Below are positions 1 through 64,000 of a stretch of DNA of 64,000 nucleotides, piece by piece. Within the stretch, counting starts at the first letter, position 1; every line of letters begins with the position of its first letter. The position numbers and the translations under genes are program-made. The DNA lies in sequence record NZ_CP013482.1. One strand, written 5' to 3'. The notes beneath the pieces were generated by a model. That model made no database searches and was not told the origin of the DNA. It saw nothing but the letters and a program-made list of their open reading frames with translations. This DNA is from a plasmid.

Positions 1-1203
1 CAAGCAACCAAGCGTAAACCCGAACGCCAACGGCTACCTCAACGAGAGTGGTAGCGCATCTATCAAACACCGATTCGTGAACGTTGGGACGTGGGTGTCC
101 GCTACTTTCAATCCAACGGCTACAACAGCTACGACAATGCTTACGGCCAACCTACCGACTTGAACTACGGTATTAGCAAGGTGCAGCAGGCATCCGTTTT
201 CGCCAACGGAAACGTAACCGACTGGTGGAAAACGCACGTTACGATCGCAGCCGGCAACGACCGTAGTATCCAGAAAACGAACGGCCTCTATAACGGCCGG
301 TTTGACACGGACAATAGGCAATACACATGGCAGAATGATTTCGCCATCGCCAGCGGCCAGAAGATCCTCGCGGGCTATGAACACCTCGACCAGAGCTTTG
401 ATTCTAGTGCCTATGCCGCCCCCTCCCGTCGCGTCGACTCAGGCTTTATCGGCTACAACGGGCGCTTTGGTGCTCATCAGTTTCAAGCTAACCTGCGGCG
501 CGACCAGTACTCCGATTTCGGCGGTGCAAGCAGCTATTACCTCGGGTACGGCTACGACATAACTGATAGCTGGAAGGTTCTTGCGAGCTATTCGGACGCC
601 TTCCGCGCGCCGACCTTCAACGACCTGTACTACCCCTACGGCGGCAACACCAACATTCGCCCAGAGACAAGTCACTCCGTCGAAGCTGGAGTGCAGTACG
701 CCACCGACGCGCTTGGCGTGATGCGTTTGACAGTGTTCCAAACTCGCTACTCGAATCTCATTCAGTATGCGTCAGACCTTGCGGGCAACTACACGGCACA
801 GAATGTGGGCACGGCCAAGGTGCAGGGCCTGGAAGGCTCTTGGAGTGGGCAGGTTTACAAGACCGACGTGCGCGCTTCTTTCACTTTCCAAAATCCTGTG
901 AACGAGGACACGCATACCGATCTGAGCCGCCGCGCACGGCACTTCGCGTCGTTCGCTGTCAACCGGAACATTGAGAGTGTGCGCGTGGGCGCTGAATGGA
1001 TTCTGAGCGGTGCGCGGCTCGATGGCACCAAGCACCTCGGCGGATACGGCCTAGTGAACCTGTCGGCCCGCTACAACATCACAAAGGCGTGGTACGTCGC
1101 CCTGCAAGTGCAGAATCTGCTGAACAAGGATTACGAGCTTGCCTACTCGTATGAAACGCCCAAACGCAGCGCTTTCATCACTCTCGGCTGGCAGCAATTC
1201 TGA
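1..1203 (+). CDS. btuB: 3' portion of the BtuB-like TonB-dependent receptor gene (duplicate of 60496..62349; the upstream frame differs because of the 1-bp indel at the window edge)
   Basis: Protein identical to the C-terminal 370 aa of the 617-aa ORF; C-terminal Phe, beta-barrel signature. Confidence 0.7.
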
Positions 1204-1205
1204 CG

Positions 1206-1250
1206 TCCCGAGTGCATATCGCCAGCCCCAGCGGCTGGCGATCCTCCTGA
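1206..1250. terminator. Inverted repeat (atcgccagc..gctggcgat) between convergent btuB and the resolvase; likely bidirectional terminator
   Basis: Stem-loop seen in sequence between convergent stops. Confidence 0.4.
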
Positions 1251-1268
1251 CGTAAATCAACAACGACG

Positions 1269-1979
1269 TTACTTCCCATTTTCCGAAACGCCGAACTCAG
1301 CGGCTTCGCCATCTCGCGTGCAGGAAGCCCAAATTCGCTTAACCTGGCTGATACTGCATCCCGCCATACGCGCTGTTTCAGCGATGGTGTGTCCAGCTTT
1401 CCTAAACGCGATAACGCGCTCGTTCACGGCAGTATTGGGCTTGCGCCCACGATACTTTCCAGCAGCTCGGGCAAGAGTTATGCCCTGCGCCTGGCGCTGC
1501 CGCCGGGTCTCATACTCGTCACGGGCCATCTGCAAAGCGAGCCGCATGAGCATTTGCTGCACCGACTCAAGGACAACCCGAGCAACGCCCTCCGATTTCT
1601 CGGACAACTCCGACAAATCGATCACACCAGGCACGGCCAACGTCGCTCCTTTGTCGCGTATCGATCCAATCAGGCGCTCGGCGTCGGGCAATGGAAGGCG
1701 ACTAATGCGATCAATTTTTTCCGCGATGACCACATCCCCCGGTTGCAGGTCAGCAATCATTCGCAGTAGCTCTGGTCTATCCACGCGGGCACCGGACGCT
1801 TTCTCACGGTACACACCTGCTACGTAGTACCCTGCCCTCCTCGCCTCGTCTACAAGCCCCTCTTGCCTCTCTATGTCCTGTTGCGCAGTGCTTACGCGCA
1901 AATAGATTCGGGCGACCTTGATAGCCGCCCGATCACGCTTGCGAGAAGCGGCGGTTTTGCTCGTCTGACGCGCGACCAC
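1269..1979 (-). CDS. Serine recombinase of the resolvase/invertase family (likely multimer resolution, analogous to RK2 ParA)
   Basis: N-terminal catalytic motif IYLRVSTAQQ; C-terminal HTH; sits in the cargo block between Tra1 and Tra2, as par does in RK2. Confidence 0.85.
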   Translation of the reverse strand: MVARQTSKTAASRKRDRAAIKVARIYLRVSTAQQDIERQEGLVDEARRAGYYVAGVYREKASGARVDRPELLRMIADLQPGDVVIAEKIDRISRLPLPDAERLIGSIRDKGATLAVPGVIDLSELSEKSEGVARVVLESVQQMLMRLALQMARDEYETRRQRQAQGITLARAAGKYRGRKPNTAVNERVIAFRKAGHTIAETARMAGCSISQVKRIWASCTRDGEAAEFGVSENGK

Positions 1980-1985
1980 CTCGCT

Positions 1986-2309
1986 TTATCCTTCCGGGGA
2001 GATCAAAAAGCGATCCCGCTTTTTACCAACTATCCAAGCGGGCGCTCGCCCGCGACCACTCCATGTGGCACCCGAAGCAGGGTCCCGGTACTTAGCCGCA
2101 AGCGGGCCGCTGCGCTTGCGGCGCGCCCCAAATAGATCCCGCTCGGTCAATTGGTACTCAACGATAAGGCGTCGAACATCGGCCACAACACTGCCTTTTT
2201 CCGCCGCCAGTGCTTTAGCCGCCTCGGCTTCTAATGCCTCAACGCGCTTGAGGGTCTCTGCTTCAATTGCCTCGATCTGTGCGCGAATCTCTGCATATTT
2301 CTTCGTCAT
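1986..2309 (-). CDS. H-NS family nucleoid-associated protein (plasmid-borne)
   Basis: Coiled-coil N-terminus; C-terminal DNA-binding motif TWSGRGRAPAW typical of H-NS. Confidence 0.8.
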   Translation of the reverse strand: MTKKYAEIRAQIEAIEAETLKRVEALEAEAAKALAAEKGSVVADVRRLIVEYQLTERDLFGARRKRSGPLAAKYRDPASGATWSGRGRAPAWIVGKKRDRFLISPEG

Positions 2310-2399
2310 GTTATCTCTGTGTCAGCTTTGGTTATTTTTGATTCCGCTTGCCGGTTTATCTGCCTTGGTGGAAGCAATATCGCCGATGCGATTCCGGAA

Positions 2400-2584
2400 A
2401 GTCTCTCGGTCATTTTGGGTATACCTAATTTAACCATACGAATTTTAGTAGCCCAAATATACAAGAGGCAACTCAAAAAAGCCATCTATTTTTGGACCAC
2501 CTAAAAGAGCCTATTTTTCACTTGCGTCATTAGCTCAGGTTAGCTAATATGAGTCATCAAACCAAGGTTAGCTAAGGAGGTGCC
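2400..2584. promoter_or_regulatory. AT-rich divergent promoter region between the hns-resolvase operon and phd-vapC. Two TTAGCTAA palindromic cores (ggttagctaatat / ggttagctaagga) lie just upstream of phd
   Basis: AT-rich stretch; repeated 8-bp palindrome; SD aaggagg 7 nt before the phd ATG. Confidence 0.45.
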
Positions 2585-2821
2585 ATGCAAACCGTCAACA
2601 TCCACGACGCCAAATCGCAATTGTCGAAGCTCATCGAGCGCGCCAAGAGTGGCGAGGACGTTGTTATCGCCAAGGCGGGGGAGCCGGTCGCCCGTCTCGT
2701 CGCCTTCGTCCCGGCCAAGCCGGAACGCCGCTTCGGTGGCCTCAAGGGTAAGATCCGTATCGCTTCGGATTTCGACGACGCCTTGCCGGCCGATGTGCTT
2801 GCCGCGTTTGAGGGACAGTGA
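2585..2821 (+). CDS. phd: Type II antitoxin of the Phd/YefM family
   Basis: MQTVNIHDAKSQLSKLIERAKSGEDVVIAKAGEPVARLV, a classic Phd/YefM N-terminus; overlaps the downstream PIN gene by 4 bp. Confidence 0.8.
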   Translation: MQTVNIHDAKSQLSKLIERAKSGEDVVIAKAGEPVARLVAFVPAKPERRFGGLKGKIRIASDFDDALPADVLAAFEGQ

Positions 2822-3199
2822 TGCGCTTGCTTCTCGACACGCACGTTTTTCTGTGGGCTGTCACAGACGACCCGAAACTGAGCCTTGCTTCGCGTGAGGT
2901 TATTCAGTTGGCTGATGAGGTCTACGTAAGCGCCGCGAGCATTTGGGAGATTTCTATTAAGGCCGGTCTCGGCAAGATCGACGTCGATCCGACCGCCCTT
3001 ACGGCGGAGATACGCGCGGCTGGCTTTTTGGGAGTTGCCGATCACTACGGCGCATGCCGCCAAGGTATGCACACTGCCCGACATTCATCGTGACCCGTTC
3101 GACCGGCTGCTGGTCGCGCAAGCGATGTGTGAGCCGCTACAGCTATTCACAGCAGATGCCAATGTCTTGAAGTACACAGACTTGGCCTGGCGCGTGTAA
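2818..3199 (+). pseudogene. vapC: VapC (PIN-domain) toxin gene with a +1 frameshift in the GGG run at 3030-3032. Frame 1 ends at 3093; frame 2 continues ELPITTAHAAKVCTLPDIHRDPFDRLLVAQA to 3199
   Basis: N-terminal PIN motif LLLDTHVFLW; the locus length of 382 nt is not a multiple of 3; removing one G restores GFLELPIT..HRDPFDRLL. Confidence 0.6.
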
Positions 3200-3222
3200 T
3201 TCGATGAACATAGGAGCAACAA

Positions 3223-3468
3223 ATGGAATTTCTTGTGAATCCGCTCGTGTGGGGTATCTCAACAGTCGCAATGGCCGTCTCTGGTCTCACCATGTTTTAC
3301 GCCAGCATGGCGGGAATCCCGCTGAACCAACGGGTCTATTGGGTCGTGTTGTTGGCAAGCATGCTCGTTGCGGCCATCAACTCCGTGAGCAGCGTTTCAG
3401 GCATGGTGTGCAGCAGTTTCATACCTCCGTTCGGTTGCTCCGGCGGCGTCTTCTTTCCAAAATCCTAA
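3223..3468 (+). CDS. Small membrane protein (2 predicted TM), unknown function
   Basis: ORF with hydrophobic segments. Confidence 0.4.
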   Translation: MEFLVNPLVWGISTVAMAVSGLTMFYASMAGIPLNQRVYWVVLLASMLVAAINSVSSVSGMVCSSFIPPFGCSGGVFFPKS

Positions 3469-3480
3469 TCAGGGTCACTC

Positions 3481-3720
3481 ATGGCATTTCCGAAACGCAT
3501 CATCGCTCTGCTCGCCATCTCCGTGGTGTGCGTCATCGCTGTACTGATGGTAACGCGTCATGAGTCCAGCAGCGCTGTTGCAACGAGCGCTGCGAACATC
3601 GACGCTTGCGACAGGGACGCACAGCGCGCAGCGGGCTTGTCCGACGCCGCGCAACGCGAGCTGGCCGACAAGTGCTTCCGCTCAGGCTCTTTCACCAAGA
3701 GTGAGAAGCGAGAGTGGTAA
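3481..3720 (+). CDS. Small N-terminally anchored or secreted protein, unknown
   Basis: ORF, N-terminal hydrophobic helix. Confidence 0.4.
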   Translation: MAFPKRIIALLAISVVCVIAVLMVTRHESSSAVATSAANIDACDRDAQRAAGLSDAAQRELADKCFRSGSFTKSEKREW

Positions 3721-4046
3721 TGCCCATCATCACGAGCCGGCCACTCACGGCAAAGGAAGAGAAGACTCTTGCTGTACTCCAGGGCGCGCTTGTTGGATTT
3801 GTCGCGAACGGCTCGATTGCGCTGGTGTCGCCGGTTGACTTCGCTCAGATCATGCACAAACCGTCTGTGAACGAGATTCGGCAAGCCATCAATAGCCTGA
3901 TGAGCGTGACGTGGACGCCACACGACCGGCCCGGAAACCAGCGGCCGATAATCATGGCCTACGGTTCTCGAGACGGCGTGAATGCGTTCCTGGTGGAGTT
4001 CAACAGAGCCTACGTCGACGCCTTGAATAGCGAACCAATCCACTAG
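3714..4046 (+). CDS. Hypothetical protein (110 aa)
   Basis: ORF overlapping the upstream gene stop (translational coupling). Confidence 0.4.
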   Translation: MVMPIITSRPLTAKEEKTLAVLQGALVGFVANGSIALVSPVDFAQIMHKPSVNEIRQAINSLMSVTWTPHDRPGNQRPIIMAYGSRDGVNAFLVEFNRAYVDALNSEPIH

Positions 4047-4156
4047 CCGTACTAGCAAACTAGACGGGGCCGTAATGTACGTGACACCTCAGATTGTCAC
4101 CCTGAAAAACTGAATCTCCGCGCCGGCCGGCCGCCGACAACCAGCAATCACTAACT

Positions 4157-4789
4157 TTGAACCTTATGCCCGCGCAATTCCGTGTGATTCTCGACGCCTA
4201 TTCCCTTCAGAAATTTCACGTTGACCAAACCGAGTATCAAAAGCGGTTGGTTGCTGTTTTGCCGGACTTTGAGCTGTCGTTCAGCGTCGGAACAACAGGC
4301 GGCGACACGATCGCGATTCGTGATGGAATACAACTAGTCGAAGCGACAAACGCGGACAAGACTCAGCAGACCCAGTTTTTTCAAGCGGCCAAAAAGGTAT
4401 GGGCGGATCTCATGCGAGCGACGAAGACGTATCCGGTCAACGCCCGGGAACGCAACTTCCGCGTGACCGTCATTTCGACAATCAACGGGTACACCGCATC
4501 CGTTGTTGAGCGCATCGCTAGTCAGGAGCAGCCGGTTGCTCTCAACGTCCCGCTCCACGCGAGTATCAATCCGGGTTCGTTCTATCAGCACCGTCACTGG
4601 TTTCTGAAGATGCTCCTTGAGTTCGTAGATAGCGAGCTGATGGCGTGGGCTGTGACGAAATGCGACGGAGAAGCCGGCCCTGGCAAACATAACGCTCACA
4701 TTCTCGCAAATCTGCTCGGATGGCCTGAAGGGTATCCGGACGCCTGCGGTGACGATCTTTCGCGCCTTCAGGTGCCGCGATTGGACTGA
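4157..4789 (+). CDS. Hypothetical protein (210 aa)
   Basis: ORF only. Confidence 0.45.
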   Translation: MNLMPAQFRVILDAYSLQKFHVDQTEYQKRLVAVLPDFELSFSVGTTGGDTIAIRDGIQLVEATNADKTQQTQFFQAAKKVWADLMRATKTYPVNARERNFRVTVISTINGYTASVVERIASQEQPVALNVPLHASINPGSFYQHRHWFLKMLLEFVDSELMAWAVTKCDGEAGPGKHNAHILANLLGWPEGYPDACGDDLSRLQVPRLD

Positions 4790-5358
4790 AATACCTGATC
4801 GACTCGATTTTCGTCCGGCCGAGGTGTTTCGAGTGTGCTGGCAGTTGAGGCGAACAATCCCGATCGAGCGGCGTCGGGATTCGCAATGGTGCCGAAGGAT
4901 GCAGCCTTAACTGCGTTCTCGGCCAGCAGCAATACTTGCTCAACTGCGCCGATCAATTGAGCCGGGTTCGGCGTCACGAACCCATTTAGACCTTGCGGAT
5001 ACCGACCACGATACGGCCAGTCGTGGAGCGTATTCAGCAGCACACACCAATCCGGGGGCGACGTGGGAGCGACAAGCGCCAACTTGGCTGCTGCGCCCCA
5101 CAACGCACTGAGATCGTGCCCAAATGGCTTCTTGCTCAACTTCGAGGCAGGTATCTTCGCGGACCAGAGCAGCGCCTTCAACGCCCCCTCAAGTGCCTGG
5201 GCAGCGAGCAGCGCACCGGGTAGATGAGTTTCCACGGTGCTCGCCTCTAATGCCTTCGCCCCCTGCCAAAGCTGTTTGGCGGTCACCAAGAAACTCTCGC
5301 CGTCCGAGGGCCGCCGGAAGGCAACAGGCGGTGTGACCATCATTACGTGTCCATTCAT
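4768..5358 (-). CDS. Hypothetical protein, possibly a HEPN-like alpha-helical domain (KPFGHDLSALW)
   Basis: ORF; weak motif resemblance only. Confidence 0.4.
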   Translation of the reverse strand: MNGHVMMVTPPVAFRRPSDGESFLVTAKQLWQGAKALEASTVETHLPGALLAAQALEGALKALLWSAKIPASKLSKKPFGHDLSALWGAAAKLALVAPTSPPDWCVLLNTLHDWPYRGRYPQGLNGFVTPNPAQLIGAVEQVLLLAENAVKAASFGTIANPDAARSGLFASTASTLETPRPDENRVDQVFQSNRGT

Positions 5359-5382
5359 CTCGGGCAGCTCACTTTTTCCTTG

Positions 5383-5883
5383 TCACTTTACACAACGCAA
5401 CGCAGCAACCGGGGCAGGCGCGTCACCCGCTTTGTTGCGAAGATCCGGATAGCGCGCCTCAATCGTCGTTGCGTTTCCGGTTGGTGGGTTGTGTGCCGTT
5501 CCATTGATGCAAACTGCGGCACGACCGGTTTCATCGAAACCCATGTGGACCGCCGCGCTTTCGGGTACAGCGCCGATGCCGCTAACATAAACCGTCTGCT
5601 GTCCGGCGACCGTCTTCAATGTGGACCAAACTGTAGTTACCGTGTAGGCCACAGTCGATATTGCGAGCACCGCCGTCAACGCAATCATCACCGCTTGCTG
5701 ACGCCCTTGTGCCTTACCATCCTTCTCTGCTTGGCTAAGAATTTTGTCCAGGCGGTGTGAGAGTCCATTCATCGCCTCGTTCGTTCGATGCTGCATGATG
5801 CGCTGATACTTCTGCCCCTCCCCTGGCGCAACGAAATCAGCGTTCAGAATTGTGTCGAGATGAATGTCCTTCCAGTGGGTCAT
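5383..5883 (-). CDS. Membrane-anchored hypothetical protein (cytoplasmic N-terminus, one TM, Thr/Val-rich C-terminus)
   Basis: ORF and hydropathy. Confidence 0.45.
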   Translation of the reverse strand: MTHWKDIHLDTILNADFVAPGEGQKYQRIMQHRTNEAMNGLSHRLDKILSQAEKDGKAQGRQQAVMIALTAVLAISTVAYTVTTVWSTLKTVAGQQTVYVSGIGAVPESAAVHMGFDETGRAAVCINGTAHNPPTGNATTIEARYPDLRNKAGDAPAPVAALRCVK

Positions 5884-5898
5884 TATGTTTTCCAGTTG

Positions 5899-6231
5899 CT
5901 AAAGTGAACTGATGCGCGCCGGGTCTGTACCTACAGACCGGATGGCGAGCCATACTTGCAAGCGCTCTTCCGGTTCAGCCACTGGATGGGCGAGATCAAT
6001 CCCGAAGGGCTTCACAATAGCGAACACCCCGGGCGCAATGTTGTACAGTCGGTCGACTCGCCGCTCGGCTCCTATGACCTCGCGAATTCTCTGGAAAAGG
6101 CGCTGCCTCTCCCATCGGACTGGGGACCTAGCCCTAAACGGCAAACCCGATAGGTGCGCTAGGGCAGCGTCTATGTCTGATTCGGATACCACCATCGCCT
6201 GCGGTGATCTCCAGAGGGTTGCGAGACTCAT
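5899..6231 (-). CDS. Hypothetical protein (110 aa)
   Basis: ORF. Confidence 0.4.
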   Translation of the reverse strand: MSLATLWRSPQAMVVSESDIDAALAHLSGLPFRARSPVRWERQRLFQRIREVIGAERRVDRLYNIAPGVFAIVKPFGIDLAHPVAEPEERLQVWLAIRSVGTDPARISSL

Positions 6232-6252
6232 ATCGCCTTTTCCGCGGTTTTC

Positions 6253-6594
6253 CTAAAGCGCTGACGGTCGCAGATAGACCTTGTCACTGCTTCGATACTT
6301 CCGAAGGAATTCGGCCAAGAATGACCTCACCGCATCGTAGTCGTCGAGAAATGCCATGACCTCTGGATCGCTCTCATCGTCTTCAGGAAGGTCATGATTA
6401 ACGAAGTACTGCAAGGCCATCTGCCACTTGACGTCCTCCTCCTCCGTGATTTGGTAGTTCGCTTCCAACCACTTGTACTCGTCTGACGTGCCGTCTAATC
6501 CCGGTTCTCCCCAGACGCGCTCCATCTCGCCGATGACGGAATAGAACATCGAAGTTTCAATTCCGTCGTCGTCTTCATCTACGGGCGTGGTCAT
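6253..6594 (-). CDS. Highly acidic small protein (113 aa, D/E-rich)
   Basis: ORF; composition. Confidence 0.45.
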   Translation of the reverse strand: MTTPVDEDDDGIETSMFYSVIGEMERVWGEPGLDGTSDEYKWLEANYQITEEEDVKWQMALQYFVNHDLPEDDESDPEVMAFLDDYDAVRSFLAEFLRKYRSSDKVYLRPSAL

Positions 6595-6602
6595 GATTCT
6601 TC

Positions 6603-6878
6603 CTATTTGACGTCAGCTTTGCGATCGCGAAACTGCTTTGCGATTTCCCGCGCGCGCTCCGCGCCTTTCTTCGACGCCTCCGCGAGTTTCCCGTTTTCTG
6701 CCGACATGCGTCCTGCCGTCGCTCCGCCTCGCATTTTTGCTTCGAGGGGTTGTAGTGCCCCGATTTCGGCTGCTCCGCCGACAGTCATCCATGCCAACTG
6801 GTGCTCCTTATTGACGAAGACTCTCTGTCCCTTCACAGGCTCACCGCATCCACATTTGCAGTTCCGCATCACGGCCAC
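6603..6878 (-). CDS. Small protein with an N-terminal Cys cluster (CKCGCGEP) and a C-terminal KGG-type stress-protein-like repeat
   Basis: ORF; motifs. Confidence 0.45.
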   Translation of the reverse strand: MAVMRNCKCGCGEPVKGQRVFVNKEHQLAWMTVGGAAEIGALQPLEAKMRGGATAGRMSAENGKLAEASKKGAERAREIAKQFRDRKADVK

Positions 6879-6884
6879 TCCCGT

Positions 6885-7106
6885 CTAGTTGTTCGGATGT
6901 CCAACATAGCAACCAGCAAGCACGAACAGTGCCGTGAACTCATGCTGACAAGACTCGCACACGTACTCCTGGTGAACCGTCTTGGTGCCGATCGCGCAAG
7001 CACCCATCGTCACCTCTGTTGATTCGCAGGATGGGCACAGCGTCGTGCTGGACGCGATGACTCGGTCCTTCCATTCGTCAGTTCCAAGCATCCTGCTCTC
7101 CTGCAA
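6885..7106 (-). CDS. Four-Cys zinc-ribbon protein (CPSC..CESC), 73 aa
   Basis: ORF; CxxC..CxxC. Confidence 0.45.
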   Translation of the reverse strand: MQESRMLGTDEWKDRVIASSTTLCPSCESTEVTMGACAIGTKTVHQEYVCESCQHEFTALFVLAGCYVGHPNN

Positions 7107-7215
7107 ATTTCATGGCAATCTTTCCGTTGTCAGCGGAGCCAGCCCTAATGCCGCATGGCTTCCTCGGGATCTGGATGTCCTTGTAGGTCGCCATAGCGGG
7201 CTTGTGCTTTCTGGC

Positions 7216-7713
7216 CTAAGTCACGATGAACGTGGTAGCGTTGGCAACCCGGCTTCTGAGCATCTTGTTCCACAGCTCGCGCCGACGGTGCTCATGGATT
7301 TCGCCCCAAGGCACCAGCTCGATCCCGGCCATTTCGTAGTCCCCGCGAGCGCGCATCGCGGCGTAGTTCTCCGCGCTCGTAACGATGTGGACGGACTCGC
7401 ACTCAATCACAGTTCGCACGAACTCGTCAGGGTCCTGTCGCTGCTCCCGTCGATGTCGATCAACAAGCGCCGTGAGTGTCGTCTGAATTCTCTTGTGGTG
7501 CTCTAGTCGCAGGTCGCCGCTTTGACTCGCGATTGCCTCCATTGAAACTAGCCCAGAAAACTGCCTCACTCGACGTTTTACACTCTCGGCCATCACGTGC
7601 GTGTACCACGCTCTCGCTCGACTGGCCGTCACATTAGGGCGGCCTGACAGCCACATTACCTCTTCGTAAATCGAAGTGAGGGCGCGAAGATCGTCTAAGT
7701 GTCGGTCGTTCAT
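7216..7713 (-). CDS. Hypothetical protein (165 aa)
   Basis: ORF. Confidence 0.4.
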   Translation of the reverse strand: MNDRHLDDLRALTSIYEEVMWLSGRPNVTASRARAWYTHVMAESVKRRVRQFSGLVSMEAIASQSGDLRLEHHKRIQTTLTALVDRHRREQRQDPDEFVRTVIECESVHIVTSAENYAAMRARGDYEMAGIELVPWGEIHEHRRRELWNKMLRSRVANATTFIVT

Positions 7714-7722
7714 TTTCCGTGG

Positions 7723-8289
7723 TTATCGCCGCATGCGGTCGTTCGGATTGGGATACCGTTGCAACACCTCCAACCCCGTTAGCGCGCATGGGTCGATTGT
7801 GTACTCTTCCTCGCCAAGCCATCTACTGTGTTTCCCAGGGCCGGAAATAATTGCCATTGCGTCAACATTCGCACTGAGTAGAACGCCACCGCCGGAGTAG
7901 TAAGCGTTCAGACCACTTCCGAACATTTCTGCGGTACGACGCTGCGACGACCAACAGAGGCCAATCCTCCCGGCATTGAAGCGCTCGGTGCTCTCGCCAC
8001 GATACAGCGTCAACGACGGGCCTTCGTAGCGTGGTAACACGGCCAGCAGCAGCCGAACCAAGAGCTTGTCGTCGCCGATTTCTTCGCGAATGCGACCTCC
8101 GTACGTCACCCAACTGGTGAGGCAATTCTCGCGGTGCTGCCCGTTGGAGGAGCATTCGTCGGCGACTCGCTGAAGGGCGTCTACCCAGCTCAGGCCATTC
8201 GCCTTAGCCTCCTCTCGACTGGGCATATGGTGACCGCCAGAGAGAAACGATGACGTCAAAGAAGCAATGCACATTTGCGAGTAAACCAA
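7723..8289 (-). CDS. Hypothetical protein (188 aa); weak R-S-E ADP-ribosyltransferase-like pattern (LYRGES..LLSANV..GEEEYTIDP)
   Basis: ORF; motif resemblance only. Confidence 0.4.
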   Translation of the reverse strand: MVYSQMCIASLTSSFLSGGHHMPSREEAKANGLSWVDALQRVADECSSNGQHRENCLTSWVTYGGRIREEIGDDKLLVRLLLAVLPRYEGPSLTLYRGESTERFNAGRIGLCWSSQRRTAEMFGSGLNAYYSGGGVLLSANVDAMAIISGPGKHSRWLGEEEYTIDPCALTGLEVLQRYPNPNDRMRR

Positions 8290-8297
8290 CCTTTTTC

Positions 8298-8555
8298 CTA
8301 GTGGCTCACGGCCGGATAGACGAAATCTTCGTCGGGCGTAAATTCGTACCGGGCAGGATCGCTCTCGAACATCACGTAGCCCTCGACACCCTTCTCGCGG
8401 AGCACCTTCACTGCGCGTCGGGCGTTCGCGACCTCAAATTCGTGAAGCCTGCCCGTGTCGGCAGGGCGACCGCCGCTCGACGCTCCCTCGCCACTGATCA
8501 GGAGCGTCATTTCTGCGCCCGAACCGGCCTTGCGTCCAAAAATCTGGCTTTTCAT
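8298..8555 (-). CDS. Hypothetical small protein (85 aa)
   Basis: ORF. Confidence 0.35.
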   Translation of the reverse strand: MKSQIFGRKAGSGAEMTLLISGEGASSGGRPADTGRLHEFEVANARRAVKVLREKGVEGYVMFESDPARYEFTPDEDFVYPAVSH

Positions 8556-8673
8556 CGAGTTTTCCTACACGCCCAACGATCGGCAATCCGCGCACTGCTT
8601 TTGCAGATGCCAGCAGGCTCAAACGAACCTGGGTGGCGAGCCGGGAACAAACGCTCTCGGCCAAAAAGGTGTT

Positions 8674-8991
8674 TCAGATGTTGTTCTCGCAGAAGCCTGC
8701 GAGCGGCACGGGAGACGCGAGTGTTGAAATGATCGTGTACCCCGGATAAGTCTGCTTTGCGGTTCGTGAGAACGTCGCAACCGCTTCATCCTCGTCCGTG
8801 GCCGCGATAATCCCGTGAACAGGCTTAATTACGTCCGTCGAGCCGTCCTTGCGCATGACTGCGGAGACCATGAATCGAGTCGGTTGGTTGACATGCCAGC
8901 CTGCGCGGCCGCCCGGCGCTGCGGATGCATAGCCCTGCGACGAAAGGATGGCTGCGAGCAGGATGATCCTCAGCATGGCCGCCTGTCTCAC
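8674..8991 (-). CDS. Small secreted/periplasmic protein (Sec signal peptide)
   Basis: N-terminal signal-like MRQAAMLRIILLAAILSSQGYASAAP; overlaps the upstream gene by 4 bp. Confidence 0.45.
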   Translation of the reverse strand: MRQAAMLRIILLAAILSSQGYASAAPGGRAGWHVNQPTRFMVSAVMRKDGSTDVIKPVHGIIAATDEDEAVATFSRTAKQTYPGYTIISTLASPVPLAGFCENNI

Positions 8992-9284
8992 AGTTCCGGA
9001 TTGGCAAGGAATGCCGCCGTTTCGAGCGTGCTTGCGGCATGCTCCCGGCCCGAAAGTGCAACAGCCACGTGAAACAGGGCGACGGCACGGTTGTTGCTGT
9101 CGAGCATCCCCGATGCCGCCCGGATGAGTGCAATACCCTTCACCACCGCTTTCGCTTGCTCCGACGATCCGGAGCTACCGAGACGCTCCACCATCGATTC
9201 CATCGATTCGATTTCCGAGCCAAATTCCATATCACCCTCGCCGTAAGAGCGGCACATGAGCCGCGCAATGTTCAATGAATACAT
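8988..9284 (-). CDS. Hypothetical protein (98 aa)
   Basis: ORF. Confidence 0.4.
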   Translation of the reverse strand: MYSLNIARLMCRSYGEGDMEFGSEIESMESMVERLGSSGSSEQAKAVVKGIALIRAASGMLDSNNRAVALFHVAVALSGREHAASTLETAAFLANPEL

Positions 9285-9290
9285 TGTAGA

Positions 9291-9322
9291 TAATTATTGT
9301 GTTGCGCGCAACCCAATAATTA
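9291..9322. promoter_or_regulatory. 32-bp nested imperfect palindrome (taattattgtgttgcgcgcaacccaataatta) filling the gap between the acyltransferase stop and the next gene
   Basis: Seen in sequence; potential intra-operon hairpin. Confidence 0.35.
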
Positions 9323-11287
9323 AGGACGGCCGGTAATGATGGCCTCTAACTCCCCCGGTCGGCTCCGTCGGTACAGTTGATAGTAGTGGGCTCCGCCCTC
9401 AAGATTCAGGTGAGTGGTGTCGTTGCTTCTGTAAAGCGGGATGTTTCCGGCGGCCGTGGCACACATCCCATTACTACATGCGGCACCATACGTGTGCATC
9501 ACTTTCACCGCCGGCAGGCGGGCCGCCAAATTCCCTACAACCTCATGATTCGCCGCCTCAACGCCGGCCGCCGACTGGCGGCTGAATTCGCACGATCGAG
9601 CGAACGGTGACCACCTCAATCCGTTGTACAACGGACAGTTGATGAGCCCGTCAGGCATGGGGGGAACATCATCAAGGATGACGACTTGCTTGCCGGCGTC
9701 GAGCAGCGCCTTCGCCGTGCGGTAGAGATCCTCGTCAATCTGCTCTGGGCCAAACCCTCGCTCGTTACGCTTCACGTTTGACGGCGCTACGTACGCCCCC
9801 CATGTACCCGATAGGAAAACAACTTCAATGTCGCTGCTTTTCAGCAGATAGTTCATGACCAGTCGATCATGTTCGCGGCATGGTTCATCCATATTCGGCC
9901 GCGTGCCGATCGGAGGATCCGCGACCGGAGGGCAGAGCGGCCGCGCCATGTCGTGAACACTTAACCCGAACTCGTTGCCCAACTCCCGGAAGAAGTACAC
10001 GAAGTGATAGGCGTGAGAGTCGCCCCACAGGACGGCCTTTCTTCCGCCTGGCGCCCCGACAGAACATTTCGCTTCCGACGTAACCCCTACAGCCCCCCAG
10101 CACAGTGCCCCTCGTCCCTGCATCCAGTCACGGTCGGTCGACGCGGTATAGATTTCTCGAAATTGCTGGGGATACATGAACAGAAAGTTTGTGGACGTTC
10201 TTCCCACCGCCACAGTAGAAGCAGCAAGTGCGATCGGTGCCAGGATGTAACCGATCACGGCTCTCCTAAAGCTCACTCGCGCATAGCGCAACGGCTGCTC
10301 GACATACCGATGGGAAAGCGCAGCAACAACGAAACTCAACGCTACCGCGCAGACGATCGCGACGTCGCTCGTCAGCCCGAACCGCCGAAACGCAAAAAGT
10401 ATCGGCCAGTGCCAGAGATAGATGCCATACGACCGGAGGCCGATCCAGAGCGCAACGCGATTTCCAAGCACTGCACGGATCACTTTCGAGTCGTGTCCCG
10501 AAAGAATCAGCAGAGCAGCGGGCACCGTCGGGGCGAGCGCCCAAACTCCAGGGAACGGCTTTCCGCCAATAAAAGTGGCGCATGCCAGCACGCCAATAAG
10601 CGAGAGAACGGCTAAGAGTCCACGAGCGGTTCGCGCGCTATTCCACTGGCCTAGAAACGCAACTACAACGCCCAAGATGAACTCGAACGCACGATACTGG
10701 CTGAAGTAGTAAGCCCCTGGCGCTCCCGCGCGGACTGCCATCTCTGACCAAGCCAGAGACGCAAGCCCGAGTGCAATGAACGAAGCAATTTTGACGCGTG
10801 CTCGCGCATGACGAAGCCCAAACAACACCAGCGGAAACACCAGATAGAATTGCTCTTCGACCGAGAGAGACCATGTGTGAAGTAGCGGCTGTTGCTCCGC
10901 CGTCGGTGCGAAGTAGCCCGTCATCTTCGCCAGGTAGACATTCGATGCGAAGCCCGCGACGTAGGCCATGTTCTTGGCAACCTCCATCGCGTCGTCCGGG
11001 ATGAGAAACACCACGCTGAAAGCGAAGGTGACTGCCATCATCACGAACAATGCCGGAACTAACCGTTTCGCACGGCGCACGTAGAAGTCGCGGAAGCGGA
11101 AGTTCCCCGCCGCTTGAGCACTACAGATGCTCCGGGTGACGACGAATCCAGAGATTACGAAAAAGATATCGACCCCAACGAAGCCACCGGCGAGTTGGCT
11201 AACCCCAGCATGGCAGGCTACGACGAGAAGCACGGCGAGCGCGCGGAGGCCGTCCACGTCGGGACGATAGTTTTTATTGCTGGTCAT
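9320..11287 (-). CDS. Acyltransferase family 3 membrane protein with a C-terminal SGNH-like domain (OafA/YrhL-type O-acetyltransferase)
   Basis: N-terminal RPDVDGLRALAVLLVVACH motif; about 10 TM; 655 aa, the typical size. Confidence 0.8.
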   Translation of the reverse strand: MTSNKNYRPDVDGLRALAVLLVVACHAGVSQLAGGFVGVDIFFVISGFVVTRSICSAQAAGNFRFRDFYVRRAKRLVPALFVMMAVTFAFSVVFLIPDDAMEVAKNMAYVAGFASNVYLAKMTGYFAPTAEQQPLLHTWSLSVEEQFYLVFPLVLFGLRHARARVKIASFIALGLASLAWSEMAVRAGAPGAYYFSQYRAFEFILGVVVAFLGQWNSARTARGLLAVLSLIGVLACATFIGGKPFPGVWALAPTVPAALLILSGHDSKVIRAVLGNRVALWIGLRSYGIYLWHWPILFAFRRFGLTSDVAIVCAVALSFVVAALSHRYVEQPLRYARVSFRRAVIGYILAPIALAASTVAVGRTSTNFLFMYPQQFREIYTASTDRDWMQGRGALCWGAVGVTSEAKCSVGAPGGRKAVLWGDSHAYHFVYFFRELGNEFGLSVHDMARPLCPPVADPPIGTRPNMDEPCREHDRLVMNYLLKSSDIEVVFLSGTWGAYVAPSNVKRNERGFGPEQIDEDLYRTAKALLDAGKQVVILDDVPPMPDGLINCPLYNGLRWSPFARSCEFSRQSAAGVEAANHEVVGNLAARLPAVKVMHTYGAACSNGMCATAAGNIPLYRSNDTTHLNLEGGAHYYQLYRRSRPGELEAIITGRP

Positions 11288-11394
11288 TCACGTGCTTCGC
11301 TCACCGATGGAGAGCGACCCCGAAATATTTTTGAAGAAGTGCGGTTAGAGAAATGCGAGCGGGCGGCGGGCGTTTCTATCACCCTCACGGCGGG

Positions 11395-12102
11395 TCAGAT
11401 CCGCGTCGCAAGCCAAACCACAGGATCAGAACCGGAAATCAACAGAAACAGCCCCGCACCCGACAGAAACGGGCCAAAAGGCAACACGTCTTCCGCGCGA
11501 CTACCCCATCTAATCACCGCGAGGAATAAGCCCGTCGCGGCCGCAATCAGGAGCATTGACGGAACTGAGGCGACGCCCATCCACGCGCCTATACCGGCGG
11601 CCAGTTTAAAGTCGCCCTGCCCCATGCCGTCCTCGCCTTTGCGGATCCGCCGGAATGCATTTACCGCCCAGAGCGCAGCAAAAGCCGCTGTCGCGCCGGC
11701 GACCGACTCGGCTACAGACGTGCGCCACCCCATCCAATTCGCAAAAATTCCGACGCCAATCAACGGGAGGGTGATGACGTCGGGAAGCATGAGTGTTTGG
11801 TAGTCGACGAGGGCAAGCAGGGTCAGCAACCATGCCAGAGTTGCCCCCACGACGACGATGCCCGCACTCTGACTTCTAGCCGTCAGAGCCGCACATATCG
11901 CGGCAAACGCTAAGGTGACGGCCGCTTTTGTACTTGCTTGGTACGCAACCCCCTCATCGCACTCGTTCTCGCATGCGAGAACCATTGCCGCTCGCGACGC
12001 CGCAGGGAAAAGGAGCGCCCCTGCGCAAAGCCCCGCAGCGCCACTCAGCACCAGGCTCAACAGGTTCATGACTGCGCTGTCCTGCTCCGTCCGTGCCACC
12101 AC
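11395..12102 (-). CDS. A24-family prepilin peptidase-like membrane protein
   Basis: Motifs LVDYQTLMLPD and GQGDFKLAAGIGAWMG (the two catalytic Asp motifs of PilD/TadV-like peptidases). Confidence 0.6.
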   Translation of the reverse strand: MVARTEQDSAVMNLLSLVLSGAAGLCAGALLFPAASRAAMVLACENECDEGVAYQASTKAAVTLAFAAICAALTARSQSAGIVVVGATLAWLLTLLALVDYQTLMLPDVITLPLIGVGIFANWMGWRTSVAESVAGATAAFAALWAVNAFRRIRKGEDGMGQGDFKLAAGIGAWMGVASVPSMLLIAAATGLFLAVIRWGSRAEDVLPFGPFLSGAGLFLLISGSDPVVWLATRI

Positions 12103-12455
12103 TCAGCGGCGCCGAGAATCGCAACGTATCCAAGAACCGTTTGCGGGATGAGAATCCATGCGGCGGCGACTTGCCTGAGCAACATGTCCACGGCCCGGTT
12201 GTAAGGCAGCCCGAGGGTTCGATTGCCGAAAACGTAGGTGAAATAAATCAGAAACAATGCGGCCACGACGAAAAGCACGCCTTTAACCCGCAAACCGCGA
12301 TAGCCCAGGAATGCCCCAATAAAATAAATCGGTAGCGAGAGGCACCAGTCGGTCAACGAGGACGTGTAACCCATCACGACATAGGCGAGATGCCCAAAGG
12401 CCGCACCAAGGACCGTCAGGGCAAACGCCTGACGGGGCAAGCTTGAGGTGTTCAT
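12066..12455 (-). CDS. Integral membrane protein (4 TM), unknown
   Basis: ORF; hydropathy. Confidence 0.45.
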   Translation of the reverse strand: MNTSSLPRQAFALTVLGAAFGHLAYVVMGYTSSLTDWCLSLPIYFIGAFLGYRGLRVKGVLFVVAALFLIYFTYVFGNRTLGLPYNRAVDMLLRQVAAAWILIPQTVLGYVAILGAAEWWHGRSRTAQS

Positions 12456-12742
12456 CGTGACTTCTTCCGCCGGCGTTCCGCCTGGTCGATAAGAGCTTTC
12501 TCGATTGCCGCTCGCTCTGAGCGGTCATCTTCCGCCAGATAAATCAACGCTTGGTTGGCCTCCGCGCAGAGGCGTACTCGACTGAGTTCACGTCCGCCTT
12601 CGGCTTCGAGTTGCTCCTTTAGCCGACGCGTACGGACAGTGGAAATTTCCCGCGGTCGCGGGGTGTCCACTCTCGGCCGTCCGCGGCCTCGCGGCTTTTC
12701 CACGGCCTGCTGTGTTGAAGTTTCGGCTTTGCTCTTCATCAT
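12452..12742 (-). CDS. Small basic DNA-binding-like protein with an AT-hook (RGRGRPR)
   Basis: ORF; overlapping start and stop with neighbours. Confidence 0.45.
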   Translation of the reverse strand: MMKSKAETSTQQAVEKPRGRGRPRVDTPRPREISTVRTRRLKEQLEAEGGRELSRVRLCAEANQALIYLAEDDRSERAAIEKALIDQAERRRKKSR

Positions 12743-12957
12743 CGACCTTCAATTTCCTTGCGCTTCAACGCGCGAAACCGGATCCATACCACCGTCACGA
12801 ACAAGGCGATCGCAAGTGACGGCAATGCGGGGGGAAGAACCTCGTTCACGTCTGCGCCAGCCCAAACGCCGAAGCCAAGCAGAACAACCGGCATGCTCCA
12901 CGCAATGAATGTCCAGCGCCCCCAAAATCGGCCGAACCTCAGAATAACGCTATTCAT
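12739..12957 (-). CDS. Small membrane protein (72 aa)
   Basis: ORF; 2 TM. Confidence 0.4.
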   Translation of the reverse strand: MNSVILRFGRFWGRWTFIAWSMPVVLLGFGVWAGADVNEVLPPALPSLAIALFVTVVWIRFRALKRKEIEGR

Positions 12958-13352
12958 TTCCCCACCTTCTCCCTGCCGTTTTGCGGGCCATCGCTGCGTA
13001 GCTTGTCCGCCACCGCGTTACGCGCCGTCTCGTAGTCGAGATTCTCGTCAGGTGACTTCGTCACGTACGTCCCCCTGTCATCCATAATTGCCATGAAGAT
13101 GTTATGCGACGCACTCTGCCGGATCTTCCCGTCTGTCATGGCATCTGCGATGACCTGACGGGCGGCGCGGCTATCAGGCCAGTTGTTTGCGATGTTTGTG
13201 TACTGCCAGGCAGGGATTTCTTTCGCGGATTCCCACGCCCCAAGGGCACCGCCAGCCACTGCGCACAGGACCGGAACCACGATGTACGGTGCAATAAAAC
13301 GCGTCGTTTTTGATAGTTTCATCTCGATTTTTCTGTTGCATTGAGCGATCAC
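12954..13352 (-). CDS. Exported or lipoprotein-like protein (132 aa)
   Basis: ORF; N-terminal hydrophobic segment with a possible lipobox VLC. Confidence 0.45.
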   Translation of the reverse strand: MIAQCNRKIEMKLSKTTRFIAPYIVVPVLCAVAGGALGAWESAKEIPAWQYTNIANNWPDSRAARQVIADAMTDGKIRQSASHNIFMAIMDDRGTYVTKSPDENLDYETARNAVADKLRSDGPQNGREKVGK

Positions 13353-13448
13353 TTCACGGCAGGAGGGCTTTAACCGTCGTCCGTGATATTTCGTTACTTG
13401 CCTGGAGCCAACGGATCGTTATCAAAGACGAGCGTTTTTCCGAGTAGT

Positions 13449-13610
13449 TAGCGCCCACGGTTCGCCAGAACATCCAGCAAATGTTGCCCCATGATGTCCG
13501 TCATCCAGGGGGCGAATATTAAATAAACGAACGTGGCGAATCCGAGCACAAATACTGCCGCTGCGAATCGCTTCGCAACAAACCAACGTCTCGTCGTGAC
13601 TTGTTCCATG
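13449..13610 (-). CDS. 53-aa membrane peptide (below the ORF-track cutoff)
   Basis: Manual translation: MEQVTTRRWFVAKRFAAAVFVLGFATFVYLIFAPW.. Confidence 0.3.
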
Positions 13611-13624
13611 TGATATTTCCGTAG

Positions 13625-13953
13625 TTACGCCGACTTGTCGCAGGTGATGGTCTTGGCGAGCCAGCCATGTCGATTCGCGAGCGCACGCTTCACGAGTTCA
13701 ACCGTGCACGCTCCCCCGCTGAAAGTCGTCTTGACGTGAGCAACCTCGCCCACAACTTCCGGCTCCTCGTTCACATGAACCGGATCGATTTTGTACGCCT
13801 TCCCGACTGCCTCGGCGGCAGCAAATCGTGCTGCAAGCAACGATCCCGGTTGAGCGTGTTCGCCGCAAGCACTAAGCAGCGCAGAGGCGGCCAAGTAGAC
13901 GGTCCATTTCGTGACGGAGCCCATCCATTCGCGTCCGAGTTTTGGTGTGGTCA
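13625..13953 (-). CDS. Lipoprotein (internal start MTTPKLG.. of the 188-aa ORF; lipobox LSAC)
   Basis: Signal peptide with lipobox; the upstream part of the ORF overlaps the neighbouring gene. Confidence 0.4.
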
Positions 13954-13965
13954 TGTAATCTCCGA

Positions 13966-14154
13966 TTAGTGGTTGTTGCACGCCACACGCTTCTTCAGAA
14001 ACGCCCAGAGGCCCCCCGCAAAGAGAAGGCAAATCACACCCAAAACAGCGAACCACCAATTGCTCTCGCCTTCCATTGCGCTCGCTAGCCTGTCTCCCGC
14101 ACGAACGAGGGTTGAAACCCCTCCCAGCAACATTGCTACGGCGGAATATTTCAT
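13966..14154 (-). CDS. Small membrane protein (62 aa)
   Basis: ORF; 2 TM. Confidence 0.4.
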   Translation of the reverse strand: MKYSAVAMLLGGVSTLVRAGDRLASAMEGESNWWFAVLGVICLLFAGGLWAFLKKRVACNNH

Positions 14155-14424
14155 TTACTCGGCAAGGTCGTAGTCGGCACTGGTCGGCCAATTAACGCCA
14201 TCGAGGGCGCGAAGGGACTCTTGAATGCGGGCCTGCGCCTGGAGCAACTTGTCGCGCAACTCGTAAGGGTTGTGGTGAACTCCATAGCCGTTCTTTCTCA
14301 CCGAACCTGACAAGGCGTTGTACGCAGCTTGCCAAGCCTTCTCGGCGGCGTCACAACCCTTCTCAGCCGCATTCAGCTTTGCCTTCGCTTGTTGCTTCGT
14401 AGTCATGTTCTGTCCTTTCGTCAA
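14155..14424 (-). CDS. Hypothetical protein (89 aa)
   Basis: ORF abutting the downstream gene. Confidence 0.45.
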   Translation of the reverse strand: MTKGQNMTTKQQAKAKLNAAEKGCDAAEKAWQAAYNALSGSVRKNGYGVHHNPYELRDKLLQAQARIQESLRALDGVNWPTSADYDLAE

Positions 14425-14448
14425 TTCCGTCCGCGCCGACTTGGAAGG

Positions 14449-14931
14449 TCATTCATCGGCGGTCATCAGTGGAACCACCGCCGTGACGAACCCCATCATG
14501 CACGCGCCCAAGAGGCCAACAGGGAAAGTCACTGCGGTCATAGCCGCAAGCTTTGCCTGAATGTTGTCTCGACCGAGCGAATCCAGCATCGCCCATACCG
14601 CGCAATTCGCCGGCAACGCGACAACAAGAACAAGCAGCATGCACGAAATCGCGAAGCGAGATTGCCACACACCAGTCAGCTTTGTGGCGACACAACCACT
14701 CCACACAGCTCCGAGAGAGGATGCCCAAACCATGAGAATCGCTGGCCACGCCGTTGAGTAACCTCCGGTCAAAAGTTCGTGCCATCCGTACCACACCCAC
14801 CCGAATACACTCCCTCCCTTGAGGGCCAATGCAACCAACAGGATGGCACCCGCGACGCCCAATGCAATGCTACGTCCGCAATCGACCATCGCTGCCCGTA
14901 CAGTCTGAACATGGTTCACCATCTTCTGCAC
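14449..14931 (-). CDS. Integral membrane protein (about 4-5 TM)
   Basis: ORF; hydropathy. Confidence 0.45.
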   Translation of the reverse strand: MQKMVNHVQTVRAAMVDCGRSIALGVAGAILLVALALKGGSVFGWVWYGWHELLTGGYSTAWPAILMVWASSLGAVWSGCVATKLTGVWQSRFAISCMLLVLVVALPANCAVWAMLDSLGRDNIQAKLAAMTAVTFPVGLLGACMMGFVTAVVPLMTADE

Positions 14932-15175
14932 CTCTCACTCATCTCAAGCCCAGCTAACCGCCGTACTGACGAGCCCGATGGCAAACGCCACGAGCGCGAT
15001 GACAATGGCACCTAACGCAAAACCTCTCATGACTATTCTCTATTGGTGAAATGGGTTATTCGGCCGACAGGAGACCTAGCTTTATGAGGCGTGCTCGAAT
15101 TGCCCCTCTGGTTCGACCGAACTGACTTCCAAGGGCGGTCAACCGGCCATTGCTATACGGGAGCGCAGCATTTTC

Positions 15176-15589
15176 CTACCGATCGTACTTCGCGAGAAGA
15201 CGCTTAGCGTCCTCTTCGTCTCCGGGAATCGGCTGACCCGAGCCGAGCCGATCTTCAAGTGCGCGAGCGAGTGACCAGTCCGTTCCGCGATCGCCCTTGT
15301 CTTCCAGTTCGTGGTGCAGATACGCCAGTCGATTCGCAAGGCGAGTCGTACGGGCGAATTCAATTTCTTTCGCGAAATGCACACCGTCGGAGTGAGCAAT
15401 GGAACCGCCTTCGGTCAACGCTACGGTGTTCGCCTCAGCCCCTTCGCTCGAGTCCGATACGATCAGGGCCAGCGCGTCCCCCTGGGGGAGGCTACTCACA
15501 GAGATGTCCGTGTGCAGGCCAAGGGCTTTCAATTTCTGTGCTGCTTCACGGAGGATCCCCGTGGCGGCTTCGTTGTCGAAAATGCTCAT
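15176..15589 (-). CDS. Hypothetical protein (137 aa)
   Basis: ORF. Confidence 0.45.
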   Translation of the reverse strand: MSIFDNEAATGILREAAQKLKALGLHTDISVSSLPQGDALALIVSDSSEGAEANTVALTEGGSIAHSDGVHFAKEIEFARTTRLANRLAYLHHELEDKGDRGTDWSLARALEDRLGSGQPIPGDEEDAKRLLAKYDR

Positions 15590-15636
15590 GTTTTGTCTTA
15601 TCCTTTGTGCCGGTCAGTCCGGCGATTTTTTCCTGT

Positions 15637-16116
15637 TTAGCGTGCAGACGGATGCGCCGCGATGTCGGCAGACACTTCGGTCCACTCAACGACGTACCCT
15701 GGAATCTTCCCAGCTTCGTCTCGGCTCTCAGGCTTGTAGACGTGCGTACCGTCCCTCAGCCTCTCCGCGTACATGCAGGCAGCAGCTCGCGTGCGAAGAG
15801 ATCCGATCGACTGCCAATGCCCGCCCATCGCCAGTGGCCGGAACTCGTAGAATTGCGTCCTGCCTATCTCGCGCATCGGTACTTGGCAATGCCAAGCTCC
15901 GTCGAACCACTCCATTCTGACGATGTCGCTCTCCCACAGGCCGGGGACAGCTTTGCCGTCCGAGCCCTTAGAGCGCTTCAACGCGCGCATGGATTCTGGT
16001 TGGATACGCATGAATTCCCCGATTCGTTTAGCTGGCGAAAAAGAACTCGCGAGCGCAGAGAGTGTCCAGCGACTCATCGAGTACCGCACTTGCCGCTTCG
16101 TGCGAGTGTCGGCCAT
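15637..16116 (-). CDS. Hypothetical protein (159 aa or shorter internal start)
   Basis: ORF. Confidence 0.4.
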   Translation of the reverse strand: MADTRTKRQVRYSMSRWTLSALASSFSPAKRIGEFMRIQPESMRALKRSKGSDGKAVPGLWESDIVRMEWFDGAWHCQVPMREIGRTQFYEFRPLAMGGHWQSIGSLRTRAAACMYAERLRDGTHVYKPESRDEAGKIPGYVVEWTEVSADIAAHPSAR

Positions 16117-16258
16117 TGGGCCAAACGGTGTCAGGACCGGCGAGAATGCCCTTGGCCCATTCGGCTTGCACGATTGCGTTTTGCAGTGCTTCTTCGTCGG
16201 GATACCACTTGCCGTCGAAACCGAGTGCTTTCACTTCACCGAAGTATCGCGTTTGCAT
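16028..16258 (-). CDS. Hypothetical small protein (internal start MQTRY.. of the 128-aa ORF)
   Basis: ORF; the upstream part overlaps the HTH gene. Confidence 0.3.
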   Translation of the reverse strand: MQTRYFGEVKALGFDGKWYPDEEALQNAIVQAEWAKGILAGPDTVWPNGRHSHEAASAVLDESLDTLCAREFFFAS

Positions 16259-16315
16259 TGCCGCTCTCCTTCTCCGTTGAGACGACGCTGGGATTACTGC
16301 GCTATGTCGCTCATA

Positions 16316-16338
16316 ATATACCCCCATTGGGGGTATAT
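16316..16338. promoter_or_regulatory. Palindrome ATATACCCCC-att-GGGGGTATAT (10-bp arms) at the 3' end of the HTH gene
   Basis: Seen in sequence. Confidence 0.4.
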
Positions 16339-16565
16339 CAAGGTGTTTTTGTGCTCCAAAGCAAAATCTCTCGGATGTATGCCCAAACCACATCTGGCAT
16401 CGCCCGGAAGTCACTGGTATTGGCAGGGGCGAGCCACTTGTCGAGGGTCTTGTCAGGCACGCTGATGCGCTTCGCGAACGCGGCGCGCGTCATGCCGAGT
16501 TCGCTCATCGCTTCCCGCAGAAACTCTTGCTGAGCTTGTGTGGTGGCTTTTTTCACTCCCATCAA
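16338..16565 (-). CDS. Small HTH (XRE-like) transcriptional regulator
   Basis: ELGMTRAAFAKRISVPDKTLDKWL helix-turn-helix. Confidence 0.55.
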   Translation of the reverse strand: MMGVKKATTQAQQEFLREAMSELGMTRAAFAKRISVPDKTLDKWLAPANTSDFRAMPDVVWAYIREILLWSTKTP

Positions 16566-17233
16566 ATCACTCCACTTACGATCGAAGCCATACGCACAGG
16601 ATCGCTTTCGACCATTTTTTTAACGGCACTCAAACTCGAAACTCCAATCAGTTCCTGAATCAGCTTTAGGCTCCGCCCTTCCCTATGAAGGCGAACCGCA
16701 AAGGTGCGGCGCGCTGCGCTTGCGTTGCCATTAGCGATGCCCGCCTGGTGGTGCAAACGGCGGTAGATCTCAGTCAGCGACTCACACGAATAGCTGACCA
16801 CGCCATTTGGACTCACGCGCTTGGTGAAGGTAAAGGGCGCCCCGTCGCTGGCCAAAAAGAGTGGGCTCTGCGGATCGAGCCCACGATACGCTGCACGTAG
16901 AATCGTTACGCCTTGACGTGTCTCCTTTCGGTGAGCGAGATAGGCGTCAATGACCTCGCGGACTTTCGGACTGGAGAAGAACAGCGGCCTTGCTTTCCCA
17001 TTGAAAGCGATCTCAGCCCGAACGGTTGAATGCACCCTGACTTCACCATTCTCGAGAAGGTAGTCCTCTACGGTCAGCTTGGCTGTTTCGTTGGGTGCGA
17101 GCCCGGTCCCGTACGCGATGAGCAGCAACGCGACGTCGCGCTCCTTGGCATGGCCAGTGACAGCGGCGACCTTTCGCGCGTGCCGAATCTGATGTTCTTC
17201 AATAACGGCGGCTTTTGCCATCCTGTAATGCAC
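16562..17233 (-). CDS. Tyrosine-recombinase (phage integrase) catalytic-domain-like protein. Canonical R/H-x-x-R/Y residues appear substituted (TGLAPNE, AARRTFAV, IGVSS, no terminal Tyr), so it may be inactive
   Basis: Box-like motifs read by eye; alignment uncertain. Confidence 0.5.
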   Translation of the reverse strand: MHYRMAKAAVIEEHQIRHARKVAAVTGHAKERDVALLLIAYGTGLAPNETAKLTVEDYLLENGEVRVHSTVRAEIAFNGKARPLFFSSPKVREVIDAYLAHRKETRQGVTILRAAYRGLDPQSPLFLASDGAPFTFTKRVSPNGVVSYSCESLTEIYRRLHHQAGIANGNASAARRTFAVRLHREGRSLKLIQELIGVSSLSAVKKMVESDPVRMASIVSGVI

Positions 17234-17332
17234 TCCGGATGAGTTGTATTACGAGGAAGTATGTGAGGCGCGATCGTAAAACGCAAGCTGAGGACGCGCC
17301 ATTTCTACCGTCCTCGGAAAATCGCGCCGGCA

Positions 17333-17372
17333 CAAAAAAGGGGCCGAACGCTGTCGGCCCCTTGTTAATGCT
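17333..17372 (-). terminator. Rho-independent terminator after traC (GGGGCCGACAGCGTTCGGCCCC + TTTTTTGT on the minus strand)
   Basis: GC hairpin followed by a T-run. Confidence 0.6.
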
Positions 17373-17389
17373 GCGAGGTTGATCAGGCG

Positions 17390-20300
17390 TTACATCTTAA
17401 TCCCTCGTGCTTTCTTAACCCCCTGGTTGTTTTCTTGCTGACGCTCGGCAACCGCGCGCTCAATGACTGGTCGCAACTGACGTCGCACTCCATCGCGGCC
17501 TGCCTCGCTTCGCATAGCGAGATCGTTCCAATCGGTGAATTTCTTCATCCCGTCGATCGCACGCCGCTGCTCCGTCGAAAGATTGGTTTTAACGTCATCC
17601 AGCGTTTTTCCGCTCATAAGGACGTAACCGTCTTCCGCATCCAGCCGACGTTTGTGTTCACGCCATGACTCGGGTGTCACTGGCGGAATCCCTTCGGGGT
17701 ACTTCGCCTCTGCGTCAGGGAAGATCGGGAACAATACGGTCCCGCCTACTTCTTCGGCTGCGGCCAACGCCTTTTCTCTGCCAGGGTTCTTGCCGACTGT
17801 CATCGTCACGTGTCGATCGTCGTCGCCGGCGAATAAAATTGGCGTGTCGGGAAACTTGGCTTTCAGCGCCTTAGCGACGGGTGCGAGGTTGCCAGCGTCA
17901 AACGCTGAGATCGATTGAACACCCAGACCCGCAAGCTCCCTGTCTACGGTGTCCATCGTCGCGTAGCCCTCGCCTATCACGAACGCTTTCGCTTTCGCCA
18001 GGGATGCGTAACCGTTTAGCGCGTGAAAGCAGCCCTCCTTTCTCGAATCCGATACGAACAGCTTCTCGCCCTTCGGATTAATCGACTGCATCGTCCATAC
18101 CTTGCCATCTACGTCGTACGCGGGGACATAGGTTGTCCCGCTGGAGTCTTTCAAGACAAATTCACGCGCAAGCGCGCCTTTTGCTTCCAAGTACGGCGTG
18201 GCCGTCGTTATCGGTGTCAGCTTGCCAATTCGCTCTGAGACCTTCGACGCTGTCAGCTCGTAAGCCGCTTGGCGCTCGGCCTCAAATTCTTTTCGCCGTT
18301 GTTCGGCCTCTGCCAAGACCGCAGCCAACTCAGCGCCATCAAAGCTATAACCCTTCGCCTTCCATTTGGCCTGCGCTCCGGTACGATTGTTCATCGCGAA
18401 TCCTGCCGGCCGCGTTCCCTCAAGGTGGCCGACATAGAAAATCGAGCGGTCTGCGGATCCAGGCTTATCGTCCGTGGCACGCACCCTGTGCTTCTTCCCA
18501 TCCATCAAAGGGTGGAACCCCTTGATTTTCGGGTCGTACTCGGACAAATCGGCGTCCATGCTGCGGAGAAAGTCCGAAAACTCCTCCCGAGGATCCTTCG
18601 CCGGCCCCTGCTCAAGCGGCACATTTTCTGGCTTCCACCGCGCGAGCTTCGATACGTCAGCCCCAGAGCCGACGTACCAGGAACCGGCCCGCTTATCCCA
18701 CTTCGCGCCGGCCGCACGAGCCTCCTCGCGGTCGTCATACGGCACAGCCAGGTAGACGCGATGGTTTTGGTCTGGCGTGCGAGAAGGCTGTTGCGATGGT
18801 TGCTGCGCGGCACCTTCGGCTGCTCCTGCGGCTGGAATCCACTTGGAAAACGCATTAGCGTCAACGCCAGGGGGCACGTACCACGATGACGCGCCTCTGT
18901 CCCACTTGGCTCCCAGCGCCTTCGCTTCGTTCTTCTGTTTGTACGGTACGTCCAGGTACGTCAACCCTTCGCGTTGGGGAGTAGCGTCGGGCGTAGGTAC
19001 GTCGCCATCACTCAGGCTCGCTATGGCCTGTGCCTCCTGTGCTTCACGCACGAAACCCGGAATCTTGCCCACACGGTCGGCCAGCATCTGCGCTTCGTCC
19101 TGAGATGCCACATCCGCGATCCAGGTGTGCGTGCCGTCAGAGTCCTGGGCATAGACGCCCCAAAATTCCGGCGCGTCACCCTCGCCAGCCGCCCTTACGA
19201 AGCGCTCACCATCGTCTTCAACTTCGACGCAGCCTTGCACCTGCAATCGGCCGGTCCAACCCGCCGGCAACGCTACACCAATGCTGTCCTTGGAGACGGT
19301 CTCAAAATCGGCGTCTGCAAGCTGGCCGGCGTCGAACTGCTGATACGCTCCAGCAACTTTGCGCAGCGCATCCTCGCTGATGTTCACATCGCCATCAAAC
19401 GCCTTCACGATCTCCTCCTTGTCAGGGTCAATGCCCATCATCTGCACGCCTTGTTTCGGCGACACTTCTTCAACCGGCTCCTGCCCTGACGTCAAATCTT
19501 GAGCGATCTCTTGCTTCTGCTCCAACCCCAGGATGTATTCCTGGATTTTCTCGGCATCGGCTGCTGCGCGGAAAATCTCCATCGAATCGTCTCGCAAGAC
19601 CTTTATCCACGACTTCACATACGCGGCGTGCTGCCCCGGATCGTAGCCGATGCCCAACTCATCGCCCAGGATCATGCTCGCGATTTCGGCGCGCAACTCC
19701 TCTTTGGCGTATCCCTCGCTGCCGAACGGATGCGCGAGATCCCGGCCCAAGCGCGACTCATGCCCCGTCCAGTGCCCCAATTCATGCAATGCGGTCGCGT
19801 AATACCCGGCCGGTTCAGCAAACCGCGACTTATCTGGCATGTGAATGTCGTCACTGGACGGCCTGTAGAACGCGCCATTGCCTCCGTGATGAATCCGGGC
19901 GCCGGATGCTTTCAAGACCCGCTCGGCCCGCTGTAGGGCCGGAGAATCGCCCTCATGATCGCCCCCGAGGCTGGGCACCTTCGTCACGCGGTCCATCTCG
20001 GGCATTCCGTCGATCTGTTCCCCATTGAACACGACCGCTGTGAAAACGCGCGGCCGTTCAAGCTTCACCTGCACCTTGACTGGCTCGCCGGCTTGGTCGC
20101 GAACGATTTCGCCTTTTGCGTCACGTTTGACTTCTTCGTCCGAGAACTTCCAATACTGGATCGGCGTACCGCGCTCCCCGCGACGGACTTGCGCACCGAC
20201 CGACGTAGCCTGCTTGTACGTAAGCCATCGCGTATCGCTTCGCCCTTGAGCCATCAAGAACATCGCGTTGATACCTCGATAGCGCTTTCCGGTTGTTGGG

Positions 20301-20476
20301 TTGTGCGGAAGAAATGTCGACGGCTCGCCCGGCGACCAAGGGCGCTGCCAGGGGGCCACGCCGCGCTCAAGCTGGGCGATCAACGTTTCCGCGACCTGCT
20401 CGTGGAACGGACGTTTCTTCGGTTCAGTCATGGCGGCCCCCTTCGAGTTCGACGAAGCCCGCGCGGCCGGAATCAT
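17390..20476 (-). CDS. traC: TraC-like DNA primase fusing an ArdC-type ssDNA-binding/zincin domain (HELGHWTGH), two DUF5710-like repeats and a Toprim domain
   Basis: N-terminal ArdC-like APWQRPW..YRGINAMFL; HExxH; EGYATMD..FAGDDD Toprim; position next to traD/traE as in RP4. The real start may be MTEPKK (20431). Confidence 0.8.
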   Translation of the reverse strand: MIPAARASSNSKGAAMTEPKKRPFHEQVAETLIAQLERGVAPWQRPWSPGEPSTFLPHNPTTGKRYRGINAMFLMAQGRSDTRWLTYKQATSVGAQVRRGERGTPIQYWKFSDEEVKRDAKGEIVRDQAGEPVKVQVKLERPRVFTAVVFNGEQIDGMPEMDRVTKVPSLGGDHEGDSPALQRAERVLKASGARIHHGGNGAFYRPSSDDIHMPDKSRFAEPAGYYATALHELGHWTGHESRLGRDLAHPFGSEGYAKEELRAEIASMILGDELGIGYDPGQHAAYVKSWIKVLRDDSMEIFRAAADAEKIQEYILGLEQKQEIAQDLTSGQEPVEEVSPKQGVQMMGIDPDKEEIVKAFDGDVNISEDALRKVAGAYQQFDAGQLADADFETVSKDSIGVALPAGWTGRLQVQGCVEVEDDGERFVRAAGEGDAPEFWGVYAQDSDGTHTWIADVASQDEAQMLADRVGKIPGFVREAQEAQAIASLSDGDVPTPDATPQREGLTYLDVPYKQKNEAKALGAKWDRGASSWYVPPGVDANAFSKWIPAAGAAEGAAQQPSQQPSRTPDQNHRVYLAVPYDDREEARAAGAKWDKRAGSWYVGSGADVSKLARWKPENVPLEQGPAKDPREEFSDFLRSMDADLSEYDPKIKGFHPLMDGKKHRVRATDDKPGSADRSIFYVGHLEGTRPAGFAMNNRTGAQAKWKAKGYSFDGAELAAVLAEAEQRRKEFEAERQAAYELTASKVSERIGKLTPITTATPYLEAKGALAREFVLKDSSGTTYVPAYDVDGKVWTMQSINPKGEKLFVSDSRKEGCFHALNGYASLAKAKAFVIGEGYATMDTVDRELAGLGVQSISAFDAGNLAPVAKALKAKFPDTPILFAGDDDRHVTMTVGKNPGREKALAAAEEVGGTVLFPIFPDAEAKYPEGIPPVTPESWREHKRRLDAEDGYVLMSGKTLDDVKTNLSTEQRRAIDGMKKFTDWNDLAMRSEAGRDGVRRQLRPVIERAVAERQQENNQGVKKARGIKM

Positions 20477-20951
20477 AGGCGTCCTCGACCCAAGCGAAGT
20501 GGAATACCTTGGCGTTGGCTACGGTCAGCAGGCGGGCGCGCAATCCCGCGAACGACAACGGCAGCGTTCGGATAACTCCAGACAGGGAGATAGGCGTGAT
20601 CGAGCTGCCCACGGGTAGCTGCGTGGCCGCGTGGCTCAAAGCGATGGCGAACCACGGCACCAGGTCACTGTTCGGTCCAGCAATGCGACGTGCGACGGCA
20701 GCTTCGGTGAGGTGGTCGGGATCCGCCAGCAGCACAACCAGGTCGACGACCGTATCGAGCGCGTCGGAATCCGACAACGCGTCTTCGTGGAACGCCCCCG
20801 CATGCTCCGCTTCAATCGGGTCAAATTCCGCTTGCACGCCGGGTTGATAGGCGTCGGTCAGCTTGTCCGACACGGCGGACGATCTGACCCAGGGGCGAAC
20901 GCTGGCGCCCTCATCCAGAGACGCGAATTGGTCAATTGAGTGCATTGTCAC
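20424..20951 (-). CDS. Hypothetical protein at the traD position
   Basis: ORF between traE and traC, overlapping both. Confidence 0.4.
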   Translation of the reverse strand: MTMHSIDQFASLDEGASVRPWVRSSAVSDKLTDAYQPGVQAEFDPIEAEHAGAFHEDALSDSDALDTVVDLVVLLADPDHLTEAAVARRIAGPNSDLVPWFAIALSHAATQLPVGSSITPISLSGVIRTLPLSFAGLRARLLTVANAKVFHFAWVEDAYDSGRAGFVELEGGRHD

Positions 20952-22981
20952 TTCTCCTTACGCTGTGCCACGTTGTAGTTTGGTCGTCCCTTGACGTCTG
21001 GATATGTCTGGTTACAGGCGGGATAGCCGCTGCATGACCAGAAGAACTTACCGGGCTGTTTGCCAGCACGACGACTAAGCCCCTTCCCACAGACTCCGCA
21101 CTTAAAGGCTGACGACACGGCGGCTGCGGCTGGTGCTCCTGCCACTTTGATCGCCCCGGAATTGGCCGTGATGACGAGGCCGCGCACCAGGTCGGCTTGC
21201 TTGTTGACGAACTCGTCGACGGAGCTATTGCCGCCCTGAATCGACTTCAACATTCGTTCAAACAGGGCTGTCAGGACAGGGCTACGCACAATCTCAGGAA
21301 GGGCATCATGTACGCCGCGCCCCAACGGCGTGCTCACGATAGCCTTGCCCTTCACTTCCAGGTACTTGCGTTCCTTCAATTCGGTAATCGTCGACGCTTG
21401 CGTTGCCGCCGTTCCAATGCCCTCCCCATCGCGCAGTAATTTCTTCTGCTCGGGATCTGCAACGTATTTGTGGATGTTCTCCATCGCCTTACGCAACGTC
21501 CCCTCGTTGAACCGGGGCGGGGCCTTCGTCTTGGAGTCAATCCGCTTCGCGCCTGCGCATGCCACAGCATCACCCTTCTTCACTGCCGGCAGAATCTGTT
21601 CCGCGTCGTCGTCCACATCGCCATACACGACGTACCAACCCGGACGTGTAATTTCACGCCCCTGCGCGACAAATTTCTGCTCGGCCAACTCGACGGTGAT
21701 ATTGGTGGTCTTGTACTCGTGCCGGGGGTAGAACTGCGCAATGTAGGCACGCACGATTAGGTCGTAGATATTGCGCTGCATGTCGGTGAGTCCGGCCATG
21801 CTGCCCTTGTGCATCGTCGGGATGATGCCGTGGTGGACGGGTGCCTTCGCGGTATTCCACGTATCAGACCGAATCGACAAATCTGCGCCATCAATGAGGT
21901 CAGCCATTTCGGGATAAACCATACGAATCGCGGCCATTACCTCCGGGGCGTCTGCAAACTGCGTCTCGGGCAGGTAGCCGCTGTCCGTGCGAGGGTACGT
22001 TGTGAGCGAAAGCCCCGGATCATAAAGTTGCTGGCAGGTGTTCAGCACGTCATCGGCTGAATATCCCCACTTCCCTGCGGCAGCAAGGGTGATGTCCGAA
22101 AGCGAATACGTGAGCGGGTGATTTCGCTTGCCCGGTGTCTGACTGAACTCGGAAACCGTCGACGATTGGCCGGCGACGGCTTTCACCACGGCGTCGGCAA
22201 CGGACGCATCTACTAACCGGCCTTCGGTGTCGGTGCCGACCTGATCGTCGGCCATGATCCACTCTGCGACGAATGCTCCCGACTTGTGTGCGAACGCCGC
22301 TTCGACTTTGAAGTATGGAACGGGCTTAAACGCCTCAATCTCACGATCGCGAGTCACGACAAGCGACAGCGTTGGTGACTGTACGCGCCCCGCCGTCACC
22401 AATGCGCGCGAGCCGCCCCGTTGTGCCGCCAAAGTGTAGGCACGGCTGACGTTCATGCCGATCAACCAGTCGCCCCGCGCTCGCGCCGTCGCCGACTTTC
22501 CGTGCCCAGCGTATTCCGCGTTGTCCTTCAATGCGGCAAGCCCACGCTGAATGCTCACCGTGTCGGTGGCGTTCACCCAGTAGCGGATTACAGGCGCAGC
22601 GCAATCGAAATGCCGCAAGACGTTGTCGACCAGCGCCTGACCTTCGGCATCTGGATCACCTGCATGGACGATCACGTCCGCTTTTCGTACCAGTTGCCCG
22701 ATGGCGGCAAGCTGGTCGGCGTACTCGTCCTTCGGTTTCATCACCCATTGCTGCGGGATGATCGGCAGGTCCTCAACGCGCCAGATTTTCTTTCCAGATG
22801 CGTTACGCGGCGCATCAGCCGCTGTGTACTCGTCTGGCTCGACCAATTCGAGCATGTGGCCGATGCACCAAGTCACCATATCTGCACCGCACTCGATGTA
22901 GCCTCGGCCCTTTCCTGTAACTCCCAATTCGCCCGCGATTGCTTTGGCGACTGACGGCTTCTCAGCGATGAACAATCTCAA
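20948..22981 (-). CDS. traE: Type IA DNA topoisomerase III (TraE-like) with a C-terminal zinc-ribbon region
   Basis: MRLFIAEKPSVAKAIA Toprim start; topoisomerase IA core; C-terminal CxxC clusters. Confidence 0.9.
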   Translation of the reverse strand: MRLFIAEKPSVAKAIAGELGVTGKGRGYIECGADMVTWCIGHMLELVEPDEYTAADAPRNASGKKIWRVEDLPIIPQQWVMKPKDEYADQLAAIGQLVRKADVIVHAGDPDAEGQALVDNVLRHFDCAAPVIRYWVNATDTVSIQRGLAALKDNAEYAGHGKSATARARGDWLIGMNVSRAYTLAAQRGGSRALVTAGRVQSPTLSLVVTRDREIEAFKPVPYFKVEAAFAHKSGAFVAEWIMADDQVGTDTEGRLVDASVADAVVKAVAGQSSTVSEFSQTPGKRNHPLTYSLSDITLAAAGKWGYSADDVLNTCQQLYDPGLSLTTYPRTDSGYLPETQFADAPEVMAAIRMVYPEMADLIDGADLSIRSDTWNTAKAPVHHGIIPTMHKGSMAGLTDMQRNIYDLIVRAYIAQFYPRHEYKTTNITVELAEQKFVAQGREITRPGWYVVYGDVDDDAEQILPAVKKGDAVACAGAKRIDSKTKAPPRFNEGTLRKAMENIHKYVADPEQKKLLRDGEGIGTAATQASTITELKERKYLEVKGKAIVSTPLGRGVHDALPEIVRSPVLTALFERMLKSIQGGNSSVDEFVNKQADLVRGLVITANSGAIKVAGAPAAAAVSSAFKCGVCGKGLSRRAGKQPGKFFWSCSGYPACNQTYPDVKGRPNYNVAQRKEK

Positions 22982-23280
22982 TTCGATTCTCCTTCTCGTG
23001 CGTTTCGACGATGCCCCAGCGAGGGCATCGGTCGCGGAAAGCGATACATGGGACGGCTTTGCGTCGTCTCACCAACTGCTGCGTGGAGTTGCACCAGGAA
23101 CTCGTCCGTGGACCGAATCCAACCCTCGACCCACGGACACCGAACCATTAGATCCGGCGCGTAATCCAGCAGGAACTCCAACAGTTCTCTGTTCTCGTCG
23201 ATTCGTTTGTGGATTCCGCTTTGCTCGCGGTCGACGACGCCGCGAATGCGATGAAGTGTGCGGTTAGGAAACAGGTTCAT
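22978..23280 (-). CDS. Hypothetical protein (100 aa)
   Basis: ORF overlapping traE. Confidence 0.4.
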   Translation of the reverse strand: MNLFPNRTLHRIRGVVDREQSGIHKRIDENRELLEFLLDYAPDLMVRCPWVEGWIRSTDEFLVQLHAAVGETTQSRPMYRFPRPMPSLGHRRNAREGESN

Positions 23281-23289
23281 GTCGTTCGC

Positions 23290-23838
23290 TCACCAAGTTA
23301 GAACCGGCTTGATTACGGCTTCAATTTGGTCTGTCGACAAAGGGCCAAAATAGCGCCCGTCAAACGAAGCCGGGTTAATGTCGGTCATCAACAGAAAGTC
23401 CCGCGCGCCAAGGGTGTAATGCGCGCCGATGAGACTCGGCAGACGACGACCGTGTGCGTCGGCCCCGATGGGAGCGGAATGCGGTAGAAGCGTGCCGTTG
23501 ACGATCACGCCCTGCGGGGCGATTTCAACGGAATCACCTTTAGCGGCTAAAATCCGCTTCATCATCTGACCGAGGCCACCAGGGCAGAAACCGGCGTCGA
23601 TATAGCCCCGCTTGAGTGCAGCGAAAAACAGATCTCGTGCGGGAGGACAGAAGATGACGTAATCCCCTTTCACGGCGCTTTCCGTCGTAACTCGGTAGAC
23701 ACCGACACGGATGCTCTCGGAAGTGTTGACCCGGTATCCCGCCATGTACATGAGGGACACACCAACAAGTCCCAAAGTCGCGCCAATAATTGCCGCACGA
23801 CTCACGCGAGTCATGACACATCGATTAAACCGACTCAT
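23290..23838 (-). CDS. traF: TraF conjugative pilin maturation peptidase (S26 signal-peptidase-like)
   Basis: N-terminal TM; size about 180 aa; position between traG and traE as in RP4. Confidence 0.75.
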   Translation of the reverse strand: MSRFNRCVMTRVSRAAIIGATLGLVGVSLMYMAGYRVNTSESIRVGVYRVTTESAVKGDYVIFCPPARDLFFAALKRGYIDAGFCPGGLGQMMKRILAAKGDSVEIAPQGVIVNGTLLPHSAPIGADAHGRRLPSLIGAHYTLGARDFLLMTDINPASFDGRYFGPLSTDQIEAVIKPVLTW

Positions 23839-25766
23839 AGTCTGATCCCCTCGGCCTCAGCCAACTTTGCAGCGGGCCGGATGCGATCCGTGTCCTTCGG
23901 CTCGGGGATTGCTGCGCGCCTCGAAAAAATCGGGTCGTCGAAGAAGAGTCCTTGACGACCATAGAGCGCGGGGAAGCCGGCCACATAGATGACCATATCG
24001 CCCGCCTCCTCGATGCGACCATCCGGCGACTTCTTTGGGCCTGGCATACGCAAGCACTCATCTGGCGTGAGCAATGGTCGGGCGACCTCCTGGACGGTGC
24101 GCGAGACCTGGCCGTGCATGCTGCCGAAGCGCTTTCCGCTCGTTGTCACCTGCTCCTTAAGGACCGTCGTTGTGCCCGTCAGCTTCGACAAGTGTTCGGC
24201 TGTCTCGATGCGATTCGGGGGGTAGGCGTTCTGAATATGGCAGTTCGACGTGATGGTTTCGTCCGGACCATATCCTTCCTCTCTGCTCTTGAGCTGGTTA
24301 ATGTCCTGGCAGATGAGATAGAACTTGATGCCGTATCCAGCAAGGAAGGCTAGGGACTGCTGAATAATGTCCAGCTTACCCAGGCTCGGGAACTCGTCGA
24401 GCATGCCAAGGAGGCGATGCTTGTACTTCTTTTTGGCCTGTACATAGGTGGTCTCGGAGTCGCGCAGGCCGAGCTTTGCGAGGAACCGCGTCCACGGATC
24501 CATTTCCTTCTGCAAACGCTCAAACTCCATCTTGTCGGCCAGCACCCGGACGATCATGTTCAACAGGACGCGGACGAGTGGTCGCAGACGATCCTTGTCG
24601 GTGGGCTGCGTGACGATGTAGAGACTGACAGGAAACTCATGGCACATGAGATCCTTGATGCGGAAATCCGACCGGCTGACGTTGCGCTCCACCACCGGAT
24701 CCCGATACAACGAGAGATACGATTTCGCGGTCGAAAGGACCGATCCCCCTTCCTCCTCCGGTCGGTCAAGCATGTCCTGCGCGGCGGAACCGATGACTGG
24801 ATGGTTCTTACCGTTGACGTGCCCGTACTGAGTCATTTCCATCCACAACTCAGCCACGGGTCGATTCGGGTCGGCCAGCATCTTGTCACAGTAGGGCAGC
24901 GTCGCCGGCGTCCCCTCAATCTGCGCCTTGTACAACGCATGCAAGATCACCCCGACAAGCAGCGCTTGAGCCGTCTTTTGCCAGTGGGTGTTTAACCCTT
25001 TGCCGTCCGGATCCACAATCAGCGTCGCCAAGTTCTGCACGTCACCGACTTCGTATTCCGTCCCCATTCGGATTTCGTCCAGCGGGTTCCATGCGACGCT
25101 GCCGTACACCGCGGCCGGCTCGAATTTAAGGGTGATGTTCTTCGCGTACTCGCGCCGCCATCCGGCCGTCATGGCCCACAGCTCCCCTTTCAAGTCCGTC
25201 ACGACAGTGCTGTGCTTCCACGACAAGAGCGTGGGGACAACCAGGCCAACACCCTTGCCCGAACGGGTGGGTGCGTAACACAGGACATGCTCCGGGCCGT
25301 TGTGCCGAAGCCAATGCGTGTTACCCGCTTTGTCGATCCACTGACCGACGTATACGCCAGAGTCCCCCAACAACCCCATGCGCTTCACGTCTTTCTTGTT
25401 GGCCCAACGCGCCGATCCGTGCAAATACTCATTGGGGCGGCTGGAGTTAGCGATGGCATTCGCCGCCGCCGCCGTCACAAGCAAGCCGCCACCAGCCGCC
25501 AGAACGCCAACAGACCCGGCCGTGTGAAACTGCTCGGGGAACAGCTCTGCCCACTTCGAGTACCAACTTAGGATCGACCACGGGGCATACATATGTCCGT
25601 AGTTCACGCCAAGCGTGGGGTGATACTCGAAGCCGTGCGCGAAATATTGGGTTGCGGCTTGCATGCCAGCGGCGAAAGACGTCAGCGCCATTACCGGCAC
25701 TGCCTTTCCCTTACGCCGCTTTTGCCGCACTTGAGGGCCAACGGGGTTATTGAGGGTCTGTCTCAC
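23835..25766 (-). CDS. traG: Type IV coupling protein TraG/VirD4
   Basis: N-terminal TM; Walker A APTRSGKGVG; 643 aa. Confidence 0.9.
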   Translation of the reverse strand: MRQTLNNPVGPQVRQKRRKGKAVPVMALTSFAAGMQAATQYFAHGFEYHPTLGVNYGHMYAPWSILSWYSKWAELFPEQFHTAGSVGVLAAGGGLLVTAAAANAIANSSRPNEYLHGSARWANKKDVKRMGLLGDSGVYVGQWIDKAGNTHWLRHNGPEHVLCYAPTRSGKGVGLVVPTLLSWKHSTVVTDLKGELWAMTAGWRREYAKNITLKFEPAAVYGSVAWNPLDEIRMGTEYEVGDVQNLATLIVDPDGKGLNTHWQKTAQALLVGVILHALYKAQIEGTPATLPYCDKMLADPNRPVAELWMEMTQYGHVNGKNHPVIGSAAQDMLDRPEEEGGSVLSTAKSYLSLYRDPVVERNVSRSDFRIKDLMCHEFPVSLYIVTQPTDKDRLRPLVRVLLNMIVRVLADKMEFERLQKEMDPWTRFLAKLGLRDSETTYVQAKKKYKHRLLGMLDEFPSLGKLDIIQQSLAFLAGYGIKFYLICQDINQLKSREEGYGPDETITSNCHIQNAYPPNRIETAEHLSKLTGTTTVLKEQVTTSGKRFGSMHGQVSRTVQEVARPLLTPDECLRMPGPKKSPDGRIEEAGDMVIYVAGFPALYGRQGLFFDDPIFSRRAAIPEPKDTDRIRPAAKLAEAEGIRL

Positions 25767-25788
25767 ACAAGCCCCCGCATCGTGTCAC

Positions 25789-28473
25789 TCATAAGGATCT
25801 TCCTCGTGTTCGGATCTTGCCGCCGACTTCCGTCGAGATCGCGGCACCAATCGCAAGACGCCGCAACCGGTTCGCTGTAGCTGCGTCGACGGGCAACACC
25901 AGCACCGTGTCGTCATGCCTCAAAAGGGCTAACTGGTGCCCGTCAACCGTGCGAAGGCCGGTGAAATTCAATACGCCTGCGTGACGATCATTATATCGCT
26001 CATGTTTCTGTATATCGAAACTATTGGCACGTTTCCCTTCGCGTTCTTGGACGTACTTATCCGCTGCGGACCACGCCGAAGTACTCAGTCGGTCAGCAGG
26101 TGCGGCCCGTCGCACGCCAGAACCTCGGTCGGCTTGTTTGTCGTCCAGACTTCCGCGTACATCACGCGGCACCAGCAGGCCAGGCGATCCGGCGTGTGGT
26201 TCCATATAGAGTGTGGGCAGGTTTCGCATGCGGTACGCTTGAGGGGGCGGTGCTTTTCGTCCAACTGCGCCAACGTTGGGCTTAGGGGCAAATGGGCTGC
26301 TGCGCCCCCTGACGAATCGGTCAGATCCTCGGCCTCCCCCTCGCTTGATCGACTCGGCATATTGCCCACGCCCAACATCGCCACCGCTGCGTCCAGATCC
26401 GCGTCGCTCATGGTGTCGCTGTTCGTTGAACCCGGCACTTCGCTGAGCACCGTCTGGTCGATTCCGTTGTGTTCGCTCATCAAAACTCTCCTGTTGATGC
26501 TTCTGCTTAAGTGCCTCGACACGCCGACTCTCTAGGTTCGGGTCGACGAACGAGACACGGATTCGCGCGCTCGCCGCCAAATCGGCCACGCGCTGTTGAA
26601 ACTCTGTGCTTCCTGTCAGGGAAACCTTCCCGCCATGCCGGTCGGCCGCGAGTTGCAGCGCTGTCGCAAGCACCTCGTCAGGCGCGTTCCGGGTAACGCT
26701 GAGTCGACGACCGTCATCGCGAATGGCGGCATTCGCCACTCGGTAGATGACCGTTCCAGCCTTGGTAATGGAGTCAATCGCCCTCGGCCTCAGTGCTTCC
26801 GAGTCGGAGGAGCGTTCGACGGCCCGTGCCTGTGCCCGGGCGTCCCAACTCGCTTGGTATCGCAAAACGGCGAGGGCGCTTTGGTCGCCCTCCTCAGCTC
26901 GATCTCTAAGCCAGTCCGCCCACGCTAGGGCCTTATGCGCCTTGCTCGCCTTCGGGGGGCGTTGCGAATTGAAATTTGCGTGCGCCTTGGAAATAGCGCC
27001 GTGCAGACGCTTACTCACGATGCCGTATAGGAATCGCTTGTTGTAACCGCTCCCCTTGAGCAACTTGATAAGCGCGCGCAGGCGGGCCGCAGATCGCTTC
27101 GCATCTTCGATCGTCTGAATCCGCGCCTGCCGCGCGGCGCCCATATGAAGCTGTTTCGAGCGTTGAACGTCAGCCTTCTCTTCGCGGTAACGCCGATACA
27201 AGGCATCGGCCTCTGCGGACGGATACACCGGTCGCTTCGCATACCACTCTTGCCGCTGCTGCGTGGGTGAAGTGCCGTGTTTGCCTTGCCGCCAAGAAGC
27301 CGGCGCAGGGGAACCGATAGACGTCTCTGCGCCTTGCGCCGGAAGATCCCGATTTCCTATGGACGGCCTTACTCGGTGACGGTACGGTGCCGGCGGTGGT
27401 CGCGTCCCAACCGCCTCTACGGTTCGACGCCCCCGCCGCCAGGATGAAATCAAGTCCGGATCCGGGGCTTGTCGCGGTATGTGCGCATGCAAATCACGTC
27501 TTCCGGGCAGGCCACCTGACCGGATTGCTCGCGGGCTTTCGGGCCTCGTCGTGGCCGAACGCACGGGTGGCGCTCTGCGCCGCCAAGAGGCCACAGCGCT
27601 CGTGCTCGGCACTGCGATGGTGACTCTATCAACACCCCGTCGCCCAACCTGCCCCCTACGTCCAGCGGCGTCCGGCACATCGTCGCCGGCCAGCCGTTTG
27701 GCCCCGCGAGGTGGTTCGTAGTCGCCCCACTGTTTTAATAACCGGGATCTGGATAGAGACCTATCAACTGAACTGGCTTTTACCTTGATGCCGTCCCTGC
27801 TTTCAAATACGAGTCCGTTGCCCTGCTCCCGAACTGCCAATCCTCGCGCACGAGCTATGTCATGCAATTCCTGCCAGTTGTTGGCCTCTCGCAACTCCGA
27901 AACGCACTCTCTCTTGATCCAACCAAGGAGACTTTCAACGCCCGAATGGCGCTCCATGTCGTCGGCTCGATTTTCAGAGCGCGACTTTCGCGCGGTGTGG
28001 TTGTCGCGCTCCAGGTCAAAGCGCTGCTCCAGCTCGTCGCACTTCCGCGCCAACGTTTTGTAATCCCGGTAAGGCGTGTGCATCGTTAGATGCTCCGGGT
28101 GGATCTTGTTAATCGCGACGTGAATATGCAGGTTGTCTGTGTCGTGGTGAACCGCGCTGATTCGCTGGTGCTCACCATATCCTAGCGCTTCGCACAACTC
28201 GGCTTCCACGACGGAAAGCACATCGCTGGAGGGATGTTCGCCAGGCGGAAATGAGATCAGCAGGTGATAGGTTTTGTCTCCCTCAGCGCGGAGATTCATC
28301 CCCTGCACCGCCTGAACTTCGTAAATCGCGTCAAGCGCTTCGCGCTGCTCGCAGTTGGTGACAGTCACCGCCCCGACCCGCTCCTGCTTTGTCTGAGGGT
28401 CACATAGATACTTCACCAGTCTTCCGTAACTGCTTTTCTTGACCGATTGCATCGGCAAATTACGGGCGATCAT
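25789..28473 (-). CDS. traI: MOBP-family relaxase TraI
   Basis: Motif HHDTDNLHIHVAINKIHP; N-terminal catalytic region; a long Pro/Arg-rich C-terminal domain. Confidence 0.9.
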   Translation of the reverse strand: MIARNLPMQSVKKSSYGRLVKYLCDPQTKQERVGAVTVTNCEQREALDAIYEVQAVQGMNLRAEGDKTYHLLISFPPGEHPSSDVLSVVEAELCEALGYGEHQRISAVHHDTDNLHIHVAINKIHPEHLTMHTPYRDYKTLARKCDELEQRFDLERDNHTARKSRSENRADDMERHSGVESLLGWIKRECVSELREANNWQELHDIARARGLAVREQGNGLVFESRDGIKVKASSVDRSLSRSRLLKQWGDYEPPRGAKRLAGDDVPDAAGRRGQVGRRGVDRVTIAVPSTSAVASWRRRAPPVRSATTRPESPRAIRSGGLPGRRDLHAHIPRQAPDPDLISSWRRGRRTVEAVGTRPPPAPYRHRVRPSIGNRDLPAQGAETSIGSPAPASWRQGKHGTSPTQQRQEWYAKRPVYPSAEADALYRRYREEKADVQRSKQLHMGAARQARIQTIEDAKRSAARLRALIKLLKGSGYNKRFLYGIVSKRLHGAISKAHANFNSQRPPKASKAHKALAWADWLRDRAEEGDQSALAVLRYQASWDARAQARAVERSSDSEALRPRAIDSITKAGTVIYRVANAAIRDDGRRLSVTRNAPDEVLATALQLAADRHGGKVSLTGSTEFQQRVADLAASARIRVSFVDPNLESRRVEALKQKHQQESFDERTQRNRPDGAQRSAGFNEQRHHERRGSGRSGGDVGRGQYAESIKRGGGRGSDRFVRGRSSPFAPKPNVGAVGRKAPPPQAYRMRNLPTLYMEPHAGSPGLLVPRDVRGSLDDKQADRGSGVRRAAPADRLSTSAWSAADKYVQEREGKRANSFDIQKHERYNDRHAGVLNFTGLRTVDGHQLALLRHDDTVLVLPVDAATANRLRRLAIGAAISTEVGGKIRTRGRSL

Positions 28474-28489
28474 CGCAACCCCGAAAAAC

Positions 28490-28502
28490 TTTAGCGGCTA
28501 AA
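28490..28502. promoter_or_regulatory. KorB operator (OB) TTTAGCGGCTAAA between traJ and traI
   Basis: Exact 13-bp palindrome. Confidence 0.7.
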
Positions 28503-28506
28503 GTGC

Positions 28507-28884
28507 TCATCCCTTGAGCACATGTCGCATGACCTCGCGAAGCTGTTCCTGTGTCTCACCCAACTTCCCGAGCAACGCATTGATTGACCCAACGCCGAAG
28601 CCGGCGACTCTCTCGTCGTTGGTAAGCCATAGCTTTAGCAAGCCCCCAAGACGCCCTTGATCTGCGTTGATCTTGGCGAGCTGCTTGATGTGCTTGAGAT
28701 CCGCCACACCGCGCACGTCATAACCAAGACCAACGTTGCGAAGATAGGTCGCGACGGGCAACCCGGCCTTCCCAGCGCTCGCCTCAATACGCGCATCCTC
28801 GTCCGGAAAAACAGGCACTCGAAGGTGCTTCTTCCGTCGCGAACCACGAACACGCTTCCTGTCTGGCGTCAATTCAACATTCAT
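28507..28884 (-). CDS. traJ: Relaxosome accessory protein TraJ/MobC-like (ORF extends to a GTG at 28908; ATG 28884 with AGGAG is preferred)
   Basis: Position adjacent to oriT; size about 125 aa; motif LRNVGL..LAKINADQGRLGGLLKLW. Confidence 0.6.
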   Translation of the reverse strand: MNVELTPDRKRVRGSRRKKHLRVPVFPDEDARIEASAGKAGLPVATYLRNVGLGYDVRGVADLKHIKQLAKINADQGRLGGLLKLWLTNDERVAGFGVGSINALLGKLGETQEQLREVMRHVLKG

Positions 28885-28924
28885 CACTTCTCCTATTTCC
28901 ACAGGCACGTATCGCGGCGGTAGC

Positions 28925-29040
28925 CGCTGCCTCGCAGAGCAGGATCCCCGTTGAGCACTCCGTGCGAATAAGGGATGTGAAAGTAGCTAACCGGCCTGCC
29001 GGTTAGCTACTTTCACCTATCCTGCCCGGTCTTCGACCGC
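28925..29040 (+). other. oriT: oriT: 19-bp inverted repeat (gtgaaagtagctaaccgg/ccggttagctactttcac) followed by the nic region CACCTATCCTG|CCCGG; predicted nick between 29028 and 29029 on the + strand
   Basis: Near identity to the RP4 oriT nic region remembered from the literature; located between traJ and traK. Confidence 0.8.
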
Positions 29041-29301
29041 GATTACTCCGGGATCAGCATGCCATGTAATTTCGATTTATCCGCAATTTTGCAACAAATA
29101 TTTGTTGCCATGACAACTGATATAACGAAAATTGAGATTTTGGCGGTAGAATCGTCCCTGCCGCAAAAGCATCGGATTTGAGACGGCGAAAAATAGGGAA
29201 TGAATCGGACTGTGTAGCCGCACAGCGACGTAACCATCCGCACGCGGGCGACGGCATATCACCCACGGTGCGCGAAGATCGAAGGAGGCCGCAGGGACGA
29301 C

Positions 29302-29667
29302 ATGACGGGCAAAACACTCACGGAGCGAATTGCTGATCGAGCCAAAACCGTGCCGAGCAGCAGGGGGAAAAACCGGGCTTCGTTCCTGGCCGTGAGGGAC
29401 GAGGTGGCTGACGCATTGAAAGACTGGCCGGTTAAGGCAATTTGGGAAACGCTCAGCGCCGAAGGAAAAATTGAGTTCGGCTATGACGCGTTCATTTCAT
29501 ACGTCAACCGACACATTCGTAACAGACCACAGCACGCCCCCCTCACCCATACGGTGAAGTCGGCGGATCATCCCCCCACTGCCGAACGAGAGCCGGCGCG
29601 CTCATCAGCAACAACGCCCGGATTTTCTTACAACGCAACCCCTGACACAAAATCTCTGGTGGGCTAA
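29302..29667 (+). CDS. traK: TraK-like oriT-binding protein (leader operon)
   Basis: Position and size (121 aa); strong SD GAAGGAGG. Confidence 0.6.
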   Translation: MTGKTLTERIADRAKTVPSSRGKNRASFLAVRDEVADALKDWPVKAIWETLSAEGKIEFGYDAFISYVNRHIRNRPQHAPLTHTVKSADHPPTAEREPARSSATTPGFSYNATPDTKSLVG

Positions 29668-30395
29668 TGGCAAAAATTCATGCGGTACTAAACGGTAAGG
29701 GCGGCGTCGGCAAAACGTTTGTAGCGACGCACATTGCCCAGGCTATCCAATCAATTAAGGGAAAGGTCCGCGCGATCGATACGGATCCCGTCAATGCGAC
29801 GTTATTCCGATTCAAGGCGCTAGACGTCCAACGAATCGAAATCATGAAAGACGACGAGATCGACACCCGCTTATTCGACAAGCTCGTGGAATTTTGTGTG
29901 AGCGACGATACCGACGTCGTAATAGACAACGGGGCAAGCTCGTTCGTCCCGCTATCGCATTACGTGATTTCCAACCGGGTTCCGGCGCTACTTCGAGAGT
30001 TGGGGCACGAGCTAATCTTGCACGTCGTCATTGCCGGGGGGGACATGTGCCTGGATACGATCAACGGCTTTGACCAGCTCGCCAGCCAGTTCTCCACAGA
30101 CGTTCAATTTGTGGTGTGGCTGAACCCGTTTGTTGGGGATGTTGTTGTGAACGGGAAGACGTTTGAGCAAATGAACGTCTACCGCACACATAAGGACCGG
30201 ATCAGCGCCATCGTCGAGTTGCCGAAGGTGAAAGCCGAGACCTATGGCAAGGATCTGTCTGAAATGATGGGCGATCGACTGACTTACGACGAAGCGGTGG
30301 AAGACAGCAAACGCCATATCATGGTTCGACACCGACTCCGCTCGATGCGAGATCAAATCATGAGACAGCTCAAAGCCCTTCCGGTACTCCAATGA
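29667..30395 (+). CDS. traL: TraL, ParA/MinD-like P-loop ATPase
   Basis: KGGVGKT Walker A; 242 aa; overlaps the traK stop. Confidence 0.8.
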   Translation: MAKIHAVLNGKGGVGKTFVATHIAQAIQSIKGKVRAIDTDPVNATLFRFKALDVQRIEIMKDDEIDTRLFDKLVEFCVSDDTDVVIDNGASSFVPLSHYVISNRVPALLRELGHELILHVVIAGGDMCLDTINGFDQLASQFSTDVQFVVWLNPFVGDVVVNGKTFEQMNVYRTHKDRISAIVELPKVKAETYGKDLSEMMGDRLTYDEAVEDSKRHIMVRHRLRSMRDQIMRQLKALPVLQ

Positions 30396-30844
30396 CCGAA
30401 ACCTACGTCGACGAACTCATCAAAGACATTGCCGTTCGGCACGGAGTCGCGCTCTCCCCGGACGATCCCATCTTGATCGTGTCTACTCTCAACCGGAAGT
30501 TGATCGCTGATGGCGCGGAAGCCCAAGAGGCAATACTGCAAACATTTAAGGAGGAACTGGAAGGGATCACAGGGCGATGGAACGCCGAGTCAAAAGAGCG
30601 GGCAGAGCGCATCTTGAATGCCGCTCTCACAGCCAGCAAAGAGGCTATGACACGCACCATGAGTGAGGCCAGCACAAACATCGTCAATCGGATCCAGGCG
30701 GAAGCCGCCGTTTATTTGCGGAGCGCCAGAGAGGAAGCAAAGGCTATCCGCACAAGCAGTATGCTCATTCTGGCTGCTAGTGGCGTTTCGTTTCTTGCCT
30801 CCGCAGGTGCCCTTCTGGCTTGGGTGGCCAACTTTAGCCGCTAA
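30392..30844 (+). CDS. traM: TraM-like protein
   Basis: Position and size (150 aa); C-terminal TM. Confidence 0.55.
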   Translation: MTETYVDELIKDIAVRHGVALSPDDPILIVSTLNRKLIADGAEAQEAILQTFKEELEGITGRWNAESKERAERILNAALTASKEAMTRTMSEASTNIVNRIQAEAAVYLRSAREEAKAIRTSSMLILAASGVSFLASAGALLAWVANFSR

Positions 30845-30845
30845 A
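30833..30845. promoter_or_regulatory. KorB operator TTTAGCCGCTAAA overlapping the traM stop codon
   Basis: Exact 13-bp palindrome. Confidence 0.7.
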
Positions 30846-30900
30846 AATCGGTGGCTGACGCGCCACGCGCCGAGCGTCGCCGACCACCAACCCCCCATCG

Positions 30901-30927
30901 CCCCGCCATCGAGCGGGGCTTTTTTTG
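30901..30927 (+). terminator. Rho-independent terminator after traM (CCCCGCCATCGAGCGGGG + TTTTTTT)
   Basis: Hairpin plus T-run. Confidence 0.65.
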
Positions 30928-30934
30928 CCCGTGT

Positions 30935-30947
30935 TTTAGCCGCTAAA
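30935..30947. promoter_or_regulatory. KorB operator TTTAGCCGCTAAA
   Basis: Exact palindrome. Confidence 0.7.
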
Positions 30948-30964
30948 AAGTCAACCTAAACCTC

Positions 30965-31210
30965 TTGCTCAGTTTTATAGGTGCAGGCCAAGGCCGAGGC
31001 GGCCGAGCAGACTCACCAGGAGCAGCGCAAGACGATGGCGGCCGAGGCGCACCGCCAGGCCGAGCGGCTGACCGCCGCCTAGGGCGAGCGCGACCAGGCG
31101 AAGCGCGATGCCGCGCAGGCAAGGGAGGAAGCAGCCGGGCTGCGCGGCCGGCTGGAAGCTCTGAAAGCCGTCATGGCCCAAGGCCGGCCGACTGATCTCA
31201 GCGGCGGACG
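30965..31210 (+). pseudogene. GC-rich (about 75%) coiled-coil-like gene remnant (..QAKAEAAEQTHQEQRKTMAAEAHRQAERLTAA*..) with an in-frame stop; possible relic of a KfrA-like gene
   Basis: Compositional island; Ala/Glu/Arg-rich reading frame interrupted by TAG at 31079. Confidence 0.3.
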
Positions 31211-31380
31211 CAAAAAGACCTGATAAACCGGTTGATTTTCCTTAAAAGCGCAAAGGGAAGCGCGATGCTGCAAAAGAGCGTGAGTTTTTCACTCGCGACG
31301 ACTGACGATCAAGGCGGATTAGCGCACACCGACAAAAAACAAAAGGGGCACTTCCGTGCCCCTTTTTTGCGCCAGATGAG

Positions 31381-31974
31381 TCAAACATCCCTTCGCAACG
31401 ACAACCCTCTGCCGTGCGACACGGATTTTCCTTCTGTCTGCTGCTTGCGCTTTAACTTGGCATGCGTCTCGTGCGCGCGGCGGGCGCTTTCTAGTTCGTC
31501 CCAATGCTCGGCCAATTGTGGATGATCACGGCGAAATTTCGCAGCGGCCAACTGCTCCAGCTTCCCGCCCCACACGTCGTGCCCTTCGGCGATTACACGA
31601 ACTGAGTCAAGGCGACTCGAGATCCGCTGGATCGTGGTACGCTGCCGTGCCATTTCTCGCTCCCATGTGGCTCGGCGTGTACGCGGCGTGAGTATGCCGG
31701 GGCGCTTCGACTGCATGCCAGCGACTCGTCCTTGCTGCTCACGTAACAGAGCCTCAAGTCGCTCCTCTATACGCACCACCTGAGCGTGCTTCGCGCCGAT
31801 GTATGACTCCAGCCCGGCAACATATTCATTGGCGACGTCTGGAATGGGTTCGTGTTGAACGTCCGCGACCGCCTCGGCCGCTTCGCCCGAAAGCGCGTCC
31901 GCTTTCGCCTCGACTTCTGATCTGCGGTCAGCAGACACGGCCAGCCTTTGCATATCCCGTTTCGTGAGCATCAT
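31381..31974 (-). CDS. Hypothetical coiled-coil protein (197 aa)
   Basis: ORF downstream of fic in the same operon. Confidence 0.45.
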   Translation of the reverse strand: MMLTKRDMQRLAVSADRRSEVEAKADALSGEAAEAVADVQHEPIPDVANEYVAGLESYIGAKHAQVVRIEERLEALLREQQGRVAGMQSKRPGILTPRTRRATWEREMARQRTTIQRISSRLDSVRVIAEGHDVWGGKLEQLAAAKFRRDHPQLAEHWDELESARRAHETHAKLKRKQQTEGKSVSHGRGLSLRRDV

Positions 31975-31989
31975 CAGTCCCTCAATCAG

Positions 31990-32949
31990 TTAGCGGGACA
32001 ATCCTCGGCCTTGATGCTGACCGACCGCCGCAACAACGGCACGCCCCGTGGTCTGATTGTAAGAGATAGATTTGCTGCTGCCAATTTCAGGGGATTTATC
32101 GAAATTAGACCGTTCATGAACGACAAACTGCTTCCCGACCTGCTGGAAAACACTAACCTTGTCGACGTGGACTATCGCACCTTCGGTTGTTGCCTTTCTG
32201 TCTGCTGGCACGGCCAGGGAAATGTTATAGATGCCTGGTTTAAGACCGTTCGCCTTATCCACCCGATCATTGCGCCAGGTTGGCTGCCCCGACGCATCGC
32301 TGGGTGGTTGCTCGCTTTGAACGATTCGTTGACCATTCATGACGAGTACACGGTGCTTCATGAATCCGCTCCTCGGTTCGTGGTACCGCCCTTGAATTGG
32401 AGCGATCACCGGTTCAATGATGGCGGCGAGCGCCTTCGAGTCCGCATTTACTACCGCCAAATCGCGCGCGAAGTAAAGTCGCGCTCTCGCCTCCCTGTCC
32501 ACAGGAAGCCGTGACCAGCCCAACTCAAATCCGGCCTGCATGGCCAGGTCTGATGTGAACTGTCGTAGCGTCCTGCTATTCCCCTCGCGAAACGGATGAA
32601 CTGCGTCCAGCTCACCGTACAAATGCGCTACCTTCGTTGCGAAGGCTCTCTGATCTAGTTGTTTTAAGTAGCCGTCTGCCGACAGGCTATCGAAGATTTT
32701 CGCCAGCTCAGGCACGACAGCGCGCAGGTCTCCGGCCCAGTCATACACCCCCTCAAAAATACGGCGGTGCGTCTCTCTCAGTCGGCCAGGGCCGAACGGC
32801 AATGTGATGGGGGAGGTTGCTATCGCGACAAGATTGAAAGCGACCATTTGCCCCTCAAAGGCATCTAGGTCGTGCTGCGTCCGACAGTCAGCCAGGTTTC
32901 TCAGGACTGTCGAACCGTCGTAGCAGTAAGGATCTCTGCGCGCCGTCAT
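31990..32949 (-). CDS. Fic-domain protein (putative AMP-transferase toxin) with a ~120-aa C-terminal extension
   Basis: Fic motif HPFREGNSRTLRQF (HxFx[DE]GN[GS]RxxR); overlaps the upstream antitoxin gene by 4 bp. Confidence 0.85.
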   Translation of the reverse strand: MTARRDPYCYDGSTVLRNLADCRTQHDLDAFEGQMVAFNLVAIATSPITLPFGPGRLRETHRRIFEGVYDWAGDLRAVVPELAKIFDSLSADGYLKQLDQRAFATKVAHLYGELDAVHPFREGNSRTLRQFTSDLAMQAGFELGWSRLPVDREARARLYFARDLAVVNADSKALAAIIEPVIAPIQGRYHEPRSGFMKHRVLVMNGQRIVQSEQPPSDASGQPTWRNDRVDKANGLKPGIYNISLAVPADRKATTEGAIVHVDKVSVFQQVGKQFVVHERSNFDKSPEIGSSKSISYNQTTGRAVVAAVGQHQGRGLSR

Positions 32950-33140
32950 GCCAACGCGTGAGCGCGGGCATGCTGAGCGTGATATGCGCGAATCTTCTCG
33001 CGACCGTCTTCTAAACTGTTCTCACCGGCGATCACTTGTGCTTTGACTGCCTCATAACGAGCGTCCTCCGATGGAGTCAGCCCTTCGAGACTAAGGCTGG
33101 CCTCGGCCTTCCGAAAGGCTTCCGCGTAGTTTTTGTTCAT
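32946..33140 (-). CDS. VbhA-like Fic antitoxin (inhibitory helix motif SLSLEG)
   Basis: 64 aa; [ST]xxxE[GN] motif; directly upstream of and coupled to fic. Confidence 0.7.
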   Translation of the reverse strand: MNKNYAEAFRKAEASLSLEGLTPSEDARYEAVKAQVIAGENSLEDGREKIRAYHAQHARAHALA

Positions 33141-33256
33141 GATGGCGAAGTCCTAAACGTGGCACGGAAACAACAATAGTTTAGCGCATTACACCTAAAT
33201 TCACATTCCCAATTTGCTGTCAACTGAAAATTACGGCTAACCGAAAATCCGATTTT

Positions 33257-33269
33257 TTTAGCGGCTAAA
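33257..33269. promoter_or_regulatory. KorB operator TTTAGCGGCTAAA in the promoter region of the VbhA-Fic operon
   Basis: Exact palindrome 117 bp upstream of the antitoxin start. Confidence 0.7.
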
Positions 33270-33280
33270 ATTCTCACCCC

Positions 33281-33310
33281 GTAAAAAAATCCCGCCGTAG
33301 CGGGATCTTG
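33281..33310 (-). terminator. Terminator after korB (CCCGCTACGGCGGG + TTTTTTTAC on the minus strand)
   Basis: Hairpin plus T-run. Confidence 0.55.
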
Positions 33311-33323
33311 TGAGAAGAGTGTG

Positions 33324-34352
33324 TCAGCCTTCTACCAATGCCACCAATTGAACGTCACTCAAACTTGCTTCCACCTCCTGGCCGTCATCGTCGTATTTGA
33401 GCCACGCGAACCCTTCGGCTGGAGGACGCTTATTCAACATCAGACGTGCGGGACGATCACTGTAGCGCACCTGCACGATTGCTTTTTTCAGCTTGTCCGG
33501 ATCGGGTTCCCGAATTCCCTTCCCGCCGTCTGCTTTGCCTTCACCTTTGTTCTGTTGACGACCCGCCTCCGCGTCTGTTTGCCCGGTAAGTCCGTCGACC
33601 GTGTTGGGGTCACGATCCGCCGATTGACTATCGATGAATTCGCGGAGCAACTTGATCGAGCCACGCGTAATTTCCTGATCCGGGTCATCCAGCCAGTCTT
33701 CAACTTCCTTCGGATTCGCTTTGTGCGCCTTGACCAACTCGTTGACGACAGTCACATCCCGAACACGGTCATTGTAGAAAGCCTCCGCAATGGGTTCCGG
33801 GAGATCGAGAAGGGCAACGTGCTGGGAAATGAAGGCTGCGGATTTACCTAATGCCTCTGCGATTTCCCCTTTCTTGAATCCTTGAGACAAGCGCTTTCCG
33901 ATGTGGTCAGCAATTTCACGCGCGGTCAATCCATCGCGCTGAATATTTTCGATGACTTGATCGTCTCGATCGTAGTCGTTATCCAGAAAGCCAGGGATCT
34001 GCGAAAATCCGGCCCACTTCGTGCCGCGATAGCGGCGTGCACCGTGATTAATCAAAAAGCGTCCTGGGGCATCCGGGTTGTCACGAAGAGAAATGGGCGT
34101 CTTGATGCGGCCACGCCGCTTGATCGTAGCGCCCAACTCCGCGATGCTCTCGGGGGAGAAACCAGGGTTTTCGGGGCCCCGCGGCTGCGCAGGATCCTCG
34201 TCGATCAAGCTCATGTCGAACATGCGCGGGCCGCCATCATTAGCCGTCGGCGTGGGCTTCTTCAACAACGATGCGAGATCCCCGACTTTCTCGAGACCAA
34301 GGCCGCCGCGCTTCTGCTGTTGGTTTTGACCTGCCTTTGCCGTAGCACCCAT
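33324..34352 (-). CDS. korB: KorB, ParB-family partition protein and global repressor
   Basis: ParB-like motifs; position after incC; size 342 aa. Confidence 0.85.
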   Translation of the reverse strand: MGATAKAGQNQQQKRGGLGLEKVGDLASLLKKPTPTANDGGPRMFDMSLIDEDPAQPRGPENPGFSPESIAELGATIKRRGRIKTPISLRDNPDAPGRFLINHGARRYRGTKWAGFSQIPGFLDNDYDRDDQVIENIQRDGLTAREIADHIGKRLSQGFKKGEIAEALGKSAAFISQHVALLDLPEPIAEAFYNDRVRDVTVVNELVKAHKANPKEVEDWLDDPDQEITRGSIKLLREFIDSQSADRDPNTVDGLTGQTDAEAGRQQNKGEGKADGGKGIREPDPDKLKKAIVQVRYSDRPARLMLNKRPPAEGFAWLKYDDDGQEVEASLSDVQLVALVEG

Positions 34353-35476
34353 TACACAAGCTCCATTTTCTTAAACACATAATCAATCATCGCGCGCATT
34401 TCCCTGGTTGCCACCCGCGCTGCGGTCTTCTTCACATGCCAGACTGGCATTTGATCACCCACGGCTTCCGCGATGCTGTCGCGCAGACCGATCGCAACAG
34501 GGGCCACAAGGTCAGGATAGGCATTCTTTACTTGGGCCAAGTTATCCAGGTGGCGTGGCTTCCGGCTATCGATCTTGTTCGGGATCATCCCGATGAATTC
34601 AAGCCCAGGGTTGTAGTCCATAAGGTTGTGGATGACCGTCAGCAACTTTGCGATGCCCTGCAAGCTGTAGGCTTCCATTTCCAGGGGGCAAAACACATAA
34701 TCACTCGATACAAGCACCGCACTCAGAATGACGCCAAGAGAGGGCGGGGTGTCGATCACCGCAACGTCGACATAATCGCCCAGCGCCTCCATATTCGCCC
34801 GGAAATTCCCCATTGCCTCCGCCTGATCCATCTTCTCTACGTCGGCCAACGCGTCGTCAGCAGCGATCAGTGACAGACCAGTGTTATCCCGCTCGTCAAA
34901 ATAGGAGCGCAAGTCTTCAGGAGTTCCAGTGAATAGGGCACTGGCCGGATAGCCACTGTCGCGACTGGAGAGTGTCCAGCTCGCGCTACCTTGGGTATCG
35001 CAGTCGATTACGGCCGCACGCACGCCCATCTCTTCCAGAGCGAACGCAATATGAACTGTCTGCGATGTCTTTCCCTGCCCCCCCTTCTGGATTGCGCCAG
35101 CAATAGCCTTCAGCCGCGTGTTTCCGATTTTTTTTCCGCGTCGCGCGCCCACTTCTTCACGATGAACGCTTGCCGTACCGGCAAGATTGCCGTTACTCGC
35201 TCGAACCCTTGAGGCAGATCGACCTTTTTGTGCGCTTCCCACACCCGATTTACCGCCTGCGACACGGCTCCGCGAGTGAGGTTTAGCTCCTTCACGAACG
35301 TCGCTTGCTGCTGTCCGTTCACCAGCACTGCCCGAGCTATGTCGAGCGTTTGCTGTCCCACGTCCAGCCCGCGAGTTGCCTTCACGAACTGCGCTTCCGT
35401 CAATGCCTTCTTCATGATTTCCACCCATAAAACACTCTCTCCGCGTCAAGGGTTCAACAAGCGGTGTCAGCCGCAA
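34352..35476 (-). CDS. incC: IncC, ParA-family partition ATPase (long form with N-terminal extension)
   Basis: Walker A KGGQGKT; korA embedded in another frame as in IncP-1. Confidence 0.85.
   Translation of the reverse strand: MRLTPLVEPLTRRECFMGGNHEEGIDGSAVREGNSRAGRGTANARHSSGSAGERTAASDVREGAKPHSRSRVAGGKSGVGSAQKGRSASRVRASNGNLAGTASVHREEVGARRGKKIGNTRLKAIAGAIQKGGQGKTSQTVHIAFALEEMGVRAAVIDCDTQGSASWTLSSRDSGYPASALFTGTPEDLRSYFDERDNTGLSLIAADDALADVEKMDQAEAMGNFRANMEALGDYVDVAVIDTPPSLGVILSAVLVSSDYVFCPLEMEAYSLQGIAKLLTVIHNLMDYNPGLEFIGMIPNKIDSRKPRHLDNLAQVKNAYPDLVAPVAIGLRDSIAEAVGDQMPVWHVKKTAARVATREMRAMIDYVFKKMELV
35110..35424 (-). CDS. korA: KorA global repressor (embedded in incC)
   Basis: HTH; C-terminal AILPVRQAFIVKKW shared with TrbA and KlcB. 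Confidence 0.85.
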   Translation of the reverse strand: MEIMKKALTEAQFVKATRGLDVGQQTLDIARAVLVNGQQQATFVKELNLTRGAVSQAVNRVWEAHKKVDLPQGFERVTAILPVRQAFIVKKWARDAEKKSETRG

Positions 35477-35488
35477 CCATGAAACATA

Positions 35489-35500
35489 GTTTAGCTAAAC
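35489..35500. promoter_or_regulatory. KorA operator (OA) GTTTAGCTAAAC at the korA promoter
   Basis: Exact 12-bp palindrome. Confidence 0.75.
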
Positions 35501-35519
35501 TTCGATATGCCGTCAACAC

Positions 35520-35532
35520 TTTAGCCGCTAAA
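35520..35532. promoter_or_regulatory. KorB operator TTTAGCCGCTAAA at the korA promoter
   Basis: Exact palindrome. Confidence 0.75.
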
Positions 35533-35611
35533 ATTCTTATGCTGGCAAAAAAAACCCGGCAAGGCCGGGTCTATCATACGCCAGTGATTGACGCATATTG
35601 AGGCGCTTCAT

Positions 35612-35971
35612 CTAAACGCCCTTTGGTCTAAAACAGGTAACGAAGTAGGTCAACGCAGCGAGTACAGCGAAGTGCAGCAGGAACGTGAGGCCCGCGTGAA
35701 CGCCTGGCGTTTCCCAATGCCAGAGCATCCTAAAAAACTGAAATGCAACATCGAGAGACAGAAGCCATTTAACCGGTCTCCAAAACAGTGCGAGCGTTAC
35801 CCATAGCGCCTTGACTATCGCCAACAACACGGGAGTCAGGCCGACGCGGGTCGTCTTCGCACCCTTTCCTGGCGTAAAGACAGCCGAGGGCGGGGGCAAC
35901 TCAACAGTCTTCCCCTCGGAACGCTCAACGGTCGGGGGGGTGCCCCCCGGAAACTTGATGACATTCGACAT
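35612..35971 (-). CDS. KleE-like small membrane protein (internal ATG with GAGGG SD; the longer ORF to 36115 is unlikely)
   Basis: MSNVIKFP.. start; 2-3 TM; position in the kle region. Confidence 0.45.
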   Translation of the reverse strand: MSNVIKFPGGTPPTVERSEGKTVELPPPSAVFTPGKGAKTTRVGLTPVLLAIVKALWVTLALFWRPVKWLLSLDVAFQFFRMLWHWETPGVHAGLTFLLHFAVLAALTYFVTCFRPKGV

Positions 35972-36086
35972 GACTTGACCCTCTACACAATTGCAGGTTG
36001 AATAGTACCCGCAAGCAATCTCCGCGTAGCTTGTGGTTCGATGTGTCAGCGTCGGCCGGACGCCCTGGCTATCCGGGGCGTCATCT

Positions 36087-36284
36087 CTACTTCTTCGGAC
36101 GCACGTCCCCCGCACTCAACATCGCTGCCACAAGGCGCATTTCTTCTGGCGGCGTCATGCATCTTGCACACACGTCGGCCAGCTCCTTTGCATCCGCTCG
36201 AAACACCGCAGACGCACTATACAGCGTGGGATAACTCATCCCACAGCGACGGCAGACAGTTGCCGTCACAGAAAACATTTTCAT
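36087..36284 (-). CDS. Small zinc-ribbon protein (CRRC..CARC), first gene of the kle-like operon
   Basis: ORF with a GGGAAAG SD directly downstream of the operator module. Confidence 0.45.
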   Translation of the reverse strand: MKMFSVTATVCRRCGMSYPTLYSASAVFRADAKELADVCARCMTPPEEMRLVAAMLSAGDVRPKK

Positions 36285-36337
36285 CGGACTTTCCCGGTCG
36301 TTGACCTGAGCGACTAGCTCGGCCTTACGCTTACAGC

Positions 36338-36356
36338 ATAGGTCTTAAAGACCTAT
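36338..36356. promoter_or_regulatory. 19-bp perfect palindrome ATAGGTCTTAAAGACCTAT (KorC-type operator candidate) in the kle-like promoter
   Basis: Seen in sequence; second copy at 37902..37920. Confidence 0.55.
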
Positions 36357-36368
36357 TTTGCAAGCGAA

Positions 36369-36380
36369 ATTTAGCTAAAC
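36369..36380. promoter_or_regulatory. KorA operator-like ATTTAGCTAAAC
   Basis: 11/12 match to the OA consensus. Confidence 0.6.
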
Positions 36381-36644
36381 ATCGTTTGCCGTCATGCCTT
36401 TCTGCCAGATTCTGGCGATACCCGCAAAGTCACAGAAGATCGCCCAAGCGGCATACGGGATCGGTGCGTCCTCACCAATCCAGCGTCTCACCTGGCGCCC
36501 ATCCGCAATACCAACGAGTTTCGCTGCCTGTGCGCCGCTCAACCCGGTTCTTCTCAGGATCTCGCGTACCTCCTCACCATTTGGCCGCAACCATTCGTCG
36601 GAAAACGGGGTGAGGCAACCTTCTCGGATTTTGCTTTGCTCCAT
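36375..36644 (-). CDS. Small HTH repressor at the KorC position (last gene of the klcB operon)
   Basis: HTH LSGAQAAKLVGIADGRQVRRW; synteny klcB-x-korC. Confidence 0.5.
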   Translation of the reverse strand: MEQSKIREGCLTPFSDEWLRPNGEEVREILRRTGLSGAQAAKLVGIADGRQVRRWIGEDAPIPYAAWAIFCDFAGIARIWQKGMTANDV

Positions 36645-36698
36645 TGCGTCCCTTGCAAGTTATCTCGATGGCAAGATTTTACCCGCCCCGATCAACGG

Positions 36699-36908
36699 TT
36701 ACGCCGGTTCCAGCTCGTCAAAGCCGTACAACGTTTGAATGCACTTGGGATCTGAGTAAACGACGCAACGACCCAGGCGGCTTGTGTGGTAAGTCGCAGG
36801 CTTGTCATCGTAGGCCCACACTGAGTGATCGTTGACTTTAGCGACCACTACAACCCTTCCGGTCCTTGTGCCAAGGCGTGAGCTGACGACCTTGCAACGC
36901 TGGTGCAC
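36699..36908 (-). CDS. Hypothetical small protein (69 aa)
   Basis: ORF. Confidence 0.3.
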   Translation of the reverse strand: MHQRCKVVSSRLGTRTGRVVVVAKVNDHSVWAYDDKPATYHTSRLGRCVVYSDPKCIQTLYGFDELEPA

Positions 36909-36953
36909 AAATAGGGGAGGTGTGTCATGCCCTGCCCGGACGATCTCCGGTGA

Positions 36954-37721
36954 TTACCGATTGACCGGTGCTGCTACTGCCTCTCCCGAGCCGTCTTCCT
37001 CCACCAGCTTCGCAAGAGTCTCATAGGACCATTTCTTGACTTGCCACGCCTTGTGCGCCGGCAAGATCACGTCGACGATTTCGTACCCGTCTGGTGCGGT
37101 TTCCGGGATACGCCGCGCCGGCGGACGCAATCCCTTTAGCCAGTCGGGGAGTGCTTGGCGAGCCAAGCGATCCCGGTATTCCACCGCGATTAATAACGCC
37201 CCCCGCTTTTCGGCCCGGATGGTGCGAATAGCCGATCGAGCAGCCTCGTCAACAGTCATGCCATAGTGGCAATTGAGAAAATGCGACCTATACCCAGTTT
37301 CTGAAATGAACTCAGCGTCGAGGTCAACCGCCAGGAACTCAAAGTGCATGGAGGTCCGAAACTTATGTGCGCAGTACTGCACGATGACTCTCATACCGTC
37401 GACCTGAATCAAGAAAGCCCCACGCTGCCCCCAGTGAGGAATAGCCCCCGGTGCTGCTGCACAGTGTGCGACCATCAGGTTTCCAGGTGACGACGCGTTA
37501 GCGTAGCTTCCAAAATTCGTGCCGCCGTTCAGCTTCCACACGCACGCGTCATATCTACGTCCGGCGAGCGCCGCGCCGTCCTGATCGGCTCGCATGATGG
37601 CGTCATCAAACGCTTGAGAGAATTCTTTCCCTGCCTCAAACAGCGATGCCGTGTCAGTAGGCAACTGCTCCGAGAGCGATTGCAGCTCAACTGACTCGTT
37701 GTCGGTAACGCGCTTTGCCAT
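36954..37721 (-). CDS. klcB: KlcB-like protein carrying the KorA/TrbA-type C-terminal domain (AHKAWQVKKWSYE)
   Basis: C-terminal motif shared with KorA (35110..35424) and TrbA (40334..40699); position next to oriV. Confidence 0.55.
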   Translation of the reverse strand: MAKRVTDNESVELQSLSEQLPTDTASLFEAGKEFSQAFDDAIMRADQDGAALAGRRYDACVWKLNGGTNFGSYANASSPGNLMVAHCAAAPGAIPHWGQRGAFLIQVDGMRVIVQYCAHKFRTSMHFEFLAVDLDAEFISETGYRSHFLNCHYGMTVDEAARSAIRTIRAEKRGALLIAVEYRDRLARQALPDWLKGLRPPARRIPETAPDGYEIVDVILPAHKAWQVKKWSYETLAKLVEEDGSGEAVAAPVNR

Positions 37722-37742
37722 AGTCTTCTCCTCGCCCAGGTC

Positions 37743-37850
37743 TTATGCGTCCTGCAAGGTGCGATAACCCGAGTGGCCCAGGTGCTCTGCAAGGCAGGCC
37801 ATATGTTCGGTGTGAGGCACGACGTGCGCGAGGATTACGGTATTGCTCAT
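37743..37850 (-). CDS. 35-aa His-rich micro-protein (MSNTVILAHVVPHTEHMACLAEHLGHSGYRTLQDA) with a GGAG SD, at the position where klcA would be
   Basis: Manual translation; strong RBS; directly downstream of the operator module. Confidence 0.3.
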   Translation of the reverse strand: MSNTVILAHVVPHTEHMACLAEHLGHSGYRTLQDA

Positions 37851-37901
37851 CAGATTTCTCCGGTGGTCGACCTGAGCGAAAAGCCCGGCCATGTATAGAG
37901 C

Positions 37902-37920
37902 ATAGGTCTTAAAGACCTAT
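37902..37920. promoter_or_regulatory. Second copy of the 19-bp palindrome ATAGGTCTTAAAGACCTAT (klcB operon promoter)
   Basis: Exact repeat of 36338..36356, within a duplicated ~60-bp promoter module. Confidence 0.55.
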
Positions 37921-38315
37921 GCTGTCAAACGCTGTTTACAGCCATTTTGGCGGCTTGGTTCCGAAGTGTGAGGGGGTGGCACCCCCTCTTTGGAGTAAAA
38001 CCAGCCCTGGGCTTTCTGTGGTGTGTGAAGGCTACGAACTTGCCGATAGCAATTACTTTTGGGGAGGCCAACGGCTTGCCGTTGGCATAGCGAAGCGGTC
38101 GAAGCCCGTAGGGCGCTGTGTCATTGGGTGAGGCCGAAGGCCGAGGGCGAAGCCCTAGCGGGGATGGGAGAGCCGCTTGCGGCTCGGGTGGGTTCGAGAA
38201 GGGGCGCAGCGCCCTTCGGCGCGTTAAAGAATATAAAGGTTATTAACCGCGCGCGCGTTACGGCTGTGGAAACCGCTTATAACCCAATGATTGTGCGCAA
38301 GGTTTTTCCTGCGCT

Positions 38316-38645
38316 TGTGGGGAATATGCCGTGACTTCGTGGGGTGATATGCCGTGGCTATCCACAGGAAGACGTGGCTGATATGCCGGGACTGTCCACA
38401 GCGTGGCTGATATGCCGACAGAACCAAGGCTGCCCTGGGGGCGTGGGCAATATGCCGTGTCACTGATTCATCGAAAATAGACGGCCTGGTCGGCCGAAAT
38501 TCACGCCTCTTTGGAATGCGAGGAGGCTGAGATCGATTATTGAGGGGGTGGGTGTGGGTGATATGCCGTCACGAGCGTTGGGGGCGGTGACTCCCTTTCG
38601 CGTTGCCGACTTCGCGCGTGGGTAATATGCCGCGACAGAATGAAA
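38316..38645. repeat. oriV: oriV iteron array: 7 direct repeats of about 17 bp (consensus CGTGGSTRATATGCCG), with DnaA-box-like CTATCCACA (38355) and CTGTCCACA (38391)
   Basis: Repeats counted by eye at 38317, 38338, 38375, 38403, 38443, 38553, 38625; adjacent to the trfA 3' end. Confidence 0.75.
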
Positions 38646-38687
38646 AACGCCCCGTTTTGCGGGGCGTTTGCGGGAGCGGGTAGAGGC

Positions 38688-39812
38688 TCAGGTGAACGAC
38701 GCTATTTTTTTGAGCTTTCGAGTGTCGCGGCCACTGCGCGGAGCCGGTTTCACGCCCTCGGTCACAAGCTTCCGGACGCTCTTACGGAAGAACCGAACTT
38801 CGTCCAGTGGAGTCAACACAAACGTGTAATCCGGGAGAATGCTGTCAGAGTGAATGTCTTTGAGCATGCGACGAAACTCCCGCATCGACGCTCGGCTGCC
38901 GGTCTTCTCGTATAACAGCGGCAGGTTGATCATCCAAGTCGATTGATGCCCGCAATGCTTCCTGGCCAACTCGTACAAGCGACGTTCCAACGGCTTGCGC
39001 AATCGAAAATAGTCGCGATGGATGGTCAATACCTCATGATTCTGAATGGCCTCAAAGTACCAGTCAGACAGAGTAACCTCAATTGCCACGTTCCGGTCGT
39101 CGTTGGGAGCCTTTTCGACACCTTCCCAGGATTCTATTAGGCCGAACGTCTTTTTCTGACGTTTGCCCCCGGTCTTAATGTCGGTCTTGATCATCGTACC
39201 TTTCAGCCGATCCAAGGCGCTTTCGAGCTGGCTGTACTGACTCCCTCCGGTTTCGCGGTTCGTGGCGACAAGGTATTCATAGACGATGAATCGCACCCGT
39301 CTGTTCTTGGCATCCGGCCGCTTCGTGTTCAGCGCCTCTGTCATCTGTGACGCCAGGAAAATGAGCACGTCCTTATCGAAAACGGTCGCACGACCTTTAA
39401 CGCTCGGAATAACCTCAATGTTTCGGGAGTTATCTTTGCTGCTCCAGCGCCATGTACTGAGATCCGGCCGCGTGGACAGCGAGAAGATCGGCGCTTCCAT
39501 GCTCGGCGCGTCGTCCTTCATCGCGTAATCCAGCATGTCGCAAAGGAAAAAATCGCGCTCTACGTTGCGGATAGGCAGCAACTTTGAACGACGGCGGTAC
39601 GTTGCTATTTCAATCTTGCCGTCTTCGGGGGAGGCGGGCGAGGGCGACTCAACAGTGACCAGTTCGCGCTCTGCCTCGGAGAAAAGGGCCAAATCGCCTT
39701 GGCGCTGCCGTGCTTCCTCGGCGCGCTGTTCCATAAGGCGTGAAACTCGCGAATAGTCTGCGCTGCTTTTCGTCGTGTCAGACATGCTTACACTCCACAA
39801 AGTACGGTGCAT
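38688..39812 (-). CDS. trfA: TrfA-like replication initiator
   Basis: Position in the ssb-trfA operon, divergent from trbA; iterons adjacent; 374 aa. Confidence 0.7.
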   Translation of the reverse strand: MHRTLWSVSMSDTTKSSADYSRVSRLMEQRAEEARQRQGDLALFSEAERELVTVESPSPASPEDGKIEIATYRRRSKLLPIRNVERDFFLCDMLDYAMKDDAPSMEAPIFSLSTRPDLSTWRWSSKDNSRNIEVIPSVKGRATVFDKDVLIFLASQMTEALNTKRPDAKNRRVRFIVYEYLVATNRETGGSQYSQLESALDRLKGTMIKTDIKTGGKRQKKTFGLIESWEGVEKAPNDDRNVAIEVTLSDWYFEAIQNHEVLTIHRDYFRLRKPLERRLYELARKHCGHQSTWMINLPLLYEKTGSRASMREFRRMLKDIHSDSILPDYTFVLTPLDEVRFFRKSVRKLVTEGVKPAPRSGRDTRKLKKIASFT

Positions 39813-39866
39813 CTAACGGGGGCGAAGTGAGATCATCCCGCCTCGCCCACACATAACAGGATCGAA

Positions 39867-40244
39867 TCAATCCGAAGTTTGCTGTCCCGAAGGGGGCTTC
39901 GTATCCAAGTAATCGATCATTCCTGCGATGAAGTCCATCCCGTAGATCGTTTCACCGTCGCGGTCGTACTGCGTGGGTTCGACTCGGCCTTCAACAAATA
40001 CTTTGGATCCCTTACCAAGATATTTGCCTGCCGACTCCGCAATTACGCCGAACACTTTAATCCGGAAAAAATCAGTCTTTTCCTGCAAATTCTCGCTACT
40101 ATCCCGCCATTTTCTGTCTACTGCAAGGGTGAGAGTAGCGATAGTGGTACTGCGCCCGGATTCTCGTACCTCAGCATCGCGAGTAAGATTGCCGCTGAAT
40201 TGAAATCTGTTCACGCTCATGTGTACTACTCCTTGAGTTCGCAC
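39867..40244 (-). CDS. ssb: Single-stranded DNA-binding protein
   Basis: OB-fold sequence; first gene of the trfA operon as in IncP-1. Confidence 0.85.
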   Translation of the reverse strand: MRTQGVVHMSVNRFQFSGNLTRDAEVRESGRSTTIATLTLAVDRKWRDSSENLQEKTDFFRIKVFGVIAESAGKYLGKGSKVFVEGRVEPTQYDRDGETIYGMDFIAGMIDYLDTKPPSGQQTSD

Positions 40245-40250
40245 CTCAAA

Positions 40251-40262
40251 GTTTAGCTATAC
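40251..40262. promoter_or_regulatory. Degenerate KorA operator GTTTAGCTATAC in the divergent trfA/trbA promoter region
   Basis: 10/12 match. Confidence 0.5.
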
Positions 40263-40283
40263 ATTGGCAAGGAGTCAAGGAAT

Positions 40284-40296
40284 TTTAGCCGCTAAA
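40284..40296. promoter_or_regulatory. KorB operator TTTAGCCGCTAAA in the trfA/trbA promoter region
   Basis: Exact palindrome. Confidence 0.75.
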
Positions 40297-40333
40297 GTTT
40301 TCCAGACCACATACCCCGGAAGAGACCACAACT

Positions 40334-40699
40334 GTGTATAACGTGATCTTCTTTACCAACGTCCTTCGACTGATTGACGAGCTTGGTCTAACCAAGCAAG
40401 GACTCTCCGAAAAATCGGGGGTGTCCATGTCATTTCTATCTGATCTGACGAACGGTAAAGCTAACCCCTCCTTAGAAGTGATGGCTAAGATTGCCGCCGC
40501 GTTAGACACGCCATTGCCGATGCTTCTGGAGTCAACGGATCTCGACACCGCGACTCTTGAAATCATTGCTAACGGCAAGGCACCGAAAAGTGTTCCCGAT
40601 GGCTACGAACGCGTATGTGCCGTTCTTCCAGAGCGCCAGGCTTTCATAGTTAAAAAGTGGGGCGAAGCAACGCGAAAGAAGCTACGCACTGACGCGTAG
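40334..40699 (+). CDS. trbA: TrbA repressor (HTH plus the KorA-like C-terminal domain)
   Basis: XRE HTH; C-terminal AVLPERQAFIVKKWGE. Confidence 0.8.
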   Translation: MYNVIFFTNVLRLIDELGLTKQGLSEKSGVSMSFLSDLTNGKANPSLEVMAKIAAALDTPLPMLLESTDLDTATLEIIANGKAPKSVPDGYERVCAVLPERQAFIVKKWGEATRKKLRTDA

Positions 40700-40721
40700 T
40701 CCTAAAGATCCCCGCCGGCTT

Positions 40722-40734
40722 TTTAGCCGCTAAA
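40722..40734. promoter_or_regulatory. KorB operator TTTAGCCGCTAAA at the trbB promoter
   Basis: Exact palindrome. Confidence 0.75.
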
Positions 40735-40915
40735 GTGCCCTCTATATGGGGGCACTTTTTTTGCCTGCCGTTTTGATCGGCACTGCCATCTTATTTTTCC
40801 CACGCGATTCTACCGGTAAATCGGAATTTGTGTAGCCAATTTTCGATATTGCGTAAATCTCATGTTTCGTTATATCGTTCGCACGGTGTAACGATTTGAA
40901 ACATGACGGGACAAA

Positions 40916-41911
40916 ATGGGAATCAGGGAAACCGATTTACCGAATCCGGGGCAGGGGAGTGCCCCCCCCGATTCATCCGCGAAGCGAACAATCGAGCGCC
41001 TGGCGATGGAAATGGGCGATGTCGCTTTGCACGCGTTCAACGACCCCCAGACCATCGAATTGATGCTCAACCCGGACGGCAGCCTGTGGGTTGAGCGGCT
41101 TGGTGAACCTCTGAAACACATCGGCCATATGCAGGAGTCTGTCGCTCAGACCATTCTCCGCACGATTGCCGGATTTCACGGCGAAATCATTACCGAGTCA
41201 TCGCCACGCCTGGAATGCAATTTCCCCATCGATGGATCCCGCTTCGCGGGCCAGATTCCGCCCGTTGTCCGCGCCCCTTCGTTTGCTATTCGCAAACGCG
41301 CGTCGTCGGTGTTCACGATCGATGAGTACGTAGAAAAGAAAATCATGACTCGCGAGCAAGCTGCGCTCATCAAAGGGCTGATCGCTGATCGTCGAAACAT
41401 CCTGATCGCAGGGGGCACAAGTAGCGGAAAAACAACGCTACTCAACGCCGTGGCGGCGGAACAAGTTCACGTCAGCCCAGATGATCGGTTTTTGATTGTT
41501 GAGGACACACAAGAGCTGCAAGTCAGCGCGAAAAACAAAGTCGAGTTCAAGACCACAAAAACAGTCGACTCCGGCGAGCTGCTACGCACCTCGCTTCGGA
41601 TGCGCCCCGACCGAATCCTGTTCGGTGAGGTTCGCGGCAAAGAAGCGCTGGACATGCTGATGGCGTGGAACACCGGTCACGAAGGTGGGGCCGCGACGAT
41701 CCACGCCAACACCCCCGAATCCACGCTTTCTCGCCTCTACATGGCGGTGTCGATGCACAGCAACGCGCCGCGAGAGATCGAGCCGCTGATTGGCGAAGCG
41801 GTTCATGCAGTAGTCCACATCGCCAAAACCAAGGAACACGGCCGCCGCATCACCGGAATCATGGAATTGAATGGATTCCAGGACGGCCGCTACCTGTTAC
41901 GCAACGTCTAA
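40916..41911 (+). CDS. trbB: TrbB (VirB11-family ATPase)
   Basis: Walker A GGTSSGKTT; 331 aa. Confidence 0.9.
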   Translation: MGIRETDLPNPGQGSAPPDSSAKRTIERLAMEMGDVALHAFNDPQTIELMLNPDGSLWVERLGEPLKHIGHMQESVAQTILRTIAGFHGEIITESSPRLECNFPIDGSRFAGQIPPVVRAPSFAIRKRASSVFTIDEYVEKKIMTREQAALIKGLIADRRNILIAGGTSSGKTTLLNAVAAEQVHVSPDDRFLIVEDTQELQVSAKNKVEFKTTKTVDSGELLRTSLRMRPDRILFGEVRGKEALDMLMAWNTGHEGGAATIHANTPESTLSRLYMAVSMHSNAPREIEPLIGEAVHAVVHIAKTKEHGRRITGIMELNGFQDGRYLLRNV

Positions 41912-41926
41912 AAGGAAATTCCACCG

Positions 41927-42346
41927 ATGGCACTCGCTTTCACTTCCCTTCCTTGCGGCCTGAAAACCGCGCTGTCTCACATTCGTCAGGAGCCGGCCAA
42001 AGCGGTCCTCCTGCTGGTTCTTCTCGCTCTCACTGTGGCGTCGATGCATCCCGCCTTCGCCAGTTCATCCAGCGGGGGCGGTTTGCCGTACGAAGACTGG
42101 ATCAACAACGTCCGCGCGTCCTTTACCGGACCCTGGGCATACGGCATCGCCGTAATCGCATTCGTTGCGGCCGGGTCGGGCTTGATCTTTGGCGGGGCCG
42201 ATATGAGCGGCGCAATGCGCACGCTTGTGTGGATCGTCCTGGTGCTGTCGTTCATCGTTGCGGCCCAAAACACACTCGCAGCCATCACCGGCAAGGGTGC
42301 GTTGATCGACGTCGCGGCTGATCAGCTTCGCTCCCTGGGTCGGTAA
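41927..42346 (+). CDS. trbC: TrbC pilin precursor
   Basis: 139 aa with a signal peptide and two hydrophobic segments. Confidence 0.8.
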   Translation: MALAFTSLPCGLKTALSHIRQEPAKAVLLLVLLALTVASMHPAFASSSSGGGLPYEDWINNVRASFTGPWAYGIAVIAFVAAGSGLIFGGADMSGAMRTLVWIVLVLSFIVAAQNTLAAITGKGALIDVAADQLRSLGR

Positions 42347-42348
42347 CT

Positions 42349-42660
42349 ATGGCTCTGCGAAAGATTCCGCTTCGGCGGGCAGGTAATCGTGTCATCGAGT
42401 TCCTGGGCGGTGATCGCGAATTGGTAATGGTCTCGGGCCTGATGGCTGCGACGCTCGTATTCGTTGCAATGAGCGTCATCGCTGCCGTGTTCGGCGTGGT
42501 TCTGTGGATCTTCGCTCTCTGGGCGTTGCGCAAGATGGCGAAGGCCGACCCGCAGATGCGCAAGGTTTACCAGCGTAGTCTCCGCTACGCGAACTACTAC
42601 CCGCCGCGCGCCACGCCTTTTCGCCTGAATACACCAGCACAAGGGAGGCAATACAAGTGA
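42349..42660 (+). CDS. trbD: TrbD (VirB3-like)
   Basis: 103 aa membrane protein; synteny. Confidence 0.8.
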   Translation: MALRKIPLRRAGNRVIEFLGGDRELVMVSGLMAATLVFVAMSVIAAVFGVVLWIFALWALRKMAKADPQMRKVYQRSLRYANYYPPRATPFRLNTPAQGRQYK

Positions 42661-45236
42661 ACGCGACCGCATTCACCTCACTGTTCGCTTTGATCGCAGG
42701 CGGCGTGCTGATCGCGCTGTTCATGCGACTTCGCGCCGTTGGGGAGTCCCACAAGCTCAAGCTGCACCGCTCCAAGCAGGCCGGTCTTGCAGACCTCTTG
42801 AAGCACGCCAGCATCGTCGACGACGGCGTGATCCTGGGAAAAGACGGCTCCCTCATGGCTGCGTGGTTCTATCGGGGAAATGACAACGCGAGCGCGACAG
42901 AGCGCGAACGTGAATATAACTCCGCGCAGATCAATAAGGCCATCATCCGGTTGGGAAACGGATGGGCTTGCCACGTCGACGCCGTCAGAGTCAAAGCCCC
43001 GCAGTACAGCCACCCGAACGACTCGCACTTTCCGGATCCGGTGTCTGCGGCGATTGACGAGGAGCGGCGACGCTTCTTTGAGACCAACGGCAAAGTGTTT
43101 GAAGGTGCGTTCGTGGCGACCGTAACGTGGTTTCCGCCCGTACTGGCCGAACGAAAGCTGGTCGAACTGATGTACAGCGATGAAGCCGAAAAGCCAGACG
43201 CGCAGGGTGTGGCGGACGAGCTGCTGGCCGAGTTCAAGCAAGCCGTCGCCGGCATCGAGTCGCGCCTTTCCAGCGCTCTGAAGCTGGAACGCCTCGGCGC
43301 ACAGAAAGTGCTGAACGAGGATGGAACAACGACCGTTTTCGACCAGTTCCTGCAATGGATTCACTTCTGCGTCACTGGCGTTAACCATCCGATCGCGCTG
43401 CCGGCAAACCCGATGTACATCGATAGCCTCATCGGGGGCAAGGAGCTGTATACGGGCGTCATTCCGAAGATCGGTCGGAATTTTGTTCAAGTCGTTTCCA
43501 TCGACGGATTCCCCAGCGCTTCGCACCCCGGAATCCTGACCGCCCTCGGGGAGATTCCGGCGCAATACCGCTGGTCGTCGCGATTCATCTTTCTGGATCA
43601 GCACGTTGCGAACAGCCACCTGGAGAAGTTCAAGAAGCGCTGGCGGCAAAGGGTTCGTGGCTTTGTAACGGCACTCGTCAACCCGAACAGCCCGGACGTC
43701 GATGAGGACGCCGTCAACATGGTGGCGGATGCAGCAGCGGCCATTGCGGAGACCAACAGCAAGATGGTCGCGCAGGGTTATTACACGAGCGTCGTCGTCA
43801 TCATGGATGAGAACCGTGATGTGGTCGAAGCCGCGGCCCTGCTGGTTGAGCGCTCGATAAACGAACTGGGCTTCACGGCTCGCATCGAGACCGTGAATGC
43901 GATGGATGCCTTTATCGGCTCCGTTCCCGGTCACGTCGTCGAAAACGTTCGCCGTCCAATCATCAACACGATGAACCTGGCAGACATGCTGCCAACGAGT
44001 TCCATTTGGACAGGTGACGAGCGCGCACCGTGCCCGCTGTTCCCCCCCAACGCGCCGGCACTGATGCACGCACTCACAGCGGGTAACGCACCTTTCCGGG
44101 TGAACATGCACGTTGGCGACTTGGGACACGCTGCAATGTTCGGGCCTACCCGTGCCGGCAAATCGACGCACGTCGGCATGCTTGCCTTGCAATACCTTCG
44201 ATACGAAGGCGCACGGGTTTACGTCTTTGAAAAGGGCATGTCGTTTTACATCGCCTGCAAAGCGGTCGGGGGCGTGCATTACAACATCGGTGACGAAAAG
44301 CAGAGGACCGCCTATGCGCCGCTGAAGGACCTACGTTCGCGCTCGCGCCGTGCCTGGGCGATGCAATGGATGGCGACCATCATGGAACTGAACAACGTTC
44401 AGATGACGCCAGAACTGAGCAACGAGATCGCCACGGCGGTAATGACGATGGCTCGCAGTGCATCAGGCGGCGGCTCGCTCACGACTTTCAGAACGCTGGT
44501 GCAAAGCGCAGAGGTCCGCGCAGTCCTCCAGCAGTACACGGTCGACGGTGTGATGGGCCACCTGCTCGATGGTCAGGAAGACGGATTCTCCATCGACGAA
44601 GTAAGCACTATGTGCTTCGAGTTGGAACAGCTCATGCACATGGGCGACAAGTACGCACTCCCCGTGCTGCTGTACATGTTCCGCCGGATTGAAGAATCGT
44701 TGGACGGACGTCCGACTTTCATCATTCTCGACGAGGCATGGCTGATGCTTGGAAACCCGGCCTTCCGCGCGAAGTTGCGTGAATGGTTGAAGGCATTTGC
44801 CAAGAAAAATTGCCACATCCTTCTTGCTACGCAAAGCCTGAGTGACGCGAAGGAATCCGGGATCCTTGACGTCATTGTGGAATCTACCGCAACGAAAATT
44901 TTCCTCGCGAATCCGGCCGCAAACGACGAGGAATTCAGCGCGACCTACACCCAAATGGGCCTCAATCGCCGCCAAATCGAGATCATCCAGGCTGCGACGA
45001 AGAAGAAAGACTACTACCTCACTTCCGAAAAAGGCCGACGCCTCTATCAGCTTGCGCTTGGGCCGCTCGCCTTAGCGTTTGTCGGCGCGACCGACCCGGA
45101 GTCCATCGCGGAAGTGCAACGCCTCGAAGAAAAGCACGGCGGCCGACGCTTCGCTAGTGACCTTAGCGAAGGGTGGGTCAATGAATGGCTCGCCGGCCGC
45201 AACATCAATCTCAACGACTACGGAGTAGCAGCGTGA
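42657..45236 (+). CDS. trbE: TrbE (VirB4 ATPase), GTG start
   Basis: 859 aa; Walker A GPTRAGKST; AGGGAGG SD. Confidence 0.9.
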   Translation: MNATAFTSLFALIAGGVLIALFMRLRAVGESHKLKLHRSKQAGLADLLKHASIVDDGVILGKDGSLMAAWFYRGNDNASATEREREYNSAQINKAIIRLGNGWACHVDAVRVKAPQYSHPNDSHFPDPVSAAIDEERRRFFETNGKVFEGAFVATVTWFPPVLAERKLVELMYSDEAEKPDAQGVADELLAEFKQAVAGIESRLSSALKLERLGAQKVLNEDGTTTVFDQFLQWIHFCVTGVNHPIALPANPMYIDSLIGGKELYTGVIPKIGRNFVQVVSIDGFPSASHPGILTALGEIPAQYRWSSRFIFLDQHVANSHLEKFKKRWRQRVRGFVTALVNPNSPDVDEDAVNMVADAAAAIAETNSKMVAQGYYTSVVVIMDENRDVVEAAALLVERSINELGFTARIETVNAMDAFIGSVPGHVVENVRRPIINTMNLADMLPTSSIWTGDERAPCPLFPPNAPALMHALTAGNAPFRVNMHVGDLGHAAMFGPTRAGKSTHVGMLALQYLRYEGARVYVFEKGMSFYIACKAVGGVHYNIGDEKQRTAYAPLKDLRSRSRRAWAMQWMATIMELNNVQMTPELSNEIATAVMTMARSASGGGSLTTFRTLVQSAEVRAVLQQYTVDGVMGHLLDGQEDGFSIDEVSTMCFELEQLMHMGDKYALPVLLYMFRRIEESLDGRPTFIILDEAWLMLGNPAFRAKLREWLKAFAKKNCHILLATQSLSDAKESGILDVIVESTATKIFLANPAANDEEFSATYTQMGLNRRQIEIIQAATKKKDYYLTSEKGRRLYQLALGPLALAFVGATDPESIAEVQRLEEKHGGRRFASDLSEGWVNEWLAGRNINLNDYGVAA

Positions 45237-45247
45237 AGAAGCTCCTC

Positions 45248-45988
45248 ATGAAATTGCGCGGCAAAGGTCCACGCCCCGAACCTACTACAGACGACCCGTA
45301 TTTCAACGCCCGACTCAGTTGGAATCTGTACGTCGCGCCCATCGTTGAAGGACGCCGATTCAAGGATTTGTTGTGCGCTTTTTCGATGCTGATCGCACTG
45401 GTAGCAGTCGCGGAAAACGGCCGAATTGGTGCCATGTCGAAGTTCATTCCCGTCTTCCTTGAGCGGGGCGACAACGGCGAGGTCCACGCAACGCGTGGCG
45501 ATAAGGTCGAAGACGCCTTGCTGGCCGACTACCGCACTGCGGTGAACGATTTCATCATCAGCCAGCGCACGGTTACGGCCGACGCCGACTTGCAGCGAAA
45601 GATGATCTTTAAGGTGTATTCGATGCTCGCGCCCAACGATCCGGCCACGGCTCAAGTCACTCAGTTCTACAGCGGTGGCAACAAGTCGAACGGCAAGCCG
45701 ACCTTCGAGTTTTACACGGGGGGCAAGGACTCCAGCCCATTCGCTCGCGCCGCCGACGAGACAGTCACGCCGTCTCTAAACGCGTTGCTGCGCGTCACCG
45801 ATCAAACCTGGCAGGTCGACTGGACCGAAACGATTCGTTCCCGCGAAGGCGAGGTTAAGGACGTCATCAAACTACGCGCCCTTGTCACCGTGTACCAGAA
45901 CAAGGACGCAAAGATGGACGACAGCCAGCTCATCAACAACGGTCACAAGATCTTCGTGAAAGACCAGAGCCTTTCAAAACAGCTCTAA
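45248..45988 (+). CDS. trbF: TrbF (VirB8-like); the ORF extends upstream to 45185, overlapping trbE
   Basis: Synteny; N-terminal TM. Confidence 0.75.
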   Translation: MKLRGKGPRPEPTTDDPYFNARLSWNLYVAPIVEGRRFKDLLCAFSMLIALVAVAENGRIGAMSKFIPVFLERGDNGEVHATRGDKVEDALLADYRTAVNDFIISQRTVTADADLQRKMIFKVYSMLAPNDPATAQVTQFYSGGNKSNGKPTFEFYTGGKDSSPFARAADETVTPSLNALLRVTDQTWQVDWTETIRSREGEVKDVIKLRALVTVYQNKDAKMDDSQLINNGHKIFVKDQSLSKQL

Positions 45989-46006
45989 GCCTGGAGTAAA
46001 TCAAAC

Positions 46007-46921
46007 ATGAACAAGATTCACTGCATTGCACTTATCGCTGGCATGATTCCGGCGCTCACTTTCGCCGCCCCCGCACCGAAGACGGCTGGCGGCGAGGGCA
46101 CGGATCCGGTCGCAGACGCATATTTCTCGAAGAACGCGCCGGCGCTGACTGAGGACGAGAAAGCGGCCATCAAGATCGGTAAGGAATGGGCATCGAGCAA
46201 GACGATTACCCCCACGCGGGGACCGGACGGGTCGATCAACTATCCGTACCTTCCCGGCAAGCAATATCCGGTTGTGTGCGCCGTTCTACAGGTCTGCGAC
46301 ATCGCTTTGCAACCTGGGGAGTCGGTCACGGGATTGAACGCCGGGGATCCTCGTTATCAAGTGGAGCCGTCGATTTCTGGCTCCGGTGATACGGAACGCC
46401 TCCATCTGATTCTCAAGCCGCTTGACACCAATCTCAGCACAACGATGGTAGTCGCAACCAACCGGCGCGTGTACCACTTCCGTCTTAAGGCGTCGCGAGA
46501 AGACTCGATGCCGCTCGTGTCGTTCACCTATCCCGAGGTGGCGATGGCGAAATGGGACGCGATTCGTGCGAAGGAAGTCAAAGCGCGCAACGAAGCAACC
46601 ATCAAGGATACGGGGGAATACCTGGGCGACCTGAATTTCAACTATCAGGTCGACGGGGCCGCCTCATGGAAGCCGGTTCGGGTCTACAACGACGGGCGTA
46701 AGACGATCATCGAAATGCCCTCGACGATCGACCAAGGGGATGCGCCGGCTCTCCTCGTCGTAAGTAAGGATGGCGGCGTGTTCAGCGATGAGCAAACACG
46801 TCTTGTGAACTACCGCCTGCAAGGGAAGCGCTACATCGTCGACACCATTTTTGAGAAAGCCGTGCTTCTCGCTGGCGTCGGTTCGGAGCAAGAGCGCGTG
46901 ACGATCACGAAGGGGAAGTGA
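46007..46921 (+). CDS. trbG: TrbG (VirB9-like)
   Basis: Signal peptide; synteny. Confidence 0.85.
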   Translation: MNKIHCIALIAGMIPALTFAAPAPKTAGGEGTDPVADAYFSKNAPALTEDEKAAIKIGKEWASSKTITPTRGPDGSINYPYLPGKQYPVVCAVLQVCDIALQPGESVTGLNAGDPRYQVEPSISGSGDTERLHLILKPLDTNLSTTMVVATNRRVYHFRLKASREDSMPLVSFTYPEVAMAKWDAIRAKEVKARNEATIKDTGEYLGDLNFNYQVDGAASWKPVRVYNDGRKTIIEMPSTIDQGDAPALLVVSKDGGVFSDEQTRLVNYRLQGKRYIVDTIFEKAVLLAGVGSEQERVTITKGK

Positions 46922-46922
46922 C

Positions 46923-47366
46923 ATGCGAAAGCTCATCCCGCTCGTGTCATTCATCGTCAGCGGCATCCTGCTCGCTGGATGCACTACGCCCCAGCCCTAC
47001 GGCGATTTTTCTGCGGCTCAACCGGAAGTCGCACACCGTCTGGCCGACGCGGCCGTCGACCAGCTCTCGCTCCGCATGCCGCCCGCCAACACGCGGTTAT
47101 CACTCCAGCAACCGGCGACCGACGCGTTTGGTCAAGCGCTGCTGGTCTCGCTGCGTACGCGTGGCTACGCGGTCCGTGAGTTCAATCCGGACGCATTGAC
47201 GCCCTCGGCCGAAGCTGGCGTCCCGCTGCGCTACGTTGTCGATCACGGCGCTCGCATCACTGCGTATCGAGTCAGCTTGATCGTTGCCGGGAAAGCGATG
47301 AGCCGCGCATTCTCGACGGCCAACGGTGCCCCGGCCCCGGACGGTGCTTGGACGGTGGAGGAATAA
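46923..47366 (+). CDS. trbH: TrbH lipoprotein (VirB7-like)
   Basis: Lipobox LLAGC; synteny. Confidence 0.75.
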   Translation: MRKLIPLVSFIVSGILLAGCTTPQPYGDFSAAQPEVAHRLADAAVDQLSLRMPPANTRLSLQQPATDAFGQALLVSLRTRGYAVREFNPDALTPSAEAGVPLRYVVDHGARITAYRVSLIVAGKAMSRAFSTANGAPAPDGAWTVEE

Positions 47367-47369
47367 AGC

Positions 47370-48824
47370 ATGGCAAAAGAATTTGACCCGTTGTCGCCCG
47401 AGGCATCGCCGGGTGAAGTCGTAACTGGCGTGCGTCGGCTCAATCGCCTTCCGATCCTTATCATTGCAGGTATCGTCGTCGCTTTTGCAGGCACGCTGTT
47501 CGTCCTCACGTTCCAGAAGGGGCAAGAGCAACACCAGGTGAAAGTGGGGAGTAACGACGATTCCAACGGGGTGAAGAAGCCAACGGATTCGTCCAAGGTC
47601 GCGGCAGCCATTGTCGCCGGCCAGCCAAGCGGAGTTATTCGCTCATCCAAACCCAGCACGCCAGCATTGCCTTTGACAGCGTCGGGGGTTCAGGCCGCAC
47701 CTGCGACGGCCAGTGCGGTCGGCGTTCCTATCGCTCCGGTTGCGAACCGAGACGCACCGCCGCCGCCGCCGCGTGGAAACGCCGCTGGTGCGGGGACGGA
47801 ATCCGACGCACGTCTCATCGCTCAGATCGAAGAAAATCGGTTCCGCTCTCTCGAGACTGCCAATCGGGCGAAGTCGAAGGTAGCTGTAGACGGCCCTGCG
47901 ATCGGCGCTTCGGGCGGTCAGACCGTGACACCTGGCGGTCCCACTTCGCGAGACGACATGCTCGCGAGAATCGCTGACGCTCGTCAAAAGGCGATGCAAG
48001 CCGGGGGGCAAACTACCTCGGTACAAACCATGTACCAAGACCAACTGGCGCGCGTGAAGGCGGGCGTGGGCAGTGCGCCGAGTCTTATCGGCAGCGGTGG
48101 GTCGGGTTCGCCGTCTCTACTCTCCAGCAGCGGCGCGAGCGACAATCGTAACGGCTATTCGCAGTTCTCTGCCTCGGGGCAAGGTGATCGCTGGAAACTC
48201 GATTCGGACGTGCAAGCACCACGCTCGCGATTCGAGATCCGCACCGGGGACGTTATCCCTGGCGTGATGATCAGCGGCATTAATTCCGATTTACCGGGCC
48301 AGATCATGGGCCAGGTGTCGCAGAACGTTTATGACACCGCGACCGGAAAGCACCTTTTGATCCCTCAAGGAACACGACTGGTAGGCACGTACAACAACAA
48401 CGTCGTGTTCGGTCAATCCGCTGTTCTGATCGCCTGGCAACGCCTCGTGTTTCCGGACGGTAAAGCTCTCGATATTGGCTCAATGCCTGGCGCCGATGGA
48501 GCGGGCTATTCCGGCTTCCGAGATCAAGTCAATAACCACTATTTGCGCATCTACAGCTCCGCGTTGCTGATGTCGGCAATTACGGCCGGCGTTGCTTACA
48601 GCCAGGACCGCAATAGCACAAACGGCACGGGCTATCAGCAACCGACCGCCAGCAGCGAACTTAGTCAGGCACTCGGCCAGCAGCTCGGCCAAGTATCCGG
48701 ACAACTGATCTCGAAGAACCTGAACATCGCGCCGACGCTGGAAATTCGCCCTGGCTATCGATTCAACATCGTGGTGGTCAAGGATCTCGATTTCAGCAAA
48801 GCCTACCAATCGTTTGACTACTGA
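47370..48824 (+). CDS. trbI: TrbI (VirB10-like)
   Basis: N-terminal TM; Pro-rich linker; conserved C-terminal domain. Confidence 0.85.
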   Translation: MAKEFDPLSPEASPGEVVTGVRRLNRLPILIIAGIVVAFAGTLFVLTFQKGQEQHQVKVGSNDDSNGVKKPTDSSKVAAAIVAGQPSGVIRSSKPSTPALPLTASGVQAAPATASAVGVPIAPVANRDAPPPPPRGNAAGAGTESDARLIAQIEENRFRSLETANRAKSKVAVDGPAIGASGGQTVTPGGPTSRDDMLARIADARQKAMQAGGQTTSVQTMYQDQLARVKAGVGSAPSLIGSGGSGSPSLLSSSGASDNRNGYSQFSASGQGDRWKLDSDVQAPRSRFEIRTGDVIPGVMISGINSDLPGQIMGQVSQNVYDTATGKHLLIPQGTRLVGTYNNNVVFGQSAVLIAWQRLVFPDGKALDIGSMPGADGAGYSGFRDQVNNHYLRIYSSALLMSAITAGVAYSQDRNSTNGTGYQQPTASSELSQALGQQLGQVSGQLISKNLNIAPTLEIRPGYRFNIVVVKDLDFSKAYQSFDY

Positions 48825-48840
48825 TCGGGAGAGTTCAGCC

Positions 48841-49617
48841 ATGAATCTGAGAAATCTCATTTCGCATTTAGCGGCTAAAGTCGGATGCGCTACCGCCATC
48901 GCCCTCAGCGTGCTGGCCGCGCCGGCACACGCCGGTATCCCCGTGATCGACGGGACGAACGTGGTTCAAACGACGGTCTCGGCGTTGAACTCGGTCGCCT
49001 CCGTTGCGAAGCAGATCGAGCAATACCAAACGCAGTTGCAGCAGTACGAAAACATGCTGCGCAACTCGCTCGCGCCTGCTGCGTATATCTGGGACCAGGT
49101 CAACTCGACGATCAACAAGATGCTGAACCTGCAAGACACCCTTTCGGGTTTGAAAGGGCAATACGGGAGCATCGATGCGTACTTGAACCGGTTCCAGAAC
49201 GTCGGGTACTACCGCCAATCGCCCTGTTTCACCAACACGGGATGCTCCGCGTCCGAAATGGAAGCTATCCAGCAAGGACGGACTGCTTGGTCGGATAGCC
49301 AGAAGAAGGCAAACGACGCGGCGATCAAGCAACTGGATCAGCAGCAATCGGCCCTTTCCAAAGACGCCGATACGGTCGCTCGGTTGCAATCGCAGGCATC
49401 CGGTGCCGGCGGTCAAATGGAAGCGTTGCAGGCCGCAAATCAGCTTGCCAGCACCCAGGCGAACTCACTTCTGAACATCCGAAGCCTTTTGCTCGCGCAG
49501 CAAAACATTCTCGTGACCCGCTCTCAAATTGAGGCCGATCGCGAGGCCCAGTTGCAGGCCGGTGACGAGCAATTTCGTCGCGGAGCCTTCACGAAAAGCC
49601 CCGCCGTTAGCTGGTGA
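48841..49617 (+). CDS. trbJ: TrbJ (VirB5-like); the ORF extends to 48814
   Basis: Signal peptide; coiled coil; synteny. Confidence 0.75.
   Translation: MNLRNLISHLAAKVGCATAIALSVLAAPAHAGIPVIDGTNVVQTTVSALNSVASVAKQIEQYQTQLQQYENMLRNSLAPAAYIWDQVNSTINKMLNLQDTLSGLKGQYGSIDAYLNRFQNVGYYRQSPCFTNTGCSASEMEAIQQGRTAWSDSQKKANDAAIKQLDQQQSALSKDADTVARLQSQASGAGGQMEALQAANQLASTQANSLLNIRSLLLAQQNILVTRSQIEADREAQLQAGDEQFRRGAFTKSPAVSW
48867..48879. promoter_or_regulatory. KorB operator TTTAGCGGCTAAA located inside the trbJ coding sequence (encodes HLAAK)
   Basis: Exact palindrome. Confidence 0.6.
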
Positions 49618-49658
49618 AAGGAGAGGGCAATGACATTCAAAGCGGGAGTGATTACGCC

Positions 49659-51398
49659 ATGAATCGAAAGGTTGTATTGGCCCTAGCGGGGACTGCTGCG
49701 CTGCTCATGGCGACGTCCGCATTCGCCGCCGACAGTAGCGGGATGCTTGACCAGATTTTGGGCAAGTACAAGTCTGCCGCGTCCAACTGGTCCGGTGCCA
49801 TTTCTACAGCGGCCACGTTCATTTTTTGGTCGATTGCGTTGATGAGCATGATCTGGACTTTTGGCATCCACGCACTGCGCAGGGCAGACTTCGGAGATAC
49901 GTTCGTCGAACTAATTCGATTCATCACGCCACTCGGATTCTTCTGGTGGTTGGTCTTGAATGGCCCCGCCATTTCAACGGCGATCTTAGACGGCATGCGC
50001 CAATTGGCGTCCCAGGCTGGGGGTTACTCCACGGCCATGACTCCGTCCGGGATCGTTGACATTGGCTTCGACATTCTCGGAAAGGTAATCGACAACTCCT
50101 CGGTGTGGTCGCCGGTAAATAGCCTCGTCGGGCTACTTATCGCCGTGGCGATTTTGATCTGCCTGCTTCTTGTTGGCGTGAACATGCTCCTTGTGCTGGT
50201 TTCGGGCTGGGTGCTCATTTATGCCGGGCAATTCTTCCTTGGGTTCGGTGGTGCGGGCTGGACCAGGGACACCGCCGTCAACTACATGAAGACGGTTGTG
50301 AACATCGCTATTCAGGCATTCACGATGGTGCTGCTCGTCGGCATCGGAAAGTCTTTCGTCGACGTTTTTTATAGCGACATGGCCGGCGGCATTACTTTCC
50401 GTGATCTCGTGATCATGCTCAGTGTTGCGGTCGTCTTGCTTGCCCTGATTAACAAGCTCCCTCCCATGATGGGCGGCATATTTGGTGGAGCCTCGACCGG
50501 CGGCATTGGTACTGCGGGAGCCGGCGCAGCAATGGCGACTATGGCAGCAGGCATCGGTGCGTTGGCTGCAACGGCTGCGGTAGCCCAAGCCGCTGCCTCC
50601 AGCGTGGGCGGTGGTATGAGTGCACTGAAGGCCGCCTATGACGCAGCGAAGGAGGAAATGGGCGGTTCCGCCGGGGGCGGTGGCAGCGGTGGCGAAAGCT
50701 CCGGGGATGCGAGCGTTGGGGGCGGGTCTCATGGCAGCAGTGGCAGTGCTGGCGGCGGTTCCGGTGAGGCTGGAGGCGGACAGGCGAGCGGAAAGAGCCA
50801 AGGCGGCAGCGGTGGGTTCTCTGCCGCGATGGGTCGCATGGGCCAGCTCGCGGCAGGTACGGCAGCTCACCTTGCGAAAGGCAGCGCCGCTGTAGCCAAG
50901 GACCGCATGGAAGCGATGATGGACTCCGCAAAGGAGCGAATCGCCGGAACGACTGGCGGCCAGATTGCGCAAGAAATTAGGTCGCCTGGTAGCGCCTCGC
51001 AAGCTCGTCAAGATGCGCGCGACATGGCTAAAGCGAACGAACTCTACGGTGCCGCAGTCGCTGCCGAAGCTCGTGACTTCATCGCCGGCCACGGTGCATC
51101 TCAATCGGGTACAGCCTCAGAACCGGACTTCTCCGGCGACTCCATGGGCGGTGCCGAATCGGCCAACCCATCAAGTACCGGAGACGCTTCGGCCGGTTCT
51201 GCCGCCGACAGCAGCGCAGCGTCCAGCTCGGCAAACAGTGAAGGGCAAGCCAGCGCGGCTCAAGGCACGGGCGACGGCAGTACAGGTGACGCCCCGTCCT
51301 CTCAGGCAGCCCAACCCGGCGCACAGCAATTCACTCCGAGTGCCGCTGAAAAGGCAGAAATCGACGAATTCGTCAACAACCAACAGAAGTCCGCTTAA
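49659..51398 (+). CDS. trbL: TrbL (VirB6-like) with a long Gly/Ser/Ala-rich low-complexity C-terminal tail; follows trbJ directly with no trbK
   Basis: Signal peptide; multi-TM core; synteny. Confidence 0.8.
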   Translation: MNRKVVLALAGTAALLMATSAFAADSSGMLDQILGKYKSAASNWSGAISTAATFIFWSIALMSMIWTFGIHALRRADFGDTFVELIRFITPLGFFWWLVLNGPAISTAILDGMRQLASQAGGYSTAMTPSGIVDIGFDILGKVIDNSSVWSPVNSLVGLLIAVAILICLLLVGVNMLLVLVSGWVLIYAGQFFLGFGGAGWTRDTAVNYMKTVVNIAIQAFTMVLLVGIGKSFVDVFYSDMAGGITFRDLVIMLSVAVVLLALINKLPPMMGGIFGGASTGGIGTAGAGAAMATMAAGIGALAATAAVAQAAASSVGGGMSALKAAYDAAKEEMGGSAGGGGSGGESSGDASVGGGSHGSSGSAGGGSGEAGGGQASGKSQGGSGGFSAAMGRMGQLAAGTAAHLAKGSAAVAKDRMEAMMDSAKERIAGTTGGQIAQEIRSPGSASQARQDARDMAKANELYGAAVAAEARDFIAGHGASQSGTASEPDFSGDSMGGAESANPSSTGDASAGSAADSSAASSSANSEGQASAAQGTGDGSTGDAPSSQAAQPGAQQFTPSAAEKAEIDEFVNNQQKSA

Positions 51399-51411
51399 CC
51401 ACGAGATCACA

Positions 51412-51990
51412 ATGATTAAGGCTATAAAACGAATCCTGGTCACTCTCGCGTGTGCTTTCGCCATCGGACAGTCGCCGCAAGCGTCGGCCCAAGTTTTGAC
51501 GGGCGACGTCGGGCTGGCCTGCGAAGCAATTCTCTGCCTTTCGTCCGGGTTCCGGCCCGGTGAATGCGCGCCGTCACTGGCCCGCTACTTCGGGATTAGC
51601 TTCAAATTCTGGACCGATACGCTGCGCGGTCGAATCAATTTTCTGAATCTTTGCCCTGCGGGTAACGTCCCCGGTGGGGCCGACATGCCGTCCCTCATCA
51701 ACACGATCGCGAACGGTGCTGGGCGCTGCGATGCCGACTATCTCAACATGAACAACATCGTCGAGGTAGAGGTGCGCGAGTGCGACGGTTATGGCGGGGG
51801 TGACACCGGGCCGTCCTGCTACACATACACGAAGCGGGTCATCAGCAACGTGCTGCCCACATACTGCGTCGCATACACGCAGAGCCAGTATCAGTACCTT
51901 CTTGGCGTCAAATACGTTGGGGAACCGCTCAAGGACGGTCATTGGATCTCCGATGCGAGCGGCGCACTCGTTAACGGGGCGAGCAAGTAA
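51412..51990 (+). CDS. trbM: TrbM-like secreted Cys-rich protein
   Basis: Signal peptide; about 190 aa; synteny. Confidence 0.6.
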   Translation: MIKAIKRILVTLACAFAIGQSPQASAQVLTGDVGLACEAILCLSSGFRPGECAPSLARYFGISFKFWTDTLRGRINFLNLCPAGNVPGGADMPSLINTIANGAGRCDADYLNMNNIVEVEVRECDGYGGGDTGPSCYTYTKRVISNVLPTYCVAYTQSQYQYLLGVKYVGEPLKDGHWISDASGALVNGASK

Positions 51991-51992
51991 CC

Positions 51993-52652
51993 ATGCCCGT
52001 CATCGAGATCCCCCAGCACCTGCCAGAGCGCGTCGCTTGCTCGATTGCCGCAGCGGTCAAATATGAGATCCCGGCAAATCTCATGCTCGCCGTTGCCGAA
52101 CAAGAGGGTGGCTCGCCTGGACTTGTGAAGCGCAACGGCGATGGCACTGTCGACGTCGGGTCAATGCAGTTCAACACCAAGTACCTCGCCGACTTGCGTC
52201 GTTACGGCATTTCGGCTGAGGACGTGTCCCAAGCCGGCTGCTATCCGTTCGACCTTGCCGCCTGGCGATTGCGTGGGCACATCCTGCGCGATGCGGGGGA
52301 TCTCTGGACGCGTGCGGCTAACTACCACTCGCGCACCCCTTCAAAAAACGCCACCTATCGCGCTTACATCCTGCCGCGTGCTGCGCGCTGGCAGAAGTGG
52401 CTCGAAGCGCGCTTCGTAACCTATGACTCCACCGCTGGCGTTGTCGAAATGCGTGTGCCAACGCAGGGTAGGGCAGAGCATGCCGGCACAAGTGAGTCCC
52501 CTGCCCTGCCCTCCACTGTTCCCCTCGGGGTGACGTCGAACGCCTTTCGGGTCGACCCCGCGAACACTCCAGCAGCCAAGGCACTCGCCACTGTCTACGG
52601 CCGCAATCTGAATGCGCCGTCAGATTCTCCCGGCACGGATTTTAGCCGCTAA
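51993..52652 (+). CDS. trbN: TrbN lytic transglycosylase (VirB1-like)
   Basis: SLT-like region GSMQFN; synteny. Confidence 0.75.
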   Translation: MPVIEIPQHLPERVACSIAAAVKYEIPANLMLAVAEQEGGSPGLVKRNGDGTVDVGSMQFNTKYLADLRRYGISAEDVSQAGCYPFDLAAWRLRGHILRDAGDLWTRAANYHSRTPSKNATYRAYILPRAARWQKWLEARFVTYDSTAGVVEMRVPTQGRAEHAGTSESPALPSTVPLGVTSNAFRVDPANTPAAKALATVYGRNLNAPSDSPGTDFSR

Positions 52653-52653
52653 A
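52641..52653. promoter_or_regulatory. KorB operator TTTAGCCGCTAAA overlapping the trbN stop codon
   Basis: Exact palindrome. Confidence 0.7.
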
Positions 52654-52656
52654 GCG

Positions 52657-53391
52657 ATGAAGAACTTGACCCAACTCACCGAGCTTCAACCTGCCAAAGT
52701 CGGCACCACACTGCCCCGTCTTCACCTCAATGACGGCGTGTTGGAATGCTGTAAGTGGTTGGCCCTGCTTTTGATGACCGGGGACCACATCAACAAGTAT
52801 TTGATGGGCGACTCCTCTCCGGTCCTATTCAACGCCGGCCGAGCGGCAATGCCGATATTCGTTTTTGTATTGGCATACAACTTGGCACGCCCCGGCGCAT
52901 TCGAGCACGGGACGTATCACCGAGCTATTCAGCGACTGGTGATTTCGGGTCTCGTTGCCACACCGGCTTTCATGGCGTTGGGTGGACTGCTGTCTGGGTG
53001 GTGGCCGCTGAACATCATGTTCACGTTGCTCACACTGACGTGCGTTCTGTATCTGTATGAGTCCGGCGGATCCGTCAACAAATTTACCGCAGCGGCCATC
53101 TTTCTCGCTGCCGGTTCGTGCGTTGAATTCTGGTGGCCGGCAATATCTCTCGGCGCTTCTGTTTGGTTTTACTCCAGGCGACCGAGTGTCGCCGCATTGG
53201 CAGTCGGCACCATCTCCTGCGCAGCGCTCTACTTCGTCAACTCCAACTTCTGGGCGTTCGCGGCTTTCCCGCTGGTCGCCTGCGTGGCGCGTCTGAATTT
53301 TCGCGTCCCACGAACTCGCTGGATCTTCTACACGTACTACCCCGCGCATCTGATCTTGCTCCTGCTGGCCCAGCAGACGCTTTCCCGATAA
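52657..53391 (+). CDS. trbP: TrbP (TraX-family membrane protein); the ORF extends to 52612
   Basis: Multi-TM protein; synteny at the end of the Tra2 operon. Confidence 0.65.
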   Translation: MKNLTQLTELQPAKVGTTLPRLHLNDGVLECCKWLALLLMTGDHINKYLMGDSSPVLFNAGRAAMPIFVFVLAYNLARPGAFEHGTYHRAIQRLVISGLVATPAFMALGGLLSGWWPLNIMFTLLTLTCVLYLYESGGSVNKFTAAAIFLAAGSCVEFWWPAISLGASVWFYSRRPSVAALAVGTISCAALYFVNSNFWAFAAFPLVACVARLNFRVPRTRWIFYTYYPAHLILLLLAQQTLSR

Positions 53392-53496
53392 GACCGCCCA
53401 AAGAATAACCACCACTCAACACGAGTGTCGCGGGTGATAAAGCGCATTTGTTTAGTTGTACTAATTACCTTCGGCATATATTACGAGGACGTTGAC

Positions 53497-56400
53497 ATGA
53501 AAATTCGCATTTCTCGCGATCTTTCAAGGAGAATCCGGGCCGGCTTCTGCGCCGGGTTGGTTCTCCTCTCCTCGCTGCAACCGTGCTTTGCTGCCGCCAA
53601 TTTGGACGACGTGGTCAAGGCAAATGCCGCGTGGGTTCCGAAAGATCACATCAATCAGGCTGAGCTACAGGACAAAGAAAAGGACGCTGCCGACAAGGAG
53701 CGTATCCAGGGCGAATGGAGTGCGCTGGACGTTTCTCTCGCCCGCGACCCGCTCGGCGCAGCAAAGCAACGAGCTACCGGCGCGGCGACCGAAGCCGCAC
53801 AGCGGATGTTGAATCAATTCGGCTCTGCCAAGCTGTCCTTGGGTGCCGGAGACGGCTTTAAGAACGGCAGTCTGGATGTGCTGCTTCCGCTTCGAGACAC
53901 CGACAGCAATCTCACCTTCACGCAGCTCGGCTTCCGCCGATCGAATGCGTTGTCCGACAGCTACCGTTCGACGTTGAACATCGGTGTTGGACATCGACAC
54001 TTCTTCAACGGTGGCAAATGGATGATCGGGGGGAATGCCTTCTTTGATCATGACATTTCCCGAGACCATCTTCGCGGTGGTCTCGGCCTTGAGGCATGGA
54101 CTGATTACCTGCGTCTGTCCGCCAATGCCTACCTGCGCATGAGCGGGTGGCAAGACTCTCCGGATATTCGCGGCTATATGGAGCGTCCTGCGAACGGCTG
54201 GGACGTTCGCGCCGAAGGATATTTGCCTGCATTCCCTCACCTTGGCGCACGCCTCTACTACGAACAGTATTACGGCCAGAAGGTCGGGCTGTTCGGTACT
54301 GGAAGTTTGCAGCGCAACCCCCATGCAATTACTGTCGGCCTCACTTATCAGCCAATCCCGCTGTTTTCATTGGATCTCGACTATCGCGCCGGCCAGGGTG
54401 GCGTGTCACAGACGACGGTTCGTGCGAACCTGACTTACAAAATTGGCGTTCCTCTCGATAAGCAATTGCGAGCCTCATCGGTTCGCGATTCAAAGCTCTT
54501 GAAAGGCAGTCGTTACGAGCTGGTCAACCGGAATAACGAGATCGTTCTGGAGTACCAAAAGAAGGAAGCTCGCCTGACAATCCCGACTCAAATTAGCGGG
54601 TATCCGGGCACAAGCACGACGTTCGCGGTCAACTCGTACACAGCCCTTGGGTTCTCATCTTTTGCCTGGACTGGTACTGCTGCGTCGTTTGTTCAATCAT
54701 ATTCCGGCGGAACCGCTACGCTCGCGCTTCCTTCCTACAACCAGAGTGGAACCAATACGTACACTCTCCAAGCGGTTGCCACTGAGACGGATGGCGCTGT
54801 CGCACGATCCAACGTCATGACGGTGACTGTAAATCCGCTGTCGGTAAGTCTCGATCGGAGCAAACCTACCGCCTCCGCTGATGGGCGCGACTCTGTGACG
54901 TTTACCGCCACTGTGATCGGGACCAACTCTGAACCTCTTGCCGACCAGGCAGTTGATTGGAAAATTCCGGCCAGCGCTACCGTTGTTTCCTTAATGGCGC
55001 GCACAAACAAGGCCGGGAAGGCTGACGCGATTGTCACGGCGAAGTCTGCCGCCGTGATTCACGTCACTGCGACCTCAACGTTGTCCGGCGAGACGGCATC
55101 CAATTCCGCAGCGTTCATAGGCGATCCTACGACGGCTGGCGTTGCTACGCTTGTGGCTCAACCTACCGCGATCGCCGCTAACGGCACGAGCAAATCGATA
55201 TTGACGGCGACATTGAAGGACGCCAAGGGCATCACGCTTGGATATGGCGTTCCGGTCAAGTGGGCGACGACCCTTGGCACATTGTCCGCCGACACGAGTG
55301 TCACCGATTCCAACGGCCAGGCCGTCGTTACACTGACCTCGGCTACGACGGCGGGCACGGCCACGGTGACGGCTTCCGCTATCGCTGGCAATAAAACGGC
55401 TGACGTTGCATTTACGCCGGATGTGGCAACAGCAAATGTTGCCTCGCTCACGGCTGCGCCGGCAGCGATCCCCGCCAATGGCGCCAGTAAATCGACGCTG
55501 ACGGCGACTATCAAGGACGCGAACGGAAACACGGTGGGCGCCGGTATTCCTGTCAAGTGGCAAACAACCGCCGGCACGCTTTCGGCTGCGAACTCGCAGA
55601 CCGATACGTCAGGCGTTGCAATCGTAACGCTTACCTCCGCGACCGCCGCAGGGATTGCGAACGTGACCGCCACGACCACGGCGGGCAACAAGACCGCACC
55701 TGTTGCGTTTGTGCCGGACACTGCCACGGCTGGCGTGGTGTCGCTCGTGGCGAATCCGACCAGCATTGCGGCCAACGGCAGCAGCACGTCCGCACTGACG
55801 GCCACGGTCAAAGACGCGAGCGGCAACACCGTAGGTGCTGGGGTCACGGTGAACTGGTCGACCTCGGCCGGTAGCCTGACGGGCACGTCGAGCGTGACCG
55901 ACGCCAGCGGCATCGCCACGATGACCCTTAAGTCAGCAACGACGGTCGGCGTCGCTACGGTATCGGCAACGGCCGTCGCAGGCAGCAAGACGGCCAACGT
56001 GACCTTTGTGCCGGACACGGCTACGGCTGGTGTGGTGTCGCTCGTGGCGAATCCGACTAGCATCGCAGCCAACGGCAGCAGCACATCCACGCTGACGGCC
56101 ACCGTCAAGGATGCTTACGGCAATGCGGTGGGTGCTGGCGTCACCGTGAACTGGTCGACCTCGGCCGGTAGCCTGACGGGCACATCGAGCGTGACCGACG
56201 CCAGCGGTATCGCCATGATGACGCTCAAGTCGGCAACGACGGCGGGCACAGCCACGGTAACGGCAGCGGCAGTCGCCGGCAGCAAGACGGCCAACGTGAC
56301 CTTTGTGCCGGACATGACTACTGCGGCCGTGGTGTCGCTCGCGGCGAATCCGACCAGTATTGCGGCCAACGGCAGCAGCACTTCCGCTCTGACGGCCACG

Positions 56401-58158
56401 GTCAAGGATGGCAACGGTAACGCAATGGGTGCCGGCGTCACCGTGAATTGGACGACCACGGCGGGTAGCCTGGCGGGCACGTCGAGCGTGACCGACGCCA
56501 GCGGCATCGCCACGATGACGCTCAAGTCGGCAACGACGGTCGGCGTCGCCACGGTAACAGCAGCGGCCGTCGCCGGCAGCAAGACGGCCAACGTGACCTT
56601 TGTGCCGGACACAGCCACGGCGGGCGTCGTTTCGCTCATGGCGAATCCGATCAGCATCACGGCCAACGGCAGCAGCACGTCCGCACTGACGGCTTCGGTG
56701 AAGGATGCGAGCGGCAACACCGTGGGTGCTGGTGTCACCGTGAACTGGTCGACCACGGCCGGTAGCCTGACAGGTACGTCGAGCGTGACCGACGCCAGCG
56801 GCATTGCCACGATGACGCTCAAGTCGGCTACGACGGCGGGCACGGCCACGGTAACGGCTGCGGCCGTCGCCGGTAGCAAGACGGCCAGCGTGGCGTTTGT
56901 GCCGGATACGGCCACGGCGGGCGTGGTGTCGCTGGTGGCGAATCCGACGAGCATTGCGGCCAACGGCAGCAGCACGTCGACGCTGACCGCCACTGTCAAG
57001 GACGCCAACGGTAACGCCTTGGGGGCCGGTATCGCTGTGAACTGGTCGACCACGGCGGGGAGCCTGACGGGAACGTCGAGCGTGACGAACGCTAGCGGCG
57101 TTGCGACGATGACGCTCACATCGCCCACGACGGTCGGTGTCGCCACGGTAACGGCTGCGGCGGTCGCCGGTAGCAAGACGGCCAGCGTGACGTTTGTTGG
57201 CGATCCGGCAACGGCCCGCGTGGTCAGCCTGACGCCGCCGACTGCCACTGCATATGTTGGCGGGATTGCGACCACGTACACGGCCACGGTGAAGGACGCC
57301 AACGGCTTCACGGTTGGGGCCGGTGTCTCGGTCACATGGTCTGTGAGTGCCGGAACGCCGAGCGCCACCAGCACCGTGACTAATTCATCCGGTCAGGCGT
57401 CGATCAACGTTGTATCACCGAACGTGGTCGGTAGCGGGACGATCACGGCCAGTGCCGTCGCTGGTTCAGCGAATGCGACGATCAACTACGTTGCCAACAT
57501 GAACACCCTGCGCGTTGTTTCTTTGTCGCCCAACATGAACAATGTCCCGGCAAATGGAAGCTCAACGGTGATGTTGCTTTCGTCTGTGCGCGACGCATGG
57601 GGCAACAATCCGGGCGCGGGAGTCACGGTCAACTGGTCGGACTCGTTGGGGCGCTTGTCGGCGGGAGCTACGGCCACTGACGGGAACGGAACGGCGGTGA
57701 ACTACCTGACGGCCCCCGGAGCGGCGGGCACCTCGTCCGTGAACGCGAGGATCGCGGCTACTGGTGACGGCGGTGTAGGCACAGCCGTTACGTGGGTGAG
57801 TACCTTTAGCGCTGCGAACGTCAGTGTGTCAACGTCGCCGGATATGCAGCCGAACGCGAACGGCATCCTGTACGTGAGCGGCTTCATCACTACGGCAACG
57901 CAGTCCTCTAGCGGGACGGTGTACATCACCGGCATCACCTACAACAACAGCTATGGCTCACAAAGTGCGTACATGGAAATCAACGGCGGCACCTATTGGG
58001 CCAACGCATCCGGCCTCTCGATTCCTTGGGGGTCGGGTGGGTCACTGGTGATACAACAGCACGAGGGCACGGGCATGGTTCCGGCCGTCTTCCAGTCGGT
58101 CACGTTGTCGCTTAGCACGGGACAAACGGTCACGCTTAATAGCGGGTCGGCACAGTGA
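53497..58158 (+). CDS. Giant inverse-autotransporter (intimin/invasin-family) adhesin: signal peptide, N-terminal beta-barrel, about 11 bacterial Ig-like (Big_1) repeats, unique C-terminal domain. The ORF extends to 53425
   Basis: Beta-barrel region ending ..LTYQPIPLFSLDLDYRAG..; tandem 99-aa repeats (VSLVANPTSIAANGSSTS..TLTATVKDA.GN..GAGV.VNWSTTAGSL). Confidence 0.8.
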   Translation: MKIRISRDLSRRIRAGFCAGLVLLSSLQPCFAAANLDDVVKANAAWVPKDHINQAELQDKEKDAADKERIQGEWSALDVSLARDPLGAAKQRATGAATEAAQRMLNQFGSAKLSLGAGDGFKNGSLDVLLPLRDTDSNLTFTQLGFRRSNALSDSYRSTLNIGVGHRHFFNGGKWMIGGNAFFDHDISRDHLRGGLGLEAWTDYLRLSANAYLRMSGWQDSPDIRGYMERPANGWDVRAEGYLPAFPHLGARLYYEQYYGQKVGLFGTGSLQRNPHAITVGLTYQPIPLFSLDLDYRAGQGGVSQTTVRANLTYKIGVPLDKQLRASSVRDSKLLKGSRYELVNRNNEIVLEYQKKEARLTIPTQISGYPGTSTTFAVNSYTALGFSSFAWTGTAASFVQSYSGGTATLALPSYNQSGTNTYTLQAVATETDGAVARSNVMTVTVNPLSVSLDRSKPTASADGRDSVTFTATVIGTNSEPLADQAVDWKIPASATVVSLMARTNKAGKADAIVTAKSAAVIHVTATSTLSGETASNSAAFIGDPTTAGVATLVAQPTAIAANGTSKSILTATLKDAKGITLGYGVPVKWATTLGTLSADTSVTDSNGQAVVTLTSATTAGTATVTASAIAGNKTADVAFTPDVATANVASLTAAPAAIPANGASKSTLTATIKDANGNTVGAGIPVKWQTTAGTLSAANSQTDTSGVAIVTLTSATAAGIANVTATTTAGNKTAPVAFVPDTATAGVVSLVANPTSIAANGSSTSALTATVKDASGNTVGAGVTVNWSTSAGSLTGTSSVTDASGIATMTLKSATTVGVATVSATAVAGSKTANVTFVPDTATAGVVSLVANPTSIAANGSSTSTLTATVKDAYGNAVGAGVTVNWSTSAGSLTGTSSVTDASGIAMMTLKSATTAGTATVTAAAVAGSKTANVTFVPDMTTAAVVSLAANPTSIAANGSSTSALTATVKDGNGNAMGAGVTVNWTTTAGSLAGTSSVTDASGIATMTLKSATTVGVATVTAAAVAGSKTANVTFVPDTATAGVVSLMANPISITANGSSTSALTASVKDASGNTVGAGVTVNWSTTAGSLTGTSSVTDASGIATMTLKSATTAGTATVTAAAVAGSKTASVAFVPDTATAGVVSLVANPTSIAANGSSTSTLTATVKDANGNALGAGIAVNWSTTAGSLTGTSSVTNASGVATMTLTSPTTVGVATVTAAAVAGSKTASVTFVGDPATARVVSLTPPTATAYVGGIATTYTATVKDANGFTVGAGVSVTWSVSAGTPSATSTVTNSSGQASINVVSPNVVGSGTITASAVAGSANATINYVANMNTLRVVSLSPNMNNVPANGSSTVMLLSSVRDAWGNNPGAGVTVNWSDSLGRLSAGATATDGNGTAVNYLTAPGAAGTSSVNARIAATGDGGVGTAVTWVSTFSAANVSVSTSPDMQPNANGILYVSGFITTATQSSSGTVYITGITYNNSYGSQSAYMEINGGTYWANASGLSIPWGSGGSLVIQQHEGTGMVPAVFQSVTLSLSTGQTVTLNSGSAQ
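55100..57230. repeat. About seven tandem 297-bp in-frame repeats within the adhesin gene; the last five (55711..57196) are nearly identical at the nucleotide level
   Basis: Period of 297 bp measured between recurring tttgtgccggaca.. landmarks (55711, 56008, 56305, 56602, 56899). Confidence 0.85.
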
Positions 58159-58175
58159 TCTAGGCCCAGCAGATT

Positions 58176-58215
58176 CCCCTTTGAGGCGGGTGGAGAAATC
58201 CACTCGCTTTTTTTT
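58176..58215 (+). terminator. Rho-independent terminator after the adhesin gene (GCGGGTGGAGAAATCCACTCGC + T9)
   Basis: Hairpin plus T-run. Confidence 0.65.
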
Positions 58216-58321
58216 ATTTATTTGTTGTATTCAACAGATAAATAAAATACACTTGATTCCAAGGTCGCGAACAGAGGTCGTGACGACAATCGAAGTCAAA
58301 TTTACCGAGAGGAACAACACC

Positions 58322-59083
58322 ATGATTTTCCCTGTTATCGTTTTGGCACTTGGCTTGAACGGCGTCGTCCAAGGCAACATCAACGACCACGGGACGCACG
58401 AGAAAGAAATTGAGGCCACTCAGATCCGCGAGCTTCGCGACGCTCGCGCTGCGAATCAGTGGTGCCGTGACAATGACCGCAGCCGCCAGAGTAACGGCAA
58501 CTACATCAATTGCGAGCCTTACGAGGAACTTTACCTGACGCGTTTGAATGATCGTCGCGAAACGTTGATCGCCCAAATCGCGGAAAAGCGGGGTGCGGCT
58601 GTGGCATTGAAGGCTGCGACGCCGAGTGCCGACGAGGCGGCGGTGGCCGATATCGGTTTCTTCGGAAAATTGGGCAACTATATGGGTACACCGGTGACTA
58701 CCGCGATGGTTGCATACCAAAATCAGAACGAGTGCCTAGAAGATGTGCGCGATGGTGACGGCGACGATTGCTCGGTTCTTGCGGCACGGCTAAAAGTCGC
58801 GGTGCGGGGGGCTCAGGAATATCGCGAAAAGCTGATTGCGGAAGGCCCGGGCTTCCTGCGTGACCCAAGCCACCGACTCATCATCACAATGGAAAGTGAT
58901 GAACTAAAAGCCGCCGCTGCGGCGATCACGGCGAAGGTGAACGCCGAGCAGTCGTTGGCCGATTGCGGGGCCGGGCTGGCGATCGGCCGTCGCTCGGACT
59001 GCACCACGCAAAGCGTCATCTATCACTCGGCAGTCGATAGCCTCGACCGTGCGTCAACGGCAAAGCCGGCCACCTCGGAATGA
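58322..59083 (+). CDS. Secreted Cys-containing hypothetical protein (254 aa) with its own AT-rich promoter region
   Basis: Signal peptide MIFPVIVLALGLNGVVQG; ORF. Confidence 0.45.
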   Translation: MIFPVIVLALGLNGVVQGNINDHGTHEKEIEATQIRELRDARAANQWCRDNDRSRQSNGNYINCEPYEELYLTRLNDRRETLIAQIAEKRGAAVALKAATPSADEAAVADIGFFGKLGNYMGTPVTTAMVAYQNQNECLEDVRDGDGDDCSVLAARLKVAVRGAQEYREKLIAEGPGFLRDPSHRLIITMESDELKAAAAAITAKVNAEQSLADCGAGLAIGRRSDCTTQSVIYHSAVDSLDRASTAKPATSE

Positions 59084-59135
59084 TGGGTCGGAAAGACGGG
59101 GAGCAATCCCCGTCTCTTCCTCTTCGAGCCTTACA

Positions 59136-59414
59136 ATGGCGTCATTTAGACGCGAGGGCTTTTCCAGCATGACTGAACCAAAGCGAGGGCGTGGGCGACC
59201 GATTGGAACGACGAAACCGGATGCGAAGTCATCCAGCGAGCGTGTAAAGGAATGGGAAAAAAACTTGGTCGACTCGGGCGGGAGAATCATTCGCCAGATT
59301 CGGCTCACGCCAGAGGCAAACGCCGCTCTAAAGACGTTTGAGGACGAGTACAAAACGCCGCAAGAGGCAATCTATGCCGCTATCCTCGAAAAGGGTCAGC
59401 GGCACCGCCGATAG
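59136..59414 (+). CDS. Small basic protein with AT-hook-like RGRGRPIG
   Basis: ORF (internal ATG of the track ORF 59049..59414). Confidence 0.35.
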   Translation: MASFRREGFSSMTEPKRGRGRPIGTTKPDAKSSSERVKEWEKNLVDSGGRIIRQIRLTPEANAALKTFEDEYKTPQEAIYAAILEKGQRHRR

Positions 59415-59436
59415 GCATTTACGTCGACGTTGCACA

Positions 59437-60093
59437 CTACTGATCGTCACCCGCGCGCCTCCAACTCGTGCCGTCGATCCACCAGCCGCGCACCTCAAGC
59501 GCGGCAACAAACTCCCCGCGAAGTCCGACAAGCCTGCTCGAGTCGACCGCTTTCCATCCATATGCTCGCGCTTGTTCCACTCCAATAAGCTCGCATACGG
59601 CCCTCTTGGCCAACTCCCGCGCAACCTGCTTTGACTGCCCAATACGTTCTGCCGTATCTGTCAGGCTTGTGCCGTGCAGCAGCGAAAGGAACACTGGGAT
59701 CGCACATCGAGCATGGACCACTTCAACATCGAGCGTGCCAATTTCGGCGGCTGCAAGTTGACGCGCCACGTCGTCCAGTACCGGGGCCGGCACGGCCAAA
59801 GCAGGTTTTATCTGACGGCGCTGGCCTGCACGCAACATGGTGATTGCTGGCGCAAGTATGCCAGCGTGCGCGCGTATGACAGGGGCTGTAGGAAGGCCCG
59901 TGTATGGCTTGAGCGCAGCGGGCCGCTCATGGGGCTCTATACGCGCCCAGACCGCGCGTAACACCTCCCATGTCACCTGACGAACCTTTCCAACTGGAAC
60001 GCCAAGCCGACTTGCGGCTGCGGTGTAGTCCTCGCCGGAAAGGATCGACTCAAACAGGTCAATTTCCCTCTGGTGGCGTGAATTCGATTTCAT
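59437..60093 (-). CDS. Hypothetical protein, possibly a regulator (218 aa)
   Basis: ORF. Confidence 0.4.
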   Translation of the reverse strand: MKSNSRHQREIDLFESILSGEDYTAAASRLGVPVGKVRQVTWEVLRAVWARIEPHERPAALKPYTGLPTAPVIRAHAGILAPAITMLRAGQRRQIKPALAVPAPVLDDVARQLAAAEIGTLDVEVVHARCAIPVFLSLLHGTSLTDTAERIGQSKQVARELAKRAVCELIGVEQARAYGWKAVDSSRLVGLRGEFVAALEVRGWWIDGTSWRRAGDDQ

Positions 60094-60184
60094 TCGGGGT
60101 TGGTCGACAAGTGAATTGCGGCGTCAGTCTACGCGATTTCTGACCGCAAACGGCGTCCTTGACGCTTGCCACAGGCGCCCATAC

Positions 60185-60395
60185 ACTGCCGCCACTTTGG
60201 TGCCCGCTGCCGCCCCTGTGCCGGCAGTAGTTAAACGGGAATCAGGCGGCTCCCCCTCTCCGGGCGGTGGCTAACCTGAGCTGCCCCCGCAACGGTAAGC
60301 GTCTACTCGATACGTTGCCCCTCACACCACTGCGCGCAAGCGTGGGAAGGTGGGGCCGCGTGAGCGCCAGCCCGGATACCGGCCAGAGAGGGGAG
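60185..60395 (+). ncRNA. Cobalamin (adenosylcobalamin) riboswitch upstream of btuB
   Basis: Conserved elements read in sequence: GGTGCC, AAACGGGAA, GCTGCCCCCGCAACGGTAAGCG, B12 box CCACTG..GGGAAGG, AGCCCGGATACCGGCC. Confidence 0.75.
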
Positions 60396-60495
60396 TTGCG
60401 CCGAATTTTTCGCCAAAGACGAGTTTGACGCGCACTCGCATAGCGCCACGGCCTGCGGGGAGCGGGCCGGGTGAAATCGCACCGGAACTCTAACA

Positions 60496-62349
60496 ATGCA
60501 AACGAAACTCGCGGCCGGCGCTGCCGCGCTCGCGCTCATTTCCTCGCCGCACGTTGCAACAGCCCAAACCGCCGACGACACAGGCAGCGCGGTACTGCCC
60601 AAAACCGTTGTCACCGCCGACAGGGCACCCCAACGCCTTCAGGACGCTATCCCACAGACCACGCTTATCGACAGCCAGGCGATCACGGATTCCGCCGCCA
60701 ACGACCTGCCCGGCCTGCTGCGCTTGGCACCGGGCGCTCAGGTCGTCAGCAACGGTGGGCCGGGGTCTACTTCAAGCCTATTCCTTCGCGGCTCGCAAGC
60801 CAGCCAGTCGCTCGTCCTTATTGACGGCGTGCGAGTCGATTCGGTAAGCGCCGGCTCAGCGCAGATTTCGCAAATCCCACTCGATCAAATCGATCATATC
60901 GAAATCGTGAACGGCAACGTGTCTGCGCTGTACGGGTCAGGGGCGATTGGGGGCGTCGTTCAAATATTCACGAAGGACGGCGGCAATCATCCGCCTAAAT
61001 TCTTCGCCTCGGCAGGGTACGGCAGCTATCACACACAGACGCAGAATGCCGGCGTAAGTGGTGCGCTCGATGCCGACGGTCGGACGACTTTTAGCGCGTC
61101 CCTGGCGCGGTACAAGACCGATGGTTTTTCATCCATCGACCCGGCCAAGCAACCAAGCGTAAACCCGAACGCCAACGGCTACCTCAACGAGAGTGGTAGC
61201 GCATCTATCAAACACCGATTCGTGAACGGTTGGGACGTGGGTGTCCGCTACTTTCAATCCAACGGCTACAACAGCTACGACAATGCTTACGGCCAACCTA
61301 CCGACTTGAACTACGGTATTAGCAAGGTGCAGCAGGCATCCGTTTTCGCCAACGGAAACGTAACCGACTGGTGGAAAACGCACGTTACGATCGCAGCCGG
61401 CAACGACCGTAGTATCCAGAAAACGAACGGCCTCTATAACGGCCGGTTTGACACGGACAATAGGCAATACACATGGCAGAATGATTTCGCCATCGCCAGC
61501 GGCCAGAAGATCCTCGCGGGCTATGAACACCTCGACCAGAGCTTTGATTCTAGTGCCTATGCCGCCCCCTCCCGTCGCGTCGACTCAGGCTTTATCGGCT
61601 ACAACGGGCGCTTTGGTGCTCATCAGTTTCAAGCTAACCTGCGGCGCGACCAGTACTCCGATTTCGGCGGTGCAAGCAGCTATTACCTCGGGTACGGCTA
61701 CGACATAACTGATAGCTGGAAGGTTCTTGCGAGCTATTCGGACGCCTTCCGCGCGCCGACCTTCAACGACCTGTACTACCCCTACGGCGGCAACACCAAC
61801 ATTCGCCCAGAGACAAGTCACTCCGTCGAAGCTGGAGTGCAGTACGCCACCGACGCGCTTGGCGTGATGCGTTTGACAGTGTTCCAAACTCGCTACTCGA
61901 ATCTCATTCAGTATGCGTCAGACCTTGCGGGCAACTACACGGCACAGAATGTGGGCACGGCCAAGGTGCAGGGCCTGGAAGGCTCTTGGAGTGGGCAGGT
62001 TTACAAGACCGACGTGCGCGCTTCTTTCACTTTCCAAAATCCTGTGAACGAGGACACGCATACCGATCTGAGCCGCCGCGCACGGCACTTCGCGTCGTTC
62101 GCTGTCAACCGGAACATTGAGAGTGTGCGCGTGGGCGCTGAATGGATTCTGAGCGGTGCGCGGCTCGATGGCACCAAGCACCTCGGCGGATACGGCCTAG
62201 TGAACCTGTCGGCCCGCTACAACATCACAAAGGCGTGGTACGTCGCCCTGCAAGTGCAGAATCTGCTGAACAAGGATTACGAGCTTGCCTACTCGTATGA
62301 AACGCCCAAACGCAGCGCTTTCATCACTCTCGGCTGGCAGCAATTCTGA
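60496..62349 (+). CDS. btuB: TonB-dependent outer-membrane receptor, BtuB-like (617 aa)
   Basis: Signal peptide; TonB box KTVVTADR; plug motif GGPGSTSSLFLRGSQASQSLVLIDGVRV closely matching BtuB; C-terminal aromatic; riboswitch upstream. Confidence 0.8.
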   Translation: MQTKLAAGAAALALISSPHVATAQTADDTGSAVLPKTVVTADRAPQRLQDAIPQTTLIDSQAITDSAANDLPGLLRLAPGAQVVSNGGPGSTSSLFLRGSQASQSLVLIDGVRVDSVSAGSAQISQIPLDQIDHIEIVNGNVSALYGSGAIGGVVQIFTKDGGNHPPKFFASAGYGSYHTQTQNAGVSGALDADGRTTFSASLARYKTDGFSSIDPAKQPSVNPNANGYLNESGSASIKHRFVNGWDVGVRYFQSNGYNSYDNAYGQPTDLNYGISKVQQASVFANGNVTDWWKTHVTIAAGNDRSIQKTNGLYNGRFDTDNRQYTWQNDFAIASGQKILAGYEHLDQSFDSSAYAAPSRRVDSGFIGYNGRFGAHQFQANLRRDQYSDFGGASSYYLGYGYDITDSWKVLASYSDAFRAPTFNDLYYPYGGNTNIRPETSHSVEAGVQYATDALGVMRLTVFQTRYSNLIQYASDLAGNYTAQNVGTAKVQGLEGSWSGQVYKTDVRASFTFQNPVNEDTHTDLSRRARHFASFAVNRNIESVRVGAEWILSGARLDGTKHLGGYGLVNLSARYNITKAWYVALQVQNLLNKDYELAYSYETPKRSAFITLGWQQF

Positions 62350-62351
62350 CG

Positions 62352-62396
62352 TCCCGAGTGCATATCGCCAGCCCCAGCGGCTGGCGATCCTCCTGA
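62352..62396. terminator. Bidirectional terminator-like inverted repeat between btuB and the resolvase (copy of 1206..1250)
   Basis: Inverted repeat. Confidence 0.4.
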
Positions 62397-62414
62397 CGTA
62401 AATCAACAACGACG

Positions 62415-63125
62415 TTACTTCCCATTTTCCGAAACGCCGAACTCAGCGGCTTCGCCATCTCGCGTGCAGGAAGCCCAAATTCGCTTAACCTGGCTGATAC
62501 TGCATCCCGCCATACGCGCTGTTTCAGCGATGGTGTGTCCAGCTTTCCTAAACGCGATAACGCGCTCGTTCACGGCAGTATTGGGCTTGCGCCCACGATA
62601 CTTTCCAGCAGCTCGGGCAAGAGTTATGCCCTGCGCCTGGCGCTGCCGCCGGGTCTCATACTCGTCACGGGCCATCTGCAAAGCGAGCCGCATGAGCATT
62701 TGCTGCACCGACTCAAGGACAACCCGAGCAACGCCCTCCGATTTCTCGGACAACTCCGACAAATCGATCACACCAGGCACGGCCAACGTCGCTCCTTTGT
62801 CGCGTATCGATCCAATCAGGCGCTCGGCGTCGGGCAATGGAAGGCGACTAATGCGATCAATTTTTTCCGCGATGACCACATCCCCCGGTTGCAGGTCAGC
62901 AATCATTCGCAGTAGCTCTGGTCTATCCACGCGGGCACCGGACGCTTTCTCACGGTACACACCTGCTACGTAGTACCCTGCCCTCCTCGCCTCGTCTACA
63001 AGCCCCTCTTGCCTCTCTATGTCCTGTTGCGCAGTGCTTACGCGCAAATAGATTCGGGCGACCTTGATAGCCGCCCGATCACGCTTGCGAGAAGCGGCGG
63101 TTTTGCTCGTCTGACGCGCGACCAC
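62415..63125 (-). CDS. Serine recombinase/resolvase (same gene as 1269..1979 through the wrap)
   Basis: Identical protein. Confidence 0.85.
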   Translation of the reverse strand: MVARQTSKTAASRKRDRAAIKVARIYLRVSTAQQDIERQEGLVDEARRAGYYVAGVYREKASGARVDRPELLRMIADLQPGDVVIAEKIDRISRLPLPDAERLIGSIRDKGATLAVPGVIDLSELSEKSEGVARVVLESVQQMLMRLALQMARDEYETRRQRQAQGITLARAAGKYRGRKPNTAVNERVIAFRKAGHTIAETARMAGCSISQVKRIWASCTRDGEAAEFGVSENGK

Positions 63126-63131
63126 CTCGCT

Positions 63132-63455
63132 TTATCCTTCCGGGGAGATCAAAAAGCGATCCCGCTTTTTACCAACTATCCAAGCGGGCGCTCGCCCGCG
63201 ACCACTCCATGTGGCACCCGAAGCAGGGTCCCGGTACTTAGCCGCAAGCGGGCCGCTGCGCTTGCGGCGCGCCCCAAATAGATCCCGCTCGGTCAATTGG
63301 TACTCAACGATAAGGCGTCGAACATCGGCCACAACACTGCCTTTTTCCGCCGCCAGTGCTTTAGCCGCCTCGGCTTCTAATGCCTCAACGCGCTTGAGGG
63401 TCTCTGCTTCAATTGCCTCGATCTGTGCGCGAATCTCTGCATATTTCTTCGTCAT
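63132..63455 (-). CDS. H-NS family protein (same gene as 1986..2309)
   Basis: Identical protein. Confidence 0.8.
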   Translation of the reverse strand: MTKKYAEIRAQIEAIEAETLKRVEALEAEAAKALAAEKGSVVADVRRLIVEYQLTERDLFGARRKRSGPLAAKYRDPASGATWSGRGRAPAWIVGKKRDRFLISPEG

Positions 63456-63730
63456 GTTATCTCTGTGTCAGCTTTGGTTATTTTTGATTCCGCTTGCCGG
63501 TTTATCTGCCTTGGTGGAAGCAATATCGCCGATGCGATTCCGGAAAGTCTCTCGGTCATTTTGGGTATACCTAATTTAACCATACGAATTTTAGTAGCCC
63601 AAATATACAAGAGGCAACTCAAAAAAGCCATCTATTTTTGGACCACCTAAAAGAGCCTATTTTTCACTTGCGTCATTAGCTCAGGTTAGCTAATATGAGT
63701 CATCAAACCAAGGTTAGCTAAGGAGGTGCC

Positions 63731-63967
63731 ATGCAAACCGTCAACATCCACGACGCCAAATCGCAATTGTCGAAGCTCATCGAGCGCGCCAAGAGTGGCG
63801 AGGACGTTGTTATCGCCAAGGCGGGGGAGCCGGTCGCCCGTCTCGTCGCCTTCGTCCCGGCCAAGCCGGAACGCCGCTTCGGTGGCCTCAAGGGTAAGAT
63901 CCGTATCGCTTCGGATTTCGACGACGCCTTGCCGGCCGATGTGCTTGCCGCGTTTGAGGGACAGTGA
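63731..63967 (+). CDS. phd: Phd/YefM antitoxin (same gene as 2585..2821)
   Basis: Identical protein. Confidence 0.8.
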   Translation: MQTVNIHDAKSQLSKLIERAKSGEDVVIAKAGEPVARLVAFVPAKPERRFGGLKGKIRIASDFDDALPADVLAAFEGQ

Positions 63968-64000
63968 TGCGCTTGCTTCTCGACACGCACGTTTTTCTGT
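63964..64000 (+). CDS. vapC: 5' end of vapC (truncated by the window end)
   Basis: Identical to 2818..2854. Confidence 0.5.
   Translation, partial: MMRLLLDTHVFL

Follow-up and report, generated by a model that had tools for sequence, protein, structure and literature searches.

The analyzed window comprises 64,000 nucleotides (record NZ_CP013482.1) and was found to be pPA35 of Pandoraea apista (CP013482), a circle of about 61.1 kb that is read past its own start. Close to its end, a receptor gene of the btuB type is preceded by a leader with a cobalamin riboswitch. The following features were annotated:

60159–60187, + strand: predicted sigma-70-type promoter from a consensus scan (−35 TTGACG, 60159–60164; spacer of 17 nt; −10 TACACT, 60182–60187)
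60181–60401, + strand: cobalamin riboswitch aptamer of the Rfam family RF00174, including the B12 box
60284–60288, + strand: loop L5, CCCCC within GCUGCCCCCGC, the aptamer side of the kissing loop (leader alignment)
60327–60350, + strand: B12 box CCACTGCGCGCAAGCGTGGGAAGG, aligning to the RF00174 consensus CCACUG...GGGAAGG
60402–60446, + strand: variable linker from the aptamer to P13
60450–60468, + strand: P13 hairpin (GGCCUGC, 60450–60456; loop L13 GGGGA, 60457–60461; GCGGGCC, 60462–60468)
60470–60487, + strand: small hairpin GGUG-AAAUCG-CACC (60470–60483) and a weak Shine-Dalgarno (SD)-like GGAA (60484–60487), from a single-sequence fold
60496–62349, + strand: btuB-type gene for a TonB-dependent corrinoid receptor of 617 aa (Pfam domains, TIGR01779, PDB match, orthologue context and dN/dS)
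60496–60564, + strand: predicted signal peptide, ending in VATA before Q
60601–60624, + strand: TonB box KTVVTADR (residues 36–43)
62364–62388, no strand assigned: perfect 10-bp stem-loop ATCGCCAGCC-CCAGC-GGCTGGCGAT, read from the sequence, which separates btuB from the convergently oriented resolvase gene
1–1203, + strand: second reading of the 3′ part of btuB, where the record overlaps itself; one G is missing near position 83, a loss that would put the rest out of frame

The overlap of the window with itself has a period of 61,146 bp (positions 1–82 equal 61146–61227, and positions 83–2854 equal 61229–64000 exactly). The published size of pPA35 appears to be inflated by about 16 kb. The intact reading of btuB is the version found in three independent assemblies, and the 1-bp deletion in the redundant end of this long-read record is most simply an assembly error. 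The circle, which closes at 61,146 bp, contains the genes for Rep, partition (IncC/KorB), the relaxase TraI, TraG and the Trb type IV secretion system, which bears out the location on a conjugative plasmid stated in a previous sequence-only reading of this DNA. That the gene is not truly plasmid-borne, but was placed here by a chromosomal mis-join or lies on an integrated ICE, would fit the results from PLSDB: a megablast of the riboswitch-btuB module gave no match, pPA35 is absent from the database, and some of its "plasmid" btuB records are evidently chromosomal (e.g., a Salmonella record with trmA, fabR and murI). This explanation was considered the least probable of all, given the closed circle with its replication, partition and transfer functions, the publication of the element as plasmid pPA35, and the identical gene order around btuB in three independent assemblies, among them a 61,272-bp contig at NCBI from the Illumina era and a 60,169-bp contig from Logan. 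In addition, a diverged sister contig (L005) keeps the orf218-btuB-resolvase-H-NS synteny.

The backbone is similar to that of the IncP-1 plasmids (RP4/R751) with respect to the Tra1/Tra2 (trb) gene order, KorB/IncC, a KfrB domain, a MOB-P TraI and the traJ-II leader RNA (91.8 bits). The cargo also occupies the site that classically receives accessory genes in IncP-1 plasmids, with the end of the trb operon on one side and a serine resolvase on the other. In contrast to IncP-1, the replicon belongs to the RPA family (PF10134, 280 bits) and not to the TrfA/oriV type, TraI shares about 41% aa identity and traG about 75% nt identity, and an ArdC-metallopeptidase protein is found at the place of the TraC primase. 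In PLSDB, the genes most closely related to that of Rep come from small betaproteobacterial plasmids and bear the name "replication initiator protein A" (≤60% identity), and all named records of the exact receptor protein are from P. apista. The broad host range attributed to the plasmid by the sequence-only reading is therefore unsupported. A search for transposon or IS borders around btuB revealed no terminal repeats of note, whether inverted or direct, and none of the B12 partner genes (btuCD/btuF, cob) was detected among the plasmid ORFs scanned with Pfam.

The riboswitch match at 60181–60401 reached 84.3 bits with the covariance model (E = 2.6e-19; model positions 1–189 of 189), which is above the gathering score of 31.5 that had been set beforehand as the limit for this claim. 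Both quoted leader strings are present, the B12 box at the coordinates listed above and GCCCCCGCAACGGTAAGCG at 60283–60301. The conserved GCCCCCGCAAC core loop of RF00174 was found as GCTGCCCCCGCAAC at 60280–60293. Slightly lower scores were obtained for the sister plasmid L005 (80.8 bits) and the P. fungorum chromosome (76.1 bits). As judged by the family model, the btuB leader contains a genuine cobalamin riboswitch, whose ligand is presumably AdoCbl. The region 60159–60187 probably acts as its promoter, and the predicted transcription start at about 60194 results in a leader of about 300 nt. Both hexamers are kept in the sister plasmid and in those chromosomal leaders that reach that far, with a variable spacer.

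The 617-aa product consists of a Plug domain (PF07715, 80.9 bits) and a TonB-dependent β-barrel (TonB_dep_Rec_b-barrel, PF00593, 144.9 bits). With about 600 aa and an N-terminal TonB box, this corresponds to the architecture of BtuB; ORF, Pfam and PDB results agree with the earlier assignment to the BtuB type with the TonB box KTVVTADR. TVVTA (residues 37–41) aligns with LVVTA of the E. coli TonB box, and the pattern xTxVVTAxR fits the E. coli sequence DTLVVTANR in the pairwise alignment. E. coli BtuB is the sole full-length relative in the PDB (E = 2e-47, residues 37–607), followed by the transporter YncD, which matches in the plug only (4e-19). Among the NCBIfam models, those for BtuB rank first and second. 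Compared with other characterized TonB-dependent transporters, the receptor is nearer to BtuB, as judged from these similarity scores. The curated equivalog cut-offs are not reached, neither for the top model TIGR01779 (427.3 vs. 599.7 bits) nor for PRK10641/NF007926 (261.3 vs. 836). Since the operon-linked chromosomal orthologues of the Burkholderiaceae also miss the TIGR01779 cut-off (416–434 bits), this cut-off leaves out the whole Burkholderiaceae clade.

In E. coli BtuB, the extracellular loops have been described to contain a cage of aspartates that binds Ca2+ (PMC7360065). The plasmid protein shares about 28% identity with E. coli BtuB, and the earlier description of its plug as very close to BtuB is thus overstated. 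The five cage residues, which we take to be D179, D193, D195, D230 and D241 (the numbering reportedly goes back to Chimento et al. in 2003), read S, N, N, D and D in the receptor, with an uncertain loop alignment at this level of identity. As only two of the five residues are still Asp in the pairwise alignment, the corrinoid-binding chemistry may differ from that of E. coli. The identity of only about 28%, the retention of only two cage aspartates and the low loop conservation also leave the proposed role as a receptor for colicin E and phage BF23 without support.

The protein was deposited as ALS68418.1 / WP_048627727.1 with the label "TonB-dependent receptor", and the pPA35 publication makes no mention of the gene. 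A GTG start at 60471 upstream of btuB and ATGs near L13, which occur in some chromosomal leaders, were rejected as start codons because they are out of frame or unconserved. The linkage to B12 genes is given by the riboswitch directly 5′ of btuB and by the orthologues with 72% identity, which are located in B12 clusters. Judging by its sequence, the gene product is probably a TonB-dependent receptor of the outer membrane with vitamin B12 or related corrinoids as its substrate.

The chromosomal orthologues with 72% identity stand first in btuB-btuCD-cobTSC clusters. In P. fungorum, btuB is preceded by the same riboswitch and followed by FecCD and ABC genes, cobT, cobS and cobC, with btuF, cobD, cbiB and cobU adjoining the cluster. 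A scan of reference genomes with query-specific peptide patterns resulted in matches only in Paraburkholderia, Burkholderia and Trinickia. The clusters of these genera share the orthologous promoter, riboswitch, P13/L13 and receptor with the plasmid (66–73% aa and about 70% nt identity), and their TIGR01779 scores are equally sub-threshold. The plasmid differs in that it retains the first gene and its leader only, that its aptamer lacks a variable insertion of 60–150 nt upstream of the B12 box, that the linker (in length and sequence) and the P13-to-ATG spacer are different, and that the N-terminus is shorter (617 aa vs. 630–677 aa). Nucleotide homology to 80 chromosomal loci is limited to approximately 60152–62342 and starts at 60152–60176. 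By comparison with these loci, the plasmid was shown to have captured only the promoter, the riboswitch and btuB from a chromosome-type locus. The nearest non-plasmid relative, P0003, is chromosomal (74% identity), and its context is uninformative on the donor lineage.

The plasmid receptors form a clade outside all sampled chromosomal clades, with at most 72–74% identity to any of them. Together with the three changed cage positions, this could indicate a sub-functionalized paralogue, which imports another corrinoid (cobinamide, pseudocobalamin or another lower-ligand variant) or a different cobalt tetrapyrrole and is still repressed by AdoCbl. Multiple BtuB paralogues with differing corrinoid preferences occur in Bacteroides, which was counted in favor of this explanation. 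In that case, the plasmid would widen the corrinoid range of its host instead of duplicating a chromosomal BtuB. The occurrence of several BtuBs per genome is the subject of PMC10404256. A paralogue of this kind was considered unlikely, since the family scores equal those of the operon-linked orthologues.

For the analysis of the expression platform, 30 leaders were aligned. P13 was found in all 30 leaders, and 94.8% of the cells of its stem are paired. At one position of the stem, the pair is UG in 15, CG in 7 and UA in 4 leaders, and the remaining 4 leaders are unpaired there. The loops L5 and L13 read CCCCC/GGGG in 24 and UCCUC/GAGGA in 6 of the leaders, and mixed cases were not observed. 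In the column pair 185–555 (L5–L13), CG is found in the 24 and UA in the 6 leaders, so that both sides are changed. In a shuffle test, 376 of 500 shuffles reached the observed number of both-side-changed pairs, but only 4 of 500 reached the observed number of cells. The covariation is confined to one related leader subgroup and therefore probably represents one evolutionary event. The leader comparison shows an L5-L13 kissing loop that would join the aptamer to the expression platform, as in E. coli. A C-rich insert at 60247–60270 (hairpin loop after GGGAA) was also considered as L5 and rejected: the chromosomal leaders are unrelated there, and the two plasmid variants are 50% identical. As judged from the alignment, the true partner of L13 is the invariant GCCCCC loop rather than this insert.

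For E. coli btuB, a P13 pseudoknot, a P14 SD gate and Rho-dependent termination have been described (bioRxiv 10.1101/2023.11.17.567546). In the plasmid leader, the terminator scan gave no call for an intrinsic terminator from the aptamer to the ATG (+ strand), which argues for translational repression. RNAalifold on the region from P13 to AUG+45 and single-sequence folds revealed no SD-sequestering P14-like helix conserved across the 30 leaders; only P13 was supported. The hairpin at 60470–60483 is an unproven candidate for an SD-gating element, to which no conserved helix corresponds in the chromosomal leaders. The whole-leader minimum-free-energy fold was set aside because it is no better than that of shuffled sequences (z = −0.27). 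The first ~200 nt of the btuB coding sequence contain 40–42% C and 23–24% G.

The comparison with the sister contig L005 was used for the analysis of selection. For btuB, a dN/dS of 0.026 was found at a dS of about 1.6, at which synonymous sites are saturated. The constraint on btuB is stronger than on the flanking backbone genes (resolvase 0.05; orf218 0.16). The aptamer core is 87–91% identical between the plasmid variants and the P13-to-ATG block (60447–60498) 96%, compared to about 49% for the linker, whose divergence looks like neutral drift. The dN/dS value and the conservation of the aptamer and the P13-to-ATG block relative to the linker argue for a functional module that has long been kept as cargo. 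At the level of sequence divergence, the btuB module is thus shown to be under purifying selection. A decaying or neutral hitch-hiker, i.e., a chromosomal fragment without use on the plasmid, would agree with the fact that btuCD, btuF and the cob genes, its partners at the chromosomal loci, are missing, and with the frameshifting 1-bp deletion in one of the two btuB readings of the window. This explanation is very improbable and is effectively refuted by the selection analysis, given a btuB dN/dS below that of its neighbors at saturated synonymous divergence and an aptamer and P13-to-ATG block kept while the linker drifts; moreover, three independent assemblies contain an uninterrupted ORF.

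The locus was therefore interpreted as a self-contained mobile module of promoter, AdoCbl riboswitch and btuB, which is carried by pPA35 as cargo and is probably controlled as in E. coli (probability about 0.78). At a high intracellular AdoCbl concentration, the ligand would bind to the aptamer and stabilize the kissing loop between L5 (60284–60288) and the GGGG of L13 (60457–60460). By analogy to E. coli btuB, the kissing loop should then prevent ribosomes from initiating at the weak RBS downstream, probably followed by Rho-dependent termination within the C-rich start of the coding sequence. When B12 is scarce, the receptor would be made. Control at the translational rather than the transcriptional level and a benefit for the host are both presumed here. 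The receptor would have to pair with TonB-ExbBD and the periplasmic and inner-membrane BtuFCD of the host, since none of these is encoded on the plasmid.

The module is largely consistent with E. coli btuB. The riboswitch family RF00174 is present at full model length, the downstream gene belongs by its sequence to the same class (22-strand TonB-dependent B12 receptor of about 600 aa) with its TonB-box motif, and the G-rich loop of a P13-type hairpin pairs with a C-rich L5. An intrinsic terminator is absent and the early coding region is C-rich in both. The differences comprise the low protein identity (about 28%), the change of three of the five Asp-cage positions, the lack of a recognizable P14 SD-sequestering helix, the weak SD sequence, and the location on a conjugative plasmid without murI after the gene.

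Receptor homologues (E < 1e-30) were found in 49 of 72,556 PLSDB records, most of which are megaplasmids, chromids or mislabeled chromosomes. The cargo had been called unusual, which holds with respect to its rarity, but precedents are found on plasmids of Vibrio, Vitreoscilla and Marinobacter; the pairing of the riboswitch with btuB on a plasmid is hence uncommon and not without precedent. The IncC/MOB-H plasmids of Vibrio (pVb1182-tet, pW7G and pNDM-116-14; 300–354 kb) also carry a lone btuB-like receptor without btuCD/btuF. In pVb1182-tet (L089), the only one of the three that was scanned, RF00174 is located directly upstream of the receptor gene (61.8 bits), and pW7G and pNDM-116-14 have the same RepB-receptor layout. 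These receptors share about 29% protein identity with that of pPA35 and are encoded on another plasmid family, which is five times larger and typed as mobilizable or non-mobilizable. They adjoin RepB, whereas the pPA35 receptor gene lies in an accessory region flanked by Tra/Trb. In addition, riboswitch-receptor clusters were found on Vitreoscilla and Marinobacter plasmids and a btuB-cob cluster on a P. aeruginosa megaplasmid.

Both parts of the module are of well-known kinds, and its biology extends well-understood systems. If it works as proposed, the medium-sized conjugative plasmid of a cystic fibrosis pathogen spreads a vitamin receptor together with a portable RNA sensor, and its cargo is nutritional instead of related to resistance or virulence. 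The module would also illustrate why genes under riboswitch control transfer well, as their regulation moves in cis. More tentatively, and with rather more doubt than confidence, the cassette could be seen as an adaptive mobile trait for micronutrient scavenging, which raises or re-specifies corrinoid capture, with plasmid-borne B12 piracy as a recurrent phenomenon and not an accident. In this view, the module would bring correct B12 control into any new host, since a riboswitch does not depend on a protein regulator specific to one host, and would connect there to the resident TonB/BtuFCD. The argument for recurrence is based on purifying selection in two plasmid lineages at saturated divergence and on the independent lone modules of the Vibrio IncC plasmids. 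Such a trait would be relevant in polymicrobial cystic fibrosis airways, where Pseudomonas, for example, makes B12.

Three types of records can be corrected from these results, namely the generic label of the receptor, the BtuB models that miss the Burkholderiaceae clade, and the size of pPA35. Downstream of btuB, the stem-loop at 62364–62388 has no T-run and received no call in the terminator scan; it is possibly a bidirectional transcript-end structure.

The Rfam model of the cobalamin riboswitch (RF00174) matched the leader over the full model length with 84.3 bits (E = 2.6e-19; gathering score 31.5). The riboswitch proposed in the sequence-only reading was thus recovered well above the cmsearch threshold, and both sequence blocks quoted there were found in the window sequence. 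The module comprises the following features on the plus strand:

60159–60187 (+): predicted sigma-70-type promoter, TTGACG, 17-nt spacer, TACACT
60181–60401 (+): cobalamin riboswitch aptamer, RF00174 covariance-model match
60450–60468 (+): P13 hairpin, GGCCUGC-GGGGA-GCGGGCC
60470–60483 (+): small hairpin beside a weak GGAA Shine-Dalgarno sequence
60496–62349 (+): btuB-type receptor ORF, 617 aa, Pfam Plug and TonB-dependent barrel

The receptor ORF carries an N-terminal signal peptide (…HVATA/QT) and, also as proposed, the motif KTVVTADR (residues 36–43). The top two NCBIfam matches were the BtuB equivalogs TIGR01779 (427 bits) and NF007926 (261 bits), both scores being under the curated cut-offs (599.7 and 836 bits, respectively). 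In the PDB, E. coli BtuB was the sole end-to-end match (residues 37–607, E = 2e-47); other transporters aligned to the plug alone (E = 4e-19 or weaker). From homology, regulation and orthologue context, we infer a BtuB-type receptor with a corrinoid substrate.

The exact protein is deposited as ALS68418.1 / WP_048627727.1 under the name 'TonB-dependent receptor' (Pandoraea apista). Among 5.8 billion proteins, its close relatives were limited to an identical protein from P. apista and to P0002, a single variant with 93% identity, the remaining relatives being at most 73–74% identical. Those with a name are encoded on Paraburkholderia, Burkholderia and Trinickia chromosomes, and some carry the label 'vitamin B12 transporter'. 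The P. fungorum orthologue has an RF00174 riboswitch upstream (76.1 bits), and downstream of the gene lie FecCD and ABC genes (btuC, btuD) and then cobT, cobS and cobC; btuF, cobD, cbiB and cobU adjoin this cluster. With TIGR01779, the operon-linked orthologues scored 416–434 bits, equal to the plasmid protein. Since orthologues in btuB-btuCD-cob operons score alike, the missed cut-off is a clade-wide trait and no argument against a B12 function. The Burkholderiaceae BtuB clade is left out by both equivalog cut-offs, even where the gene heads an operon behind a B12 riboswitch (relatives P0024, P0107, P0002 and P0003), which explains the generic RefSeq name. About 1 kb upstream of the P. fungorum btuB riboswitch, a 6S RNA gene was identified (RF00013, 55.5 bits; 6502–6683 of the chromosomal locus L004, minus strand).

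The promoter hexamers are kept in a diverged sister plasmid and in those chromosomal leaders that reach that far. The P13 hairpin was present in all 30 aligned leaders with 94.8% of the stem paired, and one stem position varies between U·G, C-G and U-A. Its loop (L13) is complementary to the aptamer loop L5 (GCUG-CCCCC-GC), which is conserved but for six leaders with UCCUC. L13 is GAGGA in exactly the same six, so both partners of one pair are exchanged, C-G becoming U-A. These leaders form one related subgroup and probably reflect a single evolutionary event; the covariation is suggestive rather than statistical support for a kissing loop.

The pairing matches the L5–L13 kissing loop of E. 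coli btuB, in which P13 acts as pseudoknot helix and which is needed for AdoCbl control (bioRxiv 10.1101/2023.11.17.567546). From the aptamer to the ATG, the plus strand contains no intrinsic terminator. Over its first ~200 nt, the CDS has 40–42% C and 23–24% G, like the C-rich, G-poor region in which E. coli btuB undergoes Rho-dependent termination (bioRxiv 10.1101/2023.11.17.567546). The lack of a terminator and the C-rich CDS start point to translational repression followed by Rho-dependent termination: in the AdoCbl-bound aptamer, L5 would kiss L13 of P13 as in E. coli, translation of btuB would be repressed and Rho-dependent termination would come next. The weak point of this mechanism is the helix sequestering the Shine-Dalgarno sequence (P14 in E. 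coli), as no conserved equivalent was found across the leaders. The small hairpin is identical in both plasmid variants and is therefore not amenable to a covariation test. The control mechanism is probably the one that operates at E. coli btuB and the Burkholderiaceae orthologues.

The proposal that the receptor also serves colicin E and phage BF23 was found to have no basis. It relies on the loop structure of E. coli BtuB, a protein ~28% identical to the plasmid receptor. In the pairwise alignment, which is uncertain in the loops at this identity, two of five Asp-cage positions are still Asp (D230, D241), the others being replaced (D179→S, D193→N, D195→N). The residue numbers of the cage are those reported by Chimento et al. 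(2003).

Compared to 80 chromosomal loci, nucleotide homology starts at 60152–60176 (−35 region) and stops at 62342, seven bases short of the ORF end, so that the captured unit is exactly promoter, riboswitch and btuB, without btuCD and the rest. No IS element or terminal repeats were found at the module edges, and no B12 partner gene was detectable elsewhere among the plasmid ORFs scanned with Pfam. The accessory region that houses the module is bordered by the end of the trb operon on one side and by a serine resolvase on the other; it also contains a 1,577-aa inverse-autotransporter adhesin.

In the sister element (contig L005, run SRR23613470), the arrangement orf218-btuB-resolvase-H-NS is kept. 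The two btuB genes share 92% aa and 81% nt identity, with a saturated dS of ~1.6 and a dN/dS of 0.026, compared to 0.05 for the resolvase and 0.16 for orf218. Leader identity was 87–91% in the aptamer core and 96% from P13 to the ATG, and 50% and 49% in the variable loop insert and the aptamer-P13 linker, respectively. The dN/dS of btuB and the leader identities argue for purifying selection on receptor, sensor and expression platform. Judged by these comparisons, the module is a long-term resident of this plasmid lineage. In a neighbour-joining tree, the plasmid clade and one orphan metagenomic protein fall outside the sampled chromosomal clades, at a distance from Paraburkholderia similar to that between Paraburkholderia and Burkholderia. 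The capture was not recent, and the riboswitch-btuB module is real and functional-looking.

Divergent from the btuB promoter lies orf218 (59437–60093, minus strand; 218 aa), which has two helix-turn-helix-like stretches and no family match; its synteny with btuB is kept in both plasmid variants, between which it shares 73% aa identity. Immediately downstream of btuB (62415–63967, and on into window position 2821 onward), there are genes for the serine resolvase, for a 107-aa H-NS-like protein and for a toxin-antitoxin pair (Phd/YefM antitoxin, PIN toxin); they probably provide multimer resolution, 'stealth' silencing and addiction.

The ORFs of the window repeat at a constant offset, with 1–82 equal to 61146–61227 and 83–2854 exactly equal to 61229–64000. 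The end copies differ by one absent G near position 83, and the redundant btuB copy is frameshifted. Due to this self-overlap, the window represents a circle of ~61,146 bp read beyond its own start. pPA35 (CP013482) of the cystic-fibrosis sputum isolate P. apista DSM 16535T was published with 77,293 bp and 107 ORFs. In independent assemblies, the same gene order is found on contigs of 61,272 and 60,169 bp. Given the period and these shorter assemblies, the published record probably carries ~16 kb of untrimmed long-read overlap.

The backbone has genes for an RPA-family (PF10134) replication initiator, IncC/ParA and KorB, the MOB-P relaxase TraI, the coupling protein TraG and topoisomerase III as well as the entire Trb operon for type IV secretion, in addition to:

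17390–20476 (−): ArdC-metallopeptidase protein, an unusual backbone protein, 1,028 aa, ArdC-N, zincin metallopeptidase and DUF5710
28928–29027 (−): traJ-II RNA, RF01760, 91.8 bits (gathering score 40)
31990–32949 (−): KfrB-Fic protein, likewise unusual for the backbone, in which Fic and KfrB domains are fused

The traJ-II RNA, an IncP-type leader of the relaxosome operon, adjoins the TraI/TraJ/TraK genes and marks the oriT region. The transfer genes are IncP-like, with TraI ~41% identical to that of IncP-1; IncP-1 plasmids carry the TraC primase in place of the ArdC-metallopeptidase protein. Rep is not TrfA and shares no more than 60% identity with any PLSDB entry; its nearest relatives occur on small betaproteobacterial plasmids. 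By gene content, the backbone is IncP-like in transfer, yet not IncP-1. The plasmid had been described as conjugative and of broad host range: the relaxase, TraG and Trb genes agree with the former, but with a non-TrfA Rep and a distant TraI the latter rests on analogy.

Receptor homologues (E < 1e-30) were found in 49 of 72,556 PLSDB records, all <52% identical; 36 of these count as non-mobilizable, and several plainly represent chromosomes or chromids. RF00174 was located directly upstream of the receptor in all four records scanned:

Vibrio IncC-type plasmid pVb1182-tet (L089), 309 kb: lone receptor beside RepB, riboswitch at L089 2737–2928 (61.8 bits)
Vitreoscilla pVF1: receptor with tonB, ABC transporter genes and cobO
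Marinobacter plasmid: receptor with genes for a cobalamin-binding protein and an ABC transporter, and cob genes
Salmonella 'plasmid' record, probably chromosomal: receptor alongside trmA, fabR and murI

Judged by gene layout, V. cholerae pW7G (L092) and the NDM-1 plasmid pNDM-116-14 (L091) share the RepB-receptor arrangement. On these Vibrio IncC/MOB-H plasmids, the lone btuB-like receptor right after RepB is annotated merely as 'TonB-dependent receptor'; it seems to be a further, independent instance of such cargo. Judged likewise by its genes, an 847-kb conjugative P. aeruginosa megaplasmid carries a btuB-cob cluster. Plasmid-borne riboswitch-btuB pairs are therefore rare, as the sequence-only reading had assumed, but have precedents on Vibrio, Vitreoscilla and Marinobacter plasmids. 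Among those examined, pPA35 is the smallest and the sole IncP-like example; the module is not mentioned in the pPA35 paper and was not found by full-text literature searches. The riboswitch and the receptor are both members of well-known families, and the module is of modest interest overall, for mobile nutrient scavenging and annotation corrections rather than new biology.

The adhesin gene (53425–58158, plus strand) directly follows the trb operon. It encodes an intimin/invasin-type protein with IAT_beta and 10 Big_1/Invasin_D3 domains, and 297-bp tandem domain repeats are located at 55193–57341. Adhesin-type cargo is not mentioned in the pPA35 paper ('invasin' occurs 0 times). At 9320–12102 (minus strand), the cargo further includes genes for an AT3 + SGNH acyltransferase of 655 aa, which is OafA-like, and for a prepilin peptidase of type IV (A24). 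Together, acyltransferase, peptidase, adhesin and BtuB suggest that the plasmid remodels the cell surface.
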